Assembly: GCA_000091205.1 (NCBI GenBank)
Contig: AP006487.2
Direction: 5' to 3' (one strand)
DNA length: 64,000 nucleotides
From: Cyanidioschyzon merolae
Lineage: Eukaryota
Shown: positions 1 to 64,000 of the stretch, one piece after another
How positions within the stretch are numbered: position 1 is the stretch's first letter
How the letters are laid out: the number at the start of each line of letters is the position of its first letter
The notes under the pieces: model-generated
Told to the model about the DNA's origin: nothing
What the model saw: only the letters and a program-made list of their open reading frames with translations
The model's database searches: none
Made by a program: the position numbers and the translations under genes

Positions 1-3000
1 CCCCCCATTCCCCCCATTTGCACGAGTCCTCGATGCGCGGTCTTCTCGGAGATTCGTTTAACGGCGCCCAGCCTTGTTTGCGTTGCTTGCCCATGGCTTT
101 CTCTTGTGGAATTGATTTCACTTGGCATTGTCCAATCATTGCTATCCACTTACATTTCAGCTGTGGTCGATAGCCGCAGTCGACACTTCGACTTCCAGTA
201 AACGGTATTTTGGAATGTGACTTAGACATCCGTAGCGATACTGGAGACCAATCTTCTGCTTACTTATACCTATTCCGCTTACTATCCAGCTGGTATAGTT
301 TTGTTCAAATCCGATAGGTTTCAGTTTCTTCACGTTCAGCACTCTCCATTCTGTCAGCTTACGTCTTTCTATCTCTTTGCCATTTTATTCCTCGGGCTCT
401 CTTTGATGACGTTTTGTACTTCAGCCTTCCTTTTTCTGCCACCCAGGGAGTATGAGCTTCTGCTGAATTTCGCCGATGGCCTACGATTCCGTAGCCATGG
501 TGTACTGCCCGACTCTATTTACATCGGTAAAGTGCTGTGAAACAGTTGGTATCGGTCGTTTTCTTGTTTTTGTATTTCTTGGCCTGGTGTGAGCCTTGTC
601 TTTATGTCCAGGACGCATGGCCCGAAACTGCATTTTCCTTCTATGCCTTGGTTTTTCTGTGCGTTTGCAGCCCAGCGCGCCTTGGCGTCCCGGGTTGACC
701 GCCCAGACTCCTTCGAGCACCAGCATGTTTCACGGTTCGGATGACGTTACCTTCTTCTCACATGGCATTTTCTGGTCCTTGCGAGTTCTTTGTATGGTGC
801 TTCAATACTCTTCTTTTGTTGCATCTTTTAGCGCCCAACATTTGGATTTCGCAGCAGTAAGTATATGCATTTTTCTTTGGCGGGTTATTTCATGTAGGTT
901 GGACGTTGTGCGTTGCTTAATCCATGTAGAATGTCATCTCATATTCATCATGGATTCCAACGCATTGCGCTCTCTTTAATGTTTCTGGGCAACAGTGTAC
1001 GATTGCTGTTTTCTACTGAACGATACTGCAGTCGCGGGTACTTCTGTGTTGTCCATTGGCTGCTATTGGAACTTTTACCTATGTCGCACTAGTGCATGCA
1101 TTGTATCGACTGCGATCGACTCACCGATGATCCATATTGCCTGCGTTCCGCTTCCGACATATTCTCCATCGTCGGCCTCTGGAATCTGCGAGGAGGACAA
1201 ACTGTTCCACCATTTACATTTTGCTTCTCGGGCTTCAGGTTGCAATCACTGGAATAGATATCGAATGCTTCGTGGGCTCCTACTCTATTTGAGTCTGTAT
1301 ATACACTATTACATACTCTGTCACCCTTTTTTATGCGCAAGATAACGCACAATACCATACCGCTTAGGATAACTGTGTGGCAGCAAATATGAGAGTCAAA
1401 ATTTAGGAATAAACATTCGGTCCAGGCGTAGACTTTCAGGCACAAGTCATTCAATCCTGATTTACCATCGATGCATCCACTGCCCCGACGGCTCATGCCC
1501 GTGAAACTGGAATCCTTGGCTTCCATTCCGATATCCTCTTCCCGCACTAACCCCATATGTGCTCTCGAAGTGGATCATCACCAGGACCTTATCTTGATTA
1601 CAGTACTGCGAGCTGCTATGCAAGGTTTTGCTTTTGTACTCGGTGCCAGGCTGCTATCGCTGCACAAGATGCCTGATCATGCATTTTCTCGTTGCGTACC
1701 CCTATCGGTCCAAAATCACTATTCCAACCATCATTATGCAGACTGACAAGCTCTTTTGACCACTTTCAGTATGCCAAGTCTATTGACTATGACAAACTAC
1801 TGCATTAGCGATCCATTCACCTCATCTGCAAGCACCTACTTCATGGCCGCCACGAATGAAGCGTAAATTTGATGTTCCGCCCGTCCACAGCTGGTACTAT
1901 CATTCGGCTATCATCATGACACCTCTGGTACCCTTTCTGCCTAGGGTTGCATCTTAGATCCGTCGCACCGGTGCTCGCAAGCGTGCCAGAGCACAACGCA
2001 CGCCGTCTCTTGCGACACATGCGACCCGGGTCAACCAACGAAAACACCGTCAACAACCAAGAGCCCCGATCGCGCCGGCTATTGTTGCCTTCCGTCTACA
2101 CTCAAAGCGATCCTGGTCGGCACTGCAGGGTCTCGCTAGTTCAGGTCAGCATCCAGGTTGGCGTCGCTTATTAAGATCATGTCTGCGAAAAGCACCTCAA
2201 TCCTTTACACTATTAGTCGGTGGCCGCCCCGTTAAGATATTGCTGCGATGGCGTTCATATGATCAAAGAAGCCGCGACTGTGTCAATCGTGAAGCTTGAG
2301 ATCTTTTTTATTCGATACATCTTATTCTGCATCTCGGTGTCTTTCTTAACAGGAGGACAAGTCTCCGTTCATCGGCAGTAGTCTCAATCGTCGGGGATCT
2401 CGCCACGACCGTGCACACATTCGATAGGTACGGTTATAAAGTAAGAGCTCTTAGGTTGCCTTCAATTCTGCTCGCCGTGCTGCGGTAACTCTCACTTTGG
2501 CTAGATTCGCCCCCTGGATCTCGCTGTGCGCTCTATCCTGCCTCTACGCTTTAGCACGCTTGCGGCATTTCCATGGTCTTATAGCTTACTTGCGCCCTCT
2601 GCTTGGACTCATTTTCTCGACAACAAGCCCAAATCGGGACTGGATCCCAACACTGCGCTACAGTCCTTCTTGTACACGTTTTGTCCAACAGAGAGCAAGC
2701 AAGAGTCTGGGAACTTCTGAGACGACCCTTCCGCATTTGGAGCAGGCAATATGCGCTTTCGATGCTAGAGCTGTACATGCGCTCTGATGCTGGTAACTCT
2801 GCGACTTGCTTACTCAGCGACGCTGCTGCAGATGAAATGGATTCATTGATATGTACGCTTACCCTAGGGATACCGTATTCTGGTGAAATGTTTGTTGCAC
2901 GGATCGAATTGCACTTGCTCTGGAACTACTATTCGTGGGCAGAACCCATGCTAGTACATCAATCCTATACTGCATACATCCGTCTGTGTCGTTGCGGCCA

Positions 3001-3352
3001 AACTCGCTAGTCGCAACCTGTGCACCGGGTTTCCGGGGCAACGACAGCAAAGATTTCCAAATCAACGACGTCGCCGTAAAAGCAATATTCATAGGCACGG
3101 TCGTGCTCATAGGAAATCATTCCTTTACGTTCCGAGAGAGATTTCCTGTCCAGTCGTTCCATGTGTATAGCCTCTGAATCACGACCCGTGGGCAGGATTT
3201 CTGAACACTCTCCGCGCACATCTGCAGCCGTATTCATTTATTCATTCATACGTATTCACTCATCTTGTGTATATGTCTGCAACATTGTCCTAACAGAGGA
3301 TCAGCATAGACGTGATATAGACCTTAAACGACGTAATCGTCAACGCGCATAC

Positions 3353-6058
3353 TCAAGCAGACACTGAAGCTGAACCCGAAACCGATGCTGACGCACTCGC
3401 AGACATCGTCGCAGACACCGCCGCAGACACCGTCGCAGAGGGTGTCGCTGTCGCAGCCACGGGACTCGGAGTCGGTGTTGGACTAATCACCACACACTGG
3501 TTGTTGATGCACTCCTCGTCAGCGCGGCAGCAACGCATCTTGTTCACAAGGTTATCCGAAGGGATCAGGTACGTCCCGCACTGCTTCGTAGGGTCCTTGC
3601 ACACACAGAATGACGGCAGCAGCACCTGTTGTTGTTGCTGCTGTTGTTGCAATTGTTGCTGCAGTTGCTGGTTATTGTTGTTGCTGAACGGGTTGTACGT
3701 ACAGTTCTGCGTCTCGGCGTTGCAGCACTCAGGGCCGCAAGCAATATAGCTCGAGTTCGATACGTTGCCGTTCGTGCCGCTCAGCGAGTTCGACACATAC
3801 CCGTAGGTCTGGCACACGTACTCGGTCATCGGCTGGAAGCACTCGTTGCCGAGCCCCAGGCAGCAACCAGCCTCCAGGCACTGCTGCGGCGAGTAGCTCG
3901 TGCGCTGCGTCCCGTGCTGCTCCCCGTACAGAAGCGTGTTCAGCAGACGCACAAACTGGTTATTGTTGATGTTATTGTTCAGCTGCTGGTTCTGATTCAC
4001 CGCGTTCGTGCACGGCTGGCGCTCAAACTCGCCCACCGCGCACGTCTTCTCGGGCTGGAAGCAGTACGGGTTCGACGCAAAGTCGCTCTGCTGCTTGCCG
4101 TTCTGCACCCATTGGTTCTGCGCCTGCGAGTCGTAGCAGCAGCCCTGGGCATAGCACGTAAACTGGTTGATACCCGCGTTGCCGCACGGCTGGCGCTGCG
4201 CTCCCGGTGACGGGCAGACGGGAACCGGTGCCTGCACCTCCTGCAGCGCTACAGAGGCCTGCGGTGCATGGTCGATGTCGTAGTAGCACCAGGGCGCGAG
4301 GATGCCGTTCGCTGTAGGCTGCCAGCAGCATCCCGGTATCGCAGTGCACTCGTCGGGGTAGATGTAGCTCCAGCCGCAGGGGACACGTTGCGTCACTGGA
4401 ACAGCGCTGCACGCCGCTGAGACGCTCTTCAGGGTGCACGCGTTTGTCTGGGAGTTAAAGCAGCATCCGACTTGCTCGCAAGCGTCCTGGTTGGTGTACT
4501 GTCCTGGAGAGCCGCAGATCTCAATGGTGCAGACTGGTGTAGGTGTCGGCGTGGGTGTCGGGGTCGCAGTAGCAGTTGGCGTAATTGTAGGTGTCAGAGT
4601 TGGCGTTGATGTTGGCGTAGATCGAGGGGTAGGTGTAGGGAACGTTTCTCTCAAAGCGAAGGCATCATTGAGAAAGCCATTTCCGCTAGTGTTTGAGTAT
4701 CCAAATCCGCCAAACATGACCGGATCTGTTCCACTGGTGTTCCAGAAAGCTGGTCCTGCTCGACCGCCGGGAGCAACACTCGGGTCGGACTCGTTCAATG
4801 CCCCGTATACTGCAGCAGCGTTCCCCGTTGAGCTTCCATTAATCCACGCCCATTGACCCAGTTCGATATCGAAAACCCATAGATCGTTCAAAAAAACGAA
4901 ATTCACACGGTCGTTTGCGTTCCCGCCACCGCCAAAGAGCTGCAGATTACCCGATGAGTCTACGAAACTTGAACCCGAGTCTCTTCCTCCAGGATAGTTA
5001 GTCGGTGCGAATTCTCCGAGAGTTCCATATGATCCTGGATTCTGAATCGTGGTATTCCCTGCAATGAAAATCCACGTTAACTGACTTATGTTGTAGACCC
5101 ATAGATCATTCAACAGACCAGGGCCAGCTTGTGAACTGTTTCCGTATCCAATACCACCGAACAACCAGAGATTTCCACCAAGATCTGTCCACGTATAAGC
5201 ATTTCGACGTGCTCCTGGTGCATTCGTGGCATTAGCAACACCTGGTTCACTAAAGTTACCAGGCTCGTTGGGAGCCTGCGATCCGTCTCTGTACGCCCAC
5301 TGGAATGTGGTAGTATTGAATGACCAAAGGTCCGAAAATGATCCTTGATGTAAAGCTTCTCCACCGAACAGCCAAAGCAGGCCATCTGCGCCCAGCCAAA
5401 ATGCCGCGCTATCTCGGCCTCCGGGATTGTAAATTTGGCTGTAGATATCCTTCGGTCCATAGACTGGCATGGCGTTGAAAGTATCATTCCCACCGAACCA
5501 CGTCCAGATTCCCGTTTCAGTATCATACTGCCACATATCGTTCAGGTCGCCAACACCGTTTCCAGTCTTATCGAAGCCGAGTCCTCCAAACAACCAGAAA
5601 TGCTGGTCGTCCGTCTGCCAATACGCACTTCCGTAACGGCTGCCGGGTATATTATTTGGGCTGCCTGTGCCGACTGTGCCATACACTCCCGGTTGGTCGG
5701 CTTCTGAGGAACCCCCAATCCATGTCCATTCAAGTGAGGTCAAGTCGAAGGTCCATAGGTCATTTAGGTAGCTCGCAGATGGGTTTCCACTGCTAAAACC
5801 ACCAAATAAGTAAAGTGTATTTGATCTTCCGACCCAAGCTGCTGGATATTCACGACTTCTTGGGGCACTCCCAGCAGAAGTTTGGTTAAGCGTTCCATAA
5901 GTACCAGGATTATTGATACCCGTCTCTCCACCTATCCAGGTCCAGCTAACCGTACTCACAGGCGACAACGCAGCTACAAGCGACACGGAAAACGTCGCCG
6001 CCAACAATAGACAAACAGCAACAACCAGGCCACGCGCCGGAGAAAGAGCTCGAAACAT
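3353..6058 (-). CDS. Secreted multidomain protein: signal peptide, six Kelch-type beta-propeller blades, Thr/Pro-rich linker, 4-5 trefoil (P-type)-like Cys-rich modules, polyQ/polyN tracts
   Basis: Uninterrupted 901-aa ORF with ATG at 6056-6058. N-terminus 'MFRALSPARGLVVAVCLLLAATFSVSLVAALSP' is signal-peptide-like. Six ~50-aa repeats carry Kelch hallmarks (W.W..G...PG.R...W...LFGG.G...NDLW.FD). Linker 'TPTPTPRSTPTSTPTLTPTITPTATATPTPTPTPTP'. Modules such as 'RVPCGWSYIYPDECTAIPGCCWQPTANGILAPWCYY' and 'QPCGNAGINQFTCYAQGCCYDSQ...NPYCFQP' fit the trefoil pattern R..CG...I...C...GCC[FWY]D...P[WY]C[FY]. CAG/CAA-encoded polyQ and polyN runs. Confidence 0.8.
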   Translation of the reverse strand: MFRALSPARGLVVAVCLLLAATFSVSLVAALSPVSTVSWTWIGGETGINNPGTYGTLNQTSAGSAPRSREYPAAWVGRSNTLYLFGGFSSGNPSASYLNDLWTFDLTSLEWTWIGGSSEADQPGVYGTVGTGSPNNIPGSRYGSAYWQTDDQHFWLFGGLGFDKTGNGVGDLNDMWQYDTETGIWTWFGGNDTFNAMPVYGPKDIYSQIYNPGGRDSAAFWLGADGLLWLFGGEALHQGSFSDLWSFNTTTFQWAYRDGSQAPNEPGNFSEPGVANATNAPGARRNAYTWTDLGGNLWLFGGIGYGNSSQAGPGLLNDLWVYNISQLTWIFIAGNTTIQNPGSYGTLGEFAPTNYPGGRDSGSSFVDSSGNLQLFGGGGNANDRVNFVFLNDLWVFDIELGQWAWINGSSTGNAAAVYGALNESDPSVAPGGRAGPAFWNTSGTDPVMFGGFGYSNTSGNGFLNDAFALRETFPTPTPRSTPTSTPTLTPTITPTATATPTPTPTPTPVCTIEICGSPGQYTNQDACEQVGCCFNSQTNACTLKSVSAACSAVPVTQRVPCGWSYIYPDECTAIPGCCWQPTANGILAPWCYYDIDHAPQASVALQEVQAPVPVCPSPGAQRQPCGNAGINQFTCYAQGCCYDSQAQNQWVQNGKQQSDFASNPYCFQPEKTCAVGEFERQPCTNAVNQNQQLNNNINNNQFVRLLNTLLYGEQHGTQRTSYSPQQCLEAGCCLGLGNECFQPMTEYVCQTYGYVSNSLSGTNGNVSNSSYIACGPECCNAETQNCTYNPFSNNNNQQLQQQLQQQQQQQQVLLPSFCVCKDPTKQCGTYLIPSDNLVNKMRCCRADEECINNQCVVISPTPTPSPVAATATPSATVSAAVSATMSASASASVSGSASVSA

Positions 6059-8826
6059 CTCGTTCGACGCTCTCTCAGTCCAATAAATACGGATATTTGT
6101 TCTTTCTCGAGTGAATATATCTTCACTATTGTTTTTTCGTTATGGCCAACACGAACGTAACCGCCGTGTGTTGTGAAAGCCAGAACAACAACGCACAGCT
6201 TGATAGCGCCAAAAGCGCGAAACGCGCGCGCACTACAGAGGAATTTGAATTGGGGTCATCATGATGCGATGAAGAATTCACGTTGATGTCGAGACTGGAG
6301 CGTAACGGACGTAGGGAATTCGGGGTACATAGTCCGAAATATCCAAGTTGAGAGAGGTACTGAGAGCTATATATAGGCTAGTGGGATTTCATTCGAATGA
6401 GTAACTCCCGAGTACTGCTCCTTCCGAGTGCCAGTCAGCAGGGTTCAACAGACTATGGCTTTGGGTAAGAAGGATAGCGGATAATGAACTATCGGTTACT
6501 GAGCTTCGTCTGTCAGCCGAAAGGCAGATGTATTCCTAAAGCGATTCATCTATCTTAAGTTTTCGCAAGACGATTGTGGTGGAAGTATTCCGTTTTACTG
6601 TTTGTGTTTAGCAGTCCTTTTCTGGTGGAGACAGCCAGGCAGAGTACATGGGAGGTTTGTCTTCCTCTGTACCATTGGTGTTTATTTTATACAGAAAACA
6701 TCGAATAATGAGCTCCTATATCTCTGTTGCGAGGAAACCTAAAAAATATCGCTCGAAAGGAAAATGGTCTCTGCTTAGGGAGTGGATGTCGTCGTTCGAA
6801 GTGACAGGCATATACGCGTACGCATGTTTGGACATTCAACGTACAAAGCGAGAACTCCTATGTCTTTTGTTCATCGAACCTCATTCGGCCTATGCTAGGA
6901 GCCATGTGTATCAACCGTGGCTCGCAAGCCTTACATCACCAAGCATTTCCAGGGATGGTGCAGACCAGTGATCCGTGGAGGATGCTCTCCCGATCGGAGA
7001 CTTCTTGACGTTTCTTCCAATTCTCCGACACCGACTCCATGGTGTCTACCTTTACATCTGCGACCTGCAAAACAATCTTCCGTTGCTGCAAATGACTCTA
7101 CCTACATGAGTGTCAGCCTCTCGGTATTGGGCCTACCCCATTTTATCTCGGTACCAATCAATACCTGGTCTCGCTTCTCAGATTGGATACTTGTATGGAC
7201 TTTGGAAACGCATTAGTCTGCGTTGGTCTTTCGACAGCAGCCAAGAAAACCCTCCGAAGTCTGCGGGTCCGTTAATCGACATCGGATCATTCGTAACTGC
7301 TTGATCAGGATCGCTTAATATGTATCGGCTTTTTTAAGACGGAGCTTAGTCTCTTGAAAGATCATATTCCCAGCGGCATCTTTCCGTAACTATTTTGGTG
7401 AGTAGCAAGCAATTTAGAGGACCAGTACAAATCTTTGGCTACCCGACAGTTTCCCCGGCAAGCTCCAGGAACGTCTCCGCTTAGTTATCGATCCAACAAC
7501 TAAACATGTCCACCAAGTCTACAGACCATTTTTATCTCGAATTTCCACCTTGCTCAGGCATTTATGCCAGCAATTGTCTCGCGATGTGCTTTTCATATAG
7601 CACATTCCCCAGCGCGCATCCTATTTCCCAGAACTCTCTACCCAGATACTTTGCCAAATATACCTTGTTCTGTTTTCTCGAATTACTAGCACGAGGCACG
7701 ATCACCGTTTCTGTCAGTCAGCGGAGCCATGATTCAATGCCTGGGCCTCTTGCATTGATCTCTGTTCGATGCCTCGCTGCTACCGCCTCATCGGAGGCTA
7801 TTTGGAGTTTCTCGCATGTGAAGGCGCTTTCAAGAGTGGAGAGCTTCTTCATGCTACTATTCAGCCTCTGCAATATTGTGCACAATCTAGCTTTCGGACT
7901 GCTTGCGTGGTTCAGCTGGTTACCCTGCTGTATTCTGTATGGAGAGAAAACAGAAGCTCAATCCGTTCTTGCAACTCAATGTATTTGCCAGTAATCTCCG
8001 GCAGTAGATGATAGAAGCCGGAAACTTCCCTCTATTTGACAATTTACCTTCTTGGCTGAATCTGCCTCGAACCGAAAATTTCTGTAGAGATGGTGGTTCC
8101 TGTTTCCTTGTCGTGATGGCAGTGATGAAACACGACCCATGTTGCTCTTCTTCAGCACTGCTTTCCCAGTATGCTGGGGGGCGCCGTTTGTCAGCATTGC
8201 ACCCTGGTAGTCGAGCACCTTCTAGCTCAACGCTCTGTGAAATCCGGTCGGCTTGCGCGGACTAAGGACATATCCTAGTGCAGCTTCCGGATATTACGGC
8301 CGTCTACGTCAAAAAGAGAGACTGCTCTGCAACTCGTCGAACCGATTCATCTTTGGAAGGGGCCATACGTCGCTTTCCTTGTACCCGGGCAGCTCTTACG
8401 GGCCAGGAAAACCTGATTCGATGCATCTGTCTCACGCCCGTAAAAGCAGCATCGGATGCATGTCATGGTCAGTTCCAGATCCCCTATGGGCTCCAACAAT
8501 AAATGTCCCCAATTCGGAACGCTTTACCGTACACTCCAGGAGGTATGCGCTATCTGCAGTGGCCACACATCTGCTCTACTCTCATGGACGACCACTTTCA
8601 GCATATTCTGGCCCATTCAATGGCAAGCAGTTCATAGTTACTGCACTAATTATCACATTTTGGAATATGCTTTTTGGCTCGCGAGACGCTTTTGGTACAT
8701 CCCTTCAGGAGGAATGCCTTCTCACCCGTTCACCATACGATAGTGAATACAGCAGGCCGTCTCATCGCTACACCGTTGCCCCTACATCCGTCCCTGATGC
8801 AGCGGTCTGCGCTTCGAAGGCGCCTC

Positions 8827-9908
8827 TCATCTTCGAAGCCAACACACTTTATTCAGGAAAAACGTATCCGACTTGAGACCTCGCCGCCGCAACGTCTGGT
8901 CGATCAGATCAAGGCTCAGTTCGTAAAGCTGATCTGCCTTGTCGATTTCATACGTTGGTTCAATGACCTGCGGTTTCGTCTTGTCTCGACCTTCCGTATA
9001 TTTGCCACGCCACTGATAATACGAGCCCGAGTCAGAGAACCGTCCCTGGGTCGCCATTTCGGCTACGCGGCGGCTGGCCCCATCATTCGGAACGTATTGC
9101 CGAGTGATGTACTTTTGAAGAATCGGGAAGAAGACGTAGCGGAACCAGCCACGCTTTTCACGGAAGAGGTTGCTATCGGCGACACATCCCGGGAAAATCG
9201 CTACAGAGGTCACCCCGTCGCGGCCGTATCAACCACTAAGCGCCTTCATTGTCAACACGTTCGCCGCTTTGGCGTCTTTGTAGGCTTATGTGGGCTCAAA
9301 CGGACCACTGTCCACCATGCCCGTCGTCTGCGGATCAAGCCCCGCGGCTAGACCCAACAAATCACCGAGACGAGCCTGCGGGGAATCTTTCCCGGCAACG
9401 AATTCGGCGAATGGGTCTGAGTCGTCAGAAACACAATGCGCCCGCGCGATATTTTCAGCTTCGGCAACAGCTCCCGACAGAGAAGCAAATGGCTCAGATG
9501 GCAAACCTGTATGGCCTTCTCGATGCCGTCCACCATGAAACGCGGTTTCTTGTACCGCGGATGCTATATTGCGGCATTGCAGATCAGCGCATCCAGGTGA
9601 TCAACGCGCGCTACTCTCGATAGCCCTCTCACAAACTCCAACACAGAGGCGAAATCAGCCAGATCACAATACAGCACTGTATAGGCGTCCTTTGGAAGGT
9701 TCACGCTGTTTGCTGCGCGTTCCGCCGGATCAATGTCACGACATGCCATGACGATATGCCAGTTGCCCTTGTTGATCAGAGCGGAAGCTGCATACAGATC
9801 GACTCCAGAGGACGCGCCGGTGATCACGGTGATCTGCGACTGTTTCGGACCTATACGAAGATGTAGCGCGTGGTGTCGGCGCGCTACAGGCGAACGCTGC
9901 ATTACCAA
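8827..9908 (-). pseudogene. Light-dependent protochlorophyllide oxidoreductase (POR)-like short-chain dehydrogenase, disrupted by two in-frame stops and one frameshift
   Basis: Four minus-strand ORF pieces (9564-9908, 9348-9536, 9286-9504, 8827-9213) align colinearly to POR: 'VITGASSGVDLYAASALINKGNWHIVMACRDIDPAERAANS' (POR GKWHVIMACRD signature), 'CHLSHLLLCRELLPKL', 'PQARLGDLLGLAAGL', 'IFPGCVADSNLFREKRGWFRYVFFPILQKYITRQYVPNDGASRRVAEMATQG'. Pieces 1/2 and 3/4 are each in the same frame, separated by a stop (TAG at a conserved Tyr position near 9565). Pieces 2/3 differ by a 1-nt shift in a 'gggaaag' run near 9385-9395. Confidence 0.6.
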
Positions 9909-10443
9909 AGGAAGCGGATGCTGACAGTGGTGACGATGTCCAGCTGCGAAGCACCCGTCACGTGGGGTACGCAGCGGGAACCGTGCACGAGTTGCAGCGC
10001 GCGCGCGAAAAATGTGTCTTTCCTAGTACAGCGGAACAGAAACAAAACGAGCTTATACTTTCTTGGATTAAGTCAGCTCCGGTGCGAAAGCCTCCGATTA
10101 CGTCACCAACTGGAGAGGTTGCGTATGCGTGCTCAACCAGTCAAAAACTTTTTTGCGTAGCTACACGACTGATCGCCCGTCAGTTGCACAGAATCCGAAT
10201 TCGACCTCCCGTAAACTGCATCGCGTTGAGCGCAACTCGCGTAAGCCCTCTGTGTCCATTGTAGAAGCTAGGCAAAACTCTAAGTTTTCTGAGCAACAAT
10301 CTCGCCAATACTAGTCGCTAGGCGCTTCGCAACGTTGAGCTCGGAGATCACGGCGGTCGTAGATGAACTTCATCGTAGCTCGCCTACGAATAACGTAAGG
10401 GAGGTGAAAGGGGGTTTTCTCCGGTGGTATGTTATTTTACAAG

Positions 10444-10530
10444 CTTCGTCAGTTGGAGACGATTCGCCTAGGGCGGGTTTCTCTCCACCATTGTACACCG
10501 CTGGCGTCGTTTGACTCTAGAACGGCGTTT
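10444..10530 (+). repeat. Solo copy of the ~85-nt 3'-terminal block of the Fanzor-like element (candidate transposon right end / omega-RNA-like region)
   Basis: About 80% identical, same orientation, to 13835-13920. It includes the shared core 'ggcgtcgtttgact(c)tagaacggcgtttg'. No upstream nuclease ORF is recognisable here. Confidence 0.5.
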
Positions 10531-12656
10531 GTTGTTGGCGGTGTGGGCTCGATGTACGGGTTAGGCTCTTGAAAATAATCTTATAGAGTAGACTAGAGTA
10601 CGTTAGGCGCTTTTGTCGGGTTCCTCGATCGCGCCAGGCGAGATGCGTCGGTCAAACGCCGTGCTACGTATGGACGCTCTATATGTGATATGCCTCTACC
10701 AAGATCGCCGTATCCGGAGGACGAGGCAGGCACCATAAGCTAGACAACGACGGCAGCATGCAAATGGCTTGAACGCTCATCAGTACGAGGCCGTGACGCC
10801 CGGCAGAAGCAAAATTCGGCTCAGTCCCCTATTCCAGCGTCCGTTCAGTATGCATAACAAGCACCCGGATAAAACGTATATCCGTGTTCAGGAATCCTAC
10901 CGCGCCTTTTTTTCCGATCAATAAAACTAACAGAAATCCTATCGAGTAGAGTGCTGGATACCTCATCCGCACGAGCGCAGGATACTACGGTGGCTACGCG
11001 TATGCTGGAATCATCGCGGAGTTTCGTGCCGGGCTCCTGCATCTCTATGTATGCCACTGCGGTGCTGCGATGGGCAGTAGCTTCGGCACCAGCGACAGAG
11101 TCTATAGCAAGAAATTATTCTACGTGAGTTTTCGATCTAGGACACTTGATTTCCGCTGCAGCGCGATGCGAACACGCATGTCCCAAGGCGGGGCGTCGGA
11201 CACGTGTCCTTCATCGATCGGTGGGGCGTCTCGCGCGGTGCGTGCATCGCGCCGGTGAGCGCAACTGGGAGATCGGGCAGGCATGAAACACGATGTGCAT
11301 GCCGTTGTGGAAGGGAAACGTGATCTCGATCAGAAGCGTGTTGTTCTGCTGTAAATATTTTTATTGCGTTGAGTTCATAGCAGAGTACGGCTTTTCAGTT
11401 TATTTCTGTTTCAGCCCTAAAACGAGTCTAGTCAAGCGTCTTGTCGCAGTAAATAACTGAAGGGTTCAAAGAGTGTTTTTTCTCAAAAAAACAAAAAAAG
11501 GAAAGCTATGAAAAAGCAAGTCGACGATCCAGGGGGGCCCGGAGTCGCCAGCTGCCAAAAAAACAAAAAAGAATACCGAACCCAGAAGGAAAGGTAGAGA
11601 AAAAGGAAGCAAAAGGTGGAGGCCCCACGACGAAGGCGCCAAAAAGACAACTGTACAACGAGATGGTGGTGAAAGCCTGTCTTCTTAAACACTCCATGGA
11701 TCCGTACAGGGAAAAGTTGCGAGACGCTATCAAAAAAGTGCTGCGTCATACTCCAAAAGTATTGCCAAGGCGTCGTCAGGACTGATGCATTTGGCGGGGA
11801 AGATGTATCGAGATGTGACGCACATGGAAATAGTCAAGATTTTGGACGAGTTTTTCGACAAGACTTTTATTCGACACCTGATGCTTGGTAAAGAGGAAGC
11901 GCGGAGTGAAAATGGGCGGATGCACGTCCTCCACGAAAACTTCGCCAAAATCCGCTTCGAGGGTACTCGATACAAGGGCGACGCGGATATTTACATATAC
12001 GGGGCGATGAAGTACCTCACGAATCTGCAGAACCATTTGACAACAAACCTCGAACGTTTCATGATACGCGCCGTGGTTGCACTCTACCCGGGCATCTCTT
12101 GCAATAGGAAAGGGGCGATGATCAACGGCATCACGAATGATCGCAAGCATGAACATGAGATCGAGTTCGTCGACGTGAAGGCGTCAAACAAGAGCACGAA
12201 TGAAGGTTCTGTAATCCGTGCGGTTCTATATGAGCACCGTGCGGTACTGGGTCTGGCGAATCCAAAAGACGTGGTATCAGACTTGAAAAGGATGAAGTAA
12301 GATACAATCGCCTCGTCCTGCGGTATTTCATGTTTCTGGACCGAGAGCTCGAACGCGAAGCGGAGATGAAGCAGAGTGAAAAGACATATGAAGAGTGGGA
12401 GAGACGGAAGGCTTCCCTAATGGGTAAGCGCTTCAACGTAGTTCGAATGCGCAACATCAAGTCACATTTCGTGACTATCGACTCCAGAGTCCTTTACGGC
12501 ATCATGAAGGAGATCCGTCCGGAGTTCAATGTTAGCAGGGAGGAATTTTCCGGTGAAAACCGAGAGACGTGCTGAAAGAGTATCTTCGATTTCAAACGTC
12601 TCAAAGTGAGCGAACAAAAGGTATTCACTGGGTTGATCTAAACCGATGGAGTAGCC

Positions 12657-13529
12657 TTGTGTATACACTATCGGCGATTGAAGAAAGATCGGCCAGTCCC
12701 TCCCGCGGCTGCGCCCGTGACGAGGGATGAAGAAAAGGAGGCGGCTCGTCCTGCGACACAGGAGGTGGAGGAGAATGACCTCGTCGTTGGCGTGACGAAG
12801 GATGAAGATGAGAAGGAGGCGGATCTTGCGACGCAGGAGGTGGAGGAGACTGACCTCGTCGTTGGCGTGACGAAGGATGAAGATGAGAAGGAGGCGGATC
12901 TTGCGACACAGAAAGTGCAGGATAACGGCTTTGTCGTTGGCGCGGACCCTGGGAATACGAATATCATAACCATCGCTGCTCCCAAGCGCGCGAGAGATGG
13001 TGCTGATGGTAACTTACTCCAGAAAGACATGCGTTTTTTGAGGTTCTCACGAGCGAGATACTATCGAGAACCGGGAATGATGAATGCGAGGAAGAAAATT
13101 GGTACGTGGAATGTAAGAATGAAGGATCACCTGGAAGCTTTAAGCGAGGTGACTAGCCGAGGAGCGGACTTTGGAGCTTTTCGGAAATTCATGGAAATTC
13201 GTGTTGCCCAATGGGATGCACTGTGGGAGGAGTATACGAAGCCCCGGTGCGCTCGTCTGCGATTGAGTCTGTATTGTAGGAAGCAACGGGCGTTCGCGAA
13301 TTTTTTTAATCAGTTGAGCGCCTTGAAGGAGGATGATGGTCAGAGGCTCGTAATAGCGTATGCAGCAGGGCGCTGGGCGTCGAAGAGAGGGACTACACCA
13401 GCACCAACGACGAGGGTGTACAAGGAGTGTGCACGGCGTTTTGATACAATACGGATAGACGAGTTCCGAACATCGTATACACATCATGAACTGGATTGTG
13501 CACTCCAGAGAGTGGAGATGGAAAAGTAA
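12657..13529 (+). CDS. Fanzor/TnpB-like nuclease core fragment (RuvC-I/RuvC-II region); probably non-functional as a stand-alone ORF
   Basis: 290-aa ORF (track start is TTG). Contains 'DPGNTN' RuvC-I and '[18 protein letters not shown]'. Internal 60-bp tandem duplication encodes '[24 protein letters not shown]' twice. Confidence 0.55.
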
Positions 13530-13580
13530 CAGACAAGCCTTGAGGATATAGCAAAGTACGGACCGCTGACCGAAGAGCAA

Positions 13581-13859
13581 ATGGAAAGGAGGGCAAAAGT
13601 TCGTGGACTCCTTCCATTAGTACGTACAACCAATGATGGCAAGAAACGCATGGAATTCGTGAACCGTGACTTTCATGCCGCTATCAATATAAGGAAATAT
13701 GCGGTGCTGGAGAAGAGACCTCCAGAGCTGCCAAAAGTGAATTTTTTTGTACAACCTTCCAAAATTGAATTATTTGAGAAAATATTGGAAGCGGTAGTGG
13801 GTGGCCGGTCCAAAAACACGGGGTGGCGTCTGCACGTCAGTCGGAGACATCAGGTCTAA
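13581..13859 (+). CDS. Fanzor/TnpB-like C-terminal fragment (RuvC-III motif)
   Basis: 'MEFVNRDFHAAINIRKYAVLEKRPPELPKVNFF...', in frame with 12657-13529 but separated from it by TAA. The homologous C-terminus recurs at 30660-30742 (minus strand) and 57700-57929. Confidence 0.55.
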   Translation: MERRAKVRGLLPLVRTTNDGKKRMEFVNRDFHAAINIRKYAVLEKRPPELPKVNFFVQPSKIELFEKILEAVVGGRSKNTGWRLHVSRRHQV

Positions 13860-13973
13860 GGCGCCGGTTGGCGCGTCTACTGTACACAGTCGGCGTCGTT
13901 TGACTTAGAACGGCGTTTGGCCGCGTTTCACTTTACCGCAAAACTTCGGTACTCTGAAAAGCGATTTCGTGCA

Positions 13974-14273
13974 ATGTCCTCCGAGACCAGTGATAAGAAA
14001 CCGGTAGTGTCTGAGGGTAAAACTTCCGGAGGTGACCAAATCAACCTCAGAGTGCGCGATGCCGACGGCAACGAGGTCCAGTTCCGGATCAAGAAACACA
14101 CGCCCCTGCGAAAGCTCATGGATGCGTACTGCACACGTAAGGGAGTAGACTTGCACAGTTATCGTTTCTTGTTCGACGGGAATAGAATAAATGAGGACGA
14201 TACCCCGGAAAAACTCGGTATGGAAGATATGGACTCGATCGACGCAATGTTGTTCCAGCAGGGAGGCTGGTGA
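13974..14273 (+). CDS. SUMO: SUMO (Smt3-type ubiquitin-like modifier)
   Basis: 99-aa product from ATG 13974: 'MSSETSDKKPVVSEGKTSGGDQINLRVRDADGNEVQFRIKKHTPLRKLMDAYCTRKGVDLHSYRFLFDGNRINEDDTPEKLGMEDMDSIDAMLFQQGGW'. Canonical SUMO core with C-terminal GG and a single residue after it. Confidence 0.85.
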   Translation: MSSETSDKKPVVSEGKTSGGDQINLRVRDADGNEVQFRIKKHTPLRKLMDAYCTRKGVDLHSYRFLFDGNRINEDDTPEKLGMEDMDSIDAMLFQQGGW

Positions 14274-14623
14274 AACGCCTTGCCGTAGGTGCGCACCTGA
14301 ACTCTGTGCGCTCTTCTTATGCTTCTGGTCTATAAAAGGAAACTCCTAGCCGCTGTACTGTGAGGAACGAACGCACTTCGTTTTATGCTTTAAATCGTAG
14401 GACCAAACGCGACTACGGGCGTGCGCGGAGCCACGGCGGACGTGGACAACGGGTGACCTGCGCAACAGTCCCTGTGCCCCTTGGCGAGGCGCCCCCATAG
14501 GGACTAACGTCATGCACGCCATCTGGACAGGTCGAAAGGAAAGAGTCGGGTACAGTCCTGTCGTGTGTACGCACTGCGAGCCTCCTGTTTGTGAACGTAT
14601 GGTCCGTAAAGTTCAACAGCGAT

Positions 14624-17497
14624 TCAGTTCGATAAATCAAGCTCGAGTTCGAGTTTCAGAAGAGCACCGACATGCTCAGCTCGCAAAGAGTCGAAAGCAT
14701 ATGGTCCCGGAAGTAACACCCACCAGTACTGGAGGATGTCCCAGAGTAAAAGTCGATCGTCCGAAGACGCCGGGGCGCTTGCGCTCACCTCCGCATTCCT
14801 TTCTGGGGAGGCTCGCGAGCGCGCCTGTACATTCACAACGAACGGCCATCGCTCGCAAAGCTCCTGCTGCAGCTGGTTAAGTGCGGACCAAACTTCATTG
14901 CTGCGATCCGCGACACCTCCTGAAGACTCTGGGCATATCGCCGCCCAGTCTACGATTTGACAGATCGCACCACTGTCCGTCGTCAGGAAGACACTGCACT
15001 GCGGAAAGCATCGAGCCATCCTTGTCCGCTGACTCGCGTCGCCTTCTGCGAATGGCAGTGGAGCAGACGCGACTTGTACAGAGGCAACTGCACCGCCCAA
15101 TTCGAGTGTGAGTCCATCGTGCCTCCAGCGACATAATTCATCAACGATGGTGGTATCACGTACGCCTGCCGCTCCATCGAGAGCCCTTGAATGCAGTTCG
15201 AGTTCATCAGGAATCTCTGATCCGGGTCGATATCTTCGCTGCTGCTGAGCACAAGGCACCTCTTCGAGGAATGCGACCTGGGCGTCGTTCGCAACGAGCA
15301 ACATCCTATTTGGCAGGAACCTGACTCTGCGGACTTCCTCTATGCCCGTTTGGATAACTCCTAACGAGCGCAACACAAATCGGCATGTCGCCGAGGCCGT
15401 CTCCGCAGCATGGTACTGCACTAGTCCGACCTGGTACAGGGTGTCGCCACCGAGTGTGACTACGACCTGAAGGAGCGATGTCGAGCCAGATTTGTCTCTG
15501 GCTTCCGTTTGCGCATGGTCACATTCAAGCAAACGCACCGTGATATCAGCCCAGCGGTGCGGACCGTCTCGTTCTAAACACACACCGGTCCAGGCTGGAT
15601 CCACCAGGAACGGTAGCTGTCCCTCCGCCGCCGCCGCCGCCGCAGCAGCAGCAGCAGCAGGCGCATACACTGCAAGCGTACTTGACGCGTCTACACCTAG
15701 GTACATCCGCGTATCCCCTCGCATGCATATCTCGCATGATGGAATCGGTGTCATTGCGAGTATGTCCAGTTCTGCTGGTGTAGATGGCGGCTCCTCCATC
15801 TGTTGCTGCTCTTGTAAAGGCCTACTCGCTGAAGGCAGGTCAAAGCTGCCAGCGATGCAGGGCGGATTCCTGGAAGCGTATCGCTGCGCAACGCGGTGCT
15901 CCTGTGCCGCGGGATTTTCCGGCAATTTGCACGGTAATGGACCATACGAACGAAGGTGCAGGAGACGCTGCCGCTGCTGCTGACGCCGCCAACGCCACCA
16001 CCACCACCAGAACGAGAACCATGAAGATGCGTCCTCCGAATTAGCATCATTTTGGCGCAGGGGTGCAGATAGCTCATCAAGACACGCTAGGCGCCACGGT
16101 TCTTCAGTGGTATGGTAAAAATGCCAACGCACGACTTGCAACCGCCCATCACCGCTCACAACAAAAGACTCGCCCATCCATGAGACCAAATGGTCACTGC
16201 ACGTACCATATTCGAGAAGCGATTCCCCAGTGTACTGACGATGGCTCGGTAGAATCGCGCTTGGGACACCCCAGGCAGCTAAAGGATCGAAAATCACGCG
16301 CCGAACTCGCATCGCCCGGCGGCCGAGGGCCGCATGTGCATCCCAGAACACCCTCCATAGCTCGTGTCCTACAACGAGAATATCTTCTGGATGCGCGGGC
16401 TGACCTCCACAAATGCGATAGAGTTTCAGGGGCTGGTGGCTAAGGTGCCATTTGGCATAGAGATGCCCCGTAAAGCGGTCGAGCTGGACAAGCCAGCCGC
16501 TACGAAGCGAAACCAGCAGAGCGCTACCCTCGCGAACGCTGTACACAGACTCCACCGCCGCAGCGTCCAAGTCGCCGGTTGCCACGTGCGGCATAATACG
16601 GAGTCGACGTTTCACAGCCGCCGTCTGCTCGTCGTAGTCGAAAATGTAAAGAGCGCCATCAGAAGACGCCACAGCGACACCCTGCAGGCGCCGATCTGAC
16701 GCAATTGTAGCGAGAGCTGTCACCTCACTACGATCAAAGAGATCACATCGACAACGCTCCGTAAGTGAGGCAGCATCCAACACAATGAGCAGTGGACAAG
16801 TAGCAGTCTCGATCACACAGGTAAGCGCCAGCACGGCCTCTGCCACGCCCGCAGGCGATGCGTCGGCGTGCGTGATCTTTCCTGGTGCCTGCCAACGTGA
16901 CGTCACGAAAGCACGCAGTGCGCTGCATGCGCCATGCGTGCCATGCACTGCGTGCGGCTCTGCGATGCGTGCGACGCAATCGCGCGCTACGATAACGGAT
17001 TCATAGAAGCACGCAATGATATCGATGGATAAGGGCCACGAGTCGCTAACGTCCTGAGCCGTCCGTTGCGCTTCGTCAATACGTAACACGACTGGTGCTC
17101 CTAAATCATCCTCTTTGTTAAAGACACGGTCACAGATAAGTAGGTAGCGGCCGCCTTGTAGCCAGAACACTCTGGAGGACCCCGTCAGCAGATTCGGATC
17201 GCTCTCCAACTGTAGCGTGGCATAGTCTCCGCAATCCAGTGACGACAAGTGCACACCATCAGAGCTCTGATGCAGCATACAAAAGCTCGCGTGGTGGCTG
17301 CATCTCTTTTGGAGGGGCGCTTCGCGCGAGGGCCACGGCTCCCGTCCGCGCAGGCCGCTGTCGATGAGGACGGGCCCCCGCCGCTCGGTGGTGCGCCACC
17401 TGCGCGCAAGCTCCGGTGCGCCGCGTGAACGAGACCGAGAGCCTGCGGACCGGGACAGAATAATCGTGAAGCAGGGGCCAAGACTCCGGAGGTCCAC
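14624..17497 (-). CDS. C-terminal part of the same large protein (possible beta-propeller plus alpha-solenoid architecture; nucleoporin- or tethering-factor-like, unassigned)
   Basis: 957-aa ORF, same strand, contiguous with 17185-19104. Segments such as 'SSDGALYIFDYDEQ' are propeller-like, followed by a long helical region. No family motif recognised with confidence. Confidence 0.55.
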   Translation of the reverse strand: MDLRSLGPCFTIILSRSAGSRSRSRGAPELARRWRTTERRGPVLIDSGLRGREPWPSREAPLQKRCSHHASFCMLHQSSDGVHLSSLDCGDYATLQLESDPNLLTGSSRVFWLQGGRYLLICDRVFNKEDDLGAPVVLRIDEAQRTAQDVSDSWPLSIDIIACFYESVIVARDCVARIAEPHAVHGTHGACSALRAFVTSRWQAPGKITHADASPAGVAEAVLALTCVIETATCPLLIVLDAASLTERCRCDLFDRSEVTALATIASDRRLQGVAVASSDGALYIFDYDEQTAAVKRRLRIMPHVATGDLDAAAVESVYSVREGSALLVSLRSGWLVQLDRFTGHLYAKWHLSHQPLKLYRICGGQPAHPEDILVVGHELWRVFWDAHAALGRRAMRVRRVIFDPLAAWGVPSAILPSHRQYTGESLLEYGTCSDHLVSWMGESFVVSGDGRLQVVRWHFYHTTEEPWRLACLDELSAPLRQNDANSEDASSWFSFWWWWWRWRRQQQRQRLLHLRSYGPLPCKLPENPAAQEHRVAQRYASRNPPCIAGSFDLPSASRPLQEQQQMEEPPSTPAELDILAMTPIPSCEICMRGDTRMYLGVDASSTLAVYAPAAAAAAAAAAAEGQLPFLVDPAWTGVCLERDGPHRWADITVRLLECDHAQTEARDKSGSTSLLQVVVTLGGDTLYQVGLVQYHAAETASATCRFVLRSLGVIQTGIEEVRRVRFLPNRMLLVANDAQVAFLEEVPCAQQQRRYRPGSEIPDELELHSRALDGAAGVRDTTIVDELCRWRHDGLTLELGGAVASVQVASAPLPFAEGDASQRTRMARCFPQCSVFLTTDSGAICQIVDWAAICPESSGGVADRSNEVWSALNQLQQELCERWPFVVNVQARSRASPERNAEVSASAPASSDDRLLLWDILQYWWVLLPGPYAFDSLRAEHVGALLKLELELDLSN

Positions 17498-19104
17498 GCA
17501 TCTGGAAGATGCAACCAGTCCATCTGACCGAAAAAGTCCCAGCAGAGGATGTTCACATGCGGTCCTTCGCCGAAAGCCACCAGTCCGGCTGCGTCTCGCG
17601 CGTCACGCGGCAATGAAACAGGGTCCCCCGATTGTAGACGGACGCTGCGAACGACTCCAAGATCACACTGGACGAGCGTGCCATCTTGACGGACGAGCAA
17701 TAACTTGAAATCCCCCGTTTCCGGCTGGGATACAGCGCAGTATGCGAGGAACGAGTGCATAGCCGTCGTCTGCTCGTTGTTCGACATTGTGCGGGGTCCC
17801 TGCAATGGACCAAACTGCGGACGTAAAGAGCGTTTCTGGAAACGCAGCGGCAATACATATCGATCTGTGACGACGTAAACCAAACGGTCTCGCGAATCGA
17901 AATCCGAGGCATTCGAATTAGAGAAATCGATAGCTGTAGGGTCCGGATGAAAGGGATGCGATTCAATGCCGAGTACGTACGCAGACGGCAGCGCCGCCCG
18001 GAAGCACATGGTGCGGGCATCGTATCGAAGCTGGAGCCCGCCGTGGCTATCGTGCATCGATGCCGGCTCTTCGTCATCCTGTATCAATGCTTCTTTGTCA
18101 CCACTCTTCGGCAGTATTTCCTCGTCTTTCAGAATCGCTCCGTGATCACTCGCTTCTAGACGGGTAAGCAGAGCATCTTGATCGGCCCCTTGGGCACATC
18201 GCACGTCGTCGACAAAGATAGAAAGCAGGATAGATGGTGCATGGTCTTCTGGGGCCCGCCACGCTGCACTGCGCAGCTCACGTTCGATCGAAGAAATGCC
18301 TATTGTGATCGTCACTGTACCGCATTCAGTGCATTCGTCTGGGCGATAAGGCACGGCGAGACTGCAGACGTCGTGCACGAAGCCCGGCGCAGGATAGGCC
18401 ATCCACGCGAGCGGTACAAGCGGAGCATCGCAGCTCTCAGTTTTTGAAAGAGGCACCGGTGGCGCCACAAGTTCCCAGTTAGGCCCAGCCAAGGCCAGCG
18501 GTTCGTTTTCTGCTAACCAGCATCTGATGCCTTCAAAGCCAAAGAACATGTGATGTCCTATATTGAGCAACAAACGATCGAGACTCTCCGCATAGCGGAG
18601 TTGGAAAGTCGTTGGCAGCTCCCTTTCGATCGCTTCAGCCAGCTCATTGCACTCAGTGTAGAGCGAGCGGGAGGCGAAGCGCTGAAAGAACCCCACTTCA
18701 AAAGCGGACCCTGTCGTGTCCGTCGGGTTTCGAGCGCAAAACCACAGTGCATGCAAGACGAGCCGCCTATCCAAGCACAGCAGGACGTCGCCCTTTTTCA
18801 AGGGAGGATCACTACACCGCGCTTCGGCCGACTGCGAGTGAGGCGCTCCTGATGAACGTCGCCTAAGCGGCACCGTACACGCAGCCAGGAGCTGCATATT
18901 GATGTTTTGTCTATGCACCAGTCGAGGACCGCGTGAAGAAAAAGCCCATAGTGCCAACCAAGATCCGCTTACGATGACGACGTGATCTGCACCTGTTGAA
19001 GTCGAAGCAGTAACCCTGAAAGGAAGCACCGTTCTGAGCTTCTCACTAGGGCGACTCGTACGCAGCACAAAACGCGGCCGCTTCCGGTAGGCGCTCGGCG
19101 CCAT
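17185..19104 (-). CDS. N-terminal part of a very large conserved-looking protein of unknown function (continues in 14624-17497)
   Basis: 639-aa ORF with ATG at 19102-19104 and coding-like composition. Overlaps the next ORF in another frame across a low-complexity Gly/Ser/Arg segment (17185-17497). Confidence 0.55.
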   Translation of the reverse strand: MAPSAYRKRPRFVLRTSRPSEKLRTVLPFRVTASTSTGADHVVIVSGSWLALWAFSSRGPRLVHRQNINMQLLAACTVPLRRRSSGAPHSQSAEARCSDPPLKKGDVLLCLDRRLVLHALWFCARNPTDTTGSAFEVGFFQRFASRSLYTECNELAEAIERELPTTFQLRYAESLDRLLLNIGHHMFFGFEGIRCWLAENEPLALAGPNWELVAPPVPLSKTESCDAPLVPLAWMAYPAPGFVHDVCSLAVPYRPDECTECGTVTITIGISSIERELRSAAWRAPEDHAPSILLSIFVDDVRCAQGADQDALLTRLEASDHGAILKDEEILPKSGDKEALIQDDEEPASMHDSHGGLQLRYDARTMCFRAALPSAYVLGIESHPFHPDPTAIDFSNSNASDFDSRDRLVYVVTDRYVLPLRFQKRSLRPQFGPLQGPRTMSNNEQTTAMHSFLAYCAVSQPETGDFKLLLVRQDGTLVQCDLGVVRSVRLQSGDPVSLPRDARDAAGLVAFGEGPHVNILCWDFFGQMDWLHLPDAWTSGVLAPASRLFCPGPQALGLVHAAHRSLRAGGAPPSGGGPSSSTAACADGSRGPRAKRPSKRDAATTRAFVCCIRALMVCTCRHWIAETMPRYSWRAIRIC

Positions 19105-21074
19105 GCTGCGCTTACTCTGGAGGTACAGACCAGAGGATCAGAGGCGCCGATAAAAGAGCCACTCTAAACCGTCCAGTTTACACGATGAAGCGTTCGCCAC
19201 TAGGCGCCCCAGAGGAAACAGCGGTCTGCTTGGAGCCCTCGCACACCTGAGATGCTTCGGCCGCAAATCGCAGTCGCTCATCGCGTGTGAGACGCAGCCG
19301 GGCGCAGAACGGTGTTGCGGCTGCAACCCGGATCAGTTGGAAACTACTTTTCTATTTCTGGATAGCAGCCTCCCCAGAGTCACCAGACACAGGCAATCTA
19401 AAGGATCACTATGTTGTTCGTGTAGGACATGGAGCGATCATTCCCGCTGCTTGCATAGAGTTTTGGCTGTGTAAGCTCCGGCTCCGCCCGAACAAAGCAC
19501 GAGCGCGGACGTACTCTCAAGCCGAAATTGCGGGGCAATCACTCGCTACGGCACGTGTTTTGTCAGGCAGCACGGATCGTGAGCTGTGCAATAGCTTGAT
19601 CTTGCCAAGAAAAGCAACCTCAAAAGGGCAGCTTCTTCGAGACGCTCAAGCGGGAGGTTGCTTGCACTGCGAGGGTGGCGTTACCGTGAAACGGCTTGAA
19701 GGGTGACCTGTTCAACGCCTCGAAGTCGAGGGCACTCTCAAGCTACATGCTCCCATTACGGAGGCATGCGGTTAAGAGCCTCTGAGTTGGCGCTACTACG
19801 AATGGCAGCGCCTGTACACACAGCATACCAGAATAAGCTGATACGGTTGTATCTACACAAAAACTTACGGGCATCGCGGCCCATGGAAGCGCGCTCCCTG
19901 GTGCACCAGTGCGTGACATATGCCCACCTGAATGGATACGGCGCTCTCACACGTATGCCCAGTATCGATCGAAACACAGGAAGCCGCCAGGGTCAGTGGC
20001 GGACGGGAGCGAGCGGAACCTTCCGTGACAATAAGAGTTATTCGCGCCCCAAAAGCACGTATCACGAGTAGGGATACATACCACATCACGCCGTACATCC
20101 TTATTGTCGGGTCGCTTGGGCTCGCTGGTGAATCCGACGTCCCGAAATAGCGTACCAGCACCGTGGCACTAGACATTATGAAACAGGAATGCACCCATTT
20201 GAGATGCATTACACGGATTAGCCGGTTTCGAGTAACCGGCTCATCCACAGTGGGCAAGCCTCCACATCACGTCTCGAAAACGCTCGTTCTCGGGGCTTTT
20301 CTGGAATCTCCTACACTGCGGACGGGAATCGGTCGCTGATGCGAACTCCGGAGCGAATGCTCCCCCGTGCACTTCCTTGTTTCCCGTAGCATCAGTTCCA
20401 AGCGCCTCATCCAGGTGGGATCTGTGATGAACCGACTGCCGCTCTGTATAATAATCCTCAGCAGCTCGCATGCGTCGCTCCAGATACGTTGAGCAGCGGA
20501 ATCAGCATCGCATCCAGGTAGAGGCTTAAGCGCTGTTCACTGCGTTATCTCCCCAGCATACTCGCGACACGCTGCACACGAATGCCTCGCGGAATAGTGA
20601 AACGGCTTCGTAGCAGGCTTTGACAACGACGCGGATCTATCGTTGAGATTCGTGCGTATCTAGAGTATCTTTCTGTCCGCCAGCTTCAGAGCGGCTACGC
20701 ATACGAGCCGCCTACCCTTCTTCAAGGCCATTCGCGGAACTTCTCGAGCCAGGGTCCGCACTGTGCGAGCTATATAAAGTCGCCGCAAATAATGCGCAAG
20801 ACACGGAGACGGTACACTTGCCAAGTCGGCCAGTTGCTGCTTTGCGAAGCCAGCTGGCCGTTTATGGATGACGGTGATCAGCATAGGTCTGCGCTTTGCA
20901 TCCGCGCTGATTCGTTTTCGTTTCCAACGAGTCGAGTTAGGTGGCTCACGCCACGCGACCAGAACGCGACTATCATACTCGACGCGTCTTGGTCTCAATG
21001 ACCGCGCACGGTCACATTGCTTGTCGTCTTTTTACAGTACCTCCTACGCTGTCTCTTCGTTGAGTGTCAGGAAA

Positions 21075-21698
21075 TCACGGTCGATAGATGCCAACAAACG
21101 GAAGTTGGCGAAACCGCTCATCGCAATCTAGACCATAACCGACTACAAATCGATCGGGGCAGACGAATCCCACGTATCGCACTTCTGGTACCCCTTCGTC
21201 TTTGCGTTCTGTTTGTTTCGAGATAAAGGCGCAAAAGTGCACACTTAAGGCGCCGCGACGCCCGAGTTCTTCGTGAATTGCCTTGAGTGTCTTGCCTGTG
21301 TCGACAATATCCTCAACGACGAGCACATGCTTATCGCGGACGTCCAACAAATCAAAGTCATGCAGCCATACGGACCCAGTGGAATGTGTTCCAGCATATG
21401 ATTTAGCGCGTGCAAAGTAAATTCGCACTGGGTGGGTAATCTTCCGTACGAGATCAGCAAGAAAAATAAAGCTGCCGGTGAGAATGCCTATAATGACAAA
21501 CTCTGGGGCGATGCGACTGTAGTCAGCACTGATCTGGCGACCAAGCTCCGAGACGCGGGCGTTTATCATGGCCTCAGAGAGCAGAATAGACCCAACGTGG
21601 CTCCGCCAATGAGGCGCATCTTCGTCCAACCTGTCGTTCGCAAGTTCCAACGGGCTGCCTGTGGTGCGGTCCATTCCAAGCGTCCTGGTTTGTTCCAC
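21075..21698 (-). CDS. Hypoxanthine-guanine phosphoribosyltransferase
   Basis: 'FVIIGILTGSFIFLADL...VLVVEDIVDTGKTLKAIHEELGRRGALSVHFCAF...FVVGYGLDCDERFRQLPFVGIY' is a PRTase type I motif plus HGPRT C-terminus. Track start is GTG; the likely ATG is at ~21673 (MDRTTGSP...). Confidence 0.85.
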   Translation of the reverse strand: MEQTRTLGMDRTTGSPLELANDRLDEDAPHWRSHVGSILLSEAMINARVSELGRQISADYSRIAPEFVIIGILTGSFIFLADLVRKITHPVRIYFARAKSYAGTHSTGSVWLHDFDLLDVRDKHVLVVEDIVDTGKTLKAIHEELGRRGALSVHFCAFISKQTERKDEGVPEVRYVGFVCPDRFVVGYGLDCDERFRQLPFVGIYRP

Positions 21699-22516
21699 GT
21701 ACAGGTGGAAGAGTGCTGCTGCCGCTGCTGTTGTTGTTGCTAACTGCGAGACGAGCCTCTTCTAGCACCGAATGACCACCAGCCTCCAAAAGTATATCGC
21801 CAGCCGCAAAAACAACTGCAGAGCGCACGCGTGTCGTCAAAGCGTCGCAAGTGGCCCGCTTCTGAACGCCGAATAGGCGACAAGGCTAAACGAGCTCTCG
21901 GCGACAAATCAAGCCTCCTGAACTTCGCCGCGTATGCACTATAGAGAGCTTTCCAAACGTGACACAGGCTCTTTACGCTGAGACCTGGATTTGATAAGGG
22001 GCAACAACCCAACCGAGGCGTGCTGCGTGACTGGTCTCAGGCACACCGCTCAAGCACTCTCCAAGTGTCTCCGAGTCGACGCTGACGCAGCGTACGCCGT
22101 CCTGCGCAAGAGGCACTTTGGTTCTCGGCCGATTGTGCAGTTCAATTTTTCCCAGCCGCGCTAAACTCTTCTCTTGAGCAAGACACAGTAGCTAAGATCC
22201 GCCCGTACCCCAAACCGACCGTGCTCATGGGGCGTTCGCGCCCGCCCGCATGATGCCACAAGAATACAATCCGGAGAATGCTGACACAAGTCCAGGAAAT
22301 AGAATTCTATCCATAAATGTAATTTGTTGTATATATGTACCACCACTGGCTGCACAGAAGGATGGACGCATGAAAAGCAATGTCCATCAAATACATTTGT
22401 GTACATAAATATATACTATTATGTAGCTGAGATCGTTTCGCGCCAACAAGGCATACCGGACGGCACGTTGCCGCAGCCCAGCTTGTGGCATCAATGTCGA
22501 ACATTCTTGCTGGACC

Positions 22517-23083
22517 ATGTTTTCCGTTTTGCGCGGAAAAGTTCACTGGGAAAGGAAGCAACCAATGCTCGCTACGGCACTTCCGAGTGCTGCGAGCCGA
22601 GCTCTGGACAGGCTCAGTGGAACAGCGCTTGAATGGATCTGGCAGTGCTGGAGCGCAGCGCAGCCGTGGCCGCCGTTCTTCGACACAAAGCAGTTTACCG
22701 CGCCGCAGGGTGCACTAGAGCTCAAAGAGCGACTTGCGATCAACATTCCGTACTACAGAGGGAACTATATAATACTGGGATGCGGGCTTCTTATTCTGGC
22801 AGCCTTGCTACGACCAGTCATCGTCGTTGCCGCAATCTTGTTGTTTCTTTTGTATTCCTACCTGTTCTACGGTCAACTGGAGAACTTTTATCCATGGTGG
22901 ACGACGCGAAGAAAGCACGTTGCCTTCGGTGTCGCGGCTGCCCTGGTTGCGTACGGCGTCGACGCTATCGGCACGATATCCTCAACACTGGTAGTGGCCG
23001 CACTGCTTGCGCTGGTGCACAGCGCGTGCCACAAGTGCAACGACGAAGTCGATTTTGAGGCGAACCTACCGAACGGACGGTGA
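22517..23083 (+). CDS. PRA1 family protein (prenylated Rab acceptor / Yip3-like)
   Basis: 'FFDTKQFTAPQGALELKERLAINIPYYRGNYIIL' followed by two long hydrophobic hairpin segments gives PRA1 topology. ATG at 22517; alternative ATG at 22565. Confidence 0.55.
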   Translation: MFSVLRGKVHWERKQPMLATALPSAASRALDRLSGTALEWIWQCWSAAQPWPPFFDTKQFTAPQGALELKERLAINIPYYRGNYIILGCGLLILAALLRPVIVVAAILLFLLYSYLFYGQLENFYPWWTTRRKHVAFGVAAALVAYGVDAIGTISSTLVVAALLALVHSACHKCNDEVDFEANLPNGR

Positions 23084-24055
23084 TGATTTTGGAGCGGCAG
23101 CAGAGAAGCCGTGGCGCATTCTCCAACGGGCGCTGTCTTCACTAGAATAGCCCCGAGCGAGCAAAGGTAGAGGATTGCTGGGGGACTTGAAGAAAAAGCA
23201 CAAGTGCCCCCAACTAGCCGCTCATTGCTCTTGCTTTACTTCGAGAGGGCCCGCAAGCCATGATTATGCGAATAATAGTTCCTGGAATACCTGTTCGCAA
23301 GAAGGCTTTGTTTGGAATGGGTAAGGAAGGTAGCCGTGGACCGGCAAGGAGAATATAGTTCGGCCACAGGTTGTACCCAAGGACAGTGCCGGAGAGCGCG
23401 GCCTCTCCAGTGACATCACGGATGCTCAGCGACACTCATGATAGAGCTCTGGAGCTGCATTGCTCAGCCTGACCCGAGCAGATTCGATGATGCACAATGC
23501 TCTTGGTTTTCGCGCAACCTCCCGCTCGCTCGCCTTTCAAGAGCATGTTCGTCGCTCGTTTCCTCACCGAGGGGAGAGGTACGAAATGTGTTCTAATTCG
23601 GAGAGCGCATTCCGCAGGCAATTGTGTATGCCTCAGACCCATATCCAACAAGACGGGTGACCGCATTTTCCAATCTACCACTCTGATACGATGCCAGCTC
23701 TGCGGCGATTTGGCCGCGTGCTACGGCAAAGGCGCTCCCTCGTTACCACACCGGTGTCAGTCTAGAAAGGAAAACTGATCTGCTCGCTTCGGTCCTTGGC
23801 TCTCGATTTTTTCCAAACTTGTTTAGATGTGCAACATGCTTACTCAGGGTACTGCAATAAGAGCTTGCGGATTCATCCATAGTTTTTGCATTCGTGGTCA
23901 TGTTTTCGGGAGCGCTCATTCGATGCTTTGCTGCTGGAAATCCTAAAGTAACAGGAACCAACATAATTCGCGACGCCTCGAATCAGGGTTTGTAAAATAA
24001 CCGATATCATTATGCAACTCATATGAACAAGCCTCCACTCTTCTCCATTCTTTAG

Positions 24056-24650
24056 GTGTATCCTGGCGAGATAACTCATTCTTTGAGGTTTCGATCTTTC
24101 TTTTCCAACGCAACTCATGGACGTAGCAATAGGCACCGTTCGATCGACAAAAAAAGTACATTAGACGATGACGCTTGCGACCTCTTCACAAGCTCGTGCC
24201 GAAAGTTCTCTGAAATTGTTACGTCAAATAATCAATTCCATTCGAAAATAGAAGCGTGCTCCCTTCGTGGCCATCGACGAGAATCTGTTCCACAACAGCA
24301 TGATACCTGTCAGGGGATATGCGCCCAAAAGCTACGGCAACCTCTGTTTCCTCGGAATGGGCCCTGGACTCGCACTTGATTCATCGCAGCGATAGCATCC
24401 AGTGGAGCTTGCGAGGCCGCTTTGCATGAACGCGCGCACAAAGATTGAAGCCTCTCGACATAGACTCCAACAAGAATTTCTTCCGATACTTGTATCATCA
24501 TGGACAACACCGTCCAACACAAATCTGGATCTTTTTTTGACAACAGCAACGAACACGGGATGGATCATCTTATTCACTCCAACTTATATGCCATGGTTCA
24601 ACCCGACTGAGAACGTGTTCGGGTTCAAGAAAGGAAGCAGGTGGTGAGCT
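24056..24650 (+). mobile_element. Relic of a Tc1/mariner- or IS630-like DDE transposase
   Basis: ORF 24402-24647 ends '...GWIILFTPTYMPWFNPTENVFGFKKG', matching the C-terminal catalytic-E block (LPPYSPDLNPIENVW-type). The upstream piece 24056-24379 contains 'LDDDACDLFTS'. Frames are broken, and the block sits in an AT-richer island. Confidence 0.35.
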
Positions 24651-25587
24651 ATCGAATGGAAATGCGTGCGCTTGCGTGTGCATCGGACAACGCACTAGCC
24701 GAGACTTTCACCCGAAAGAATCCTGTGATTTCAGGTTACGGCACCGGGTACAGAAACGGAAAAGGGCATCGAGCGGAACCTAATATTCAAGTTGCTCCAA
24801 CGCGTCGTGCAGCGGAGGCAAGTCTGCATACGCAAACTGTCCGAGCACAAATCGACAACGAGACTCGATCATGTGTCGGGTGAAGCAGGCTCTGAACCGA
24901 CGCCCTCTGTGGTATGGCAAAGCTGTTCTGCCTTCGTGCTGCATCAGCACCAGTGGTGTACGTGCCATGGCGGACGCTCGCGATATGCACTCGGAGCAAT
25001 ATAGAGCGTAAACAATATGCGGTATCCCCGAAGTAAAGGATGGTTAGTGGTACTTGGAAGTAGATGGAACGATGGATGCTTCATCGTGCGCTGAGAACAA
25101 GCGCACTGTTGGGGATCGCTGGTCTGCGTGAACATTCCGTCAAACAAAAAGAAGCAAAATCGAGCGCGCTCGCACGAGTTTTGTGAATGCGCAAGTCAAC
25201 GCTATCCGGACCCCAGCGATACGTACCGGAAGTTACATGGGGTGACGTCTTTGCGAGCTCAGTGCTGTGGAGCTGGAACCGCAGCTTTAAGTATCTACAG
25301 GGTTGTGCCCAAAGGCACCAATGTCGGAATACTTTCAGCGTGTCATGAACCACCGTTTCCAGGTTTGGATTCAGAGCTACCGCTGCGATGCCGAATCTTC
25401 ATCTCGATGCATCGCAGCAGAGTTTTCCCGTTCGGTAAACTACGACATATGAGGTGTTTTCGCATGACCTGCCCAGTGACATTGCGATCGGTTTGTACGA
25501 AGGTTTGCGGCGGCGGCGCCCTGTCGAACACCAAGAGGCATTATTTGCAAAGGCTAATATCGGGCAGGTACCGGTGGACCCTATCTA

Positions 25588-26706
25588 CTATCCGGATACA
25601 AGCTGCTCAACCTGCATGCTCAGTGGTGCGTGCAGCAGCGCGTAAGAAACGTTTGCTTTGAACAATCCCATGTGCTGTTGCTCTGCGCTCACAGAGAACC
25701 ACTGATGAAAACGACTCTGGCGGATGATCTCAGCGGTGTTCCGATCCACGCGCACAGGTTTCTCTTTGGGGAACGTGAAGAAGCGATCGAGCTTGAATTC
25801 TTCGCCAATCCCGCCCAGGTATGTAGCTAACTGTCCGTAGTCCTCCCGGGTTCCTTCCAGTGTTGCGATCTTGAAACATCGATAAGTGCATGAATAGAAC
25901 TGCACGTTCGACACGAGCTTTCGTAGTTGCGGATCAATGACATCGACAGGACTGCCTGCAACCAATCGCACGTCGCGGAACCCTGCCTCTTCCATGAGGC
26001 GACGGAAATCCTCCAAGTAGAGCGCACCGCCGAGGCCCTCTCCGTACATGACCGGATCCTGTTTGGCCGCTGCGCTCAGCCTGCCACCCGCATACATATC
26101 GGAAAAGTACAACTCGCCTCCGTTGCGAAGAACACGGTGAATCTCCTTGAATAACGCCAGCTTGTTCGTCGATAGATTGCAAACACAGTTGCTTATCACG
26201 ACATCGACCGAGGAGTCCGGAACACCTTCCGGTTCCGCAGTGGCTAGGTTCTCGATGAAACCCTTAAGAAAACGCACATTCGACCGACTCGGACTCCCGA
26301 AAAACTTTTCTGCATGATATTCTGTATATTTCCGGGCGACTTCAAGTTGACTGTCGAGCATGTCCACCCCAATGACTTTACCATGCTCGCCAACCAGCTT
26401 TGAAGCGAGGTACACGTCGCGACCTGTGCCGCAGCCCAGATCTAGTACCGTCGCGCCCTCGAGAGAGCTATCATCCGGGAGCGTAGACCCGCAACCGTAG
26501 AACTTTTCCAGGATCTCATCAGCGATCTCTGCCAGGATTTGGCGATGGCTCTCCGGGACAGCCGCGGCAAGCTTGCAAGCGCTCGTCTTTAGGTCAGTGC
26601 TTGACTGAAGCGTTTTGCCGTAGTAGTCCGCCACGTGGTCCCGAATGGACGGAGATGAGCCACTATTCTCTGACTTTTGGCAACCAGAGGCACAGCTGCA
26701 CGGCAT
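25588..26706 (-). CDS. AS3MT: Arsenite S-adenosylmethionine methyltransferase (AS3MT/ArsM type)
   Basis: '[51 protein letters not shown]...[37 protein letters not shown]' is colinear with AS3MT, including the Cys-rich N-terminus (MPCSCASGC). Track start 26718 is TTG; ATG at 26704-26706. Confidence 0.85.
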
Positions 26707-27644
26707 GGTTCGCAGCAAAATAGCCGTTCAGTTCCACTCTGAACAAATACACGTTCTTGCTTTGTCAGCGCCAGCAGCGATGTGCACAGTGAAGATGTTT
26801 TAGCGTAATAGACATCTGGCTGCTTCGCAAGGCCTACCTTCCCGCACACATGATCGTCGATGCATGCGCATCGCGCGACTGTCATCGACACCAGAAGAGA
26901 GAATGACGACTAATAGACAATTCTGTACAAGATTGCTTTCCCGCTCTAGGGTGAGCGGTGGTACGTCGAAAAGTTTCCCATGTTTTCTATCGGATCCTTA
27001 TAGTGACAAGGTTTCGCGAGCAGGACAAAGCTGCCGGTCTTTCGCTCCGTGCCCCCCCGCTGGCGGGTGCTAGAGTGAGACCTCAGCTGCTTGTCCGTAA
27101 CAAAGCACATTCTGGGACTAGGAGCAGGCTGCTGCGTCTGGGCGTCGGTCTGGTTGTGGTGGACTCCCAGTGTAACGCTTCGCGCTGCCGCAGGTGGCAC
27201 GTCTGTCCGCAAAGCCTACAGACTACCAGAATAGTGACGAATCCCGATCCCGTTTGGGATCAGCCTCAGCTCGAGCCGACGCTTTCAGTTGTATGGCAAA
27301 GCCGTTCTGTCTCCGTTCTGCATCCGCCCGGCCGTATGGGCGCTATGGCGGGTGCAGTAAGGCAGGCGCTCGGCGCACGATAGAACGTTCGGAACGACCA
27401 TCTCATCCGAGAGGATGTAATGGAGCTTACAGGTAGAGAGCGGCATAATGGACGCTTTCCCGAAAGCGATTACCTATCGCGCAAGCTGATAGCCGTGGCC
27501 AAAGTAAACGTATTTTCAAAACAAATGAGTGGGACCGTCTATACGCCTCCAGCGCTTGTCCGTAGCGACAGAAGCGTGCCACCACGCTACCCAGGGCAGC
27601 GCCCGGAAAGCATGTGGTGGAAATATGGGAACACGTGACCACTG

Positions 27645-27960
27645 TCAAGTCACAGCTGAGACGGGCGCACCGGTGCAGTAGAGAACGAAGATGAAAATTG
27701 CCAACGAAGCGTAAATCCTGACGACAGTCTGCGCATTCAATGCGTCGACTATAGCTAGAAGGAGCGGAATCGGGACGTTTACGCTTCTAGCAAATCCATT
27801 GAATGATGTCAACAGAGCTCGAGGACCACTAAAGACCGGCATGATTAAAAGCGGGAACCAGACAGTGGAAAAAGAGAGCAGCCGCAGATAACGCTCACAG
27901 AGTCTGGTATTGATGACAGTGGGAACGACCCAAAACTCAGTGAACACGCCCGAGTGAGAA
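27645..27960 (-). repeat. Paralogous segment encoding a small hydrophobic peptide (…LLLAIVDALNAQTVVRIYASLAIFIFVLY…); paralog at 33300-33700
   Basis: About 250 nt are ~70% identical to 33300-33700. Minus-strand translations are conserved ('DALN.Q...ASLAIFIF') despite a frameshift in the second copy. Confidence 0.4.
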
Positions 27961-28209
27961 CACCCGTACCATTTTATTCTGATATAGAAGTAGAGCGATT
28001 GTCGTCAACTCCCGCGGCACGACGGGGCGAAATCGTCTTCCGTGTGCATCTGGGTCACGACTCGTCTCATCTTCTATGAACCTACCGTGCATCTTTTGCA
28101 TCACAAGTCGATGCATTAGCGAGGAAAATGTTTCGGCTGATACTAGCGTCGTCAATCCCGAGGCGACAGCGTAATGGGTGCCTGCCGTCCGCCGTTTCGG
28201 CCAATAGCC

Positions 28210-30228
28210 TCATCGAAACTGAATATAAAAGGCTAGTATTTCTGCCACAAGAACCACGGATAACACGTCGAGTGCCGCCGATGTTAAGCGCGATGGCGCA
28301 GCGCTCGAAAACGTCTCTTGTGCAGCTGAGAACTCGCCTTGCGGGCTAAAGAGCGGCTCTTGACTAGCCGCCTCTCCAGCGAGGAGGGTATCTCTCGAGG
28401 CTACCCGCTTCATAGACGGCGCCGTATGCTCGGGGTCCACCGAAAAAGCCTCGTCTGAGTTTTCCGTCCCTGAAAATGACTCGATCTCAAGCTCGACTGT
28501 CTGCTGCCTAGCAGCCGGATCGGAGCTGCTCGGCTCGTCAGCCACGTAGCGTGACGCTCCTACAACCTGTTTCGAAGACGCTTCACCGATTTGGTTCCCT
28601 GCTGTGGTTCGTACGTGCGAGCCTGACGCACCTGCCTCTTGGAAGAGCAGCCCTAGCTGCTGCTCCGATGGCGGTTCGGTGAACAGACTCACTGTGACTA
28701 GAAGCAAACTGCTGAAAACCCAGGAGAAAATTGCGAAATACAGAAAGTTACTCTGAAAGAAGATTTTGCCAAGAGCGCCGAGGGGTGCCTCTCGGTGCGC
28801 CAAACGCAGCGCGACCTCGACAACGAAGCGCACCAGCCCGAGTGCGCCACCAACAAGCAGCGTGCAGAGCGCACCAGTCGCAGTTGCCCGTCGCCAGGCA
28901 ATACCAGCCACGAATACAACAGCGATCGGTGGAGCGATGTAGCTGATCACGGACTGGATGTAGAAGTAGAGCTCCTCGCCCATGCCTTCCACGATCGGAA
29001 TCCAGGCGAGACTGAAGGCACACAATACGATATTCGCGATTCTACCCAGCAATACAAGCGTCTTGTCCGAGAGCCGACTTAAGCCGCAGCATTCGATGAC
29101 AAAGTCATACACAACTACGGTTGAAGTGCTGTTAAAGGTTGACGCAAGCGACGACATGAGTGCTGCCAGCATAGCACTGACCATCAAACCAAGCAGGCCG
29201 TGGGGTAAAAGTCGTGCCACTGCCGTCGGATAGGCTTGATTTGGGTTCGCAGCTACTTCCGGAAATAACAGGAATGCACACAAACCAGGAATCACCATCA
29301 TAAAGGGTACCAACGTCTTCAAGAATCCGCACAAGAGACTTCCGCCACGTGCGTGCGCTTCCGATTTCGCGGAGAGGACGCGTTGCACCACAACTTGGTC
29401 CGTGCACCAGTAGAAAACTTCCAAGGCAGGCAGGCCAAAGATGATTCCTGGCCAGGGGTATTCGACCCAGGGAGTCGTCGACGAGGGCCATTGCAAGAGA
29501 TCCAACATTTGTCGCCGATTCTGCGCTGCGAGCAGCTCAGAAAGGCCGGCCAGGCTCCCAACAGCCTGGAGACTTCTGACTGCCAGCGCAAGCCCGCCGG
29601 CGAGTAAAACGAACGCTTGCAGAACTTCAGTCCATATCACTGCCCGCAGACCGCCCAAGCTCGTGTAGAGTGTCGTCAATACTAGGATCATGATCAGAGA
29701 AAACCATACAGGCCAACCGAGCAGCACCCGCAGAATGATCGCCCCAGAGTACAACGTTGCACTGACTTTGGTCAAAATAGCCATCATGATCGTTGCTAGG
29801 GCATGGTACCGCCGAGCGCCCGCTGCGTATCGCAGTTCAAGAAACTTGGGAACCGTGTGCAGGCTGTTGCGGAGGTAGAATGGCGCAAAGACCCTTCCGA
29901 GCACAACGCCCACGAAGATAGACGCCATCCACTCAAAAGATGCCACCGCAAGACCGGATGTCGCCCCTGCAGCTGCTAAAGCAATAAAGTGCTCGCTTCC
30001 TATGTTAGACATAAATAGGGAAGCACCTACTGCGAAAAAAGTCGTTGAACGGCCTGCAAGGAAGAACATTTCAGAGGCTGGCTTACTCTGAGTACCTGAC
30101 CCAGCGCGAGAACTTTTCCGAGTCGAAAGCCAGATTGCCAGAACCAGTGCACTAAAATAGACAATAACCAGCACCCAGTCGAGCGTGTTCAACGCAACCG
30201 CGGTGTTCGCGGGTGCTGTGGACGCCAT
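28210..30228 (-). CDS. Sodium:solute symporter family (SSS/SLC5-like) transporter
   Basis: 672-aa ORF with ATG at 30226-30228 and ~13 hydrophobic segments. 'FFLAGRSTTFFAVGASLFMSNIGSEHFIALAAAGATSGLAVASFEW' is an SSF signature region. Long hydrophilic C-terminal tail. Confidence 0.85.
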   Translation of the reverse strand: MASTAPANTAVALNTLDWVLVIVYFSALVLAIWLSTRKSSRAGSGTQSKPASEMFFLAGRSTTFFAVGASLFMSNIGSEHFIALAAAGATSGLAVASFEWMASIFVGVVLGRVFAPFYLRNSLHTVPKFLELRYAAGARRYHALATIMMAILTKVSATLYSGAIILRVLLGWPVWFSLIMILVLTTLYTSLGGLRAVIWTEVLQAFVLLAGGLALAVRSLQAVGSLAGLSELLAAQNRRQMLDLLQWPSSTTPWVEYPWPGIIFGLPALEVFYWCTDQVVVQRVLSAKSEAHARGGSLLCGFLKTLVPFMMVIPGLCAFLLFPEVAANPNQAYPTAVARLLPHGLLGLMVSAMLAALMSSLASTFNSTSTVVVYDFVIECCGLSRLSDKTLVLLGRIANIVLCAFSLAWIPIVEGMGEELYFYIQSVISYIAPPIAVVFVAGIAWRRATATGALCTLLVGGALGLVRFVVEVALRLAHREAPLGALGKIFFQSNFLYFAIFSWVFSSLLLVTVSLFTEPPSEQQLGLLFQEAGASGSHVRTTAGNQIGEASSKQVVGASRYVADEPSSSDPAARQQTVELEIESFSGTENSDEAFSVDPEHTAPSMKRVASRDTLLAGEAASQEPLFSPQGEFSAAQETFSSAAPSRLTSAALDVLSVVLVAEILAFYIQFR

Positions 30229-30549
30229 GCGTGCGAGTCGTCGACAGCTGCTGGCTGTCTCTTGCTGTGAATCTTACAAATTTAGTCTTTCCAGAAACAC
30301 GCTTTTGACCTCCCAATACGTAAAAACGGGACCAGGGCGAGCATGCACGGTTCGTATTCTGACAAGTCCGTAGAGCGCGCCCAACTCTAGCGAGTAACCC
30401 TGCAGTAGAGCTGTCAGAGAGAATGGCGGGCCCGCAACACCCTCCGGGGCACTCACTGCACTGCTGCGCAGTGTCGCGATCATGGTCAAGAATGGATTGC
30501 GATCCATGATGGTTAATGAATACCCGATCGTAGACGCTTTCCAGCCTTT

Positions 30550-33000
30550 TTGACCGACTGACTGCTATCAGCTTCAGTTTATCCAGGTATGCTTCGATCA
30601 TAAGAGGATGTTTCTCAAACATGGCTCGCGTCAGGTCCTCGGGTCTCTTCCTCAGCGCCACACATGGTTTGATGTTGACGGAGGCGTTGAAGTCTCGGTT
30701 AACGAACTCCTTGTGTGCATTGCTGCTGCTTGAACTGATCATTGCAAGGAGCGCTATACATCATGCTCTCTTCGCAACTACACTCTCGTCATCGTCCCGT
30801 CGCCCAAACACTTTTTCTCGTCCATATCCTCTCTCCTTCGTCGTCTTTTGCTCGTCTTCGCTCGATGATCTATGAGAAGAAGATTTTTCCATTTGTGTGT
30901 CGAACATGGTGATGGAGGCCCTCCAGGATCCCCGACTTCTATGTCCATACCTTTTCCTTCGATTTTTTATCTTTGAAAATGAACGCTCTTGTTTATGCGC
31001 ATAGTTGAGGACCTTCCCGAAGAAAGAGAGACTTGCGCAAGCTCGACGACGTGTGCCCCGGTGTGTCACCGTGTGCTGAACGCTTCAGCGATTCGCCCAG
31101 TAGAGCGATCATCACACGTTCCACATTAGAAAGGAGTGCTTTGATAAGGCCGCGCCACGGTGCGTACGGAGGAATGAAAAGCTGCTCTCACCCCCGCAGA
31201 ATTGGCACAGCTCGAACGCAACAGGAATGGTGAAATGCTACGTTTCCAATCGAAGGACATTGCCAGTCGTCACGGAAAAAGTCTTGAATGATTCGATAAA
31301 AAGAGTGCTGTTGTGTGAGCCTTCTCTATTTGTGAAACTGAGGAACCGAATGGAATCCAATGCAGCTGGAACAGATGATATCCTCGTTCTTTTCGAGCTC
31401 TATCGTACATACAACGCGCTCCTTCTCCTCGAATAACCGTGTACGTTCTGGTCGTTTTTCTCCGAGGAAAGTCTCATCTACTTGCAAAACAAATCAAAGT
31501 CGCTGTGCTTCATGCCATTCGCGAGGCTCCAGGAGTGCTGCAGTTTCGTTTTCGGTGGAAGATGGCCATAGTTGAACTGAGACTCTTTTTGGCGAGTGTA
31601 TCCCGGTGTTTTCAGGACCACACGAACAAGCTGTTGAGAAACAGAGAAGCCCATAGCGGCTACGATCTTCGCTTTTTGCTTTCCGTGAAAGTTGACCAAC
31701 GGGTTGTTCTCTACCATTGGCTGCAAGCTGTCTCTACGAGTACCGGTTTGTGGCGCGAAGTGCATCTACTTTCTTTCGATGCTGCTGAACCATCTGAGTA
31801 CTGTGGTATGACTGAGCTGAAGGAGCAATGCAGTCCTCTTTGCACTGTTCAGTAAAAAATATGTATACTTCAGGCAGTTCGTCTACCATCTTTCCAGCGC
31901 ATTGTATCGTGATTGCGACCGCCTAATATACACCGCAGCCGGGTGGATAAAGATTGGGTTAAAAGACTCTGGCTAAGGAGGGCCGACGTACCCGGTACCA
32001 ACCGGCGTAGGTCGTATGCCGGATGGTTGAACAAGTCACAGATGCTGAGCGATACAAGAGTACGCGGAAAATAAGATTCCAAGGGTTTTGTGAAATGTGG
32101 AAGCATCTCTATGACGAGAACTGACGCCATTTGCAACATTACTAGCATTCTTCGCGCGTTCGAATACGCTGGTTCTAGTCACGGGTACTGCACCAACACG
32201 AAAACCCGGTACGGTCCCGGGACGGAGCACTCCCAAATGGCACCGCTGTCGCTCGAGCGCGCCTCTGGCCATCGAGAGGCGAGGTCTCCATGACAAGCAC
32301 CTAAGGCCAGACCAGATTAAAATGGGATGCTGAACAGCTCGAGTTGCCTGTGCCTTTCGATTTCTTTTACAGACCCTTTTAGTAGTAGAGCCTCGAAAAT
32401 TCGAGGTATAGGAGTGAGGGTTTACGGACTCACAGCTAGTTTTCGGATTCTTGTTCGTCTAGTCTGAGCGGGTACTTTGGCGATTTAGAGTCGGAAATTG
32501 CTACAGAGTCAAGATGACTCACAATAGACTTGGACTAGTGCCAGAAAAGTAACCAATGACATCATCCAATTCACAAGTACAGACCACCACTGTTCTCTTC
32601 ATAATAGATGTAGTGTGCTCATATTATATATTCTTTGTGTTCTCGATCTTTCTCTTACAGAGCAACTGGCTAGCGTACGAATGAGGTCGGCTGGATTGAT
32701 GACGAAAAAACCTCGACGTCGTTTCTTGCTGAATTCTTCAAATGCTCGCGCCAAAAGTTTATGGGATGCGTCACTCCAAATCCTCGACTCTGTTCGGGAG
32801 AGAAATCCTCCTCGTTTCGTCGCCATTGACGAAGCTGAATTCGACGGCAACATGAGAAAACTCACGGGAGGTGCTCACAGAGACTTCGTTCTCTTCTATC
32901 TGCATGTAAAAGGGTCTTGGACTCGGATTTTAGTCATAGCAGTGATCGCTCCTGGAAGGGAATACCTCATCGCCCGGCAAGAAGGGACCGTAGCCGAATA
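30550..33000 (-). mobile_element. Fanzor/TnpB-like element copy 2 (degenerate, minus strand)
   Basis: 30660-30742 (minus) encodes 'HKEFVNRDFNASVNIKPCVALRKRPEDL...', homologous to copy 1 'MEFVNRDFHAAINIRKYAVLEKRPPEL...'. The upstream piece 30761-31069 has '...FDTQMEKSSSHRSSSEDEQKTTKER', comparable to copy 1 'QRVEMEK..LTEEQMERRAKVR'. The 3'-terminal nucleotides 30540-30600 are homologous to 13790-13850. Upper boundary (~33000) is approximate, and frames are broken throughout. Confidence 0.45.
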
Positions 33001-33299
33001 GAAAAACAAGTTGTCGACTTGTTCTCCAGGCTAGATCCTGCTTCCAGTACTAGCTTGGTCAAGAACAACCTGGCATTCTACAAATACTTTATGGACTGGG
33101 GGAGCGTGCGCTTGTGCACGCAAAGCACGGAGTACTTGCCAACGGCACCGCCCAGACGGAGGCCATCGTCTTTGGGTATGGGGTGCGACGCAGAAACGGA
33201 GGACACCATCAAATGCAGACATCTGCATCCGGCAGGGGTATCTGTCGAGCGATAAAGCAAGTGCCGGCGGGCAACGCTCGGAGGAGGAGATATTGAGGA

Positions 33300-33700
33300 C
33301 AAACTGTAACACCTGACCACAGGTAAGTGTCACCACGACAAAGGACACACCAGGGCTGTATGTGTAGAAGATGAAAATGGCAAGCGAAGCGAATATCGTA
33401 TCTTCCGCCTGTTCATTCAGAGCGTCAGTAACAGCGAAAAGCAATGACCTTGAGAATGACACTGGTGTCAACATGCCTCGAGTTTTGACAACCAAACGGG
33501 AGCGAAAATGCAAACTGGTGTATTTGAAGCCTCAGATGATAGAGAGGAACGCGCAGCAGTCCCCGATAATGCCAGCAAAGGCTGGGCTCGATGAATGTGG
33601 TCAGATATCCAAACTTTCGCATATGCGCCCCTGTCAGGGGACGTTCCATTTTATGCTGAACTGAGTGTGAGTACCAGCGCGTGGCAGCGTACCACGCAGC
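33300..33700 (-). repeat. Second copy of the hydrophobic-peptide paralogous segment (see 27645-27960)
   Basis: Minus ORF 33031-33513 contains 'LLFAVTDALNEQAEDTIFASLAIFIFYTY'. Nucleotide similarity to copy 1 continues into 33450-33700 in a different frame. Confidence 0.4.
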
Positions 33701-33882
33701 ACAACCAGTTTGGGCGTTTTCGGAGCACCACTGGTGCAAGCTTGAGCTTTCAAGCTTGTTGCACGCAATAGCGTCTTGCTGTATGCGCTGAGTTGCGGAG
33801 GATCGTTCAAAGCGCTGGGAGCACGACGTGCAAGCGAAACTGAAAGCTCGCCGGGTGGAGAACGTTTCTGGAGCTGTTCGCT

Positions 33883-34746
33883 ATGTTTGCACAGCTGGTG
33901 ATGGGACCGGCCGGTTCGGGCAAGTCCACGTACTGCCATGCTCTGCAGCAACACGGTGAGATCGTCGGCCAACTGGTGCACGTAGTGAACCTTGACCCTG
34001 CTGCCGAGCGTTTCGAGTACAAGCCTGTTGCGGATATTCGGGATCTTATCACTGTCACAGACGTTGCGGAAGAACTTAGTCTAGGCCCGAACGGATCCCT
34101 AGTCTACTGCATGGAGTACTTGCTTGAAGATCAAGACTGGTTAGAGCAAGTTCTCTCTGAGACAGCAGAGGACGACTACCTGGTTTTTGATATGCCGGGT
34201 CAGATAGAACTGTATACGCATTTCGAGTGCGTTCGGCAGTTCGTTTACGTCCTCCAGAGCCAGTTCAGCATGCGTGTATGCAGCATATTCCTTCTTGATG
34301 CACAGTTTCTCGCCGATGCATCAAAATTTTTCGCGGGCTCGCTTACCGCCATGGCAGCAATGCTGCATCTCGGGTTGCCACACCTTAACGTCCTCAGCAA
34401 AGCGGACCTGCTGCGACACAGGATCGAGCATCGCGATAACACGCTGGAGCCTTTGTCCTCGGACGCTGAGGCACCCAACTCTGACGAGGCACTTGATGAG
34501 TTCCTGGAGCGCTTCCTCAATCCTGATATACAGTCGCTTGTTTCGGAGCTCAGTGAACAGATGGATACACGGTACCGAGCTCTCAATGAACGGATAGGTG
34601 CCTTGCTAGAAGACTACGCAATCGTACAATTCGTTCCTTACTCTGCCACTGATGAAGACAGCATCGGTGAATTGCTGCTGCGTGCGAATCTGCTGCTCCA
34701 ATACGATGATGATCGTGACGTTCGAATTCATCCCGAACTCGACTAG
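33883..34746 (+). CDS. GPN3: GPN-loop GTPase 3
   Basis: 'MFAQLVMGPAGSGKSTYCHALQQHGEIVGQLVHVVNLDPAAERFEYKPVADIRDLITVTDVAEELSLGPNGSLVYCMEYLLEDQDWLEQ...DMPGQIELYTHF' contains P-loop, GPN motif and DxPGQ. It is colinear over 287 aa with GPN3. Confidence 0.85.
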   Translation: MFAQLVMGPAGSGKSTYCHALQQHGEIVGQLVHVVNLDPAAERFEYKPVADIRDLITVTDVAEELSLGPNGSLVYCMEYLLEDQDWLEQVLSETAEDDYLVFDMPGQIELYTHFECVRQFVYVLQSQFSMRVCSIFLLDAQFLADASKFFAGSLTAMAAMLHLGLPHLNVLSKADLLRHRIEHRDNTLEPLSSDAEAPNSDEALDEFLERFLNPDIQSLVSELSEQMDTRYRALNERIGALLEDYAIVQFVPYSATDEDSIGELLLRANLLLQYDDDRDVRIHPELD

Positions 34747-35937
34747 GATTGGCGGACTGCAATCCGGTTGAGGATTTGCTCACTGTGCACCATTGCCGAC
34801 TGCATATAGATGACGAGCCCCAGTCTTATGAAGACAAATGGTGCAAGCAGGCTTTCGGTCATAAAAATGGTTTCTTGGGCACTGGCAGCGAGCCTACGAT
34901 TCTCGCTTAACGAACGAACGGCATGCATCCGATTTCAGTCGAAGCGCTATACATTGGTGGATGTGTTGTGCACCGGTGCGGGTAAAGCGCCATCCTGCAT
35001 CGACAGATGAGCTGTACGTCTCGCAAAAAGCGTGCAGTATGGCATCGCCGGTTGAGATGTATGCCTCGCAGCTGACGCGCTGTATATTCTCAGGGATGCT
35101 GTATCCTGCTCTAAGGGAATTGCCACTTCGTCGTCCGTCCCTTTACAAGTTGCCAGCCGCGCTCACAACAGGAGCGAATGGGACATATTCCCTCGACAAC
35201 TGCTGACTGCGAAACGCGAGCCTGAGGTTGGTGTCGAACCTGAGAAACACCGCTCCGCTTTAGTTCTACTTGTGTAACCAGATTTCCGCGTGTATCCTTT
35301 CAATTAGCCACATGTCTGGCTTCTGCAGTACGTCTGGCCAGCCGCAGGAAGCCCCACGTCGCTACCTCAACCGATCAGCGTTCTCGCTTCCTACACGCCA
35401 CCGCGCAAGCGACCTTTCACGAGGATCGTTCACAGGGACGGTTCGTACCTACCCGCGCAAAATTGTGCGCAGAGAGAAAAAAAGCATACCTAGCGATAAC
35501 GAGGTCAACAAAGCCGCAGTCGCCCCGTGTCCAGAAAACCAGGTACCGCTATTCAAGGGCTGCGCGCTCGGCAGAGAGCTGTACTCGAGCGTAATCCTTT
35601 TCTTTCGCCGCTCCTTTACCCAAATTCCGCGAAAAGTTTTCCAGTTGAAAACTTTGGGACGGTGATTCCGCCCAAAGTATGCACGAGCAACCAAAGAAGA
35701 CTGCTTCGTGCTCATGAACGACTTTGGAGACAAAGCGCCAGCTCCTAGCGAAGCACCCACACAGCGCTAACGAATAGTTGAGCACTGCGCGTTCCTGTTG
35801 TTGCTAACGTCACCTGCACAGGATGCAGGCTCGTTTATGCCTCGAGCTGACACTCGCAGATGCATCACATGCCATACACTGCCTTCGTGCGAGGCCTGCG
35901 ACGTGTCCAGCATCTACAAGGTTGCACGACGGATGAA

Positions 35938-36125
35938 GTCTCCATTCCATACGGGAATACTCCACAGGGCATCCGCGAATGCTGCCCAGCATCCCTAGCT
36001 ATGCGGGATGCAGTTTGTCTCCATTCCATACGGGAATTCTCCACAGGGCATCCGCGAATGCTGCCCAGCATCCCTAGTTGTGCGGGATGCAGTTTGTCTC
36101 CATTCCATACGGGAATTCTAGACAC
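35938..36125. repeat. Tandem repeat, ~78-bp unit x ~2.4 with internal inverted repeats
   Basis: Unit 'tctccattccatacgggaat(a/t)ctccacagggcatccgcgaatgctgcccagcatccctag(c/t)t(a/g)tgcgggatgcagtttg' repeats head-to-tail. 'gcatccgc…gcgggatgc' forms a dyad. Confidence 0.6.
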
Positions 36126-36655
36126 GAAGTCATAGAACACAGGAATGTCAGTCTACGACCTGTGACCTCTATTCTGGTATCGGGTATTATCCGCACGAAC
36201 CGGGCACTCGCACTGGATGCATCCAACGCCCGCCTCGAACTTGGAGCTTAAACCCAAAAGAGTCCAGCAAAGCGATTCTGTTTGTGTACAGCGGCATAGC
36301 AGGCACTGACGGCAAGCTCAGCGTCCAGAGGATCGTACAAACTGGTTCAAACTCCAGTTGGAAGCATGGGTGATAGTCGTTGTTGGACCTGGGTGGTTTG
36401 GTGCGCCATCATCGACGCCCTCCTGGATACCGACTCCATCTCAACCATCCGATACCCCAAGCAAACACGAAAGGCACTCGATCCGTCGACCTGTGTACAA
36501 GAGCAGCGCACTGTGACGTGAACGCCACCACCGCGCTCGTGTACAAAAGTTGCTACTAGTCTCGAGCAGCTTCGCGTCTCCGGGTGCGCTGCGGCTGACC
36601 CCGTTTCTATTTCAACCAAGACGATCTAGACAAACTTAATATAGACTGGAGGAAA

Positions 36656-38458
36656 ATGCGACGGAAGGCGACCAGCTGGAGTCCGATTTTGGCGTACGGC
36701 GTGTCCCTGACGGGCACAGAGCGTTGGTCTGCAGCACCGCGCACCTCAGTACAACTGCTTGGCGCTTTCCTCAGCTGGAGAGGTGCTCCAGACGGGTGCC
36801 GCTGTCGGCAATCTGGATCCAAAAACGTGCGCTGGTTAAAGGCAAGTGTGAGGCAGCGGCATCAGCCGTCGGGGGCCGAAGCGCGTCCGGCTCAGCCACT
36901 CGTTATCACGACGCCCTTGTTTTACGTCAACGCGGCTCCTCACATGGGAAGTGCTTACCCTACTATGGCCTGCGATGCGTTGGCTCGATACCACCGAATG
37001 CAGGGGCGTGCAGTGCGTTTTATAACGGGTACTGATGAGCACGGTGAGAAAATTGCACAGGCAGCTGCGGCTGCGGGTCGCACACCGCAAGAACACTGCG
37101 ACCTTGTTTCCGGGGAGTTCAGGGCGCTTTGGGCGAAGCTCAACATCTCATATGATCGATTTATTAGGACAACATCGGCGAACCATGCAGCCATGGTCAT
37201 GACATTCATGGAACGAGTGTTGCAGCGGGGAGACATCTACAAGGCAAGCTACGAGGGACTCTACTGTACCGGCTGTGAGGAGTACAAAGACCCCAAGGAG
37301 CTCGTGGAGGACACCCAGTGTCCACTGCATCTCAAGCGCTGCGAACAGCGAGCGGAGGAAAACTACTTCTTCCGTCTATCGCGATATCAGGCCCAGGTTG
37401 AGGCACTGCTGGCAAACGACGACTTTATGCGACCGGCCGAGCGCCGCAACGAGGTGCTCTCCTGGGTCCGCGAAGGTCTCCGCGATTTCAGCGTCTCGAG
37501 AGCCAAGAACCCCTGGGGTATCCCAATGCCGAACGATGCGAGCCAAACTATCTATGTATGGTTTGATGCGCTGCTCGGCTACCTGACTGCGCTCTTCGAT
37601 GAAGATGAACCGCCGCAGCTCGAAAAAGTCGAAGAACGCGGCTGGCCGGCGCACGTTCACGTCCTCGGAAAGGACATTACGCGTTTTCACGCGTGTTACT
37701 GGCCTGCCATGCTACATTCAGTAGGACTGAACGCACCCCAGCAACTATTTAGTCATGGATTTCTCACCAAGGATGGCATGAAAATGGGCAAATCCCTCGG
37801 AAACACCCTCGATCCTCATGCCCTGGTGGATGAATTCAACGCTGATGCAGTGCGATACTACTTCCTGCGTGGTATCGAGTTTGGTCGCGACGGTGATTTC
37901 TCGCGCGATCGCTTCATCCAGATAGTGAATGCTGAACTAGCGAATAGTGTTGGCAACCTTCTCAATCGAACGCTGAACCTTCTGAAACGACACAACAATC
38001 TATCATTGCCGGTTGTAGCACCAAGTGCGCATCCCTTGGCAGACCTTACCCGAACGTGCACCGCTGAAGCAGCAGCTGCATACGAGAAACTGGACTTCTC
38101 AGGAGCAGCCGAAGCGCTCATGCGTATCGCCTCGGAAGCGAACAGCTTCATCGATCACGAAGCACCATGGACCAAACTACGCAATCCAGAGACCAAGTCC
38201 GAAGCTTTTGCTGTTCTCGCCGTTATTCTCGAAGCCGTGCGAGTCCTTGGTGTTGCGTTGTGGCCACTGATCCCCGAGACCAGTGAGCGCATGCTGCGCG
38301 CGCTCTGCTACCCTGTAGCGGGGCCAGGCGAGGTAGCGAGCACAGCAGCGGCATTCGTGCCTTCGTGGCATGACACCGAGTGGAACGCCCGCAGAGACCT
38401 GTTGCAGCCTGGTGTGCGTTTTCGCACCCCAGAGCCAGTGTTTCCCCGTCTAGAATAG
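36656..38458 (+). CDS. Methionyl-tRNA synthetase, bacterial/organellar type with N-terminal targeting presequence
   Basis: 600-aa ORF from ATG 36656. 'PLFYVNAAPHMGSAYPTMACDALARYHRMQGRAVRFITGTDEHGEKI' is a HIGH-class motif. 'KMGKSLGN' is KMSKS. 'GLYCTGCEEYKDPKEL...CPLHLKRCEQRAEENYFFRLSRYQ' is a MetRS zinc knuckle/CP domain. About 80 aa of Arg/Ser-rich presequence. Confidence 0.9.
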   Translation: MRRKATSWSPILAYGVSLTGTERWSAAPRTSVQLLGAFLSWRGAPDGCRCRQSGSKNVRWLKASVRQRHQPSGAEARPAQPLVITTPLFYVNAAPHMGSAYPTMACDALARYHRMQGRAVRFITGTDEHGEKIAQAAAAAGRTPQEHCDLVSGEFRALWAKLNISYDRFIRTTSANHAAMVMTFMERVLQRGDIYKASYEGLYCTGCEEYKDPKELVEDTQCPLHLKRCEQRAEENYFFRLSRYQAQVEALLANDDFMRPAERRNEVLSWVREGLRDFSVSRAKNPWGIPMPNDASQTIYVWFDALLGYLTALFDEDEPPQLEKVEERGWPAHVHVLGKDITRFHACYWPAMLHSVGLNAPQQLFSHGFLTKDGMKMGKSLGNTLDPHALVDEFNADAVRYYFLRGIEFGRDGDFSRDRFIQIVNAELANSVGNLLNRTLNLLKRHNNLSLPVVAPSAHPLADLTRTCTAEAAAAYEKLDFSGAAEALMRIASEANSFIDHEAPWTKLRNPETKSEAFAVLAVILEAVRVLGVALWPLIPETSERMLRALCYPVAGPGEVASTAAAFVPSWHDTEWNARRDLLQPGVRFRTPEPVFPRLE

Positions 38459-39422
38459 GATTCGTAAAGCGTGTCGGCGGATTAGGCACTGACACTGCTG
38501 CATCTTGTCTGGTGTTTGAATGCGTTTGAAATGCGACACACGTTGAAGACCCGCTGCGCGCGCATGGAACAGACTCGGACGCTAAACAAGTAGCAGACAA
38601 TAAGACACGTTTTCGCAGAGGCATTGGAACTCTGCTGTGCATCCATAGCATCTGTTGAGAAACATGACGAGGAGCAGGCATTGAACACCCTGTTTGCAGA
38701 CAGAAGCTGGTACGCGTGCGACGCAGCATTGACCTAGTGTGTTCGTTGCGCGGGCGCTCGTAGCAGTGGAACTTTTCGCATTTTTACCGGAGTACTGGTA
38801 AAGTAGCACACACATCCCCTGTTCTTCTGGGAGATATTCGAAGACGCCGGTGAAATCGTTCGACACCAAAGACCCCGAGAAGTACCGTTCTTCGTGATGA
38901 GCTGCACCCTGCTCTAGGAAATGGTACCGTGGAGATTGTTTTTCTCACCAACGTAAAACTAGAATTGTAGGACGAATTCCGATGGAAACCGCGCCTCTGA
39001 CACATTTGACAAGGCATGCGGTCTAGCAAAGAAAATGCTGTGAACACGCACGCCTTCCAAAGCGTGATGATAGGTTTGCTCTTATTCATTTTTCTTTGAT
39101 TCTGGACTGTTGAACTGCAGCGGCAAATGCTTCATATATGTTAATGCATTAACCTGGAAGAAAAGATGCGTTTCGAGCATCTTGAACAGCGCCAGCTTCA
39201 CCAAAGTACTGCTAATTTTTAAACAGCTTGTCTCATTGCCCTCGAAGCAGGGTACTTGCCGGGTTTTCTGCGCAATCAACGGCAAGACGTAAAGTTTAGA
39301 TGCGCAAAGGAGCTCGCGTTTCCTCGTAGAGTCCGAGCAGACCTCTCACATCAGGGCGTCGAGCATGCGTCCTTTTTGATCCTCAAAACCATCCGAGGCT
39401 TGCAAGCGTCGTCTACTCGAGT

Positions 39423-39453
39423 TGCACTGCACTGCACTGCACTGCGCTGCACT
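39423..39453. repeat. (GCACT)n pentanucleotide microsatellite, ~6 units
   Basis: 'gcactgcactgcactgcactgcgctgcact'. Confidence 0.7.
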
Positions 39454-40064
39454 TTATCCACGTCAAAATAGGCGGTTCTCTCTGGTCTCTGATGGAAAAC
39501 TTGAAACAGACGCTTCCAGATTCGCACTTGTTGCCAGGTATGATACTGGGGGAATCGTGCACCTGCCGTCACGCTTTCGGATGCTTCAGCGCTGTCGGTT
39601 GCCAGGGATACGACCACCCCCGCCCCCTGTCGTCTCCGGTTCAGGGGATATCCTCGTCACCGCTTTCGCAGGCACTTGCGCGTCCCGTGAACAACGCCGG
39701 GAGAATGCGCTGCCAGACTCAGGTAGTGCTGGCGTCCTGCAACCGGACACCAGTTCATAATGATGCCACGACTTGCCTCAGATGCGCACCAGAGACCCAG
39801 TGGAGCCATGTGCCACTGATTTGCTTTCCGTTTCATAGAGTCAGCGGACATCGTCTCGGTGTACCCTGGCGCCAAAGAGGTACCTTCTACGTATGGGGTA
39901 CGGCGACAGCGACAAGAAGGAGAATCATGCCCGATCCGTAGATGCTCTTGTCAGCATCAAACGTGTTCTTTGTGTGGATTTCCGTGTCATTGCAGGGGCG
40001 GCACTTGCCCCCGCGGATGATCGTAAAGCGCCATAATATGCGCAAGGTGTAGGGCCCCGTGCAT

Positions 40065-42059
40065 TCAGCGTACAAGCGCTTTGACAAGTTTCGGGATGTT
40101 GACGGGTTCCAGGTCATGGTAGGTCTGGCCAGTGCCCACAAAGACAATCGGTATCGAGGTCGTGTACATCATCGTGACAGCGGCACCGACTTTCTCGTCG
40201 ACGGCATCAAACTTGGTCAGAATAATGCCATCAATGAGGCGAGGTTTGCCACCGCTGCCCTGCTGATACCTGAGCAACGCCTGATTGAACTTGACCAGCT
40301 GGTCGATGGCCTCGTTCCCGACCAGAGCCTCGCCTACGAAGAACAAGCGCTCAGGAGCTGCTCGCTGCACCAATGCAGCTAATGCTTTCATGAGCGGCTC
40401 ATTGTCTTGCATGCGACCGGCGGTGTCAATGAGGACGACATCCCGCTGCTCCTGCTCGGCTTGGGAGATGGCAGCCGCAGCTACAGACGATGGATCCTTA
40501 CCGTAGCCTCGTTCATAAAGTGGAATATTCAGGCAGCGCGCATGAATCCGAAGCTGCTCAATGGCGCCAGCGCGAAAGGTGTCGCCTGCTGCCAGGAGCA
40601 AGCGCAGATTGTGTTGTAAGAGAAGAAAGGCGATCTTCGCGAGCGTCGTTGATTTTCCGACACCGTTGACTCCAGTAAAGACGATCACAAAAGGACGACG
40701 AATACTAGCTCGTTGTCGATGCTGTTCAATAGCTAGAACAAGATCCTGCGTTCCGTGCAGAGGCTGCAGCACTCGTTGGAGCGCATCCTCGACCGCAGCG
40801 CGAACCATGCGATGCACGGTAAGCGCATCCAAAGTTCGATTCTCAAGCGAAGCCTCAACCGACTGGGTGAGCTTCTCTGCCACAGTTGGAGCAACATTCC
40901 GTGCAATGAGACGGTCCCGGAAATACTGAAGAGGCTTTTCAAGATCGGCACGGGTTAATGGCCTCGAACCAGCGAGCCGACCGAGGGTTCTCCAGAGATT
41001 CCCGCTGCCTCTTGCGCCATCTGCTCCCACGTCGCGCTCCATGTCATTGTTTGTAGCTTCCTCATCTGTGGTTAAGTTTTCGAAAATAGACGCGCGAGGC
41101 TGTGTCTCGAGGTAGGCGGCGCGAGCGCGCCCCACATCATCGGCGCTACCCAGCGGACAGCTCGCCTCCCCGGAGAGGTCCAGAGCAGCGAGTTCCTCGG
41201 CAGTCGGGATGCTATCATCCCAACGGCGTCCAGCCGCTAGTTTGGTATGTTTCTTCGGCGGACGTCGCTGTTCAGGACGTGCTGAGTGCCGCTGAATGCT
41301 CCCTCGTGACAGCTTCTTCGCTTGGTTGCTCGGGTGTGTACTCGTTTCGAGCGCTGCTGCTTCCACGGGTATGGATGCATTCATCAAGGGCTCGGCATTC
41401 GACCGTATCGGCACGTCATCATCTGCAAGCGTATCCTTGATGCTGCCAGCATGTCCCGGTGCATGCACGTCGGGTGCGTCAGTAGTCGGTGCAGACAAGC
41501 TCGAAGGTACGGCGCTCTGTGAATCTTCGAGAGTTTGCACAGAGGACCTTGTATTAGCGGCTGGTGTAGGGCTCGAAACGCGCCCCCGCTGGAGGGCCGC
41601 CCCAACGTGAGCGTGCTCGTCTGCCGCGAACACTGCCCTTGTGTTACCGAGCTGGAGCGTTGCACGAGCACGATCAACAGTTTCAGCAAAGCTATCAAAG
41701 TCACTCTCGGTCGACCAGCGTCGACGCTGAAGCAAGCTTCCGTACGTTTGGCAGAAACTCGAACGGCAGCACTCAAGAAACTGCTCCAGTAGGTGCAGCT
41801 CGAGCGTACTGGGGGCCTCTGCTGCAAACACCAGTTGAAACTGGTTCGCTGCCCGCCAGGCTACGAGATGCTGCTTGCGTAGCTGTGCGATTCGGGCTCC
41901 AGCTTTCTCGGCAAGCAGCACAGTGCGGACAAGGTCGCGGAGGACGCTCTCGGGCTGTGCGCTTGTGTGCTGGTCGTCGGTTCCCGCATCGCTCGCTTCG
42001 CTAAGGTCACGAAAGAAAAGAACAAGTCCTCCCAGATGAAAAATACAGAACCAGTTCAT
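40065..42059 (-). CDS. SRPRA: Signal recognition particle receptor alpha subunit (SRalpha/FtsY homolog)
   Basis: 664-aa ORF from ATG 42057-42059. SRX-like N-terminus 'MNWFCIFHLGGLVLF', acidic/basic linker and SRP54-type NG domain 'VFTGVNGVGKSTTLAKIAFLL...VVLIDTAGRMQDNEPLMKAL...ILTKFDAVDEKVGAAVTMMYTTSIPIVFVGTGQTYHDL'. Confidence 0.9.
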   Translation of the reverse strand: MNWFCIFHLGGLVLFFRDLSEASDAGTDDQHTSAQPESVLRDLVRTVLLAEKAGARIAQLRKQHLVAWRAANQFQLVFAAEAPSTLELHLLEQFLECCRSSFCQTYGSLLQRRRWSTESDFDSFAETVDRARATLQLGNTRAVFAADEHAHVGAALQRGRVSSPTPAANTRSSVQTLEDSQSAVPSSLSAPTTDAPDVHAPGHAGSIKDTLADDDVPIRSNAEPLMNASIPVEAAALETSTHPSNQAKKLSRGSIQRHSARPEQRRPPKKHTKLAAGRRWDDSIPTAEELAALDLSGEASCPLGSADDVGRARAAYLETQPRASIFENLTTDEEATNNDMERDVGADGARGSGNLWRTLGRLAGSRPLTRADLEKPLQYFRDRLIARNVAPTVAEKLTQSVEASLENRTLDALTVHRMVRAAVEDALQRVLQPLHGTQDLVLAIEQHRQRASIRRPFVIVFTGVNGVGKSTTLAKIAFLLLQHNLRLLLAAGDTFRAGAIEQLRIHARCLNIPLYERGYGKDPSSVAAAAISQAEQEQRDVVLIDTAGRMQDNEPLMKALAALVQRAAPERLFFVGEALVGNEAIDQLVKFNQALLRYQQGSGGKPRLIDGIILTKFDAVDEKVGAAVTMMYTTSIPIVFVGTGQTYHDLEPVNIPKLVKALVR

Positions 42060-42269
42060 TGCGGAGAAGCTTGTCTACTGGGTCTTGCTATAGCGGAACG
42101 CACTCATTCAGCGCTTTCCGTCCCTTGGTATCCGAAGCCGACCCAAGTGTCATCGTGTACGCGATGTTTCGTAAACCTCGCCGCGGTAGCCCGCGGATCA
42201 TGTACCGTTGCCTGGCCTCAGGATGGAGCGAGTTCGAAACGAAAACAGTTGCCTGCAAAAATATTAAAG

Positions 42270-42872
42270 AAAAAATGTGCCTGGTGGTGTCAGAATCCAA
42301 CAATTTTGGAACTAGAAAATAGTTTTCTGAAAAGATGTTGACAGAAAAAGTGCCTGGTGGTGTCAGAATCCAACAATTTTGAAACTAGAAAACAGTTGTC
42401 TGAAAAGATGTTGACAGAAAAAGTGCCTGGTGGTGTCAGAATCCAACAATTTTGGAACTAGAAAATAGTTTTCTGAAAAGATGTTGACAGAAAAAGTGCC
42501 TGGTGGTGTCAGAATCCAACAATTTTGAAACTAGAAAACAGTTGTCTGAAAAGATGTTGACAGCAAAAGTGCCTGGTGGTGTCAGAATCCAACAATTTTG
42601 AAACTAGAAAATAGTTTTCTGAAAAGATGTTGACAGAAAAAGTGCCTGGTGGTGTCAGAATCCAACAATTTTGAAACTAGAAAACAGTTGTCTGAAAAGA
42701 TGTTGACAGAAAAAGTGCCTGGTGGTGTCAGAATCCAACAATTTTGAAACTAGAAAACAGTTGTCTGAAAAGATGTTGACAGAAAAAGTGCCAGTAAGTG
42801 TCAGAATCCAACAATTTTGGAACTAGAAAATAGTTTTCTGAAAAGATGTTGACAGCAAAAGTGCCTGGTGGT
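42270..42872. repeat. Minisatellite: ~61-bp unit x ~10 in the SRalpha / DHRS12 intergenic region
   Basis: Unit '(g)aaaagatgttgacag(a/c)aaaagtgcctggtggtgtcagaatccaacaattttg(g/a)aactagaaaa(t/c)agtt(t/g)tct' repeats head-to-tail. Each unit holds small hairpins ('agaaaa-tag-ttttct'; near-palindrome 'ccaacaattttgg'). Confidence 0.75.
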
Positions 42873-43943
42873 TTGTTCACATCGATGGTGCCTTCACGAT
42901 TACAGGCTCACTCCGATGGACGTGGGCCTCTCGCACGCCAAAGCGAGTATAGTTGGCTCCGAGGCGTACCACGCGTTGAAAGGTTGGTATCGTGCTCAAA
43001 TGAGCGCCCTATTGAACCAGTCCGTCTCTCGTCTATGTCAGAAACGACCGTCCAATGAAGCATTCTAAGACCCCCAGGAGTTTTCTCTGTAAAATCAGCA
43101 CTCGGGAGCGGAATCCTTCGGTGCTGTATGCAGTCCTGACGTGCAGCGCCGCCGCCTGCGACAGATACTGCTGCTGCTGCTGCGCCAGTTTGCATATAAG
43201 CGCGAGGTATTCCACGGAAGGACTGCTTTTCGCTGTTCTTTACCTGTTGATTGTATCGCTGGTATGTGAAAGCGATGGTGCGGCTTCAAAAGCATCGGTG
43301 TGTCTACGGTTTTACGGGGGCAGGGGGTTCCACGCAGTCCAAGCGGCGCTCACAAACGGATCGGCGAGCGCTCTGGGTTCAGCAAGCTCGCGTTTGCTGT
43401 ACAAAAAGAACGCCACTACAAAGCGGTGATCGTATTTCGAGAGAAAGAGGAAGCACCTGGATTCGATGCCGCGACTCGTAACAGTGCACAAGCGTATTTT
43501 GACAATGAAATGAGCATCGTAGATGACAGCATCGACGATATTTCAACGCACCATGGGATTCAGTGTGCAATCGGCGTGCCAAGAGGAGCGCCTAACAAAA
43601 GCATGCATCCACGGAACGTTCGTCAATGGTTGCGAGCACGCGCATAGGCTGCTCATGTGCCCCGAAAGAAGGCACAGGGCTAGAACGTGCAACAGGTGCA
43701 GCGCGAATTTGCCGCTACCCCTCATTCGCAGGAAACGACAAGCGGTGTGTCGGTACCCTGTATCGCACAACGAATACACATTTCGGAAGCAGAACAGGCC
43801 AACATAGCGCCTCTGCTGATGCATCAACAGGATTTGGAGAAAGCAGCACGCTGGCCTTTGTCTCTGAGCCGGGGGCTCACATCCGTATACCCCACCTGTC
43901 GTGCATTCCGCATTAGACACGATCTTGATGCATAGGTGGTGCA

Positions 43944-45008
43944 TCAGGTCTCTGCACCAGCTACTCTCGCAGCGGATGACTCCGCTTTTGCGGAAATTTC
44001 GTCAATGCGCTGGCGAACTTTGCGGAGCAATTCCTCTGCATCTCGAACGTGATACGATGTATCCGAGAGCGGCAGGTGTTTGGGAACAATGTTGCGATCA
44101 AAATAGAGCATACCATCTTCTATGCGACTCCGCGGAACGCACGAGAGCCAGACGATGGTGTCTGCACCCTGATCCGCCGTTCGAAGACTACCTCTGAGGC
44201 GAGCATAGAATCCTGGCATAGCCTCCTGGACAAGGGGCGTTTCTGCCCATCCTGGGTGGCAGGCAACAAAAAGTACTTTGTCCGGTGATACGGTGCGGGC
44301 GTACTGTTCCACAATCGCAACCTGCTGTCGTTTGTTCTTAGCGTACTGGCGAGTGGCATCGAAACGCGCCCGATCACGCCACTCCAGATCTTTCGTCTCC
44401 AATCGTTCGGTCAACATACCGGCGCTCGTTACGAAAATAACTCTATGGTCTCCGCCGTCGCTTTGGAGCATCGACGGAAGCAAGAGGTCTGTGAGAAGCA
44501 CAGGTCCCATGACGTTCGTCGCAAAGTTCACTTCGACGCCCTCGCTGGTCGCCTTCCACGGACTGGTCATCGCGCCTGCATTGTGCACGAGCACGTTCGG
44601 CGCTGGGAAACCGCGTTCCAAATAGTCTTGAACAAACCGTCTGATGCTGTGCGCCTCACTCACGTCCACGACGTGCAGATGAACGCGTTCCGCCGCTGAC
44701 GTCGACACCGAAACCCCTGTAGCGGCACCAGTGCGCTCCGAGAGCTTCTGCACCAGCCGCATCTTGGCGGCTTCACCGCGCTCGCTGTTCCGGCAGAGCA
44801 GGTGCACTGTGGCTCCGCGTAGACCTAACGCCTCCGCAGCACAGTACCCGATACCGGAGTTCGCTCCAGTGATCAGCACGTGCTTGTCGTGCAGATCAAC
44901 CGCCACATCCTCCGCTCGGAAGTATGCTCGCTGGTGCTTTTCGAAGCCACCGCGTGTATACGACCACGAGCCGTGTACCAGGAACTGAACCGCCTTTAGT
45001 GCGTACAT
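43944..45008 (-). CDS. Short-chain dehydrogenase/reductase, DHRS12-like
   Basis: 'MYALKAVQFLVHGSWSYTRGGFEKHQRAYFRAEDVAVDLHDKHVLITGANSGIGYCAAEALGLRGATVHLLCRNSERGE' then '...YAKNKRQQVAIVEQYAR...ACHPGWAETPLVQEAMPGFYARLRGSLRTADQGADTIVWLS...YFDRNIVPKHLPLS' is colinear with DHRS12. The track ORF extends to 45419 from a GTG; ATG at 45006-45008 aligns with the DHRS12 N-terminus. Confidence 0.75.
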   Translation of the reverse strand: MYALKAVQFLVHGSWSYTRGGFEKHQRAYFRAEDVAVDLHDKHVLITGANSGIGYCAAEALGLRGATVHLLCRNSERGEAAKMRLVQKLSERTGAATGVSVSTSAAERVHLHVVDVSEAHSIRRFVQDYLERGFPAPNVLVHNAGAMTSPWKATSEGVEVNFATNVMGPVLLTDLLLPSMLQSDGGDHRVIFVTSAGMLTERLETKDLEWRDRARFDATRQYAKNKRQQVAIVEQYARTVSPDKVLFVACHPGWAETPLVQEAMPGFYARLRGSLRTADQGADTIVWLSCVPRSRIEDGMLYFDRNIVPKHLPLSDTSYHVRDAEELLRKVRQRIDEISAKAESSAARVAGAET

Positions 45009-45906
45009 GGCGTTGCGACGAAGGTTTGTGTTCAAAGCGACTCCAGCGAGGGTTGCTAGCGCTACCAGACGAGCACCCCGGGCAAGCACCATAAGCAGAG
45101 CGGGCAATACACACACTCCGTTCAGGGCTGCTGCGGAGGCGCCTGCGGTACTAGACACCGGCTGCCGCAGGGGCGCGCCCGGGCGAACAAGCCGGACACT
45201 GAACCTTGAAAAGGAGCGTGCAGCAGCGGTTAGCTGAGGACGCTCTTCTACAGACGCTTGCTGGATTGATTTGGGAACCGCTTGGTCACTTGCTTGCGCA
45301 GGAGGCGTTGTCGGTTCGTACTGTGGCAGCGTAGCGCGGTGTGGCACAGGACAACGACAACGACTTCGACGACGGAGTCGCGGCGAACACTTGCAGGACG
45401 CAGTGTGTGTCGTTGCCACGAGCGATTAGAGGCTTGCACGAGGCCAGCTGTTTTGCTGGACATAGATTGAACTAGACTGGGTCTGGTTTGTGCGTTGCCA
45501 AAGTTGCGTACACGTTGGCGACGTGCAGCGGCAGTGGTGCCGCAGACCTGGGCTGCCTGTGAGCTTTTGAGAGCACCACCACGCGCTACGCGTTTGACTC
45601 AGGGCAACGCTCTTGTCCGACATTGTCGAGCTAGACTGGAGGCTCGGAGAGAGACTAGAGGACGCCAGCGCGCGGTCGGCGCTCGACGCTGAGCTCTACT
45701 AGAGTACGATAGTGCAGAGCGCAATCGCAAGCACAGCCACCTGCTTTCTCTAGAACCGAGACATAGCAAGGAGAGGTGCAGCGAAACGAATACAAACGTC
45801 GAACACAGGGATCGGCGGACGCAACCTGGGAATTTTTCTGCGACAACTACCAGTCCAGAGCTTGAAATACTGGAGAGAAACTGCTGAGAGTTTTGAATAC
45901 ATCATC

Positions 45907-47040
45907 ATGGCTGGAAAGAAAGCTGCAGCGCCTAAAGGCAAAGCTGCCGAAGAGAAGAAGAAGAAGATCGTAGAGGACAAGACTTTCGGAATGAAAAACA
46001 AGAACAAATCGAAAAAAGTGCAACGCTACGTCGAACAGGTCCAGAAGCAAGCGGAACAAATGGTTGGCGGCTCGCGAAAGGGCTCGCATCAGACCGAGCC
46101 TGCGCAGCGGCAGTCCCGGAAGGCAGCAGAGGCAGCCCGAGCGGCAGAACTGGCTCAGTACTTTCGGCCAGTTCCCGCGGGTCCAAAGGCGCAGCGTCAG
46201 AACGACAAGGTAGATCTCTACACGGATCTCCGGGAGCAGAAAGCAGCAACCTCGAACAGTCAACCAGCTCCGTCAGGAACAGAGATGGCCAGTTGGGATA
46301 TGAAACAGCTGGAGGAGGTCATTCAACAGCGGCACGGATCACAGAATCAACGGAACGCTACGCAAATCGTCTGTCGATATTTTCTAGATGCGCTTGAGGC
46401 TGGTCGATACGGTTGGTTCTGGACGTGTCCAAATGGTGGCGACAAGTGCCCATATCGCCATGCACTGCCTCCTGGTTTCGTTCTGAAGCTGAAAAAGGCG
46501 AATGACGAGGGTGTGAATGATCAGACCGCGGCTTCTGAGGCTGCTGCCCTCGAGGACGAGATTGAGCGAGAGCGCGCACTCATCTCAACCTATACGCCGG
46601 TCACTTTGGAACGATTTCTCGAGTGGAAAGAGCGGAAGCGAAAGGAAAGAGAGGAGCGCGAGCAACGCAAACGGGATCAGGCGCTGAAACGCATGGGCAC
46701 ACAGGGCAATTCGAGTTACGTCAGGCACAAAGTGGCACTGGCGTATGGCCTTTCAGGCCGCGATCTTTTCGAATACCGGCCAGAGCTCTTCGTCGATGAT
46801 GCAAATGCGGATGAGACCAAATACGAAGAACGCAACTATGAATCTAGCTCGGATTCTCTCTCCAATGCGAGCGACGACGAGGCGCTTCAGGAGACAACCG
46901 AGCGGCAAAGAGCAGAGCATACGGATCCCGCTTCCGAGCATCCCCATGATGCGCTCGCTCAACGCATGCAACAGACGCTGACGGTGTCGGAATCGCCACC
47001 GCGGGACGTTGTGGGAGACGCTTCGCTGTTTGGCGGATAG
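45907..47040 (+). CDS. ZC3H15: Zinc finger CCCH domain protein 15 / DRG-family regulatory protein 1 (Tma46-like)
   Basis: 'MAGKKAAAPKGKAAEEKKKKIVEDKTFGMKNKNKSKKVQRYVEQV...' plus 'QIVCRYFLDALEAGRYGWFWTCPNGGDKCPYRHALPPGFVLK' (CCCH fingers) and an acidic C-terminus. Colinear with ZC3H15. Track start 45862 is TTG. Confidence 0.85.
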   Translation: MAGKKAAAPKGKAAEEKKKKIVEDKTFGMKNKNKSKKVQRYVEQVQKQAEQMVGGSRKGSHQTEPAQRQSRKAAEAARAAELAQYFRPVPAGPKAQRQNDKVDLYTDLREQKAATSNSQPAPSGTEMASWDMKQLEEVIQQRHGSQNQRNATQIVCRYFLDALEAGRYGWFWTCPNGGDKCPYRHALPPGFVLKLKKANDEGVNDQTAASEAAALEDEIERERALISTYTPVTLERFLEWKERKRKEREEREQRKRDQALKRMGTQGNSSYVRHKVALAYGLSGRDLFEYRPELFVDDANADETKYEERNYESSSDSLSNASDDEALQETTERQRAEHTDPASEHPHDALAQRMQQTLTVSESPPRDVVGDASLFGG

Positions 47041-48635
47041 AGATTCCGTGCTTCAATATGCGGAAGCAGGTATCTCATCGTATGCGCTTTAGAATGCAGG
47101 GCATCGGTGGACGTTCACCTCAGAACGATGTATGCTGGATATTTGTGCCAGGGGCCCGTTTTTGTGACTTTTTCTTGTTCTCACAGGTATTCAAGAAAAG
47201 TAATGTGTCCTGTGAATTGGGGAAAGGTCGCGTAAAGACTGTATGGCGACACTGGTGGATTGCGAACAGGTACCTGACCCCTACCGGTCAGTTGCTCCAC
47301 GATCAGCCGGTGCATGAATCACTCCTCGCGTTGTCCTTCTCATGAACGTGGTGCACCCAAAACGGAACTTGTAAGACTCCATCTTCACGACTCTGTTCTC
47401 ATCAATCCATTTCACACATAGGATCCCTACGAAATACTACCGAGAAAGCAGCAGGGTGCGAGGTTCATTTGAAGTTGATTTGAACGGTGATGAAGATACT
47501 CGGATGGACGCAGAAAAAAAGCACGCCTCGACACGGGTGCGTCGCGCGCGGAACTCGTCATCCTCGAGTCGAATGGAGTCGCGATGGATGATCAGAGGCG
47601 GGGCAGATGTTCATTTCATTCAATGGAACGTCATTGGCGACCAACGAGGGACCTGACTACGGGAACTCAAAGACGCGCAACTCGCTGTTTGTCAGTCAGA
47701 GACAAGCGAGCATGCCGACACTTTTAGCCTTAGCTGCGATGCATCCGGACGCTCGTCTATAAATCACGAAATGGGCATGATCGTTTAACAATCAATACCT
47801 CAGTCGAAGCAGTGTGTGGTTTCGCTTCCCAGATTTCTCTGTCCTGTTCTTGAGCAATGACGATTCGCAACGCTCAGAGGTGGTCGCGGAGGACCCAGCG
47901 GAGACTGGTAGCGAGCGGCTGTTCGGGCCAGCGAATGCTGTCTAGCTCAGTCCAGTCAAAGGCGTAGGCGCTGTCGTCAAAGCGCCTAGTGTTCAGCAGA
48001 GGCACGATTCGCATTCTGGGCATTGTTCAGTTCCTGGATAGCCTGGCGGTCGGAAGGCTCGGTCAGCGATTGCTCGTCCAGACGATAGTATAGACGGGGC
48101 GCTGGTTTGCTGGTAAGCGAGCTCGCCTCCGACCGTAGCATGTGACTCCTGAACGTGATGCCTTTCGGAGCTCGCCCTGCGGCAACGAAGGTCACCTGGT
48201 CGCCAAGCGCTGCTCATGGACATGCCTCTTAGGCTAGACAGCAACAAAAACCCAAGTCTGGGAATTTGCAGCGTGAGCGGACGCCACCAACGCAGTTGAG
48301 GAAGCGGGTACAGCTCTGCTACTGGGGTGCAGGGGAGAAAACATCTCGGACCCTGGTCATGGACAAGGACTCTTCCGCATGTTTCAGCAACATGGCCTTC
48401 AACGGTTGCCTACCAGTTCATCTTGGCCGGCTATGGGAGCATATCTATTTTTAGCATTCGACGGGTCCCGACACCGCACCGTCAGGCCGCAGGAAACGGC
48501 GTATTTCGGATCCACTGCTCCGAACACTGCAGAGTACGTTGCATCGTTGTCTGAAAAAATCGGAACGAGTGCACGGGCATAGCACTGGCATCCACACAAA
48601 AGTTTGGGTCTCTTCCCAGTGCTATCAACATCAGG

Positions 48636-49520
48636 TGTTGAGGGCGTTCTCGGCAACCGCACGCTTTCCCTCTCTCTCCGTCTCTCTCGCGCTCTCTCTC
48701 GCTCGCTCTGATCTCCGGCTTCAATGGCGCAGATGGCTCTATTCCATATCGAGTCGTTGTCAGCGGTCGAAGGACGTTGAGGGCAGCTCGTAACTGCCGA
48801 TCTCGCCGCACCCAGCTGTTGTCGACGCATTCAAACTGCAGGCGGACGCTGCGGACCAGGAAGCTCATTCGTAAACAGCCTCGACACGCCTTTTGCACCA
48901 TAGACGCTTGGCTACGGTCACGTGTTCCCATGCGTTCACCGCACACCCGCATCCAACTCCTCGTCTGGCTCCTGCATTGCCTCCGCCTCCTCCGCCTTCC
49001 AGCGTCATCCAGTGGTGCCTGAACGCATGCTTCATCGCTCGATACATGACGCTGACCAGTTACCGACGTCTACCACGAATGTCATGCCTCATTATCGCGC
49101 TCGATGGCATACCCGACGAATCACGAGCATCTTCGGGGTGATCCGCTCCGCTCGTTTCTTGTGAGATGCAAGCGCAAGCACGCGCTGTTGTATTCGATAG
49201 AGGATTTGCAAAGCGCGATCTTGTCAATGGTAAAACAAGTACAACAAGCGAAATCCAGGCTGGAAAAGGCGTCGAAAAACTTCCAATCAATCTATGCTCC
49301 ATTCGTGCAAAGCGGTACCGCGCTCCCCAATGAAGTTGATCCCTGCATCGCCTCCGGTCCGGGTATAAGACCATTTTCCATGCTAACAGAGGAGATGGGA
49401 GCCTCTGGCACCATATCCGCTCAAAAGCGTGCTGCTGCTGCTGCTGCTGCTGTAGAATGTTGTCTCGTCCATGCTCATAGAGAAAGACGATTTTCTGTAT
49501 CGAAAGGAATCGATTATTTG
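48636..49520 (+). repeat. Mosaic dispersed repeat family, copy 1 (modules A + A')
   Basis: 48636-49275 is ~99% identical to 54693-55330 (module A, with a CT-rich tract). 49276-49520 (A') is related to 58540-58800. An ORF (49104-49538) spans A/A' and is partly conserved at the amino-acid level in copy 3 ('PFSMLTEEMGASGT…AVEC' vs 'PFSMLNEAMGAAGT…AVEW'). Confidence 0.7.
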
Positions 49521-50704
49521 ACGCGCAAACTATACTGATTTTTCTGCATGAGCTCGTGAAAAAAGCCGTCAATGGATGAGGTCGAGCCCTTTTTCTCCGA
49601 AATCATAATACACAAAATGCTGCGCACACACGAGTTGCAACAGAAACATCCAATGTTAAGCAATATGTAGTTCGAGCATGCTACACGTAAGAAAAGGAGA
49701 AACGCGGATACTCGTACGTATCCATTGCATGATGATATCCACTACTGAACGAACCCTCGTTCTAGAGCGTCGCCAGCCATCCTGACTCAGATGACGTTAC
49801 AAAAAATCCTGCAGCAAAGCGTCCGCGGCGCGACTCCGAACAGGCTCCTGAGAATCCTAAAACTGCACATGAACACGTAAGCCCTTTTTCCTGCAGTTCG
49901 AATGTCGGCGTTGTACATCTTATAATGGTTCGAAAAATCGAAAGGCAGGCAGAAGCCAGCAGTTCTGTGCTCTATTTTTATTTGGCGCGGATGTCGAGCG
50001 CATGGCAACCAGCGACGCATGACGTCTGCCGCGGGATCGAGGACCCTATCCGAAGAACCCCAGTTGCGCAGATCTAGTGGGCAGTTAGGAGCAAACGACC
50101 GCCGTTCCCTTCTAGATTCCTCCATTCTTTCAAAGCTGTCCAGACGAGCCTAGCCGATGCCAAGAGAGGCTTGAGCGATCCACAACAACCATGCGGATAC
50201 CGCGGACGCCTTGCGAGGCCGTGACGGTGCCGCTACGCCTCAGCGGACTTCGACTAGAGACGAGGTTCGTTCAACAGGGAGATTCGGAGCTCGTCGTCGG
50301 CTTCGGACGCCAACTGGCATTACTGACAGCTTCGCTGCATGCAGCAGCGCGGACGGCCACACGAGAGGAACGCAGTGACCACAGCAAAACGGAGGCGCTG
50401 AGCACAGTCCGCCCCCGTTCACAGTCGCAGGAACATGTGTACAACGCTGTGGAGCGGCGCGAGCGACGCAGCGGCACGCACCACTGCGCAAGTACGCTGA
50501 CCACTGTACAGACTGATGGGTACACTTCACAAAAACTCTCTGCATCGAATGTAGCGTCGTCCAAGTCTCGAAAATACTACCAAATACCGCCTCTATCCGA
50601 TGGAAAACCAGGAGTGGTGTTGTTGGTACCCAGAGGACGCTGGAGCGGAGCATGCCACGCTTCCTCGGGTAGCGGGAGCCCCGTGTCACGCCCCTAGCAT
50701 ATGC

Positions 50705-50870
50705 AATATCCATGCATGAATGCTTGGATGCACGGATGCATGAATGCTTGGATGCACGGATGCTTGGATGCTTGGATGCACGGATGCTTGCATGCACGGA
50801 TGCACGGATGCTTGGATGCACGGATGCTTGGATGCACGGATGCTTGCATGCACGGATGCATCACCGATCA
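50705..50870. repeat. 8-bp microsatellite (WYGGATGC)n, ~20 units, ~310 bp upstream of the dynamin start
   Basis: 'ttggatgcacggatgcttggatgcttggatgcacggatgcttgcatgcacggatgc...' The period of 8 is not a multiple of 3, so the ORFs reading MHECLDARM... across it are artefacts. Confidence 0.75.
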
Positions 50871-51180
50871 TCAAAAAAAACCACCACAGCACCAGAAGCT
50901 AAGGCATCGATGAAATCGGACACGCTGGCACTGGACCTGCGCGCCATCGGAGCGCGCTGCTGTCCGTGGGCGCCACCGGCGCCATGCGCGCGTGCACGGA
51001 TCGCAGTGTGCCTTCGAAAGCGTTCGATGCAGGGCAGCGATCGCGCTGGTGTCCGCTTTAATGCTGTGTCCAGAATGTCCGAAACGGACGGTACGCCACC
51101 GTTCCCGGTGCTGCACGAAACGTTGACAACGAGGCTTGGCGCTCTGGGTACGCGTTGCTCGGGCGAACGCGACAGGCTTC

Positions 51181-53487
51181 ATGGAGCGCCTAATACCTAT
51201 CGTAAACAAACTTCAAGACCTCTTCGCCGAGACTGGGTTAGACAGCCCAATCGACCTGCCACAGATTATGGTGGTGGGCGCCCAGTCCTCGGGAAAGTCG
51301 AGCGTATTGGAGAACGTTGTAGGAGAGTCCATTTTTCCGCGTGGTACGGGTATTGTAACGCGCCGCCCCATCGTTGTTCAGCTTTACTGCACAGCGAGGG
51401 AGCGGTTGAATCAGTCGGGAGCCCCGGATAACATGTTTAACGAGGACGGAAGCTATGTGCTGTCGGATGGAGCGCCAACGGACCCCCGGTCGATTCCGCC
51501 GGGCGCGGAGAACCAGGCATATGCAGAGTTTCTGCACAAGCCCGGTGTGCGCTTCTACAACTTTGACGACGTGCGCGCAGAAATAGAACGAGAGACAGAT
51601 CGCGTTACTGGAAAAAACAAGGGAATAAGCCCGAAAGCGATCAACCTGCGGGTGTACTCACCGCACGTGGTGAACCTCACCGTCGTCGACCTGCCCGGAC
51701 TCACCAAGGTCCCGGTCGGAGACCAGCCGTCGGATATCGAGCGTCTCATTCGCGCTATGGTTTTGTCGTACATAGAGCGTCCCAACGCGATTATATTGGC
51801 TGTGCACCCGGCTACAATGGATCTCGCTACGAGCGATGCGTTGCAGATAGCGCGCCAGGCGGACCCAGAGGGGCGACGCACGCTGGGTGTCATCACCAAG
51901 CTCGACCTGATGGACAAAGGAACGGATGCCATGGAGATGCTGACCGGGAAGGTTATCCCTCTGAAACTGGGTTACATTGGGGTAATCTGTCGTGGGCCCG
52001 CAGACCTGCGAGCTGGTAAATCTATTCAACAGGCGCGAGAGGATGAAATCCGTTTCTTCCGCTCCCATCCGGTGTACAGACGTCTGCTGCCACAGCTGGG
52101 AACGAATACGTTAGCACGAACACTGTCAACGCTTCTTATGAAGCACATTCGTGACACGCTGCCGAGCATACGCCAGAAAATGTCGCAGCAGCTAGCAGAG
52201 TGGCGCAAGGAATTGCAGACGCTGGGACCTGCGTTTGAGGGCGCTGACGATCTCGGTGGCGCCCTCCTCAATGTTATCAATAGATACTCGTCGGAGTTTG
52301 CAAAATCGCTGGAGGGCAACTCACAGCAGACGGTGAATACCCAGGAGCTTTATGGCGGTGCGCGCATCAATTACATCTTCAACGACATTTACGCGAAGGA
52401 GCTGCAGTCGATGAATGCGTTCGAAGGCCTCACTCGCGAGGATATCCGCACAGCAATCCGCAACGCGACAGGTCATCGCAGCCCGCTTTTCGTACCAGAG
52501 CTCGCTTTTGAGCTGCTCGTCAAGAAACAAATTACCCACTTTGTCCCGCCGGCCTACTCCTGCGTTGACTTGGTCTACGACGAACTCGTGCGTCTCGCGC
52601 TGAACTGTGAAACAGAGTTGCTGCAACGCTATGAGAATCTGCGCTCCGAAATCTTGGCTTGCGCGCAAAACCTGTTACGCGAGTTGAAACAACCGTGTCT
52701 GGAGATGGTTCAAAACCTCATCGCCATGGAGACATCCTACATTTCCGTGAATCACAAGGATTTCATCGGCGGCAACAAAGCAATGAGTCAGCTTGTGCGC
52801 GCTCGCATGGAAGAGGAAGAGCGCCGAACTAGATCCGCGAAAGCTGCGAACAGTACGGACAACGCCGCGAATAGTGCACCGAAAGAGAGCAACGCAAACG
52901 ACAATCGCATTCTTCAACCTCGCCGGCGAAACCAGGACGAAAATGCGAAGAAGAACGACGATGCCCGTCGCAAGGATGACAAGTCGCCGAACAAGACCGA
53001 TGCGTCGAACGCCGAGAAGGACGCGCGCTCTGACCGGAACCCGCGCGGTGACCCAACGATGGACAACTTTTTCAATGAGGCGGACGAGGACGAGGAAGAC
53101 GGCAACGAACGCCGGAACCGAGGCTTACACACGCTCCCGTCGGTGCCGGAACACCTCAAAGCAGGCGAAGTATCGAGCGACCGCGATCGGGATGATATCG
53201 AGCTCATCCAGACGCTTCTTGCGAGTTACTTCGATGTTGTGCGGGTCAATATGATGGATATGGTACCAAAGGCAATCATGAGCTTCCTGGTGCTCCGCGC
53301 CCGCGACCGGATGCAGTCGCGTCTGGTCGCTGATCTCTACAAACCCGAACGTATGAGCGAACTGCTCAACGAGTCAAGCGACGTAGCGGAGCGACGTGCA
53401 ACCGCAAAACGAATGGTGGACCTTCTCCAGCGCGGTATGGCGGTGATTAACGAGGTTCGAGACGTTCACGTCAAAGAGGAGATTTAG
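51181..53487 (+). CDS. Dynamin-related protein (Drp1/Dnm1-like large GTPase)
   Basis: 'MERLIPIVNKLQDLFAETGLDSPIDLPQIMVVGAQSSGKSSVLENVVGESIFPRGTGIVTRRPIVVQL' is a dynamin G domain, followed by a middle domain, a Lys/Asp-rich variable insert and a GED ('...DIELIQTLLASYFDVVRVNMMDMVPKAIMSFLV'). Track start 51136 is TTG; ATG at 51181. Stop is TAG at 53485-53487. Confidence 0.9.
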   Translation: MERLIPIVNKLQDLFAETGLDSPIDLPQIMVVGAQSSGKSSVLENVVGESIFPRGTGIVTRRPIVVQLYCTARERLNQSGAPDNMFNEDGSYVLSDGAPTDPRSIPPGAENQAYAEFLHKPGVRFYNFDDVRAEIERETDRVTGKNKGISPKAINLRVYSPHVVNLTVVDLPGLTKVPVGDQPSDIERLIRAMVLSYIERPNAIILAVHPATMDLATSDALQIARQADPEGRRTLGVITKLDLMDKGTDAMEMLTGKVIPLKLGYIGVICRGPADLRAGKSIQQAREDEIRFFRSHPVYRRLLPQLGTNTLARTLSTLLMKHIRDTLPSIRQKMSQQLAEWRKELQTLGPAFEGADDLGGALLNVINRYSSEFAKSLEGNSQQTVNTQELYGGARINYIFNDIYAKELQSMNAFEGLTREDIRTAIRNATGHRSPLFVPELAFELLVKKQITHFVPPAYSCVDLVYDELVRLALNCETELLQRYENLRSEILACAQNLLRELKQPCLEMVQNLIAMETSYISVNHKDFIGGNKAMSQLVRARMEEEERRTRSAKAANSTDNAANSAPKESNANDNRILQPRRRNQDENAKKNDDARRKDDKSPNKTDASNAEKDARSDRNPRGDPTMDNFFNEADEDEEDGNERRNRGLHTLPSVPEHLKAGEVSSDRDRDDIELIQTLLASYFDVVRVNMMDMVPKAIMSFLVLRARDRMQSRLVADLYKPERMSELLNESSDVAERRATAKRMVDLLQRGMAVINEVRDVHVKEEI

Positions 53488-54692
53488 TGCGCGTTCGTCA
53501 CATATTCGAACGATTGTAAACCAGTTTTGCCTCAGGCATCCGGGAGCAGGATCTCAGCACAGCGTTCTGGACGATGCTGGTCGCGTTTTGCGAAAAGCGT
53601 ATCCGCTGCAGCGAACGACTGCGAACGGCTCATGGATGCGTACGGTCATGCACGGGGGGCGCCCACAACGACACCCGCTCAGTGGTTTCGGGAAGGTGTT
53701 CTTGTTTTTTTCGTCTCCGAGTTTTGCGTTCGCACCGGGGCTGTCGACGCCACTGGGAGCATCCACGGCAGACTCGGCGCACGATGGAACATGAGAAACG
53801 CCCAGTATCTCCGAAGGGACCAGGGTTGATGGAATTCGGCAGTATGCCATGGAATGATGGACGCTTTCTCGGTCGCTTATAGCAAGCGTGCTACCCTCTT
53901 TCGTATATAGATTCGGTGGATCGAAAAGGCAGCTGCTCCTTGCACGCGTTCTACGATGACCGCGACGCTGGCAGGGCAGGTAACGCTCCCCGTATGCGTT
54001 CTAGCGGGTTGGCGTCGAGTGCACAGCGGCCCAGCGCTCGCCATCGTTATCCGAACGATATAGACGGGGTTCCAGACCGTACCCAGCGCTGAAGCAGATA
54101 CATGTGCGCCCCAGATATCGCCGCATCTCTGCAGCAACACCGACAAGCACCGCGTTGGCATGAGCGCTGGCCACCATCGGTAGTTGAGCACGCCCGGCAA
54201 TGCCGTGCACGCTGCTCCGGGCCGGAGCAAACCACGTGTTGTGTTTCGGACGCAAGACTCCTGGTCGATTGCTGCAAGTACGCTGATTCGATGCGTGTTT
54301 GCATGAGTTCAGTCGAGCGATATGGACAGGGGCGAGCTGCTGTGCCTTGTGCTGAATGCGGAGCATGCCCATCGCCTGGAACGGTGAATGTCGTTGCCGG
54401 TATGGATACCAGCGAGCTACCGTAACTGAGGATACCGGGAGCTCAGATCCATATAAGCCAAATCAGGTACATAGTGGTGTTGGTGGATGATATCAGCGGT
54501 AGCAGCGTCTTCTTAGAAAACAGGTATCTGCTGAAACAACAAGCGTTCTCTTGAACACGGCCGCACCGCCTGACGAGCGCTTGTCTCATTGCCTCAATAC
54601 ACGTGTTCGCGTAAAATGCAGCATGATGACTGACAATGGCGTATATGCTCAAAATTCGGCAGCTTTTCGAACGATTATGAGTACCATCATTG

Positions 54693-55830
54693 GTGGGCGT
54701 TATCGGCAACCGCACGCTTTCCCTCTCTCTCCGTCTCTCTCGCGCGCTCTCTCTCTCGCTCGCTCTGATCTCCGGCTTCAATGGCGCAGATGGCTCTATT
54801 CCATATCGAGTCGTTGTCAGCGGTCGAAGGACGTTGAGGGCAGCTCGTAACTGCCGATTTCGCCGCACCCAGCTGTTGTCGACGCATTCAAACTGCAGGC
54901 GGACGCTGCGGACCAGGAAGCTCATTCGTAAACAGCCTCGACACGCCTTTTGCACCGTAGACGCTTGGCTACGGTCACGTGTTCCCATGCGTTCACCGCA
55001 CACCCGCATCCAACTCCTCGTCTGGCTCCTGCGTTGCCTCCGCCTCCTCCGCCTTCCAGCGTCATCCAGTGGTGCCTGAACGCATGCTTCATCGCTCGAT
55101 ACATGACGCTGACCAGTTACCGACGTCTACCACGAATGTCATGCTTCATTATCGCGCTCGATGGCATACCCGACGAATCACGAGCATCTTCGGGGTGATC
55201 CGCTCCGCTCGTTTCTTGTGAGATGCAAGCGCAAGCACGCGCTGTTGTATTCGATAGAGGATTTGCAAAGCGCGATCTTGTCAATGGTAAAACAAGTACA
55301 ACAAGCGAAATCCAGGCTGGAAAAGGCGTAGAAAAACGTTGACTGCAATCGATGATTCGCATTGCCGAGTTCAGCGCTATCTCAGCATTGCTATGTGATC
55401 AAGTCATCCAGGGAAGATCTCGGGTGTTTGCTCTCGTCCATCCAGCGGCGCGAATCGCTGTGCCCACAAATCCCCTTGAACCTGATTGGTAGAAAACCTG
55501 ATGCATGCAAAGTCTGCGCATACTCTATCTGTTTGACACGGAAAAGCATGCAGATTGCTACCCAGGACCTGGACCATGAAACCGGTTGGTTTACGAATCC
55601 TCGTTCGAGGGCGTCGCCATGCATCGGTCTTGCGGTGCCGCAACGATTTCCAGTGGCACAGCGCCCAGAGCGCCACGCCCAGGAGACAAGCGAGAATCCC
55701 AAGAATTCGGACGAATCTGTAAGACCCCATTGCTACACTTCGGTTATCGAAGCTGTACACCTGAACAGCATTCCGATAAAAATCTCAAGCCAGGACTAGA
55801 GCCAGCAGTCCAGTGTCCCATGTTCATCGG
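54693..55830 (+). repeat. Mosaic dispersed repeat family, copy 2 (modules A + B)
   Basis: 54693-55330 matches copy 1 module A with ~6 differences. 55335-55830 is ~97% identical to 58803-59300 (module B). A' is absent. A c>a change creates a TAG in the frame that is open in copy 1. Confidence 0.7.
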
Positions 55831-56085
55831 ACATAGGTATCGAAACAGACAATGTTCACTTCAAGGGTATCCTGATGTCTGCCCCTGCAATGCCTGAAAA
55901 ATCTCACTTGACGACACATCGACACGTCATGCACCATTCGAATGGTGGCGAATGACCAAAACGCGGCTGCAGAGCATCGCGCTCCATCCGGTCGCATCGC
56001 CGATACGCGCTGCGAATCCAGTACCGAAGCGTCCGAAACATGCCGAGGTAGACTCGTCATCGCTTGCGTCGACAACAAGGAACGC

Positions 56086-56952
56086 TCAGATCCGAAGGTC
56101 TCGGAGTCGGTCTAATCGTTGCATGAGATCGAGCTCCTCGGCCATGGCGCTCTGTGGCCCCGGATACGATCGCTCTTGCAGGCGATCCGCGAAAACATCC
56201 GTCCGAGCCGCAATCTCTGCACCATTCTCGCTATCAAAGAGATCCATGGAAGGTTCCCATTGTAACTCATAGTGCTCGGCTATGCGCTTCATTTCCCGTA
56301 CAATAACCTCTCTGGGGGGAATCCTCCATTCCAATAACCCAATCAGATTCAAATTTACACCGCTCGCATGCGGACGCTCAAAAATGAACAACGCGAAATC
56401 GGGGCCCCCAAACAGCCTCACGAATATGTGACCGACTTCATCGAGCTCCGTCACTGTGCCGGTTAGCGGCCCAGTGGCGGCGTCAGGAGGGGCAATGCGC
56501 GTTCCCGCGAACGAGTAACAGGCATAGATGATACTGTTGACGGCTTCTCGAATCTCGAGCGGAATTGGCACGACACTTTTCCGGGGATCTCGCTCATAAA
56601 TCCGAAAACATTGCTCAATCAAGTTGAAGCGGGCCTGCAAAAGCTCCGTGAAGAGCAAGAGCAAGTGCAGCGCCTCCTCGAGCTCCAGCTGGTGGTAGAG
56701 GTGCTCCACACGAACGCGCGCCAGTTCGGCACGCCCTGCTTGCCGCGCACCGGCCGATGCGAACGCAGCACCGTTGAGCTCGCTCTCGGGTGCCAGGAGT
56801 GCAGCAACTTCCCTTTCGGCAGTGATTATGCTTTGACGCAACCGGTTTTTGCGCAGAGCTAGGCGCGCGCGTGCCCCTTGCAAGAGTAAACGCGCCCGTG
56901 CAGGTGAAAACTGGCGAGACCGGTTCTCAAAAAGCCGCGTTATTCGCTTCAT
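56086..56952 (-). CDS. IST1: IST1 homolog (ESCRT-III-like regulator of Vps4)
   Basis: 'RAELARVRVEHLYHQLELEEALHLLLLFTELLQARFNLIEQ...EAVNSIIYACYSF' is colinear with the IST1 N-domain ('ARIRVEHIIREDYLVEAMEILELYCDLLLARFGLIQ'). The C-terminal 'EELDLMQRLDRLRDLRI' is MIM-like. ATG at 56950-56952. The track ORF extends to 57417 through antisense CAG repeats (CCRCCR…), which I take as non-coding. Confidence 0.7.
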   Translation of the reverse strand: MKRITRLFENRSRQFSPARARLLLQGARARLALRKNRLRQSIITAEREVAALLAPESELNGAAFASAGARQAGRAELARVRVEHLYHQLELEEALHLLLLFTELLQARFNLIEQCFRIYERDPRKSVVPIPLEIREAVNSIIYACYSFAGTRIAPPDAATGPLTGTVTELDEVGHIFVRLFGGPDFALFIFERPHASGVNLNLIGLLEWRIPPREVIVREMKRIAEHYELQWEPSMDLFDSENGAEIAARTDVFADRLQERSYPGPQSAMAEELDLMQRLDRLRDLRI

Positions 56953-57599
56953 GTCGTACAAGTCCGGGCACAGCGCGCGTTCGGTCGAGGGCGTCGTCAA
57001 GGCCGGCTTTCGCGGAAAGTAACCTGCGAGGTGTCCCGCCCGTCCCAGACGTTTAACGCACAAGGCGTCTGGAACGCTCAACGGAATACCAGTAAAGTCG
57101 AGTGCGACTCGGCGGAGACCCACGAGACTCGGTTCCAACCCTGGTAGCCGCGGAAGCGTAGTGCAGCGTGCGTTCCGGCGCGCGAAGGCCAGGTTATCGG
57201 CGCACCGTGTCCACTGAGTGTACAGGACAGCACCGCACCGTTTCATGAACGATCGATCGATTGATCGGCAGCAGCGGCAGCAGCAGCAGCGGCAGCAGCG
57301 GCAGCAGCGGCACGTCCCTGGAAGTCGTCGATTGCTGCGGCGGATTGCGCGGGCGCGATGCATTCGCGGTGGCGTTTTTCTCCAGTTGATGGTGTTCCAG
57401 CTGCAGATGCGTGCCACTGCATGTGCTTTTTTGCGATCTATAGCAGACGCGGTCGAATTGGATTCACTTGAAGGATTTAAAACATCTAGGAGAATGGTAT
57501 GGGCGTAAAAGTGGAGGATTTTGGAGCGTCGCCATCGCTCGGTTCTGCAAAGAAACGGGAACGATCCTCCTCTGACTGACGATCGTGCGACGAAGACGA

Positions 57600-57930
57600 A
57601 GAAGAACAGGGCAGAGTAGGCGAGAAAGTGTGTTTGCCTAACGAGATCATCACGGAACTGTAGTGGCAGAGAGGACGCAAGATCGAGGAATCATCGCAGT
57701 GGTGCGTTCAGCTTGCTGCGGAGCACATAGAGAACTCGTGAAGCGAGACTTCAACGCCGCCGTCGATACCAGAAAAGGTGCGGTACCGCAGACGAGAGAC
57801 GCGAGCGATGTGACGCGGGCGAAGGTTGCGGGCCAGCCTCACAGCATCGGCGTGTACGGGGTTAAGCTGAAGCCGATAGCAGGCGGCTGGTCAAAACAAG
57901 CAGGGAGGCGTCTGAGCGTAGGAATGTAAA
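57600..57930 (+). mobile_element. Fanzor/TnpB-like relic 3 (C-terminal fragment only)
   Basis: ORF 57663-57929 has 'SACCGAHRELVKRDFNAAVDTRK' (Zn-finger remnant plus RuvC-III motif). The 3'-terminal nucleotides 'ggctggtcaaaacaagcagggaggcgtctgagcgt' are homologous to copy 1 'ggccggtccaaaaacacggggtggcgtctgcacgt'. Confidence 0.4.
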
Positions 57931-58059
57931 TATCATTCACGGTCGAGGGACATTTTTTGTTTTCCTGACCCTCTCCAGGATACAATGAAGCATGTTGCCT
58001 GACCAGGGCGTAAACGCTCAAGTTCGGGCTCTTTTTTAACGATCTTGAATACTTGCGTT

Positions 58060-59300
58060 CGCGGGCCTGTCTGTAACCGCTTCCTTTGCCTGTCTCTCGG
58101 ATTTCCGGCTTTCAATATGCGAGTCCTTTGTTTTCCTGTGGATCCGTTGTAATCAAAAGAAGGACGTTTATGGCAGTTTGAAGGCCCCGATTCTGAAGTT
58201 CCAGGCTGTTCTCGACACCGCTAATGCACAACTGGAGGTTGCGATCAACGCTTTCGTTGTGTTCTTGCGATCTTCTTTGGATAGAACTGCGGTGTGCTCG
58301 TCGCAGCGGTGAGAGTTGCCTGTCATCAGATGTTCGCATGCGCCCAACAAATTCCCTCGTCCGAGCGATTCCCCTCTGTCGTGGAAACGCTTGCTTCAGC
58401 GCTCGATGCATTGCCTCAACGGATACGGAAAGCGCGACTCGATGCTTTGCTGCGGTGAAGCCTCTGGGCGATGCCCGCGGCGAGTACCCTCGTTGCGGCA
58501 CGGCGCACGCGCACGCTGTTCCATAAGGCAGAGAATTTCGTGGAATGCACAATGTCGTCCATGATGAACCAAGTATCCGACGGGAAGTGAAGGCCTGGGT
58601 AGACTTGGAAAAATTTCGGTTCCTGTACGCTACCTCCATGCGAAGCAGTCGATATGATGAATCAGGTCAGAGTCCGATGCCCTTTTCCATGCTAAATGAA
58701 GCGATGGGAGCCGCTGGTACCGCATCAAAAGAGAGCTATGATGGTGATGGTGATGCTGTAGAATGGCGTCTTGTCGATGAACACATATAGGGGGAAAAAG
58801 GCTGGCCTTTCGGACGCAATCGATGATTCGCATTGCCGAGTTCAGCGCTATCTCAGCATTGCTATGTGATCAAGTCATCCAGGGAAGATCTCGGGTGTAT
58901 GCTCTCGTCCATCCAGCGGCGCGAATCGCTGTACCCACAAATCCTCTTCAACCTGATTGGTAGAAAACCTGATGCATGCAAAGTCTGCGCATACCCTGTC
59001 TGTTTGACACGGAAAAGCATGCAGATTGCTACCCAGGACCTGGACCATGAAACCGGTTGGTTTACGAAACCTCGTTCGAGGGCGTCGCCATGCATCGGTC
59101 TTGCGGTGCCGCAACGATTTCCAGTGGCACAGCGCCCAGAGCGCCACGCCCAGGAGACAAGCGAGAATCCCAAGAATTCGGACGAATCCGTAAGACCCCA
59201 TTGCTACACTTCGGTTATCGAAGCTGTACACCTGAACAGCATTCCGATAAAAATGTCAAGCCAGGACTAGAGCCAGCAGTCCAGTGTCCCGTGTTCATTC
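58060..59300 (+). repeat. Mosaic dispersed repeat family, copy 3 (diverged A + A' + near-identical B)
   Basis: 58060-58800 is ~75% similar to module A/A' of copy 1. 58803-59300 is ~97% identical to 55335-55830. It starts ~130 bp downstream of Fanzor relic 3. Confidence 0.6.
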
Positions 59301-60582
59301 TGACCCAGCGGTAGTACCTGATGCGTCGATTATTCGCGTCATGCGGTCGAGAATTCTCGAGCGACCACTCAGCCATGCAGCTGCGAGCGCGCTGACATAG
59401 CGTAGGCGCTCAGAAGCGGCGTCCTTGAATAACCTATCGGATGGTGCGCCCGCTGAACACCGTGCTCTATCAACGCGGTGCTGGGAGCGTTCAGACTACC
59501 CCAGGAACATCCAGTGTCGATATCGGAGCTCAATGCGGAGCTCGAATACGCGACTGGCGCTGGCCGTGTACTAGGAATATAACCCACTCACAATGAGCAT
59601 AAACGTATCATCTCAACCTACAAGAGAAAGAGACTATCTGTCAAGCAGCTTTTCGAAACTCCCCTCGAGTTTCTCAGACACGACGAGCAGCACGGCGGCA
59701 CGATGCAGCAGCATTAGATAGCAGACGTGCAGCTGGAGCACGGCGTCGTACCGAACCCGGCGCCGCACTGCGCACTTTCCAGCACCTCCGAGCCAACACC
59801 GTATGCTGACCCAAGGATACGAGAACGCTGCTCCATCTCCTTGCAGCGTCCGGAGCGGCGCTACATACGTCATGCTGGGCGATCGTCGCAGGCAAGCGGT
59901 ACGCCATAGGATCGTACGAACCAAGCATGATCTCTTCCAAAAGAAAGTATCGTTCGATCTGATCAATAGTGCTAGCTGGTAGAGCTTGGATGGATGGTGC
60001 GGTATCATACGCACGACTCTAGATACCGATATGCATCGCGTTATCGATCATTCTCTGTGGGCAAAGGCAACGATCCGTCGATGAAAAGATATCATCGGTC
60101 GCATCCTCGAGCCGACGCCCGCTGTGTGTGGCACGACAACGCCGCTCTGTCTCTGTGAAGCGACCGCATCGGCGCTATAGGTGCCATTGCTGTCGCTTTC
60201 GGGAGGCACTAGGCACACACGATAGGACGCACGAAACGACCAGTATATTCGAGAAGAAGTATAGGTCATGTAACTTGGAAGTAGGGCGTCTGATAGATAC
60301 CTCACCGCGCACTGAAAAAAAAAGAAAGAAGAGCAAAATGCGCATAATCGGAGAACGCTGGCCGAACTTCAAGTTCTGTGAATGAAGAAATAAAAATCGA
60401 ACGCTGTCGAGGCGCCAGAGCGGCAATCCCCACAGGCGCGACGCAGACTCGCGTCTGCACGAGTACGACGGCCCAACAGCGCTAGTCTGCCGCTGTGTGC
60501 GTGATTGGGCACTACGAGCCCTGGCACCACATGTCACAGGCCCTGATAGAGAGACGGTACAGTCGTCTCACTAGAGCGATAG

Positions 60583-63500
60583 AATCGGCTCGTGTGCTTG
60601 GCACACGCTCTGAAGACCTACTCGGCGCTGAGCTACTGCCTCTGGAGCCGAGCCTTGGCTCGCCGTTGGCTCGGGGTAGGCCGCGTGATCGGCAGCTTGC
60701 CGAGCAGCTTCGGAATGGCACCGCTATTCTGACCATAGGTGAGGGAGCTGTTGCCCGGCGGATACCTCTTGAGATCGGTCGACTGGCAGTTGCGGTTTCG
60801 GATAGGATCGGGATCGGCGAGGCGGAGGCCGCGGAGCTCGTACTCAGTTGGGCGGACGAACTCGTCACCGTTTCCGTCGGTGGTGTTCGGGAAGCGGTAA
60901 CCGGAACCGACCCCGCACTGGTCTCTTATATTGAGGAACAGTATCTGCGGGAGCGTTGGGCGCTTCTGCAGGCGCTCTGGCTTATTCTGGCGACGCCTTT
61001 TCTGGACCCGCAGACTGGTACCGCTGTCGCTGCTCGGCCGCAGCGAAACGGGACCCGCACAGCCGAGCGACAGCCAGCGTCACAGCTTCCGTGGACGCAG
61101 ATCGAATGTCTTCTGCAGACGAGGCGGCGACTCGTTTCGGACTACAAACTGGTATCGAAACTGCTGGAGCGCCTGGAGACGCCGGAAAGTCTCTTCCCTG
61201 GGGAGCGGCGCGCACTCGCCCAGTGCCTCTTCACGCTCGCCTACAGCATCCAGTTCACTGCCGCGGATGCAATGTCGCTGACAAACCTATTCAAACGTTT
61301 TGTGCTTTCGATCGGCAGCGGAATCAGTGGTAATGACTCCAAAGCACAGATCACTCGTGGACCTCTACAGGGCTGCGGCCTCTTCGAAGCGATCGATGTG
61401 CTGATGCTCATGTCGTTGAGCTTGCGAGGCGTGCTGGATCCGACGCGCTACCATCCCTTGGAAGACTTGAATCATGAGCGTGCTGCATCTGGGCTCTTCT
61501 CCGCGAATAAGCTCCTAGAAGACGAGGCTTTCGTCACGGATTTGGTCCATTGCTTGGAGAACTGGTACGTGGACCTAGCGGACGCGTCAGCGGATTCGAC
61601 GTGGATGCATCGAACGGCACTGGCTGCGGAAGCGTCAGGCACGAAACAGGCGCCGAGCGGAGCAGTAGCGCACAGCGAGTCGGTGACGACGTGGCAGCGG
61701 CACGCTGCGAATCTGGTGCACCTGCTGGAGCCAGTTCCACTCGTTGGAGCGCTGTTCCTGATCGGGACTCCAGAGGCAGGTAAGAACGCCGTGCTGGTTC
61801 AAAAATACCTTGAGATGGCTTATCAGAGCCTCCAGCGCGGTGCGCTAACAGCCATCCTTGAACACTGGGTACCATGGCTCGACCAGCAGCCTGGCTTGAA
61901 CGGGGATGCACTTCGTCGACCCGGTGTCGGTGCGCTTGCGCCCCTTACCGTGGATCTGTTTGCAGACCTGGTGATGGACTTGGGCGCTGCAGGGCTCGTC
62001 ACGCGCGTCTTCGAAACCGCTGCACGAGCGATGGCCGACGTGGACCTGTGGGACAAGTCCGTTATTCCCAGGCACGGCAGCAGGCACGAACTGGACCCGC
62101 GACTCCAAGCGCCCGCGGATACCGCAGCTGCCACACACCGCGGACTTGAAACCGCCCTATGTGCTCAGATCGTACAAGTACTGGCAGCAGGGGCACGACT
62201 AGCGCCCGCAAATGCGTATCGGTTCGTCACGGAACCCATGGGTGAGTTTCAGGTGGACCTCATCCGCATCGTAGGCGATGCCTGTTTGGAACTCGTCGAG
62301 CTGCTCTACGCGCGAATCACCGGTGAGGACCTGCTGGTGGCTGCGGGTGACCAGGGCTCCCTCACCATACTCGATGAGCGCATAGCATCGGTCTCGTTTC
62401 CGATGATCACAGCGTTTCTGGAGTTGTTGCGTTATACAGCCGTATGCGCTGAGCCAGTCTGGGATTTCCTCGAGAACGGCGGTCATCCAGTGGCGAGTTA
62501 TGCGTACCTGATGCACGGTCTAGATGCCATGGCGAATCGGTGGGCGGTACCCGCGGGCACCTTCTCGCTGCCGCAACTTCGCCATGCAGCGGTCCTCGCT
62601 GGACTCATTCGCATCTTGACGGTGCTTACGGAAGTATCCCCGGAGATTGCTACATTACTGCGGTCAGAGGGTGCGCTCGTTGAGCACTGCATTCGCCTCA
62701 TAAGCGACCGACTGCCGACCGTAGTGCAACGTGCTGCAGCGGAGTGGCTCGTTCAACTAGGCGAGCGGGGCCCTGCTGCCGCCACACTGCAGCTCCAGCG
62801 GGCACTACAACAGCAGGGCATCTTCCAGACGTCGTTCGCCGTGCTTCAGGAGGCGTTTTGGAGAGCACGCGAGACCGGAGATTGCGGGTTTCTGACTAGT
62901 CTGCTGCGACTAGCAGCACTTGGTGTGGCCTCTGATGCTTCCGCTTGTGCGCGATACGCCATTACCCAGATCCTGGGTATCTGGGATCGCTTCGTTGCGT
63001 TTGATTTTACCGACGGATGGGCGCTCACTGCAGCGCTCATGGAGCTGGTGCACACCGTACTGGACGTTGAACGTCACTCGGAGCAAAACGTACCCGCTGC
63101 TGCTGGTGCTGGTGCTGGTGCTGGTGCTGCTCCTGAATCGATTTGGGCATTGCTGCAGAGGCCCAGTGAAGTGACCGGTGCGGCATCATCGGCTTCGCGG
63201 ACAATGTTCGCGATTGCAGCACGTGCCTGTCTTGTACTCCGCGACGACTGGTGGTGCCCATCAACAGCCCAGGAGGCGGCTGTCTGCGCACTGCGCGTCC
63301 TCTGCAGACTCGTTGCTGAAGAGCCGGTACCGAGCTCCGCGGTGACGGCTTCACGGCGAGCGATCGATGCTGGCCAGCAAGTCGCTGCTCTGTTGGCCCA
63401 ATGCACCGAACAGACGCTGGTCCTCTGTAGCGTCATCCATGCCTCGCTTTCGGGCAATGATCTGGTGATTGCCGCAGCGACACTGCTAACGATGCTCTGT

Positions 63501-64000
63501 AGACACGCGCCAGCAGTGGCAACGACACTTGCCGATCACAGTCTGTTTTCGCGTCAGTGTGCGCAGATACTGCTCTCGAGTACAGATGATCGCCTCTTGC
63601 GCGCTGTCGGTGAACTCCTGAGCAGTTGTGTGTACGCGGGCGCGCAGTCGTCAACTTGGCCGAGGCCGAGTTTCCTGCCATTCGGCCCGCGTGTCCATCC
63701 CGCTGGACGACGACTAGTCGGCATTGGGCCGTATCACGTGCGAGTCGGAGCACCGTTTATGGCGGTGTTACAACGCCTCTGGCAACTGGTGGAATGGCCG
63801 GTAGCCGCAGTTGCAACGCCTTTATTCCAGCTGCTGCAGAGCTTGCTCTCCGCTCCCGAACTGGTGATGCAGTTGGCGCCAGAGCTACTCCCTCGTAGTG
63901 AAATAAGCCGGCGGTCGATCCTGACCCTGTGGTTGCGCGTGCTGTGCGAGACGCAAGTTCCGCAGATGGATCGCGTGCAGCAACAAGAACACGAGATGCA
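60583..64000 (+). CDS. Large alpha-solenoid (HEAT/ARM-like) protein, partial; continues beyond the window end, 5' exon/start not identified
   Basis: One frame is open from ~60583 to 64000 (>1100 codons) with coding-like composition and helical-repeat character ('...LVSKLLERLETPESLFPGERRALAQCLFTLAYSIQFTAADAMSLTNLFKRFVLSIGSG...'). The first ~230 codons contain no ATG. The track omits it because it lacks a stop inside the window, and lists only short antisense ORFs here. Confidence 0.6.

Follow-up and report, generated by a model that had tools for sequence, protein, structure and literature searches.

The fungal FLO and EPA proteins form subtelomeric families of secreted adhesins. Trefoil domains are organized in three loops, which are held by the disulfides 1-5, 2-4, and 3-6. 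These domains are compact, acid- and protease-stable glycan-binding modules containing three disulfides (PMC7221086). In TFF3, the ligand is contacted by Asp20 (the Asp/Asn directly before Cys2) and Trp47 (directly before Cys6) (PMC7221086). In Cyanidiophyceae, a subtelomeric Kelch+Trefoil (K+T) and Kelch+Hint family was described in the pertinent parts of Nozaki 2007 (PMC1955436), Cho 2023 (PMC9812998), and Plant Cell 2026 (PMC13353863). Passages of these papers and of PMC12112623 report the K+T architecture, the Thr/Pro/Ala linker, the signal peptide, and the subtelomeric amplification; the linker between propeller and tail appears in a passage of Cho 2023. The K+T family is the only subtelomeric duplication common to all three sequenced Cyanidiales genera, and one of the few places for trefoil domains outside animals.

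Gene identity and chromosome-end position

The window analyzed here is a stretch of 64 kb. It contains an intact, intron-less ORF at 3353..6058 (-), which corresponds exactly to 901 amino acids plus the stop codon. The product is identical in sequence to BAM79243.1 / XP_005535529.1 / M1VFE1. The Plant Cell 2026 data set (PMC13353863) links BAM79243.1 to CME001C in its row 531, and the genome record annotates CME001C / BAM79243.1 as "similar to trefoil factor". The complete CDS is CME001C of Cyanidioschyzon merolae 10D, a published K+T family member. The first-pass annotation had regarded the domain combination as undescribed; this was contradicted by the gene annotation and by the K+T architecture in the four papers cited above. 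The gene itself is a rediscovery, and adds little to what is already known.

Two copies of the C. merolae telomere repeat CCCCCCATT (AATGGGGGG on the opposite strand) were located at 1..18 (+), and these were the sole two matches of a repeat scan over the window (for the repeat unit, see PMC1955436). Therefore, the window starts at a chromosome end. CME001C is the gene nearest to the telomere, and its transcription runs toward it. Searching related taxa, as had been proposed, yielded orthologues in Cyanidiococcus and Cyanidium. Their contigs served as a cross-check of the genomic position: the orthologues are terminal, 6.2 kb (Cyanidiococcus) and 5.2 kb (Cyanidium) from the contig end. Eleven C. 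merolae paralogues bear chromosome-end numbering in the Plant Cell 2026 data set (PMC13353863).

The protein is a Sec-secreted mosaic without a transmembrane segment. Its parts follow in the order of signal peptide, six-bladed Kelch propeller, Thr/Pro linker, and Cys-rich tail with N/Q tracts. Together with the telomere-adjacent location, the signal peptide, the Kelch propeller, the Thr/Pro/Ala linker, and the trefoil tail place it in the K+T family. The signal peptide spans roughly aa 1-30 (MFRALSPARGLVVAVCLLLAATFSVSLVAA; 5969..6058 (-)). At this N-terminus, a basic stretch is followed by a 21-residue hydrophobic core, and residues 11-29 give the strongest hydropathy peak of the whole protein (2.64). 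SignalP 6.0 returned "SP(Sec/SPI)" with 0 TM segments (supplementary file 10 of PMC13353863). The Thr/Pro-rich linker covers aa 472-508 (4535..4645 (-)); measured over aa 467-506, the composition is 40% Thr and 28% Pro. Its length differs among the orthologues. The linker is probably an O-glycosylated extended stalk. Direct reading of the sequence revealed 15 N-x-S/T sequons in the protein, 12 of which lie within the propeller domain. Both the signal peptide and the TP linker noted in the first pass were thus borne out.

The C-terminal tail (aa 858-901, 3356..3487 (-)) is rich in Ser, Ala, Thr, and Pro. The last 25 residues are Ser/Ala/Val-rich and weakly hydrophobic, with a mean hydropathy of 0.96. 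A GPI signal would comprise a C-terminal omega site and, after it, a stretch of 15-20 hydrophobic residues; given this low hydropathy and the lack of the whole tail in the Cyanidium orthologues, a conserved GPI anchor is unlikely.

The Kelch propeller

The propeller extends over aa 33-470 (4649..5962 (-)). The LFGG/MFGG motif, the [NS]D[LMA][WF] motif, and the W-x-[WYF] blade opener each occur six times, with a blade length of about 72 residues. A seventh match to the W-x-[WYF] pattern, WTF at residue 102, falls within the first NDLW motif. The Pfam Kelch families matched the protein with E values from 3e-31 to 7e-11. AlphaFold2 modeling of aa 33-470 yielded a pLDDT of 95.4 and a pTM of 0.93, with 24 strands arranged as six blades of four. 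The best structural matches of the model in the PDB were the six-bladed Kelch domains of KLHDC3, LZTR1, KLHDC2, and Keap1 (probability 1.00, target TM-scores 0.68-0.78, identity 13-20%). Four-stranded blades, the GG doublet, the aromatic residues, and a closed propeller were all found, so that the six-bladed Kelch propeller read from the letters in the first pass was confirmed.

The propeller diverges fast, with C. merolae and Cyanidium at 41% identity, whereas the Cys-rich tail is conserved. A Cyanidiococcus protein with Kelch and Hint domains carries a propeller 55% identical to that of CME001C and the same TP linker. In a neighbour-joining tree of the propellers (200 bootstraps), the K+T and Kelch+Hint sequences were not separated (53/200 bootstraps).

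Trefoil modules of the cysteine-rich tail

Residues 510-855 contain 36 cysteines and six CC doublets, which divide into six 6-Cys modules (M0-M5). All 36 cysteines are invariant in the eight algal sequences compared at full length, which represent three genera; the sole exception is the metagenome copy P0132, which is missing one. For the whole protein, Pfam Trefoil (PF00088, gathering cutoff 21 bits) matched three stretches with E = 8.4e-13 and 48.4 bits. The modules were also scanned singly, and their spacing was compared with the trefoil reference C-x9-10-C-x9-C-x4-CC-x9-10-C.

M1 (Cys550-Cys591, 4286..4411 (-)) is a canonical P-type trefoil. It reached 45.7 bits (E = 6e-12) over profile positions 1-42 of 43, and aligned to human TFF3 with E = 2.5e-5. 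M2 (Cys615-Cys666, 4061..4216 (-)) matched over the full profile length with 31.9 bits (E = 1.2e-7). The spacings of M1 (C-x10-C-x9-C-x5-CC-x12-C) and M2 (C-x9-C-x9-C-x4-CC-x24-C) fit the trefoil, with an enlarged third loop in both. M0 (Cys510-Cys541, 4436..4531 (-)) is truncated and trefoil-like. Its partial match, to positions 12-33 of 43, scored 21.0 bits, which is exactly the cutoff and therefore borderline. Its spacing (C-x4-C-x11-C-x4-CC-x7-C) deviates, with 4 residues between Cys1 and Cys2 as compared with 9-10 in a normal trefoil.

M3 (Cys673-Cys740, 3839..4042 (-)) shows the cysteine pattern of a trefoil, C-x9-C...C-x4-CC-x6-C. It deviates through the 43 residues between Cys2 and Cys3 (C-x9-C-x43-C-x4-CC-x6-C), most of which are a lineage-specific insert absent in Cyanidium. 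Intact M3 gave no match to Trefoil; removal of aa 688-720 raised it to 16.4 bits (E = 0.0085), which is below the cutoff. On this basis, we tentatively place M3 in the trefoil family. Sequence reading and orthologue alignment located an N/Q-rich tract in its insert, aa 688-701 (NQNQQLNNNINNNQ; 3956..3997 (-)), between Cys683 and Cys727.

M4 (Cys749-Cys786, 3701..3814 (-)) and M5 (Cys818-Cys855, 3494..3607 (-)) are conserved Cys-rich modules with a CC doublet and invariant cysteines. For each, we obtained no Pfam family match and no PDB sequence match at E ≤ 10. M5 carries the conserved motif KQCGTY.IPSDN.VNK. A polyN/polyQ tract (aa 793-811, NNNNQQLQQQLQQQQQQQQ; 3626..3682 (-)) lies between the two modules, from Cys786 to Cys818; Tandem Repeats Finder detected its DNA at 3627-3683. 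The tract is variable among the Cyanidiococcus paralogues and absent in Cyanidium.

Profile comparison among the six modules with hhalign supported a single pair, M0 and M2 (probability 90%). M1 and M2, which are both clear Pfam trefoils, reached only 20%. The test is therefore under-powered, and its failure to support M3-M5 as trefoils carries little weight. The AlphaFold2 model of aa 505-860, built on an alignment of 7 sequences only, had a mean pLDDT of 45 and a pTM of 0.23; it is too poor to be used for a fold search or for disulfide connectivity.

In the tail, M1 and M2 are clear trefoils, M0 is borderline, and M3 is a probable trefoil; M4 and M5 follow as two additional modules of six cysteines each. 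The first-pass count of four to five trefoil-like modules was slightly generous: P-type trefoils are real here, with two modules clear, one borderline, one sub-threshold, and two without a match. Likewise, its proposed comparison of cysteine spacing with PF00088 came out favorably for M1 and M2 but not for M0 and M3. The polyQ/N insertions were correctly placed inside the Cys-rich part. Reassignment to other folds had been named as the counter-evidence to look for; the Pfam scan gave no PAN/apple or CBM match for the Cys modules, and no non-Kelch propeller.

An exhaustive HMMER search with the M0-M2 segment retrieved a cnidarian seven-trefoil protein (E = 2e-30) and trefoils of fish, newt, coral, and a Piromyces GH31 enzyme. 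A word-indexed search with the same segment had returned only four near-identical hot-spring metagenome fragments, so the distant trefoils were reached through the exhaustive search only. The similarity extends past the cysteines to R-x-x-C-G, P-x-E-C, G-C-C-[WFY], and P-[WY]-C-[FY]. As judged from these sequences, the CME001C trefoils look homologous to the animal and fungal GH31 P-domains, and convergence is unlikely. The cnidarian, coral, and Piromyces matches mean that the domain is not limited to vertebrates.

In the alignment of M1 to TFF3, Pro560 stands opposite Asp20, and Trp590 opposite Trp47. The corresponding positions are Pro624 and Tyr665 in M2, Pro682 and Glu739 in M3, and Ile514 and Ala540 in M0. 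Accordingly, among M0-M3 only M1 retains the stacking Trp, and none of the four has the Asp/Asn with which TFF1-3 hold GlcNAc. Because this residue is replaced, TFF-type lectin activity cannot simply be assumed. CME001C does not fit the features of the TFF peptides as GlcNAc-alpha-1,4-Gal lectins: the contact Asp/Asn is absent, and the protein is a mosaic of 901 aa, 438 of which form the propeller. The presence of trefoils in cnidarians and fungal GH31 enzymes and the non-conserved TFF Asp/Asn are corrections useful for work on this family.

Proposed role and comparison with known systems

The Plant Cell 2026 data set assigns CME001C to class K+T and gives it 8-14-fold higher expression in walled diploid than in wall-less haploid cells (306-340 vs 22-54 TPM; logFC 3.04 and 3.86; PMC13353863). 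The K+T genes are among the strongly diploid-biased secreted proteins. According to the relevant sections of the same paper, expression is biased toward diploids in 13 of 15 TFF-like genes of C. merolae and mostly toward haploids in the Hog genes, and protein makes up 50-55% of the cyanidiophycean wall. We propose, with about even confidence, that CME001C contributes, as an N- and O-glycosylated structural protein, to the diploid wall or extracellular matrix, which is largely proteinaceous, through a mechanism that we infer as follows. The heavily glycosylated protein would be built into the wall or matrix. Its trefoil array, compact and locked by disulfides, would be stable against acid and proteases and would tie the protein, by attachment or cross-linking, to glycans or glycoproteins of the wall. 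On the Thr/Pro stalk, the propeller would face outward and offer a surface for binding. Subtelomeric amplification would supply copy number and variants. The sister Kelch+Hint proteins, with the same propeller-plus-stalk cassette, would instead present it on wall-less haploid cells by lipid attachment through the Hint domain. CME001C may not act in the wall alone, since 22-54 TPM persist in the wall-less haploids and some K+T paralogues respond to nickel (PMC12112623). If the wall-matrix role is true, the K+T proteins could help to explain how a wall made largely of protein endures pH 1-2 and temperatures of about 50 °C.

An enzymatic function would make CME001C a secreted copper radical oxidase of the galactose/glyoxal-oxidase type or a NanM-type sugar mutarotase, with the trefoils targeting the substrate. 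Database labels point this way: the Pfam families Kelch_3 and Kelch_4 ("Galactose oxidase, central domain") match the propeller, many bacterial homologues bear the JGI label "N-acetylneuraminic acid mutarotase", and NCBIfam YjhT/NanM gave weak, partial matches in the propeller. Galactose oxidase, however, has seven blades, a Tyr-Cys thioether cofactor, and His/Tyr copper ligands. The CME001C propeller has six blades as modeled, and the cofactor cannot form because aa 33-470 contain no cysteine. A passage of Cho 2023 (PMC9812998) calls the domain "identified as galactose oxidase"; we rejected this assignment on the grounds of the six blades and the missing cysteine. NanM/YjhT was rejected as well. 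The models remained far below their cutoffs (TIGR03547, 40.2 vs 256 bits; NF010730, 36.3 vs 416 bits), and the match was limited to residues 276-334, about one blade. PDB 2UVK matched CME001C at E = 0.57. Moreover, the structural neighbours at 13-20% identity are protein-binding Kelch domains, and Pfam names such as galactose oxidase are historical labels for Kelch repeats, which give no sign of catalysis. The propeller is a six-bladed, non-catalytic Kelch domain, and the enzyme reading is largely refuted and highly improbable. Correcting the two labels, which are unfit for the K+T propeller, may be of use to others.

The same layout of signal peptide, head, Thr/Pro stalk, and C-terminal module would also suit a variable surface adhesin or recognition protein similar to yeast FLO/EPA. 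Here, the propeller would be the ligand-binding head and the Cys-rich part the wall attachment, while subtelomeric recombination would diversify adhesion, mating or self-recognition, or the interaction with microbes or viruses. The K+T genes lie near telomeres in multiple copies, their domain combinations and linker lengths vary, the propeller diverges faster than the tail, and the life-cycle phase bias differs between family members in the part of PMC13353863 concerned. Yet the within-species paralogues are more than 80% identical in Cyanidium, according to a passage of Cho 2023 (PMC9812998), a low diversity for a variation system. Many K+T copies are strongly expressed at once, as opposed to the one-at-a-time expression of classical variant families, and neither adhesion nor aggregation is a known phenotype of K+T genes. 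We consider this role unlikely. The wording "adhesive or lectin-like surface protein" in the first pass is plausible. The Plant Cell 2026 authors, in the relevant section (PMC13353863), proposed an acid-protective, mucus-like barrier at pH 1-2, with trefoils convergent with and non-homologous to vertebrate TFF. The cells live at pH 0.05-4, TFF peptides act in gastric mucus, and TFF1 and TFF2 binding persists at pH 2.6 (PMC7221086). The expression is diploid-biased, and the same section states that the diploid wall is thought to be proton-impermeable. Nevertheless, wall-less haploids, in which K+T expression is low, survive equal acidity. Support for convergence is weak in view of the full-profile match of M1 alone (45.7 bits), the distant M0-M2 matches (E = 2e-30 for the cnidarian protein, plus fish, newt, coral, and Piromyces GH31), the similarity beyond the cysteines, and the occurrence beyond vertebrates. 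We regard the barrier reading as quite unlikely; its protective component would overlap with the wall-matrix explanation.

Regarding the origin of the wall-matrix candidate, a rather unlikely scenario is a chimera of two origins. A Cyanidiales ancestor would have gained, in a single event, a bacterial-type Kelch propeller with 72-residue blades. Joined to a mucin-like stalk, this would have been combined either with the homologous P-type trefoil array, as a wall anchor in walled diploids, or with the autoprocessing Hint domain, as a lipid anchor in wall-less haploids. The passages on the K+T family in the cited literature do not state this scenario, and the Kelch/trefoil passages of Cho 2023 (PMC9812998) and Plant Cell 2026 (PMC13353863) contain no claim of Kelch horizontal transfer. 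If true, one binding head was re-deployed across the life cycle, and the trefoil domain is older and wider than "vertebrates plus Cyanidiophyceae".

The known systems resemble CME001C in different parts. FLO/EPA adhesins offer an analogy in organization, being subtelomeric multigene families with an N-terminal binding domain, a glycosylated Ser/Thr-rich stalk, and C-terminal wall attachment; the domains are unrelated (PA14 vs Kelch, GPI anchor vs trefoils). TFF peptides share with M1 and M2 the P-type domain, the six-Cys spacing, R-x-x-C-G, G-C-C-[WFY], and P-[WY]-C-[FY], and are likewise secreted into acidic, glycan-rich surroundings. Unlike CME001C, they are peptides of 60-106 aa that contain no domain other than one or two trefoils; CME001C has Pro at the ligand Asp/Asn, keeps the Trp in M1 only, and has no known mucin partner. 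The GH31 alpha-glucosidases (Piromyces sp. E2 GH31, with six trefoils and CBM26) and the multi-trefoil proteins of the cnidarians Clytia and Oculina are also large, secreted, non-vertebrate proteins with tandem P-type arrays as accessory modules, but they lack a Kelch propeller and have GH31, CBM26, or ILEI as partners.

Secreted tandem-Kelch proteins of bacteria (MAGs of Holophagales, Chitinophagaceae, Flavobacteriales, and Burkholderiales), often with T9SS sorting or Ig-like domains, share the 72-residue blade unit YGT.G....N.PG.R...W.D..GNLWLFGG......LNDLW.Y....QWTW..G, and are 38-43% identical over all six blades. They differ by 12 or more blades (at least two propellers' worth), the bacterial sorting domains, and the lack of trefoils. 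The cyanidiophycean K+Hog proteins (Kelch + Hint, "similar to hedgehog protein"; for example, Cyanidiococcus CCYA03G1141) have the signal peptide, the six-blade propeller, the TP linker, and the subtelomeric location in common with CME001C. They carry a C-terminal autoprocessing Hint domain instead of the Cys-rich trefoil array, and their genes are mostly haploid-biased as opposed to the mostly diploid-biased K+T genes, as given in the section of PMC13353863 on these families. The closest relatives are the other members of the K+T family: CMA001C, CMA142C, CMB162C, CMC005C, CMC186C, CMD002C, CMD191C, CMH282C, CMJ005C, and CMR001C in C. merolae, and the Cyanidiococcus and Cyanidium orthologues. 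With these, CME001C shares the signal peptide, propeller, TP linker, trefoil tail, chromosome-end position, and diploid-biased expression; its S/A/T tail and the lengths of its N/Q tracts are particular to this copy and lineage, and nothing essential sets it apart.

Identity, position and layout of CME001C

The open reading frame at window positions 3353-6058 (minus strand) is unbroken over 901 codons, and its product matches BAM79243.1 / XP_005535529.1 / UniProt M1VFE1 exactly. This entry, named 'similar to trefoil factor [Cyanidioschyzon merolae strain 10D]', belongs to a 528,682-bp record. The Plant Cell 2026 data set (PMC13353863) assigns it to locus CME001C and puts it in class K+T (Kelch + trefoil), with SP(Sec/SPI) and 0 TM segments. 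The window starts exactly with two copies of CCCCCCATT (1-18). This unit is the reverse complement of AATGGGGGG, the C. merolae telomere repeat (Nozaki 2007, PMC1955436). An ORF scan of the ~3.3 kb gap between the repeat and CME001C (1-3352) yielded no second ORF of at least 200 aa. A marked strand asymmetry was observed over positions 1-2000 (AT skew -0.24, GC skew -0.13).

Reading of the sequence recovered all the elements listed in the first-pass annotation: a signal sequence, a six-blade Kelch set, a TP linker, Cys modules and N/Q tracts. The N-terminus consists of a basic stretch and a 21-residue hydrophobic core, which is the highest hydropathy peak of the whole protein. The propeller (aa 33-470) contains six LFGG/MFGG, six [NS]D[LMA][WF] and six W-x-[WYF] blade-opening motifs with a spacing of ~72 residues, and zero cysteines. 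It holds 12 of the 15 N-glycosylation sequons. The linker (aa 472-508) is rich in Thr (40%) and Pro (28%; composition taken over aa 467-506). The 36 Cys residues of the tail (aa 510-855), with six CC doublets, form six 6-Cys modules: M0 (Cys510-541), M1 (Cys550-591), M2 (Cys615-666), M3 (Cys673-740), M4 (Cys749-786) and M5 (Cys818-855). N/Q tracts are located within M3 (aa 688-701) and between M4 and M5 (aa 793-811). The Pfam scan that the annotation had called for recognised Trefoil (PF00088, 48.4 bits, cutoff 21) as well as several Kelch families (E values between 3e-31 and 7e-11). Human TFF3 was aligned to aa 546-599 in a PDB sequence search (E = 2.5e-5). We regard the identity and the architecture, taken jointly, as practically certain.

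The rest of the window carries ordinary housekeeping genes: dynamin, SRP receptor alpha, Met-tRNA ligase, a sodium:solute symporter and a methyltransferase. The dynamin (51136-53487, plus strand) is complete with Pfam Dynamin_N, Dynamin_M and GED; it is presumably CmDnm1 (CME019C), the mitochondrial-division dynamin. Such an identity would agree with a position on the left arm of chromosome 5, and the gene helps to locate the window within its chromosome. Two ORFs on the minus strand share ~310 bases but are read in different frames; one, of 957 aa, starts with GTG (14624-17497), and the other has 639 aa (17185-19104). Two separate genes, a single gene with one of the rare C. merolae introns, or a frameshift could account for the pair. 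Two overlapping ORFs of 207 and 225 aa (8253-8876 and 8674-9351) lie on the plus strand. The Pfam scan gave no match in any of these four ORFs. The published gene table passes from CME001C straight to CME004C (Smt3) across the interval of this second pair.

The propeller and its relatives

The propeller was modelled from an alignment of CME001C and 38 homologues. AlphaFold2 yielded a confident structure (pLDDT 95.4, pTM 0.93) with 24 strands, that is, six blades of four. Foldseek against the PDB retrieved the six-bladed Kelch domains of KLHDC3, LZTR1, KLHDC2 and Keap1 with a probability of 1.00. Their identity to the algal propeller is 13-20%, and the query TM-score reaches just ~0.5-0.6 because the algal blades are ~20 residues longer.

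The Cyanidiococcus orthologue is 68% identical to CME001C over its full length. Apart from Cyanidiococcus and Cyanidium, the best 120 database matches bore a bacterial name or a bacterial accessory domain, such as a T9SS sorting domain. In the bacterial proteins the same 72-residue blade unit is repeated in tandem at least 12 times, and their identity to CME001C over all six blades is 38-43%. The K+T propellers of C. merolae and Cyanidium are only 41% identical to each other, so the C. merolae propeller stands no nearer to that of Cyanidium than to the bacterial sequences (mean identity 39%, maximum 44%). The eight algal propellers nevertheless grouped as a single split in 193 of 200 bootstraps of a neighbour-joining tree. 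This split, together with the low between-genus identity, is what one origin and rapid divergence thereafter would give. The algal propeller may stem from an ancient bacterial source, with which the data are compatible without proving it. The Kelch and trefoil passages of Cho 2023 (PMC9812998) and Plant Cell 2026 (PMC13353863) make no claim of a bacterial propeller origin.

Some paralogues combine Kelch with Hint (K+Hint, 'similar to hedgehog protein'; e.g., Cyanidiococcus CCYA03G1141). The propeller of the Cyanidiococcus K+Hint protein is 55% identical to that of CME001C, and the stalk is common to both. The tree did not resolve K+T and K+Hint propellers by architecture (53/200 bootstraps), which suggests that, inside a species, the propeller-plus-linker cassette was swapped between K+T and K+Hint genes or homogenised across them.

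Trefoil modules of the tail

Each module was scanned singly against Pfam. M1 and M2 matched Trefoil over the full profile (45.7 and 31.9 bits, respectively), and M0 gave a partial match right at the cutoff (21.0 bits). M3 had no match when intact and reached 16.4 bits, under the cutoff, after removal of aa 688-720. M4 and M5 matched neither Trefoil nor any other Pfam family, and PDB sequence searches with M4 and with M5 found no relative. A profile-profile comparison, a method under-powered for modules this short, paired M0 with M2 at 90% probability. The AlphaFold2 model of the tail (pLDDT 45) is too low in confidence for its fold or disulfides to be read. The tail is thus best counted as two full trefoils (M1, M2), a truncated one (M0), a probable one bearing a large insert (M3), and a pair of conserved Cys modules outside Pfam families (M4, M5). 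The domain interpretation of the first-pass annotation was largely right; its figure of 4-5 trefoil-like modules is a little high, with only M1 and M2 clear by Pfam.

The M0-M2 segment was compared exhaustively by HMMER with 1.84 billion representative proteins, which gave 140 matches at E ≤ 1e-3. After the algal sequences, the best matches include a seven-trefoil protein of the cnidarian Clytia (E = 2e-30), multi-trefoil proteins of a coral (Oculina), a pipefish and a newt, and GH31 enzymes of Piromyces that carry six trefoils and a CBM26. Plant Cell 2026 (PMC13353863) states that TFFs occur outside Cyanidiophyceae only in vertebrates. This range is too narrow for the P-type domain, because it leaves out the cnidarian arrays and the Piromyces GH31 matches. 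The similarity at the sequence level makes homology of the algal and the animal/fungal trefoils more likely than convergence.

Family, expression and proposed role

The 36 tail cysteines are all invariant in eight full-length algal sequences (Cyanidioschyzon, Cyanidiococcus, Cyanidium); the metagenome copy P0132 is the sole copy that breaks the pattern, with one Cys lost. The linker length differs between the algal sequences. Neither the N/Q tracts nor the S/A/T C-terminal tail occurs in the Cyanidium orthologues. On this comparison, the absence in Cyanidium marks the N/Q tracts as lineage-specific loop insertions, outside the core. The tail is also unlikely to hold a conserved GPI signal.

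The Cyanidiococcus orthologue is the final called gene of a 714,848-bp contig, 6.2 kb from its end, and the Cyanidium orthologue is the first gene on its own, 5.2 kb in. The K+T gene is transcribed towards the telomere in C. merolae and Cyanidiococcus, and away from it in Cyanidium. The orthogroup table of Plant Cell 2026 (PMC13353863) lists 11 C. merolae members, all with chromosome-end numbers. At the Cyanidium chromosome end, an ABC transporter (9064-11937 of the Cyanidium contig) adjoins the K+T gene; at other Cyanidium ends, arsM was duplicated along with Kelch genes, according to Cho 2023 (PMC9812998). The cargo next to K+T genes therefore varies by chromosome end and species.

The domain combination had been thought undescribed, but the Kelch-trefoil architecture is already known, because four studies describe the family. 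Nozaki 2007 (PMC1955436) mapped 'trefoil factor' genes (T) and 'hedgehog' genes (H) to the subtelomeres. Cho 2023 (PMC9812998) described Kelch+Trefoil and Kelch+Hint genes with a signal peptide and a Thr/Pro/Ala linker, ranked them as the commonest subtelomeric duplications of Cyanidiales, and gave their function as unknown. A 2025 nickel-stress study (PMC12112623) saw some paralogues induced and pointed out their P-type and Kelch domains. Plant Cell 2026 (PMC13353863) counted 15 TFF-like genes in C. merolae, 13 of which are diploid-biased; K+Hint paralogues are mostly haploid-biased. CME001C reached 306-340 TPM in diploids, and 43-54 and 22-30 TPM in two haploid strains. The same source identifies the diploid phase as the walled phase and reports a wall of 50-55% protein.

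The CME001C protein is secreted, modular and devoid of a membrane segment; its gene is subtelomeric, multi-copy and diploid-enriched. We propose, at roughly even odds for the mechanism as a whole, that it is a glycosylated component of the wall or matrix. The disulfide-locked trefoil array would provide acid-stable attachment or cross-linking, and the propeller would be held out on the TP stalk to serve as a binding surface. The K+Hint paralogues may show the same head via lipid attachment in the wall-less state. A variable adhesin or recognition family is a rather unlikely reading. A convergent, TFF-like acid barrier is improbable: its protective part overlaps with the wall or matrix model, but convergence is disfavoured by the Pfam Trefoil scores and the cnidarian and fungal matches. 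An enzymatic function is extremely improbable and largely refuted, since the propeller is neither a galactose oxidase nor NanM. The former was ruled out by the six blades and the lack of a Cys for the Tyr-Cys cofactor; the NanM models, whose cutoffs are 256 and 416 bits, scored just 40 and 36 and matched only one blade.

The trefoils of CME001C differ from the TFF peptides at the lectin site. TFF3 contacts GlcNAc-alpha-1,4-Gal through Asp20 (Asn in TFF1/TFF2) and Trp47 (PMC7221086). The equivalent positions are Ile514 and Ala540 in M0, Pro560 and Trp590 in M1, Pro624 and Tyr665 in M2, and Pro682 and Glu739 in M3; the site is unconserved in these CME001C modules.

Follow-up and report, generated by a model that had tools for sequence, protein, structure and literature searches.

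Does a chlorophyll-synthesis gene that is broken by stop codons and frame changes, and that lies at the end of a chromosome, still encode an enzyme? If it does not, what does the loss say about the way of life of the organism that carries it? These questions are raised by a 64,000-nucleotide stretch of DNA from the red alga Cyanidioschyzon merolae 10D, referred to here as the window, which makes up the outermost 64 kb of the left arm of chromosome 5. An initial annotation of the window, made from its letters, described a gene of the light-dependent protochlorophyllide reductase (POR) type at 8827-9908, interrupted by two nonsense changes and one frameshift. It regarded the locus as a genuine pseudogene that implied either a redundant paralog or a relaxed need for chlorophyll. 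We conclude, with a probability of roughly 0.93, that the locus is a non-functional duplicated pseudogene of a nuclear light-dependent POR (LPOR), located at the left end of chromosome 5, 8.8-10 kb from the telomere.

The identity of the gene is well supported. When the minus strand of 8800-9960 is translated in three frames, a POR-like frame runs from about 9908 to 9381 and continues in a frame shifted by one base to 8827. The patched translation matches the LPOR equivalog profile of NCBIfam, TIGR01289, over profile positions 2-312 of 315 (E 5e-81, 272.6 bits), and the next-ranking SDR family reaches 76 bits. The score of 272.6 bits is below the curated cut-off of 331.35, as is that of an intact C. 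merolae POR (312.2 bits); the POR of Chondrus scores 342.7. Pfam recognizes only the generic adh_short domain in the patched translation. A tblastn search of the window with the intact 403-aa POR P0001 aligns residues 3-400 at 89% identity in two frames. In a protein search, the best matches of the patched sequence are intact proteins of 403 aa (92% identity), ahead of named red-algal PORs (~50-55%) and cyanobacterial LPORs (~45%). The assignment to POR is thus borne out by an end-to-end profile match and by the tblastn identity to an intact enzyme. A second SDR gene of the window (43944-45419) was considered as another POR and rejected; at just 25% identity, it is another kind of SDR.

The gene is longer than first described. 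Homology to P0001 starts at residue 3, which corresponds to position 10052, so the gene reaches ~150 nt upstream of the start reported earlier and takes in the region of the transit peptide. Codon 1 of the functional frame is at 10058-10056, and the present, shifted frame closes at the TGA at 8829-8827. The 3' limit of 8827 given by the initial annotation is therefore retained, and its 5' limit of 9908 moves to 10058, as shown by both tblastn and the DNA alignment with the functional coding sequence (CDS) on contig L001.

The lesions were listed from a MAFFT/DNA alignment with the same functional CDS (Table 1). The damage consists of a lost start codon, five in-frame stops (codons 2, 12, 165, 258 and 277), two 1-nt deletions and one substitution of a conserved glycine, G87D. 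Seven of these nine lesions are substitutions and the remaining two are indels. All three stop codons are represented among the in-frame stops. The coordinates of all lesions fit one frame count from 10058, so there are no additional indels. The first deletion (CDS position 675) puts the sequence beyond codon 225 out of frame. The second, at CDS position 1196, converts the C-terminal tail KSTILAPV* into KSDTFFLNKVCWLRR*.

Table 1. Coordinates of the POR pseudogene, its lesions and its subtelomeric surroundings in the 64-kb window.
Feature	Position	Strand	Basis or occurrence
Telomere repeat (CCCCCCATT)x2	1-18	+	0 matches in 100 shuffles
Intact Kelch+trefoil ('trefoil factor') gene	3353-6058	-	Pfam Kelch and Trefoil; exact match to BAM79243
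Repeated subtelomeric element with POR copy	8374-13920	.	blastn of window 1-22000 against L009-L049
Whole POR pseudogene	8827-10058	-	tblastn; DNA alignment with functional CDS of L001; TIGR01289
Lost start, ATG>GTA (10058-10056), and codon 2, CAA>TAA (10055-10053)	10053-10058	-	Common to L005, L006 and L008
Codon 12, Gln CAG>TAG, transit-peptide region	10023-10025	-	Common to L005, L006, L008, L031 and L032
Gly87>Asp, GGT>GAT, final Gly of the NADPH-binding motif TGASSGVG	9798-9800	-	Alignment of complete PORs
Codon 165, Trp TGG>TAG	9564-9566	-	In L005, L006, L007, L031, L032 and L033; TGG in L008, L001 and L003
1-nt deletion in C-run, functional ATCCCCCCG, here ATTCCCCG, CDS position 675	9381-9386	-	Alignment with L001
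Codon 258, Lys AAA>TAA, two codons 5' of the catalytic Tyr in YKDAK	9286-9288	-	Absent from L031 and L033
Codon 277, Arg CGA>TGA	9229-9231	-	Stop located by script; alignment with L001
Second 1-nt deletion, ~8861/8860, CDS position 1196	8860-8861	-	Common to L005-L008, L027, L031 and L032

The interval of 8827-9908 contains a frameshift, as had been reported, and three stops (TAG, TAA and TGA at codons 165, 258 and 277) rather than two. Three stops and one frameshift divide this interval into five pieces and not into the four open reading frame (ORF) pieces originally described. The frame change had been placed in a gggaaag run; it is indeed a 1-nt deletion but lies in the C-run just 3' of that run. 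Similarly, the TAG that was said to replace a conserved Tyr codon is real, and the codon it replaces is TGG (Trp) in the paralogs. The residue at codon 165 is Trp in the PORs of C. merolae, Chondrus and Porphyridium, and Tyr only in the cyanobacterial LPORs compared.

The G87D change affects the cofactor site. The NADPH motif TGxxxGxG is broken in the pseudogene, where TGASSGVG reads TGASSGVD. All six complete PORs in the alignment, from C. merolae, Chondrus, Porphyridium and cyanobacteria, have Gly87, and Asp is found only in the pseudogene and in the allele on contig L008. The codons for the catalytic Tyr-x-x-x-Lys (AYKDAK) are kept in the pseudogene. This retention is without functional meaning because the frame has been broken before this point and a TAA precedes the Tyr by two codons. 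Introns were considered as an explanation for the interruptions and were rejected, since the lesions are point changes relative to the paralogs and bring in no inserted sequence. Lacking a start and carrying five stops, two frameshifts and a damaged NADPH-binding Gly motif, the locus, as read from its sequence, is unable to make a POR protein.

How did a POR copy come to lie so close to a telomere? The first letters of the window are CCCCCCATTCCCCCCATT, which is complementary to the telomere unit of C. merolae, AATGGGGGG (PMC1955436), and the telomere repeat at its first positions identifies the window as a chromosome end. The region 1-22000 of the window was used as a blastn query against 41 metagenome loci (L009-L049) that code for POR relatives, and more than 30 of these loci align over the POR gene. 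Many align at ~77-81% over several kb inside the repeated element, far past the 1.2-kb CDS. Homology that extends into flanking non-coding DNA indicates a DNA-level copy. Many of the POR loci sit right where a long contig stops, and in one case (L025/L026) both ends of a contig carry a copy, a placement typical of repeats in assemblies. A segment of the neighboring Kelch+trefoil gene (3435-4892) is co-repeated beside POR in six metagenome loci.

These features resemble the subtelomeric elements known from Cyanidiales (PMC1955436, PMC9812998), with which the locus shares the telomere repeat, the Kelch+trefoil neighbor and the large number of repeat loci. Nozaki et al. 2007 described homologous DNA elements of up to 20 kb adjoining the telomeres of C. 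merolae, and the legend of their Figure 3 names trefoil factor (T) and NADPH:protochlorophyllide oxidoreductase (P) among the genes of the terminal regions (PMC1955436). Elements termed 'PH' are listed at 6L, 7R, 8L, 8R, 11L, 14R, 18R and 19R, and a decayed POR at 5L is not mentioned in that list (PMC1955436). Elements shared among chromosomes were reported to be transcriptionally active (PMC1955436). Cho et al. 2023 found Kelch+trefoil to be the most prevalent subtelomeric duplicates in Cyanidiales (PMC9812998), and Mikulski et al. 2017 found H3K27me3 to be enriched at C. merolae chromosome ends (PMC5405695). None of the paper texts and supplements searched mentions a POR pseudogene, and literature searches for CMG217C, CMN338C and CMD190C, the POR genes of C. 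merolae discussed below, gave no match in the main texts of papers. The window also contains an arsenite methyltransferase gene, BAM79249, at 25588-26718 (-), which closely resembles, over its full length, the crystallised arsenic methyltransferase PDB 4fr0 (E 3e-229); in Cyanidium, arsM is one of the genes duplicated in subtelomeres (Cho et al. 2023, PMC9812998).

The POR copy probably arose by subtelomeric segmental duplication and ectopic recombination. It would then have decayed stepwise under relaxed constraint, possibly with occasional gene conversion from paralogs. Subtelomeric gene families that include pseudogenes are familiar from yeast MAL/SUC/FLO, Plasmodium var and human olfactory receptors, where duplication near telomeres, frequent ectopic recombination and gene birth and death are common. 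Unlike these contingency and surface-variation genes, POR encodes a housekeeping enzyme with a single function in the synthesis of chlorophyll.

The substitutions on the pseudogene lineage are in line with a loss of constraint. Polarised on the consensus of 19 other copies, 31 substitutions are unique to the lineage (18 missense, 2 nonsense and 11 synonymous). The ratio of 20 nonsynonymous to 11 synonymous changes gives an omega of ~0.6, which fits neutrality (binomial p = 0.21) in what is a small sample of 31 changes. The same changes are incompatible with the omega of 0.12-0.17 of functional genes (p about 1e-5 to 6e-4). Relaxed constraint on the pseudogene lineage is therefore likely. The pairwise dN/dS between the pseudogene and the functional CDS is only 0.25, compared with 0.17 between the functional CDS of L001 and the divergent one of L002, which means that much of the divergence accrued under constraint or was imported by gene conversion.

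Wild copies of the locus record different stages of this decay. Contigs L005-L008 and L031-L033 represent the same locus, with the same neighbors (a 1492-aa ORF and a ubiquitin-like gene) and the same or overlapping lesions. In L031 and L033, which are 98.7-99.2% identical to the window, the TAA of codon 258 is the only lesion missing. This stop is therefore the youngest lesion and is polymorphic among close strains, and the state of L031 and L033 shows that the decay was stepwise. The syntenic copies L003, L016 and L017 are ~80% identical and have lesions of their own: the start codon reads CTG, codon 322 is TAG, and L003 also has a 2-nt deletion. Such separate lesions indicate that decay at the locus is old or recurrent. 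Nearly all full-length metagenome POR copies have lost the start or carry stops or frameshifts, at positions unlike those of the pseudogene. The intact-looking copies are only partial ones cut by contig ends (5' halves, in L034-L036, L043 and L047).

One haplotype is less decayed. L008 is a 36.5-kb contig with the same neighboring genes as the window. In most 500-nt bins of its flanks, no more than ~1% of sites are different from the window, whereas 9000-9999 differs at 67 sites per 1000 nt. Over this tract, L008 has functional-type sequence and is free of the stops at codons 165, 258 and 277 and of the deletion at CDS position 675. An independent assembly from another project, L027, has the L008-like state for the 3' half of the gene, and it is in these four mid-gene lesions that L008 and L027 differ from the pseudogene. 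The simplest reading is that one of the two lineages underwent ectopic gene conversion by a paralog or recombined with it; any single contig might be a chimeric assembly.

Could such exchange be the reason why the dead copy persists? The locus, dead as a coding gene, might be kept as a partner for ectopic gene conversion with functional PORs, or as a transcribed non-coding element. The L008 tract, in which functional-type sequence has overwritten four lesions, and its counterpart in L027 would agree with the first idea, and the reported transcription of chromosome-shared repeats (PMC1955436) with the second. The exchange that is seen, however, runs into the pseudogene, and no transfer from the pseudogene to a functional gene was seen. 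In addition, the 'repaired' allele of L008 still lacks the start codon and keeps the stops at codons 2 and 12, G87D and the C-terminal deletion with its frameshift, and the chance of a chimeric assembly applies to any single contig. Maintenance for such a role is thus very unlikely, and a pseudogene decaying under relaxed constraint is the preferred reading. A broader proposal is also speculative and, in our judgment, rather unlikely. It holds that the only protochlorophyllide reductase genes of the alga sit in recombination-prone subtelomeres beside decaying copies, that tracts move between them by ectopic conversion, and that the dead copies would act as a reservoir if exchange also reaches working genes. 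If so, dead copies would shape variation in an essential enzyme of chlorophyll synthesis.

Are the lesions themselves real? One of them is a 1-nt deletion in a homopolymer run, the kind of change that a sequencing or assembly error could produce in an intact gene. A separate discrepancy makes errors in the reference conceivable. Relative to L005 and L008, the window lacks one base in a GCGCGC run at 17340-17350 (~17347). Through this loss, the 1492-aa ORF that is intact in both contigs falls into two on the minus strand, 639 aa at 17185-19104 and 957 aa at 14624-17497, which overlap. Pfam recognizes no domain in the product. Either strain 10D has a true frameshift here or the reference is in error. 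The POR lesions, however, recur in wild material. L005, L006, L007 and L032, from four JGI data sets of hot-spring metagenomes, are 98.5-99.3% identical to the window and have the same lesions over the stretch that each covers. The last of these came, together with L031 and L033, from a scan of metagenome contigs and carries all of the lesions. The 128-aa terminal ORF piece, which has a GTG start, is identical residue for residue on L005, L006 and L007, which come from three different JGI metagenomes; over the POR region, these three contigs have 98.7-99.3% identity to the window. The same lesions in independent assemblies are inherited features of the lineage and not reference errors. The reference, moreover, was finished telomere to telomere (PMC1955436), and substitutions outnumber indels among the lesions by seven to two. 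An intact gene obscured by errors is extremely improbable, and the description of the locus as a genuine pseudogene holds.

A gene with real interruptions could still be expressed by recoding, through stop-codon reassignment or readthrough combined with programmed frameshifting. The presence of all three stop codons in frame is reminiscent of organisms in which stops depend on context. Within the window, 13 long intact ORFs terminate in TGA (8) or TAG (5), and the use of these codons to end intact genes indicates the standard genetic code. Seven of the 13 were looked up and are exactly the annotated C. merolae 10D proteins BAM79243, 79247, 79249, 79250, 79251, 79254 and 79257. The last of these is the dynamin CmDnm1, whose TAG stop, cited in the initial annotation as evidence against reassignment, was confirmed on the window sequence; no sign of reassignment was seen in this set. 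Recoding would also have to bypass a lost start and two frameshifts. Each stop differs by a single base from a Gln, Trp, Lys or Arg codon that is kept in the paralogs, and G87D strikes the cofactor motif. A functional product by this route has a negligible probability, and decay of a duplicated copy accounts for the interruptions.

If the chromosome 5 copy is dead, which genes supply the enzyme? The 90% identity cluster of P0001 includes two C. merolae 10D proteins, BAM81403 (CMN338C, chromosome 14) and BAM79708 (CMG217C, chromosome 7). Both are intact at 403 aa and are annotated as NADPH:protochlorophyllide oxidoreductase. Hunsperger et al. 2015 listed three POR genes for C. merolae 10D, CMD190C, CMG217C and CMN338C (PMC4337275), and the chromosome 5 copy is not among them. 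In the protein collection, ORF pieces of the pseudogene are found only as JGI and ENA metagenome entries and none is from NCBI. The plastid genome of C. merolae lacks chlL, chlN and chlB (Hunsperger et al. 2015, PMC4337275). POR is thus the sole listed protochlorophyllide reductase and its function must persist.

Judging from their coding sequences, the intact POR genes on other chromosomes can provide protochlorophyllide reduction, and the chromosome 5 copy is a fourth, dead and redundant member of the family. The working genes and the pseudogene are alike in family, in length and in their 89-90% amino-acid identity, which extends over the transit peptide, the Rossmann fold, the YKDAK motif and the C-terminus. 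CMN338C and CMG217C are also at chromosome ends, where the PH elements reported at 7R and 14R match these genes. They differ from the pseudogene in being open frames of 403 codons, whereas the pseudogene has no ATG and carries the stops, frameshifts and G87D described above. In CMD190C (in the alignment in the supplement of PMC4337275) and in the environmental protein P0008, the KAYKDAK of functional PORs reads KAFKDAK. With Phe in place of the catalytic Tyr, CMD190C may also be catalytically dead.

Both of the implications drawn by the initial annotation can now be weighed. Its suggestion of a redundant paralog is confirmed by the intact BAM79708 and BAM81403 and by the three annotated POR genes, and the intact POR it proposed to look for exists in a genome whose plastid lacks the DPOR genes chlL, chlN and chlB. 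Its other suggestion, that the lineage is secondarily non-photosynthetic or facultatively heterotrophic and that the pseudogene results from a relaxation of selection on chlorophyll synthesis, has in its favor that the dead gene belongs to the chlorophyll pathway but stands practically no chance of being right, since C. merolae 10D is a photosynthetic red alga with intact PORs and no plastid DPOR genes, and intact-looking 5' halves of POR occur in its wild relatives. The organelle-type MetRS gene (36656-38458) that had been brought in as support has no bearing on the question. A redundant subtelomeric duplicate remains the reading that we favor.

The importance of this result beyond annotation is small. 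It adds a fourth, dead POR at the 5L subtelomere to the three that have been counted, and it removes the suggestion of a lineage that is losing photosynthesis. Wild Cyanidioschyzon populations contain many independently decayed POR copies in subtelomeric elements. One locus that exists in more and less decayed haplotypes provides a small natural case of birth, death and gene conversion involving an essential housekeeping gene. The subtelomeric repeat family and its POR content are already published, and only the evidence from populations that POR copies at chromosome ends are born, die and undergo conversion is mildly new.

Several other features of the window were recorded. Two ORFs are antisense to the pseudogene, at 8253-8876 (+, 207 aa) and 8674-9351 (+, 225 aa). 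For the first, the gene calls on L005-L007 include a 199-aa counterpart, which has no domain match; the antisense ORF at 8253-8876 is probably spurious. The ORF at 12657-13529 (+) encodes 290 aa, compared with 400 aa in the 99%-identical L005 (5356-6558, -), and it is co-duplicated with POR in most of the metagenome loci. From a motif, it had been considered as a TnpB/Fanzor-like transposase; this was dropped after sequence searches of Pfam, NCBIfam and PDB gave no match. Inside this ORF, a 75-bp tandem repeat is present in 3 copies (12716-12942), and the copy number differs between the window and L008. No tRNA and no Rfam family was found within the 64-kb window. Intergenic tandem repeats occur at 42241-42872 (73 bp, 8.6 copies, 93% match) and at 35938-36119 (79 bp, 2.3 copies, 97%). 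Upstream of the dynamin gene, 50712-50861 is a short-period repeat (8/16/24 bp, GGATGCAC-like), which yields a spurious 239-aa ORF (50712-51431) that starts with MHECLDARMHECLDAR.

Follow-up and report, generated by a model that had tools for sequence, protein, structure and literature searches.

The CMe-1A family of Cyanidioschyzon merolae was published by Bao & Jurka (2013, Mobile DNA 4:12; PMC3627910) as a transposon of about 150 copies, which are about 80% identical to a 3169-bp consensus lacking TIRs and encoding a 734-aa Fanzor1 protein. Some of these copies are still intact, the first 635 bp of the consensus are identical to TE-N2_CMe, and a canonical C4 zinc finger defines Fanzor/TnpB in the motif given by the same authors (PMC3627910). 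Fanzor1 in C. merolae has thus been known from the literature and Repbase since 2013. Of two Fanzor papers that postdate 2023, the Yoon et al. preprint returned nothing in a term search on C. merolae, red algae, a zinc finger or Helitrons, and the term 'rhodophyt' was absent from the Saito et al. Nature paper. Intact CMe-1A members encode a Fanzor1 of about 734 aa, a eukaryotic nuclease related to TnpB and Cas12, which has a basic, NLS-like N-terminus and a RuvC D-E-D site. If it works like its homologues SpuFz1, GtFz1 and PpFz1, this protein would bind an omega RNA made from the element's own 3' end; the read-through flank would serve as the guide, and matching DNA would be cut beside a TAM. 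For CMe-1A, we infer that intact members act as RNA-guided nucleases, and likewise where the omega RNA lies and how the element transposes.

The window analysed here, a stretch of 64,000 nucleotides, contained five ORFs that exactly matched C. merolae 10D proteins (BAM79243, BAM79244, BAM79250, BAM79253 and BAM79254), and the host DNA is therefore C. merolae 10D nuclear DNA. Positions ~10555-13922 on the + strand are, very probably, a degenerate, non-autonomous copy of CMe-1A. The copy lies between a trefoil-like gene and SMT3 (SUMO), where the finished 10D genome carries no annotated protein, and its insertion is ~50 bp upstream of the SMT3 start codon. Comparison with the Bao & Jurka consensus by blastn gave 82.2% identity over 11271-12792 and 85.0% over 12866-13895, so that consensus positions 671-3169 are covered at 82-85% nucleotide identity, which fits the published value of about 80% for copies in the same genome. 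The core of the element (11271-13922, + strand) corresponds to these consensus positions plus about 7 conserved bases: consensus position 3169 was reached at window position 13915 in a global alignment, and among 58 aligned tails conservation fell about 7-12 nt past it. The window copy also shares with CMe-1A a single-exon ORF, the same 3' end and the absence of TIRs. At the protein level, the translation was 59-72% identical to the CMe-1 consensus by tblastn, the concatenated translation reaching 72% against residues 260-731 of the CMe-1 Fanzor1 consensus, and a 752-aa metagenomic protein was 68% identical to the concatenated translation (E = 0). The multicopy nature of the family was evident both locally and beyond the window. 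At least seven other fragments of the CMe-1A family or of TE-N2_CMe were found by blastn within the same 64 kb, and relatives were encoded in 487 stretches recovered by a metagenome scan; the 80 retained matched the consensus C-terminus at 82-92% identity. A second, word-indexed homology search yielded nothing beyond further close paralogues. The first-pass annotation, a gene of the Fanzor/TnpB family in the nuclear genome of a eukaryote, was thus borne out, the gene being a CMe-1A copy, with profile and fold matches described below, in C. merolae 10D.

The limits of the element are wider than the interval 11490-13925 originally proposed, as consensus homology begins at 11271 and a subfamily-specific 5' region extends back to at least 10555. 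This non-coding region (10555-11270, + strand), ~700 bp long, replaces the TE-N2_CMe-like 5' part of the consensus. No similarity was found between it and consensus positions 1-670 by blastn or global alignment, and those positions, including the 635 bp identical to TE-N2_CMe, are missing from the window copy. The window copy is therefore a subfamily variant and not strict type A. The alternative 5' region is common to a subset of copies: it runs directly into the core in the window and, at 73-81% identity, also does so at six independent metagenome loci (L049, L067, L080, L006, L012 and L013). Upstream of it lies a solo CMe-1A 3' tail (10447-10537, + strand; consensus 3086-3169), which was 78.6% identical to the consensus tail by blastn and matched the tails at over 40 loci with 72-88% identity. 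The order of tail followed by 5' region was also present in L049. Solo tails inside elements and the subterminal hairpin described below might hint at a rolling-circle/HUH-like mobilisation. We considered whether L049 might be an orthologue of the window locus in a different strain; the sequence downstream of L049 is unlike the SMT3 region, and L049 is an independent copy. A Hammerhead_II match at 10768-10821 on the - strand (E 0.08, below the gathering score) did not recur in six homologous loci and was dismissed as chance. The interchangeable 5' regions of CMe-1A elements are a minor point for Fanzor specialists.

The disrupted Fanzor1 ORF, the counterpart of the 734-aa CMe-1 protein, occupies 11508-13859 on the + strand according to consensus and tblastn alignments, the ATG at 11508 aligning with the consensus start and the stop codon at 13857-13859 with the consensus stop. 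The Lys-rich, NLS-like leader noted earlier was confirmed as a Lys/Arg-rich stretch downstream of this ATG. Alignment to the family consensus revealed six frameshifting indels: +1 at 11531, -2 near 11556, +1 at 11586, and -1 near each of 11637, 11732 and 12285. Three premature stops on the + strand were found in addition, namely TGA at 12573-12575 (TGG, Trp, in the consensus), TAA at 12639-12641 (GAA, Glu) and TAA at 13527-13529 (TGC, Cys). The suspicion of a decaying copy was therefore correct, with nine lesions disabling an ORF that is intact in the consensus. The initial reading had placed a single frameshift at 12300-12330, the number being six and not one; it had also located the stops at 12573 and 13527 correctly and overlooked the third, at 12639. 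Because of the six frameshifts and three premature stops, the window copy is a pseudogene and has lost the ability to produce the protein. Most metagenomic copies were likewise broken, but at other positions.

Just 5' of the element end lies the subterminal hairpin CGTCGTTTG ACTTA GAACGGCG (13894-13915, + strand), with an RNA folding energy of -10.8 kcal/mol (z = -3.5); its reverse complement reached -3.2 kcal/mol. Most of 54 related copies form a counterpart of this hairpin, which comes in two sequence variants. In most copies the sense strand gave the more stable fold (means of -8.9 kcal/mol in sense and -5.5 kcal/mol in antisense orientation), with z below -2 in 28 of the 54. The hairpin could be a right-end or omega-RNA terminal stem. 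Covariation in the terminal hairpin and in a GGCG/CGCC stem was no better than in shuffles, and a conserved omega RNA structure is therefore not claimed. RNAalifold applied to the last 250 nt of the 54 aligned 3' ends returned almost no consensus structure (seven pairs in all, each invariant or nearly so, with compensatory changes absent), and an Rfam search gave no accepted match. A sense-strand-biased hairpin right before the 3' end, the expected terminus of an omega RNA scaffold, may be of minor interest to Fanzor specialists.

It is conceivable, though unlikely, that the ~250 nt at the 3' end are transcribed and loaded onto a Fanzor1 supplied in trans by intact copies. ORF-less 'ghost' loci that retain the omega RNA are documented for SpuFz1 (PMC10432273) and count in favour of such a role, as do a 3' end conserved like the remainder of the copy (85% identity) and an intact subterminal hairpin, whose sense strand folds more stably. 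Set against these are the covariation result, the fact that the 3' conservation mostly overlaps coding sequence, and the putative nature of the activity of intact CMe-1 protein. The guide would come from the flanking sequence immediately before SMT3. We regard as a distinct long shot the combined proposition that CMe-1 is an active, zinc-finger-less Fanzor1 clade in a thermo-acidophilic alga, that its omega RNA ends in the subterminal hairpin, that dead copies act as ghost guide loci, and that the guide at this locus matches the ~50 bp that separate the element from the start codon of SMT3/SUMO.

A functional Fanzor gene, in which small introns, programmed frameshifting or stop-codon read-through would remove the interruptions, is very improbable. 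C. merolae has just a few dozen introns genome-wide. All nine lesions are either indels of 1-2 bp or stops created by point mutation; the intron-less consensus and the near-intact relatives P0001 and L016 read through the lesion positions, and the tiny introns originally entertained are thus untenable. The missing annotation in the finished genome and the breakage of most metagenomic copies at differing places also speak against function. The observations that could favour it are the existence of intact CMe-1A copies (PMC3627910), the retained catalytic codons and a dN/dS of 0.39 for the window copy versus the consensus, within the 0.33-0.43 obtained for six copies. The last two, taken together, indicate that the pseudogene descends from a lineage in which protein-level selection acted before the copy died. 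As a discovery the locus matters little, since Fanzor1 in C. merolae has been known since 2013 and the window copy is dead; the new details (the alternative 5' region, the 3' hairpin and the insertion ~50 bp upstream of the SUMO gene) are minor.

The catalytic core of the pseudogene remained legible. The + strand frame running from 12300 to the stop at 13857-13859 encodes the RuvC-I, RuvC-II and RuvC-III motifs in the canonical order, as the first reading had claimed. The RuvC-I Asp codon (GADPG) lies at 12945-12947 (+ strand), equivalent to D484 of P0001 and aligned with SpuFz1 D383; the RuvC-II Glu codon (IDEFRTS) lies at 13461-13463 (+ strand), equivalent to E656 of P0001 and aligned with SpuFz1 E541, which sits in LLDEYKTS (SpuFz1 numbering for D383 and E541 from PMC10432273). 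The RuvC-III Asp codon, in EFVNRDFHAAINI (NRDFHAAINI), is found at 13668-13670 (+ strand) and aligns with SpuFz1 D606, the motif as a whole aligning to the NRD motif of solved Fanzor1 proteins. Across the 52-sequence family alignment, D484, E656 and R724 of P0001 were invariant and D725 was nearly so. The RuvC-II Glu had been called not evident; it is the E of IDEFRTS, and the stretch previously labelled as the zinc-finger position is the one that holds it.

The zinc-finger cysteines are indeed missing, although their absence had wrongly been taken as a sign of decay, since the family consensus also lacks them. No CxxC pair was found in the window copy or in the CMe-1 consensus, and CxxC was absent from most of the 52 clade members, being retained in only 6. 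There is no C4 zinc finger (OrfB_Zn_ribbon/TNB) between RuvC-II and RuvC-III; the motifs on either side still gave a match to Pfam PF07282 (Cas12f1-like TNB domain) in 20 of the 52 members. Absence of the CxxC zinc finger thus characterises the CMe-1 clade as a whole and is not a product of decay. The nuclease competence of intact members is, because of this absence, only putative. For Fanzor specialists, the point of interest is a clade that lost the CxxC zinc finger yet keeps the D-E-D triad, with a dN/dS of about 0.4.

Membership of the element in Fanzor1 is supported by profile and fold comparisons. Neither the concatenated translation nor P0001 had a significant match in Pfam, phmmer with the window translation gave no match in the PDB, and neither did a narrow 9-sequence profile (A1). 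This narrow profile did match the published VCa-1, CVu-1, CRe-1 and CRe-4 Fanzor1 proteins of Volvox, Chlorella and Chlamydomonas, with the same motif order. Only the broader 52-sequence family profile (A2) reached the Fanzor1 structures in the PDB, namely those of Parasitella (9cf0, E 1.2e-26), Spizellomyces (8gkh, E 1.7e-20) and Guillardia (9cer, E 1e-14), and no other significant match was obtained beyond these three. The profile-HMM check suggested earlier thus failed for the window translation alone and succeeded for the family profile, with E down to 1e-26. The suggested structure prediction also gave a positive outcome. The AF2 model was built for P0001, a 68%-identical relative, and not for the broken window copy (pLDDT 82, pTM 0.79). 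[quoted passage not shown] In view of the lack of a direct significant Pfam or PDB sequence match for the window translation or for P0001 alone, the link to Fanzor1 is transitive, by way of the family profile and the relative's predicted structure. Chance resemblance to TnpB/Fanzor, or membership in another RNase-H-fold nuclease or transposase family, could draw only on the lack of a direct Pfam match for the window translation or its closest relative and is ruled out, its probability being negligible, by the 82-85% nucleotide identity to a published Fanzor1 element, the family-profile matches in the PDB to Fanzor1 alone and the predicted fold. The recognition, from letters alone, of a highly divergent RNA-guided-nuclease family that Pfam did not detect in this sequence is a useful positive control.

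When compared with SpuFz1 (8GKH), PpFz1 (9CF0) and GtFz1 (9CER), CMe-1 shares the domain order and fold (target-normalised TM 0.70-0.72), the D-E-D RuvC triad in GxDPG, DE[FY]xTS and NRD motifs, and a protein encoded by multicopy transposons, many copies of which are degenerate or ORF-less. It differs in showing only 12-15% sequence identity and in having no CxxC...CxxC zinc finger in the NUC/TNB domain; the 30-nt inverted repeats that SpuFz1 loci carry have no counterpart in CMe-1A, which lacks inverted repeats. With TnpB of IS200/IS605 (ISDra2, 8H1J) and Cas12f, CMe-1 has in common a RuvC core and a subterminal hairpin at the right end, from which the omega RNA would, by analogy, derive. The similarity to these proteins is at the level of fold only (Foldseek E ~0.03 over 274 aligned columns). 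CMe-1 has no TnpA partner and its host is eukaryotic; its protein far exceeds these in size, its N-terminal half being large, helical and REC-like, and it carries an NLS-like leader.

The internal tandem duplication, initially described as 60 bp, proved to be a 75-bp (25-aa) unit in three in-frame tandem copies at 12716-12940 on the + strand (repeat search, family D5). The unit occurs once in the consensus and one to six times in related loci. The equivalent residues of P0001 (373-470) had pLDDT below 50, and the repeat sits in a linker predicted to be disordered; its variable number is a minor observation for those who study Fanzor proteins.

The Fanzor locus, at approximately 10555–13922 on the plus strand, is an inactivated member of a transposon family already described in 2013. 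Fanzor1 and Fanzor2 were defined by Bao & Jurka (2013, PMC3627910), who described one C. merolae Fanzor1 family, CMe-1A, with a 3169-bp consensus and about 150 copies, each ~80% identical to that consensus. According to the same authors, CMe-1A has no TIRs, its TSDs are undetermined, its 734-aa protein (CMe-1) is encoded by a single exon, and its first 635 bp correspond to another repeat, TE-N2_CMe. The consensus DNA and protein were taken from the supplements of that paper. By blastn, 11271–12792 matched consensus 671–2193 with 82.2% identity and 12866–13895 matched consensus 2117–3145 with 85.0% identity, while consensus position 3169 corresponded to 13915 in a global alignment. Residues 260–731 of CMe-1 were found in the window by tblastn with 72% identity. 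The first-pass annotation, which had seen a Fanzor/TnpB-like gene in decay, was correct in substance. What is added here is detail only: the full lesion list, an alternative 5' region, a repeat within the ORF whose copy number varies, zinc-finger loss throughout the clade and a candidate hairpin at the right end.

The translation of this copy gave no Pfam match and, by phmmer, no PDB match. Its closest relative was P0001, a 752-aa protein from a JGI metagenome (68% identity), which likewise had no Pfam match. A narrow nine-sequence profile found nothing in the PDB; it did match published Fanzor1 proteins from Volvox, Chlorella and Chlamydomonas, and the motifs lined up. An exhaustive HMMER search of 1.84 billion cluster representatives returned 3694 relatives (E up to 1e-3), 476 of them at E ≤1e-30. 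When a profile of 52 family sequences, P0001 among them, was compared with the PDB, it matched three solved Fanzor1 proteins, from Parasitella (9cf0, 1.2e-26), Spizellomyces (8gkh, 1.7e-20) and Guillardia (9cer, 1e-14), and had no other significant match there. PF07282 (Cas12f1-like TNB domain) was present in 20 of the 52 members (best E 9.6e-11). The 52-sequence alignment was also used to model P0001 with AlphaFold2 (pLDDT 82, pTM 0.79). In a Foldseek search with this model, the best seven matches were structures of SpuFz, PpFz and GtFz (E 6e-17 to 1.5e-13, TM up to 0.72), followed by Cas12, TnpB and Fanzor2 at E ~0.01–0.1. Both the 52-sequence profile and the predicted fold of P0001 bear out the family assignment. 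No variation was seen across the aligned family at the GxDPG Asp, the DEFRT Glu or the NRD Arg, and the NRD Asp was nearly invariant. In the HMM alignment, the GxDPG Asp, DEFRT Glu and NRD Asp corresponded to D383, E541 and D606 of SpuFz1, which are the metal-binding residues in the solved complex (PMC10432273).

Translation of 11400–14000 in three frames, with the ORFs listed, placed all of the Fanzor motifs on the plus strand, in the frame running from 12300 to the stop at 13857–13859 and in the order originally proposed. With profile matches found and the motif order as described, that interpretation stands. The RuvC-I-like 17-letter block has its Asp codon at 12945–12947 (+), the 15-letter RuvC-II block (IDEFRTS) its Glu codon at 13461–13463 (+), and the RuvC-III block, EFVNRDFHAAINI, its Asp codon at 13668–13670 (+); all three catalytic codons are retained in this copy. 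A Lys/Arg-rich leader follows the ATG at 11508, and upstream of 12300 the coding sequence moves among all three frames. Scored against the consensus ORF (consensus 906–3110), the copy carries six frameshifting indels (+1 at 11531, −2 at ~11556, +1 at 11586, −1 at ~11637, −1 at ~11732 and −1 at ~12285) and three premature stops (TGG to TGA at 12573, GAA to TAA at 12639 and TGC to TAA at 13527). The copy is indeed dead, with more lesions than the single frameshift and two stops first listed. The suggestion that tiny introns might account for the interruptions was not borne out, since lesions of 1–2 bp in an intron-less gene leave the ORF beyond rescue by splicing. The dN/dS against the consensus was 0.39 for this copy and 0.33–0.43 for five others, so much of the divergence predates inactivation and accumulated under protein-level constraint. 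This agrees with the remark of Bao & Jurka (2013, PMC3627910) that the coding capacity of CMe-1A was long kept. Only 3 of 80 related metagenomic loci had an open frame of >770 codons, the others being broken at differing places.

The RuvC-II Glu, earlier described as not evident, is the E of IDEFRTS, a block that had been placed in the zinc finger. The finger cysteines are absent, as had been noted; their absence is not a sign of decay, as the CMe-1 consensus and most clade members are alike in this respect. At the finger position the consensus reads as a 10-letter stretch, then EKC and LALVSTT, and between RuvC-II and RuvC-III the CxxC was kept in only 6 of the 52 aligned clade members. The clade comprises Fanzor1-like proteins of ~600–650 aa, nearly all without a CxxC...CxxC finger, which retain the RGLLWC-ST motif and the D-E-D triad. 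Judged from the alignment, loss of the canonical C4 finger is a trait of the entire clade, in which the flanking motifs have been kept. In Fanzor/TnpB as formulated in 2013 the zinc finger was a defining feature, whereas the CMe-1 lineage is without it.

The internal tandem duplication reported at first as 60 bp proved to consist of three repeats of a 75-bp (25-aa) unit, at 12716–12940; the consensus has a single one. Among family members (loci L001–L081), the unit occurs in 1 to 6 tandem copies. It encodes an acidic, DEEKE-rich sequence, and sits in a predicted-disordered linker that joins the REC-like half to RuvC-I; the equivalent stretch of the P0001 model (residues 373–470) had a pLDDT below 50 and was disordered. 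As the repeat is in frame, varies in copy number and falls in a disordered linker, we regard it as a variable-number linker repeat and not as a lesion.

Alignment of 58 distinct tails showed conservation to roughly 7–12 nt beyond consensus position 3169, followed by a collapse, which places the 3' end of the element near 13922. Consensus 1–670 is absent from this copy. Its place is taken by 10555–11270, which is contiguous with the core (consensus 671–3169) and common to six independent loci (L049, L067, L080, L006, L012 and L013); this copy is thus a member of a subfamily that differs in its 5' region. Elsewhere among the metagenome loci, some have no TE-N2-like part, and in others it abuts the 5' side of the core, facing either way. 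These arrangements suggest that the TE-N2-like part is an element in its own right, and that in the published consensus it has been joined to a ~2.5-kb Fanzor unit to give a composite. Just upstream of the alternative 5' region, at 10447–10537, there is a solo CMe-1A 3' tail that takes in the hairpin region. The same arrangement was found in L049 (tail at L049 154–249), whose downstream flank is unrelated to that of this copy, so the composite was copied as a unit; tandem insertion and read-through are possible origins. An Rfam search of the element found no family present. A Hammerhead_II match in the 5' region, at 10768–10821 (−), scored below the gathering threshold (25.8 bits, E 0.08) and had no counterpart at the matching position of six related loci; it was accordingly treated as a chance match.

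Copies and fragments of TE-N2_CMe (consensus 1–635; 72–76% identity) were also located at 26932–27518, 24873–25081, 53764–53871 and 60104–60285, all on the minus strand. Two more diverged, old Fanzor1 C-terminal remnants, at 30532–30990 (−) and 57645–57923 (+), shared 39–45% amino-acid identity with CMe-1 residues ~633–729. The former has an internal deletion joining consensus ~937 to ~2859.

By homology with SpuFz1, GtFz1 and PpFz1 (PMC10432273, PMC11423790), we infer that intact CMe-1 proteins would bind an omega RNA made from the 3' end of the element, and that the adjacent flank would guide them to TAM-dependent DNA cleavage. Because the ORF stop is only about 60 bp from the element end, any RNA scaffold must overlap the coding sequence. 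A hairpin lies right before the 3' end (13894–13915; −10.8 kcal/mol, z = −3.5), with an equivalent in most of 54 copies, in two sequence variants. The mean over the 54 copies was −8.9 kcal/mol for the sense strand versus −5.5 kcal/mol for the complement, and z was below −2 in 28 of them. RNAalifold found almost no consensus structure, and in a count of hairpin pairs covariation did not exceed that in shuffles. It is just as possible that the hairpin serves transposition, as a signal in an element of HUH or rolling-circle type.

Five ORFs of the window matched C. merolae 10D proteins exactly, all on one 528,682-bp record: BAM79243 (trefoil-like), BAM79244 (Smt3/SUMO), BAM79250, BAM79253 (MetRS) and BAM79254 (SR-alpha). 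The locus context is therefore eukaryotic nuclear, as first proposed. Since the accessions BAM79243 (3353–6058) and BAM79244 (ATG at 13974) are consecutive, the Fanzor locus sits in an unannotated 7.9-kb gap. The 3' end of the element is ~50 bp upstream of the SUMO ATG, on the same strand, so the transposon must contain, or shape, the promoter and 5' UTR of the SUMO gene. The same gap holds a 114-aa ORF at 9564–9908 (−) that covers about 88 residues from the N-terminus of light-dependent protochlorophyllide oxidoreductase (POR chains in the PDB at E ~1e-22; Pfam adh_short at 2.5e-08). This ORF is probably a pseudogene or part of a gene, and a repeat may have carried it. Elsewhere in the window, a 73-bp unit forms a tandem array of about 12 copies with up to 99% identity (42127–43002), and an array of 8-bp units (GGATGCAY/TGGATGCT-like) occupies 50687–50884, its 3' end overlapped by an ATG-start ORF at 50712–51431.

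Follow-up and report, generated by a model that had tools for sequence, protein, structure and literature searches.

A CMe-1 family Fanzor1 element in Cyanidioschyzon merolae: its right end, a probable guide-RNA region, and a probable orphan right-end stub upstream

The window analyzed here is a 64,000-nucleotide stretch of Cyanidioschyzon merolae DNA (contig AP006487.2, assembly GCA_000091205.1) in which a degenerate Fanzor1 gene ends within a short conserved block, with a second copy of that block upstream. An earlier note on this DNA had described the two copies as repeats of about 85 nt in the same orientation. Global alignment bore this out: both blocks lie on the + strand, and positions 10447 to 10531 and 13835 to 13919 were identical in 66 of 87 columns (75.9%). 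Identity was uneven along the alignment, at 90% in the 3' 40 nt and ∼60% in the 5' half, and the expected chance count of the 29-nt core pattern was 0.00 (100 shuffles of the window). A covariance model trained solely on other copies of the family, and not on the window, recovered the downstream block (block B) at 88.3 bits (E = 4e-22) and the upstream block (block A) at 77.3 bits (E = 4e-19), and a scan with the model found no third block in the 64 kb. The true repeat unit proved slightly longer than had been noted, at ∼95 to 103 nt, with block B at 13823 to 13917 and block A at 10440 to 10529. It starts ∼36 nt 5' of the Fanzor1 stop codon (TAA, 13857 to 13859) and ends 2 bases past a terminal hairpin, and block B consists of the last 36 nt of the Fanzor1 pseudogene and 58 nt downstream. 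Copies beyond the window, for which a search had been proposed, do exist: the covariance model found the block in 79 related metagenomic loci.

The Fanzor1 pseudogene, a member of the CMe-1 family, extends from 11509 to 13859 (+ strand) and was delineated from three-frame translations and family homology. Its reading frame is broken by three or more frameshifts and by in-frame stops at 12573-12575, 12639-12641, and 13527-13529. The three RuvC motifs (RuvC-I, GADPG, at ∼12945; RuvC-II, IDEFRTS, at ∼13465; RuvC-III, NRDFHAA, at ∼13665) are present, and a WED-type TDG motif is recognizable in the conceptual protein. When this protein was compared by BLASTP with the published CMe-1 Fanzor1 consensus, 286 of 359 residues were identical (80%; E = 0.0). 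A protein search returned more than 225 homologs, several carrying Pfam DUF8286, and a locus scan found >460 matching places in a handful of JGI metagenomes; the close protein matches all came from metagenomes or read assemblies. Full-length family members reach 752 amino acids, and the catalytic residues D484, E656, and D725 were invariant in 14 intact relatives from the family.

To place the protein among known nucleases, the family profile was aligned by hhalign with a green-algal Fanzor1 (PMC3627910), giving a match across TDG, DPG, and DEF.TS (P = 72%, E = 3e-5). Pfam-A yielded no match for the ORF fragments of the window or for two relatives (P0005 and P0117), the PDB yielded no sequence or profile match for the Fanzor-like protein, and an AlphaFold2 model built on a 14-sequence alignment had a pLDDT of 32, too poor for use. 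Fanzor membership is therefore based on how the family was assigned in the literature, on the catalytic motifs, and on the one hhalign match. No C4 zinc finger occurs between RuvC-II and RuvC-III in the family, only HHELGC...EKC, and the second Cys codon of that segment is a stop in the window copy; CMe-1 was nevertheless listed as Fanzor1 by Bao and Jurka (PMC3627910). Because the nuclease gene in the window is dead, this copy could at most give RNA to nucleases made elsewhere.

tblastn with the full-length family protein matched only 11573 to 13748 and a remote second Fanzor remnant at 30617 to 30787, beside which no right-end relic was found even with filters off. The search found no Fanzor coding sequence upstream of block A, in agreement with the earlier description of this copy as having no adjoining nuclease ORF. 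A SUMO gene lies downstream of the element (13977 to 14273).

The family itself is known. CMe-1A of C. merolae was described as a Fanzor1 family by Bao and Jurka in 2013, with a Repbase consensus of 3169 bp whose first 635 bp are TE-N2_CMe; its ∼150 copies are each ∼80% identical to the consensus, with no terminal inverted repeats (TIRs), TSDs undetermined, and the class given as unknown (PMC3627910). It was portrayed then as an old, unclassified, high-copy family in which intact nuclease genes were puzzlingly retained (PMC3627910), and its 3' terminus was not read as RNA (PMC3627910). The consensus ends in ...GGGAGGCGTCTGCACGTCAGTTGGAGACGTTTTGTCTAGGGCGCGTTTGCCGCCACTACTGTACACCGCTGGCGGCAGCGTTTTTCTTTTGAAAGGCG. 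Window positions 13760 to 13915 aligned with its last 160 nt at 80% identity, and the alignment stopped at the final base of the consensus (window 13915); block A aligned with its last 84 nt at 78.6% and also stopped at the final base (window 10527). Since block B matches the consensus terminus, it is the right terminus of a known element family, and, as judged by sequence, it is the conserved right end of the high-copy CMe-1 Fanzor1 transposons. The TE-N2_CMe sequence that makes up the first 635 bp of CMe-1A was not found in the window copy, which has a different 5' region in common with loci L024, L033, L042, and L060. The window copy is therefore assigned to a sister subfamily and not to CMe-1A proper. 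CMe-1A and the copies studied here are alike in their high copy number, in divergence at the ∼80% level, and in that no TIRs or TSDs have been found.

Next, the anatomy of the right end was examined. Block B (13823 to 13917, + strand), a right-end module that is a candidate for the core of an omega-RNA scaffold, overlaps the last 12 codons of the ORF, including the stop; the orthologous locus L002 is 98% identical. Among the 79 related loci, the covariance model placed the block after every Fanzor coding segment, including those of truncated and internally deleted copies. Its downstream edge is sharp: the TT after the final GGCG carries 1.0 to 1.4 bits, the positions that follow carry ≤0.3 bits, and beyond +12 conservation is ∼0, with the sequence 3' of the right end being unrelated between different insertions. 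The 58 nt past the stop are conserved as well as third codon positions or better. The most conserved noncoding stretch is a single-stranded linker at 13876 to 13889 (+ strand; family consensus CCACTACTGTACAC), with a column entropy of 0.38 versus ∼0.65 at third codon positions. Just past the right end, the flank at 13918 to 13937 is the predicted guide position by analogy to SpuFz1 (PMC10432273), and such flanks are unrelated between insertions save for a weak G/T bias. Over the final 160 nt of the ORF, conservation at synonymous sites was only slightly raised (0.53 to 0.61 versus ∼0.68), so that it does not show how far upstream a scaffold would extend.

Three hairpins were recognized in the block. 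Hairpin H1 (AGAC/GTCT, 13845 to 13857, + strand), whose 3' arm enters the stop codon, was paired in 80% of cells across copies, with almost no covariation in what is a coding region. Hairpin H2 (13861 to 13874, + strand; GCGCC-GGTT-GGCGC here and GGCG...CGCC in the family) was paired in 95% of cells; its outer pairs are invariant, its inner pair is evenly divided between CG and GC (18 sequences each), and it hardly covaries. It was the only helix predicted by RNAalifold on the MAFFT alignment, as alignment by sequence puts the terminal hairpin, which occurs in two versions, out of register. Terminal hairpin H3 (GGCGTCGTTTGA / AGAACGGCGTT, 10 to 12 bp), with the final TT, forms the end of the element (13892 to 13917, + strand). 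In the model-fitted alignment of 65 distinct copies, all 12 of its 12 pairs showed changes on both sides in at least one copy. In the same alignment, the structure as a whole was paired in 86% of cells, against 33 to 51% when the partners were slid, and its covariation score was reached by no shuffle; the alignment underlying these strong figures is one that favors the model. In a sequence-only alignment of 21 close copies, covariation was weak and was reached by 41 of 500 shuffles.

The H3 position is occupied by at least five sequence-distinct hairpins, and locus L077 carries an unrelated 13-bp GC hairpin there. The mean MFE of H3 was −10.3, compared with −7.0 for shuffles and −8.2 for the reverse complement, the sense strand being more stable than its complement because of frequent G-U pairs. 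In 87% of cells, CAGTAGT in the ORF (13792 to 13798) could form a long-range helix with the linker sequence ACTACTG; this helix shows no covariation, and single-sequence folding energies were unremarkable (z-scores of −0.7 to −2.4). Covariation, which the earlier note had named as a check on an RNA function, was thus found in part: among the helices of the block, only the terminal hairpin has such structural support, while H1, H2, and the long-range helix do not covary. Searches of Rfam with the block region, the whole window, and four paralogous loci returned no matching family. A marginal Hammerhead_II hit at 10768 to 10821 (E = 0.057) was absent from the paralogs and was taken as chance.

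Across the family, the 3' end is constant and the 5' regions differ between subfamilies. In the window, the subfamily-specific 5' region of the downstream element extends from 10553 to 11244 (+ strand); its left limit is common to L024, whose homology with the window begins at 10553-10555, 24 nt past block A, and which is unrelated upstream of that point. Family-wide conservation sets in at a core left end (11245 to 11340, + strand), located from the coverage profile and the distribution of left boundaries. The core left end includes a hairpin at 11249 to 11262 (GCGCC-GGTG-AGCGC) that persists among copies although its sequence differs between them. The 5' flank is T-rich at left ends of the CMe-1A/TE-N2 type: of 18, 16 have T at −4 and 17 have T at −2. 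No TIRs were found at the element ends, and none of 22 junctions had convincing TSDs. The idea that short copies form a simple series of 5' truncations was partly dropped, as several keep a TE-N2-type 5' region and are internal deletions.

The flanks on the right side were also compared. The first 12 to 21 nt past the right end were alike between unrelated insertions more often than at control offsets: 12 or more of 18 positions matched in 16 of 1706 pairs versus 4 of 3412 (approximately eight times), and the stretches that were alike are G/T-rich. This shared G/T-rich flank may be a rapidly evolving terminal part of the element or may reflect a preference for certain targets; the least likely explanation is a footprint of guide-directed insertion.

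Block A lies within a larger segment that recurs at other loci. Locus L084 aligned with window positions 6236 to 11830, and L082 aligned with 6626 to 10345, at ∼79%; homology between loci reaches at least 4 kb left of block A. The segment common to the loci that carry a block A is at least 7.7 kb long, with block A internal to it, and includes a protochlorophyllide-reductase-like (POR) pseudogene (8830 to 9950, − strand), recognized by its POR motifs and damaged by a stop and frameshifts, the homologs of which are named protochlorophyllide reductase. On the right, the boundary of this segment coincides exactly with the right end (GGCGTT) of the downstream element, and the next 2 kb were unrelated in all four of the four loci that reach it.

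Directly 5' of block A are a conserved hairpin and a T-rich junction (10390 to 10439, + strand; ..CTCCGGTGGTATGTTATTTTA), recognized from homologous loci. Hairpin and junction are common to the window, L033, L042, L060, and L084. At L082, a homologous locus, an identical junction leads into the 5' end of a full-length element of the CMe-1A type. Because the L082 junction carries a full element, block A is best read, on this comparison between loci, as what remains of an element copy there: a second copy, inserted at a T-rich junction, of which a 3' stub survives. The stub (10440 to 10529, + strand, in the covariance-model match) keeps H1 to H3 and is missing the upstream ORF part; it could have originated in either a truncated insertion or a later deletion. 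A candidate mini-element made up of a left-end-like motif at 10217 to 10237 and block A was rejected, as the motif matched at 20 of 24 positions (E = 0.07) and was not conserved in the paralogs.

The sequence of the window stub is unusual among its homologs. Compared with the other four A-type copies, it was 65 to 68% identical inside the block and 74 to 80% identical in the flanks, and identity that is lower inside the block than in the flanks was seen for the window copy only. It resembles instead the common main-type block, and its last 40 nt are 90% identical to block B. This suggests that, in the window, another family member has replaced the original block A sequence by gene conversion.

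Fanzor nucleases are eukaryotic RNA-guided relatives of TnpB and Cas12, and few of their guide RNAs have been defined. [quoted passage not shown] As in these Fanzor1 systems, a conserved noncoding region here links the 3' end of the ORF to the right end, with variable flanking sequence beyond it. The ORF overlap is 12 codons here versus 17 in GtFz1, and the candidate scaffold is ∼95 to 125 nt versus 75 nt in SpuFz1. Unlike the characterized Fanzor1 omega-RNA systems, the element ends without inverted repeats. Because the anatomy matches that of characterized Fanzors on every point visible in sequence, an omega-RNA scaffold was taken as the likeliest function of the block. The earlier note had proposed this function and had cited the solo copy as a conserved noncoding element in its favor. 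The proposal holds for a block that spans the 3' end of a Fanzor1 ORF, forms the right end family-wide, and gives way to unrelated sequence beyond; the solo copy does not behave as a conserved element (see below).

Taken together, we think it probable that block B is the CMe-1 right-end module, most likely serving as an omega-RNA scaffold or its 3' core, and that block A is the stub of a second copy that was later duplicated. On this reading, transcription would continue past the end of the ORF, cross the right end, and enter the flank, and the RNA would be trimmed and then bound by a Fanzor nuclease, with the first ∼15 to 20 nt of the flank (here, 13918 onward) acting as the guide. The block sequence would probably also mark the end of the element for whatever copies it. 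As for block A, a second element copy would have been reduced, at the T-rich junction, to the stub, which ends 24 nt before the present element's 5' region begins; the POR-like gene, stub, and element would later have been duplicated or recombined into at least five loci; and the window stub would then have been overwritten by conversion.

A serious, if considerably less likely, alternative is that the block acts at the DNA level only, as a cis-acting right end whose single-stranded hairpin is recognized by a transposase or rolling-circle protein, with no guide RNA. Hairpins occur on the same strand at the core left end and the right end, and a terminal hairpin is also what would be expected of a DNA recognition site at a transposon end. 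The constant 3' end, the variable or deleted 5' regions, and the lack of detectable TIRs and TSDs fit as well. The T-rich 5' flanks of the CMe-1A/TE-N2-type left ends recall the TTTT target of CRe-1/2/3 of Chlamydomonas, which are Helitron2-borne Fanzor1 elements with 3' over-representation (PMC3627910). Indeed, CMe-1 shares with CRe-1/2/3 and with IS200/IS605 the hairpins near both ends on one strand, the intact 3' end with variable or missing 5' parts, the T-rich 5' junction, and the lack of regular TSDs. Unlike in Helitron2 and IS200/IS605, no convincing asymmetric terminal inverted repeat, CTRR-type end, or TnpA partner was identified here, and, unlike in the Helitron2-type pattern, several copies that seem truncated at the 5' end have retained their 5' region and lost internal sequence instead. 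A role confined to DNA is further disfavored by three observations: no transposase gene was found in the element, the whole 95 nt is conserved, including the unpaired linker and not the hairpin alone, and the same region yields omega-RNA in every studied Fanzor (PMC10432273, PMC10530073). The two roles are, moreover, compatible, as the right end of IS200/IS605 does both.

A different question is whether block A could itself be a functional solo guide-RNA gene, a ghost locus serving Fanzor nucleases made elsewhere. ORF-less copies of this kind are known, with 134 in Spizellomyces (PMC10432273) and 20 extra guide-RNA copies in Chlamydomonas (PMC10530073), and, like the ghost Spu-1 loci and the solo guide RNAs of Chlamydomonas, block A is a right-end or omega-RNA-like block without an adjoining nuclease ORF. 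In addition, it keeps all three hairpins, scores 77 bits, and persists as A-type copies in five loci. The ghost loci, in contrast, keep both ends, are numerous, and are well conserved, whereas block A has no left end of its own and sits inside a duplicated segment. Blocks without preceding coding sequence were found only in the window, L033, L042, L060, and L084, a single lineage in ∼830 kb of related loci. Comparison of L033, L042, and L060 shows no excess conservation of the block over its flanks (83 to 91% versus 80 to 86%), and the hairpins of these three copies have two shared broken pairs. Block A also lacks the ORF-embedded upstream part, including the complement of the conserved linker. 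Thus, the claim that the solo copy is an independently conserved noncoding element was not supported, and a working guide-RNA gene at block A seems improbable.

It seems similarly doubtful, and if anything slightly more so, that the block is an mRNA 3'-end element of the Fanzor transcript, acting in 3'-UTR stability or 3'-end formation with no guide function. Such an element would be expected directly after a stop codon, and a stable hairpin followed by U residues would suit it, but the conserved unit starts within the coding sequence and stops precisely at the edge of the element, and the block survives in copies without an ORF. No such mRNA 3'-end signal is known in C. merolae.

With about as little confidence, we raise the idea that the family may spread by right-end-anchored copying steered by its own guide RNA, without a conventional transposase. 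If so, new copies would arise where an omega-RNA guide finds a match, and repair would copy the donor from the right end inward. Compatible with this idea are the constant 3' end with a 5' extent that ranges from ∼100 nt to at least 7.7 kb and can take in the host POR-like gene, the end of the shared segment at GGCGTT in four loci with unrelated right flanks, and the excess sharing of flanks over controls in a stretch of guide-like length.

Finally, the alternative in the earlier note that the two blocks flank a ∼3.5-kb element (10444 to 13919) as its direct terminal repeats, whether LTR-like or recombinase-borne, can draw on two co-oriented copies 3.39 kb apart with a nuclease gene between them and on the same spacing class in L033, L042, and L060, but it is highly improbable, as the loci with this arrangement are homologous to the window leftward as far as 6236, well past block A, most copies have no upstream block and, in most other loci that do, it follows its own Fanzor remnant and is the right end of a neighboring copy, conservation across the family begins only at ∼11245 with the 5' regions of other subfamilies unrelated, and the published 3169-bp consensus carries the block at its 3' end only.

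The observation of the two blocks is therefore best kept in the form argued for above: they are real, and they represent the right end of an already known Fanzor1 family, probably its guide-RNA region as well, plus a probable orphan stub. A literature search found no omega-RNA of a C. merolae Fanzor and no guide-RNA reading of the CMe-1 right end. The analysis supplies exact coordinates for the candidate scaffold, a predicted start for the guide, a covariance model of the block, and a definition of its terminal hairpin. For annotation, such blocks, orphan stubs included, should be masked as CMe-1 ends and not recorded as new RNA genes. With the coordinates and the model in hand, RNA-guided activity of the CMe-1 family becomes directly testable in C. 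merolae, a genetically tractable red alga.

A gene resembling protochlorophyllide reductase (POR) lies head to head with the Fanzor element of the window (8830-9950, minus strand), and POR-like genes were also found in related metagenomic loci carrying homologous Fanzor copies (L033, positions 19-852; L084, positions 1796-3007; L082, positions 8001-8762). The window copy is a pseudogene, with a stop after NAAI and additional frameshifts, unlike the copy in L084, which retains an intact 403-aa ORF. Linkage of POR to Fanzor was seen again in at least six loci, at ∼79% identity. Thus, this host-type gene belongs to the repeated segment.

The sequences flanking the element were compared at both ends. 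Among 59 right ends (the conserved 3' terminus of the element), the first 12 to 21 nt beyond the terminus were common to unrelated insertions approximately eight times more often than at control offsets; for example, window positions 10530-10550, which follow the orphan right-end stub, are shared with L047 (6582-6602). These common stretches are rich in G and T (TTGTTGGTGTG, TTGATGGTGCG, GTGGTGG, and TTTCCAGGGG); they may be a tail belonging to the element, reflect a preference for certain targets, or have another origin. Left ends of the CMe-1A/TE-N2 type (18 left ends, from L013 to L082 plus window position 27521) are preceded by T-rich 5' flanks with a consensus of approximately TTTYTYTC, in which T occupies position −4 in 16 of 18 and position −2 in 17 of 18, and C occupies position −1 in 11 of 18. 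This flank, similar to the TTTT target of the Chlamydomonas Helitron2 elements, is a candidate for a target motif or a TAM.

Two loci carry altered right ends. In L077 (2400-2434), an unrelated, perfect 13-bp GC hairpin replaces the terminal hairpin at an unchanged position, and in L049 (654-803), the right end has its distal half duplicated in tandem, so that two terminal hairpins are present. A short hairpin also marks the start of family-wide conservation on the left (at 11249-11262 in the window and at the homologous sites of L001, L007, L021, L029, and L043); its pairing is kept while its sequence varies between copies (GCGCTC/GAGCGC, GCGCTCA/TGAGCGC, TGCGGT/ACCGCA, and GCGCGTG/CACGCGC). 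Within the Fanzor ORF, just upstream of the RuvC-I motif, a tandem repeat with a unit of 75 nt (25 codons) occupies positions 12716-12940 of the window (columns 400 to 540 of the family alignment); the window has three copies, and other family members have one to approximately five. A weak Hammerhead_II match in the 5' region of the element (10768-10821, minus strand; 25.8 bits, E value of 0.057, under the gathering score) had no counterpart in four paralogous loci and was taken as a chance match.

The 5' 635 bp of the CMe-1A consensus consist of TE-N2_CMe-like sequence, which recurs in the window as copies or fragments at 26932-27518, 24873-25081, 53764-53871, and 60104-60285, all on the minus strand; they account for D7 and D9, two dispersed repeats picked up in the initial repeat scan. 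At 30617-30787 (minus strand) lies another, remote Fanzor remnant, corresponding to amino acids 693 to 750 of the family protein at 48% identity; the right-end covariance model recognized no right-end block beside it, even when run with filters off. Other repeats in the window, namely, a 73-nt tandem array of approximately 12 units (42127-43002), an 8-nt GGATGCWY microsatellite (50687-50884), a 79-nt doublet (35938-36095), and two pairs of 300-nt direct repeats at 97 to 98% identity (48667-48966 with 54724-55023 and 55345-55644 with 58816-59115), appear to have no relation to the Fanzor element.

Fanzor copies are clustered (L029, L004, L025/L058, L073/L075, L019 to L021, and L053/L066/L070/L072). 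Many loci hold two copies within 2 to 3 kb, and in some the RuvC half is partly duplicated in inverted orientation. This pattern suggests that there are hot spots for insertion or that ectopic recombination is frequent.

Follow-up and report, generated by a model that had tools for sequence, protein, structure and literature searches.

A decayed composite repeat, probably a derivative of the Fanzor1 element CMe-1A, on chromosome 5 of Cyanidioschyzon merolae

We analysed a 64,000-nucleotide stretch of Cyanidioschyzon merolae 10D chromosome 5 (the window) and find that a minus-strand repeat within it, copy 2, is most probably a dead insertion, in neutral decay, of an ancient composite DNA transposon of this red alga, derived from the element CMe-1A. 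Copy 2 is a neutral relic of a Fanzor family known in C. merolae since 2013 and not a degraded full-length Fanzor, and no active nuclease and no active transposase can come from it. The original prediction had placed a second minus-strand Fanzor-like copy at 30550-33000; the Fanzor derivation holds, with a RuvC-III coding end and related 3' nucleotides, but the extent has to be redrawn to a composite of about 1.5 kb (Table 1). Two neighbouring proteins are identical to C. merolae 10D BAM79250 and BAM79251.

Table 1. Position and nature of the Fanzor-related repeats, their parts and an adjacent repeat in the window
Feature	Position	Strand	Description
Copy 1, CMe-1A Fanzor1 element	11271..13895	+	pseudogene here: in-frame TAA at 13527-13529, frameshift near 12290
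Copy 2, whole	30485..31968	-	decayed ~1.5-kb 'long class' composite repeat: transposase relic plus internally deleted CMe-1A Fanzor1
5' terminal segment	31891..31968	-	common to the short class and CMe-1A ~784-862; consensus AGTCTTTCA.CTCAAT..TGTTCCAC
IS630/Tc1-mariner DD34E transposase relic	30991..31890	-	stops and frameshifts; identity from the family consensus
CMe-1A 5'UTR, Fanzor ATG (30948) and ~57 N-terminal codons	30801..30990	-	ORF 30778-30948, 'MDIEVGDPGGPPSPCSTHKWKN...'
Deletion junction	30730..30800	-	missing: CMe-1A ~1110-2808, ~1.7 kb, ~570 Fanzor codons including RuvC-I and RuvC-II
Fanzor1 C-terminal remnant, ~90 codons	30532..30800	-	RuvC-III motif NRDFNAS at 30680-30700; one in-frame TGA at 30761-30763
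3' terminal non-coding segment	30485..30531	-	end ...CCATTCTTGAC; from the alignment of long-class and short-class 3' ends; diverged in copy 2
Repeat 'B', relic of a second IS630/Tc1-mariner family	32400..33300	+	not part of copy 2; fills the upper part of the interval first predicted
Copy 3, 'short class', ~600 bp	57380..57981	+	copy 2's ends and Fanzor deletion, no transposase

Extent and architecture of copy 2

The termini of copy 2 were taken from the long-class alignment, in which identity falls steeply at both ends of the copy; the 3' terminus is exact to about 20 nt. Positions 7-1553 of the long-class DNA HMM correspond to window positions 31971-30452, a match that is partly by construction, as copy 2 is one of the 7 copies in the model. 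Six other distinct loci (L066, L024, L021, L060, L031 and L014) are about 70% identical to copy 2 by blastn over some 1.4 kb, from -1237 to +190 around the RuvC-III anchor. A reading of copy 2 as a bare ~440-bp 3' fragment, which came from blastn and tblastx within the window, was dropped, since related loci share 1.4 kb with it, and a 5'-truncated retrocopy is ruled out by the lack of poly(A), the presence of the Fanzor 5' start and the shared boundaries.

Comparison with about 40 related loci and with the CMe-1A consensus (Bao and Jurka 2013, supplementary file 2, PMC3627910) divides copy 2, from 5' to 3', into a 5' end, a ~900-nt transposase relic, the CMe-1A 5'UTR with the start of Fanzor, a deletion, and the Fanzor tail with the 3' end. 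CMe-1A segments ~784-862, 869-1109 and 2809-3094 are thus present in the same order and orientation, whereas positions 1-783 and ~1110-2808 are missing and the transposase of copy 2 is not in the published consensus, where its place would lie between positions 862 and 869. The two are of similar age, with about 80% identity to consensus, and on this sequence comparison copy 2 is a derivative of CMe-1A rather than a full member of it. At the 5' end, positions 5-81 of the long-class HMM match CMe-1A 784-862 (E=0.0026), while the 5' segment of copy 2 alone is too diverged to align significantly with CMe-1A when compared with shuffled sequences.

The identity of the transposase can be read at the level of the family consensus only, which was stitched by hand across frameshifts from 7 decayed long-class copies, all seven of them with stops or frameshifts. 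This consensus matches Pfam DDE_3 (E=7.3e-23, 81.5 bits, cut-off 28.6) and weakly HTH_Tnp_Tc3_2, HTH_33 and HTH_Tnp_IS630, and it has the DD34E spacing, 34 residues separating 'LLLDN' from 'NRIE'; the mariner transposase of PUl-1 shares 24.5% identity with it over 257 aa (E=1.4e-12). The translation of copy 2's own transposase segment has no Pfam match; the first catalytic D is retained ('QVDETFLG', ~31480) and the second D and the E are gone ('LRLET*', 'RPYQSTPF*').

Downstream of the transposase, CMe-1A 869-937 matches 30990-30917 at 77% identity (blastn), and a local alignment of CMe-1A 869-1109 with 30990-30729 scores 93 against a shuffle maximum of 36. A piece at 30761-31069 had been taken to parallel the region before RuvC-III; it is instead the CMe-1A 5'UTR with the first ~60 Fanzor codons, in another reading frame (ORF 30778-30948, 'MDIEVGDPGGPPSP...'), and its peptide parallels the N-terminus of CMe-1, 'MEKEVEDPGGPVSPAAGKKRK'. 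Beyond the deletion, CMe-1A 2809-3082 aligns with copy 2 at a score of 153 (shuffle maximum 41), with 68% identity between 30532-30751 and CMe-1A 2859-3082 (blastn). The two significant CMe-1A matches abut or overlap at the junction, and by their coordinates the N-terminal and C-terminal Fanzor pieces are out of frame with each other.

The C-terminal peptides on which the original prediction was built are indeed present, in ORF 30152-30742 (minus) and ORF 13581-13859 (plus), and those of copies 1 and 2 are homologous: tblastx pairs 13626-13814 with 30736-30548 (36.5% over 63 aa, E=5e-9), 30539-30778 on the minus strand matches positions 580-660 of a profile of 32 family proteins (E=5.4e-15), and the tail of copy 2 matches positions 561-602 of a broad Fanzor1 HMM (E=8e-11). 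The predicted nucleotide similarity of the 3' ends is likewise visible, between ~30532-30600 and ~13790-13845, in a three-way alignment and against the CMe-1A consensus. Only this 3' part had been recognised, because the RDxNAxxNI motif lies there. An overlap with the start of the symporter gene does not exist: homology to the element stops near 30485-30530, about 257 bp short of the ATG at 30228, and the ORF that runs past the 3' end of copy 2 to 30152 is open by chance.

All three residues of the RuvC triad occur in the family consensus (D of GADPG, E of VDEFRTS, D of NRDFNAA); copy 2 has RuvC-III only, with nothing that matches profile positions below ~560. Between RuvC-II and RuvC-III, the Fanzor1 motif of Bao and Jurka has a C4 zinc finger (PMC3627910), where this family reads 'YTHHELGC...MEKC', with two His and two Cys and not CxxC...CxxC; copy 2 is without the region. 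The copy 2 peptide retrieved nothing at E <= 0.01 in a search for homologous proteins, and neither single ORFs of copies 1 and 2 nor whole-frame translations of 30700-33700 had a Pfam match.

Repeat B lies on the opposite strand, belongs to a separate family and has no nucleotide similarity to the long-class transposase, and was rejected as a part of copy 2. It is about 62% identical to window positions 23850-24860 and has copies at at least 8 other loci, often less than 2 kb from CMe-1A-type elements; a consensus of 10 copies matches DDE_3 (E=4.5e-7, 30.3 bits, cut-off 28.6).

Size classes and known relatives of the family

The family to which copy 1 belongs is Fanzor1, as shown by significant sequence homology to proteins of that type characterised by experiment. 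A profile of 56 diverse full-length relatives matches, among the solved Fanzor1 structures, PpFz1 (9cf0, E=1.6e-19), SpuFz1 (8gkh, E=8e-11) and GtFz1 (9cer, E=3e-6); searches of PDB sequences with single proteins or a narrow family alignment returned nothing, and the broad alignment alone gave matches. The Pfam TNB domain is matched below threshold only, and an AlphaFold model from a shallow alignment was unusable (pLDDT 36.6). The CMe-1A family profile aligns with the solved proteins from the REC/WED region through RuvC-III, whereas copy 2 aligns with their '...GLL.C...NRD.NA..N...RP..F.R' end, having the last segment only and lacking two of the three RuvC catalytic motifs.

CMe-1A, or CMe-1, is the Fanzor1 family of C. 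merolae, listed without terminal inverted repeats (TIRs) or transposase and with its classification as unknown (Bao and Jurka 2013, PMC3627910). It is very probably the 3.2-kb interspersed repeat, related to WSV486, of which Nozaki et al. (2007, PMC1955436) counted 253 copies. Copy 1 is 82-85% identical to positions 671-3145 of the published CMe-1A consensus and covers family HMM positions 2-670. Some metagenome ORFs for the CMe-1 Fanzor are open, P0017 and P0028 among them.

Copy 3 corresponds to positions 3-610 of the short-class HMM, a model that includes it, and to positions 1019-1540 of the long-class HMM (E=5e-84), and is 66% identical to copy 2 over 447 nt. On CMe-1A the short-class model falls into two blocks, 793-1019 (model positions 2-247, E=1e-38) and 2832-3091, and on the full-length copies L005-L007 it splits too, at positions ~295-300. 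As judged from these alignments, the short class, and likewise the Fanzor part of copy 2, is a non-autonomous internal-deletion derivative of the MITE-like kind, sharing the ends of its parent and missing the interior. As in MITE-like derivatives, two parent ends are joined over a deletion, without coding capacity and at many dispersed loci, but no TIRs or clear target duplications were found in the short class. A de novo MITE survey gives none in C. merolae (PMC3964958), a miss that is probably explained by the age of the copies, about 66-70% pairwise identity. The 635-bp relative TE-N2_CMe is the 5' 635 bp of CMe-1A (PMC3627910), and it and the short class are different pieces of that element.

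A census of 40 distinct loci comprises about 10 of the long class, about 17 of the short class and about 10 full-length copies; the long architecture is found in at least 9 loci besides copy 2, and at least 17 further distinct loci besides copy 3 are of the short class. The CMe-1A consensus and copy 1 reach about 110-780 nt upstream of the 5' end common to the short and long classes, and therefore this '5' end' may be a recombination breakpoint and not a true terminus. It had been thought that conservation is concentrated at the 3' end in every copy. The copies do retain that end; the reason is structural, because copies 2 and 3 are internal-deletion derivatives with both ends of the parent, and not selection.

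Origin of the composite and fate of its 3' end

That 30550-33000 holds a full-length second Fanzor, decayed by frameshifts until the C-terminal motif alone can be recognised, is extremely unlikely. The C-terminal homology is real, and the symporter and GPN GTPase genes are separated by an unusually large gap of 3.65 kb with a lower GC content, which suits transposon debris. However, two protein HMMs run at E <= 100 with filters off find no Fanzor core in 30780-33000 and nothing upstream of 30778, and CMe-1A 1121-2800, the core, scores against copy 2 at the shuffle mean. What had been described as 2.4 kb of heavily degraded Fanzor with many frame breaks is, at 30991-31890, the mariner-type transposase relic recognised via its family consensus and, at 32400-33300, a transposon relic on the opposite (plus) strand. 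In addition, the N-terminal Fanzor codons of copy 2 adjoin the C-terminal ones, as they do in at least 17 short-class loci. It is also very improbable, if a little less so, that the 3' end is retained because it still works, be it as a guide (omega) RNA gene that serves intact Fanzor proteins in trans, or by acting as promoter or 5' regulatory element for the symporter gene, which follows on the same strand after 257 bp. The guide (omega) RNA of characterised Fanzor1 and TnpB systems comes from the 3' end of the gene and element, and Saito et al. in 2023 reportedly found the Fanzor1 guide RNA there. Along with the 3' end, the 5'UTR and start, possibly with a promoter, have survived in the deletion derivatives; copy 2 is found in all strains sampled, and the 3.2-kb repeat family is transcribed (Nozaki 2007, PMC1955436). 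Yet codon positions, strain divergence, structure and synonymous sites gave no evidence of selection on this end. The Fanzor tail is the fastest-diverging segment of copy 2 between strains, at 2.2-2.5% against 0.7-1.2% for intergenic sequence and 0.3% for neighbouring CDS. RNAalifold found no consensus RNA structure in 40 aligned 3' ends, there was no match in Rfam, and third codon positions of the full-length copies are no better conserved at the 3' end than elsewhere, tests whose reach is limited by dead copies; conservation along the short and long copies is uniform. The dN/dS comparison proposed for the shared segments could be carried only so far, as Nei-Gojobori estimates had reached saturation (dS 0.65-1.8) and the protein-guided alignment biased them; the codon-position counts used instead are flat for differences between copies 2 and 3 (32/32/33 and 24/28/26).

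We consider that copy 2 and its relatives are best explained by a composite ancestor. The three size classes would have been mobilised through shared ends, and their most likely ancestor would have carried a transposase and a full Fanzor in tandem, as does PUl-1 of Pythium ultimum; subsequent losses would have removed the transposase from CMe-1A, most of Fanzor from the long class, and both from the short class. Since the ends are required in cis for transposition, the 3' end would remain in every derivative. PUl-1 and relatives in Phaeocystis globosa virus are Mariner elements that carry Fanzor1 (Bao and Jurka 2013, PMC3627910). PUl-1 and the long class have in common that one element holds a DDE transposase of mariner type followed by Fanzor1 in the same orientation; in PUl-1 Fanzor is intact and the element has 24-bp TIRs with TA duplications, whereas the long class has the first ~60 and last ~90 Fanzor codons only, no detectable TIRs, and every copy seen is decayed.

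A different account, which we regard as rather unlikely, makes the transposase foreign: an IS630/Tc1-mariner element or fragment would have entered the 5'UTR of a deleted mini-Fanzor, and the chimera would have been copied by the mechanism of CMe-1A, perhaps homing or recombination that depends on Fanzor. The segment is absent from CMe-1A and all full-length copies, no TIRs were found, CMe-1A itself was listed without TIRs and left unclassified, and Fanzor elements are often chimeric (Bao and Jurka 2013, PMC3627910); a second mariner-type family, that of repeat B, is scattered in the genome, often less than 2 kb away. Against this, a reading of the consensus shows neither TIRs nor a TA duplication that the ~930-nt insert would have as its own where it joins the element, these junctions are identical at about 10 distinct long-class loci, and PUl-1 has the same order, transposase then Fanzor, in the same orientation. 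Some observations nevertheless count against the explanation that we prefer. No locus among the 40 has a transposase together with a full Fanzor, and the segment could have been captured or inserted later and then have spread along with the element that hosts it. No significant TIRs were found: comparing the 5' 60 nt with the reverse complement of the 3' 90 nt in the short and long consensus gives TIR scores of 15-16, which 32/500 and 38/500 shuffles reach, and the TA duplication is ambiguous, with 'TA' directly before 'GTC' at 8/13 5' junctions but only 2-7 nt past the last conserved base at 3' junctions (both read by eye). Cut-and-paste by the DD34E transposase therefore stays a candidate role.

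Meaning for CMe-1A and its host genome

The copy 2 locus itself matters little, being a dead intergenic transposon relic whose parent Fanzor1 family was described in 2013. For motif scans it carries a caution, in that a lone RDxNAxxNI may point to a deletion derivative just as easily as to a gene in decay. The comparison further delimits CMe-1A ~784-3169 as a 'core' element, separate from the part of the published consensus that is TE-N2_CMe.

TnpB/omega-RNA remnants occur in bacteria. It is conceivable, if improbable, that the long-class DD34E transposase is the missing mobilising enzyme of CMe-1A and that the short and long mini-elements, retaining the promoter/5'UTR of Fanzor and the 3' guide-RNA region, are guide-RNA-only hitchhikers that borrow Fanzor in trans for retention or homing; if true, they would be a eukaryotic counterpart of the omega-RNA-bearing non-autonomous IS605-type relics.

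CMe-1A makes up about 5% of the very compact C. merolae genome (16.5 Mb). In the loci compared, about 10 have its ends linked to an IS630/Tc1-mariner transposase and about 17 more have them linked to a Fanzor stub alone, which offers a concrete, testable candidate for how CMe-1A moved.

Architecture of copy 2 and the long class

Using the peptides of copies 2 and 3 as queries, we scanned metagenome contigs and recovered 80 loci, 40 of them distinct. Most preserve just the C-terminal part of Fanzor and show nothing upstream of it, but nucleotide comparison shows that these loci have boundaries in common despite this lone segment. Copy 2 is ~70% identical to six other distinct loci over ~1.4 kb (from -1237 to +190 relative to the RuvC-III anchor), identity drops abruptly at both of its ends, and a DNA HMM for this long class, with copy 2 as one of its seven input sequences, spans 31971-30452. 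A majority consensus drawn from these seven regains reading frames with transposase motifs (HTH-like segments, 'VDETSFG', 'LLLDNVAFHHS' and 'PPYAPWFNRIE'), with 34 residues separating the second D from the E. When stitched, it matches Pfam DDE_3 (81.5 bits, E=7e-23), and the consensus transposase aligns with the mariner transposase of PUl-1, which carries a Fanzor1 (E=1.4e-12). Stops and frameshifts break the transposase in all seven copies, copy 2 included. At one long-class locus (L012 3138-3534; L027 2705-3381), the stretch surrounding the Fanzor start codon (long-class HMM 1097-1186) is tandemly amplified in up to four ~93-nt units, their number unequal between two metagenomes.

The original prediction placed a degraded Fanzor copy at 30550-33000, overlapping the symporter gene. 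The two peptides that it quoted from copies 1 and 2 are present and homologous (tblastx 13626-13814 against 30736-30548, 36.5% over 63 aa, E=5e-9). A 32-protein family profile matches 30539-30778 (minus) at profile positions 580-660 (E=5.4e-15) and also finds copy 3 at 57669-57926 (plus). Beyond the known copies, neither this nor a broader profile matches the window, not even with filters disabled and E<=100 allowed, so that at the level of protein profiles copy 2 is Fanzor-like in its last ~80 codons only. The element does not reach 33000, where an independent relic lies on the opposite strand, nor does it overlap the symporter gene, its 3' end lying ~257 bp upstream of the ATG; the ORF continuing into that gene is open by chance.

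Positions of features in the window
Feature	Position	Strand	Remark
CMe-1A terminal fragment	10447-10527	plus	lone copy of final 84 nt (CMe-1A 3086-3169, 78.6%), ~750 nt upstream of copy 1
Copy 1	11271-13895	plus	CMe-1A Fanzor1 element
Acidic-linker units	12716-12942		three 75-nt tandem units, 78-86% identical
SUMO gene	near 13917-14273		uninterrupted eukaryotic gene
Repeat B	23850-24860	plus
TE-N2_CMe fragment	24873-25081	minus
TE-N2_CMe copy	26932-27518	minus	longest in window; CMe-1A 4-596 at 75%
Sodium:solute symporter gene	28210-30228	minus	uninterrupted eukaryotic gene
Copy 2	about 30485-31968	minus	long class; placed from alignments
Repeat B	32400-33300	plus	~62% identical to 23850-24860
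GPN-loop GTPase gene	33883-34746	plus	uninterrupted eukaryotic gene
Tandem array	42233-42872		period ~73 nt, units 88-95% identical; inside low-GC (0.42) kilobase
Direct duplication	48642-49280, 54695-55337		98.4%
TE-N2_CMe fragment	53764-53871	minus
Direct duplication	55345-55827, 58816-59298		97.9%
Copy 3	57380-57981	plus	short class
TE-N2_CMe fragment	60104-60285	minus

Relation to CMe-1A and retention of the 3' end

Against full-length elements, the ~610-nt HMM of the short class, made from 14 loci with copy 3 among them, splits into two matches, CMe-1A 793-1019 and 2832-3091, which indicates that the short class is an internal-deletion derivative. It retains the core 5' end, then the 5'UTR and the start codon with ~40-60 codons; these run directly into the final ~90 codons and the 3' end. 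Copy 2 matches this HMM (30990-30487, positions 77-587, E=5e-117) and is 66% identical to copy 3 across 447 nt. CMe-1A 869-1109 aligns to 30990-30729 with a score of 93, where shuffles reach at most 36, and 2809-3082 to 30800-30532 with 153, where they reach at most 41; 1121-2800 scores at the shuffle mean, with no match in copy 2. The piece at 30761-31069, likened previously to the stretch preceding RuvC-III, is therefore Fanzor 5'UTR and N-terminus; the correct frame is the ORF 30778-30948 ('MDIEVGDPGGPPSP...'), parallel to CMe-1 'MEKEVEDPGGPVSP...'. Because the N- and C-terminal pieces lie in different frames, copy 2 encodes no fusion protein. The transposase segment lies between CMe-1A positions 862 and 869. 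Among the 40 distinct loci, ~10 are long, ~17 short and ~10 full-length Fanzor elements.

That the 3' end is retained in every copy stands, but selection does not account for it. Counted by codon position, differences between copies 2 and 3 are even (Fanzor tail 32/32/33, upstream part 24/28/26); between copies 1 and 3, second-position sparing persists (42/26/44). Between strains, a comparison also made in smaller samples, the copy 2 Fanzor tail diverges by 2.2-2.5%, other intergenic DNA by 0.7-1.2% and the symporter CDS by 0.3%. Third-position conservation is not elevated at the 3' end of 12 full-length copies, Rfam gave no match, and an alignment of 40 3' ends yielded no consensus structure with RNAalifold. 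These tests indicate that retention is structural, because deletion derivatives keep both ends; in part it also reflects ascertainment, RuvC-III being the motif easiest to recognise.

The CMe-1A family and its surroundings

Copy 1 aligns with positions 671-3145 of CMe-1A, at 82-85% identity to the consensus in the supplement of Bao & Jurka (2013, PMC3627910), who described ~150 copies in C. merolae, ~80% identical to the consensus, without TIRs and of unknown classification. Close relatives of copy 1 number >225 in metagenomes, and a 50%-clustered library contains 1,413 representatives. Pfam and narrow PDB searches with copy 1 were negative; a profile built on 56 diverse, full-length relatives recovers Fanzor1 nucleases of solved structure (PpFz1 9cf0, E=1.6e-19; SpuFz1 8gkh, E=8e-11; GtFz1 9cer, E=3e-6), and the family conserves GxDPG, VDEFRT and NRDxNAAxNI. 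Copy 1 is a pseudogene in this strain, interrupted by an in-frame TAA at 13527-13529; the codon is Leu in the metagenome variant P0001 ('...VEMEKLQTSLED...', 91% identical), and the nonsense change appears strain-specific. Tandem units in copy 1 encode an acidic linker directly before RuvC-I, and their number differs among family proteins (P0013 has more). In copies 2 and 3 the terminal stretch 3086-3169 is absent or cannot be aligned. The 5' portion of the published consensus consists of the 635-bp repeat TE-N2_CMe. On one metagenome contig, a reverse-transcriptase (RVT_1) gene (L005 742-2638, minus) sits close upstream of a full-length copy of CMe-1A, in keeping with the report of non-LTR retroelements in C. 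merolae (Nozaki et al. 2007, PMC1955436).

Repeat B at 32400-33300 is an independent mariner-type (IS630/Tc1-mariner) relic, opposite in strand to copy 2. The family, a second and older one of this type, has copies at at least eight other loci (L012, L025, L033, L038, L050, L057, L080, L087), and its ten-copy consensus matches DDE_3 (30.3 bits). In eight other loci its distance from a long- or short-class element is 0-2 kb and the orientation varies, which may reflect transposon clustering or a real association. Two of the symporter, GTPase and SUMO proteins match C. merolae 10D BAM79250 and BAM79251 exactly, and the same locus is present on hot-spring metagenome contigs at ~99% identity. Both direct-duplication pairs flank the copy 3 region.

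The Fanzor1 family of C. merolae and its abundance (Bao & Jurka 2013, PMC3627910; Nozaki et al. 2007, PMC1955436), its transcription (Nozaki et al. 2007) and the Fanzor1-mariner association in other organisms (Bao & Jurka 2013) are already published, and eight transposase-related elements were counted in C. merolae without placement (Nozaki et al. 2007). In the literature searched, which did not extend to Repbase, we found no description of the transposase-plus-mini-Fanzor composite or of the ~600-bp class.

Origin of the derivative classes

The most economical reading is an ancestral family with transposase and Fanzor in tandem, as in PUl-1 (Bao & Jurka 2013, PMC3627910). Counting against it, none of the 40 distinct loci combines a transposase and a full Fanzor in one element; no significant terminal inverted repeats were found, the TA duplication is ambiguous, and CMe-1A sequence extends upstream of the shared 5' end, all of which also weigh against mobilisation through shared ends. 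A serious rival is that a mini-Fanzor element later captured a transposase fragment. Under a tandem ancestor, three kinds of derivative would have arisen: CMe-1A through loss of the transposase, the long class (copy 2) through loss of most of the Fanzor, and the short class (copy 3) through loss of both the transposase and most of the Fanzor, and all of them would have been mobilised via their shared ends.
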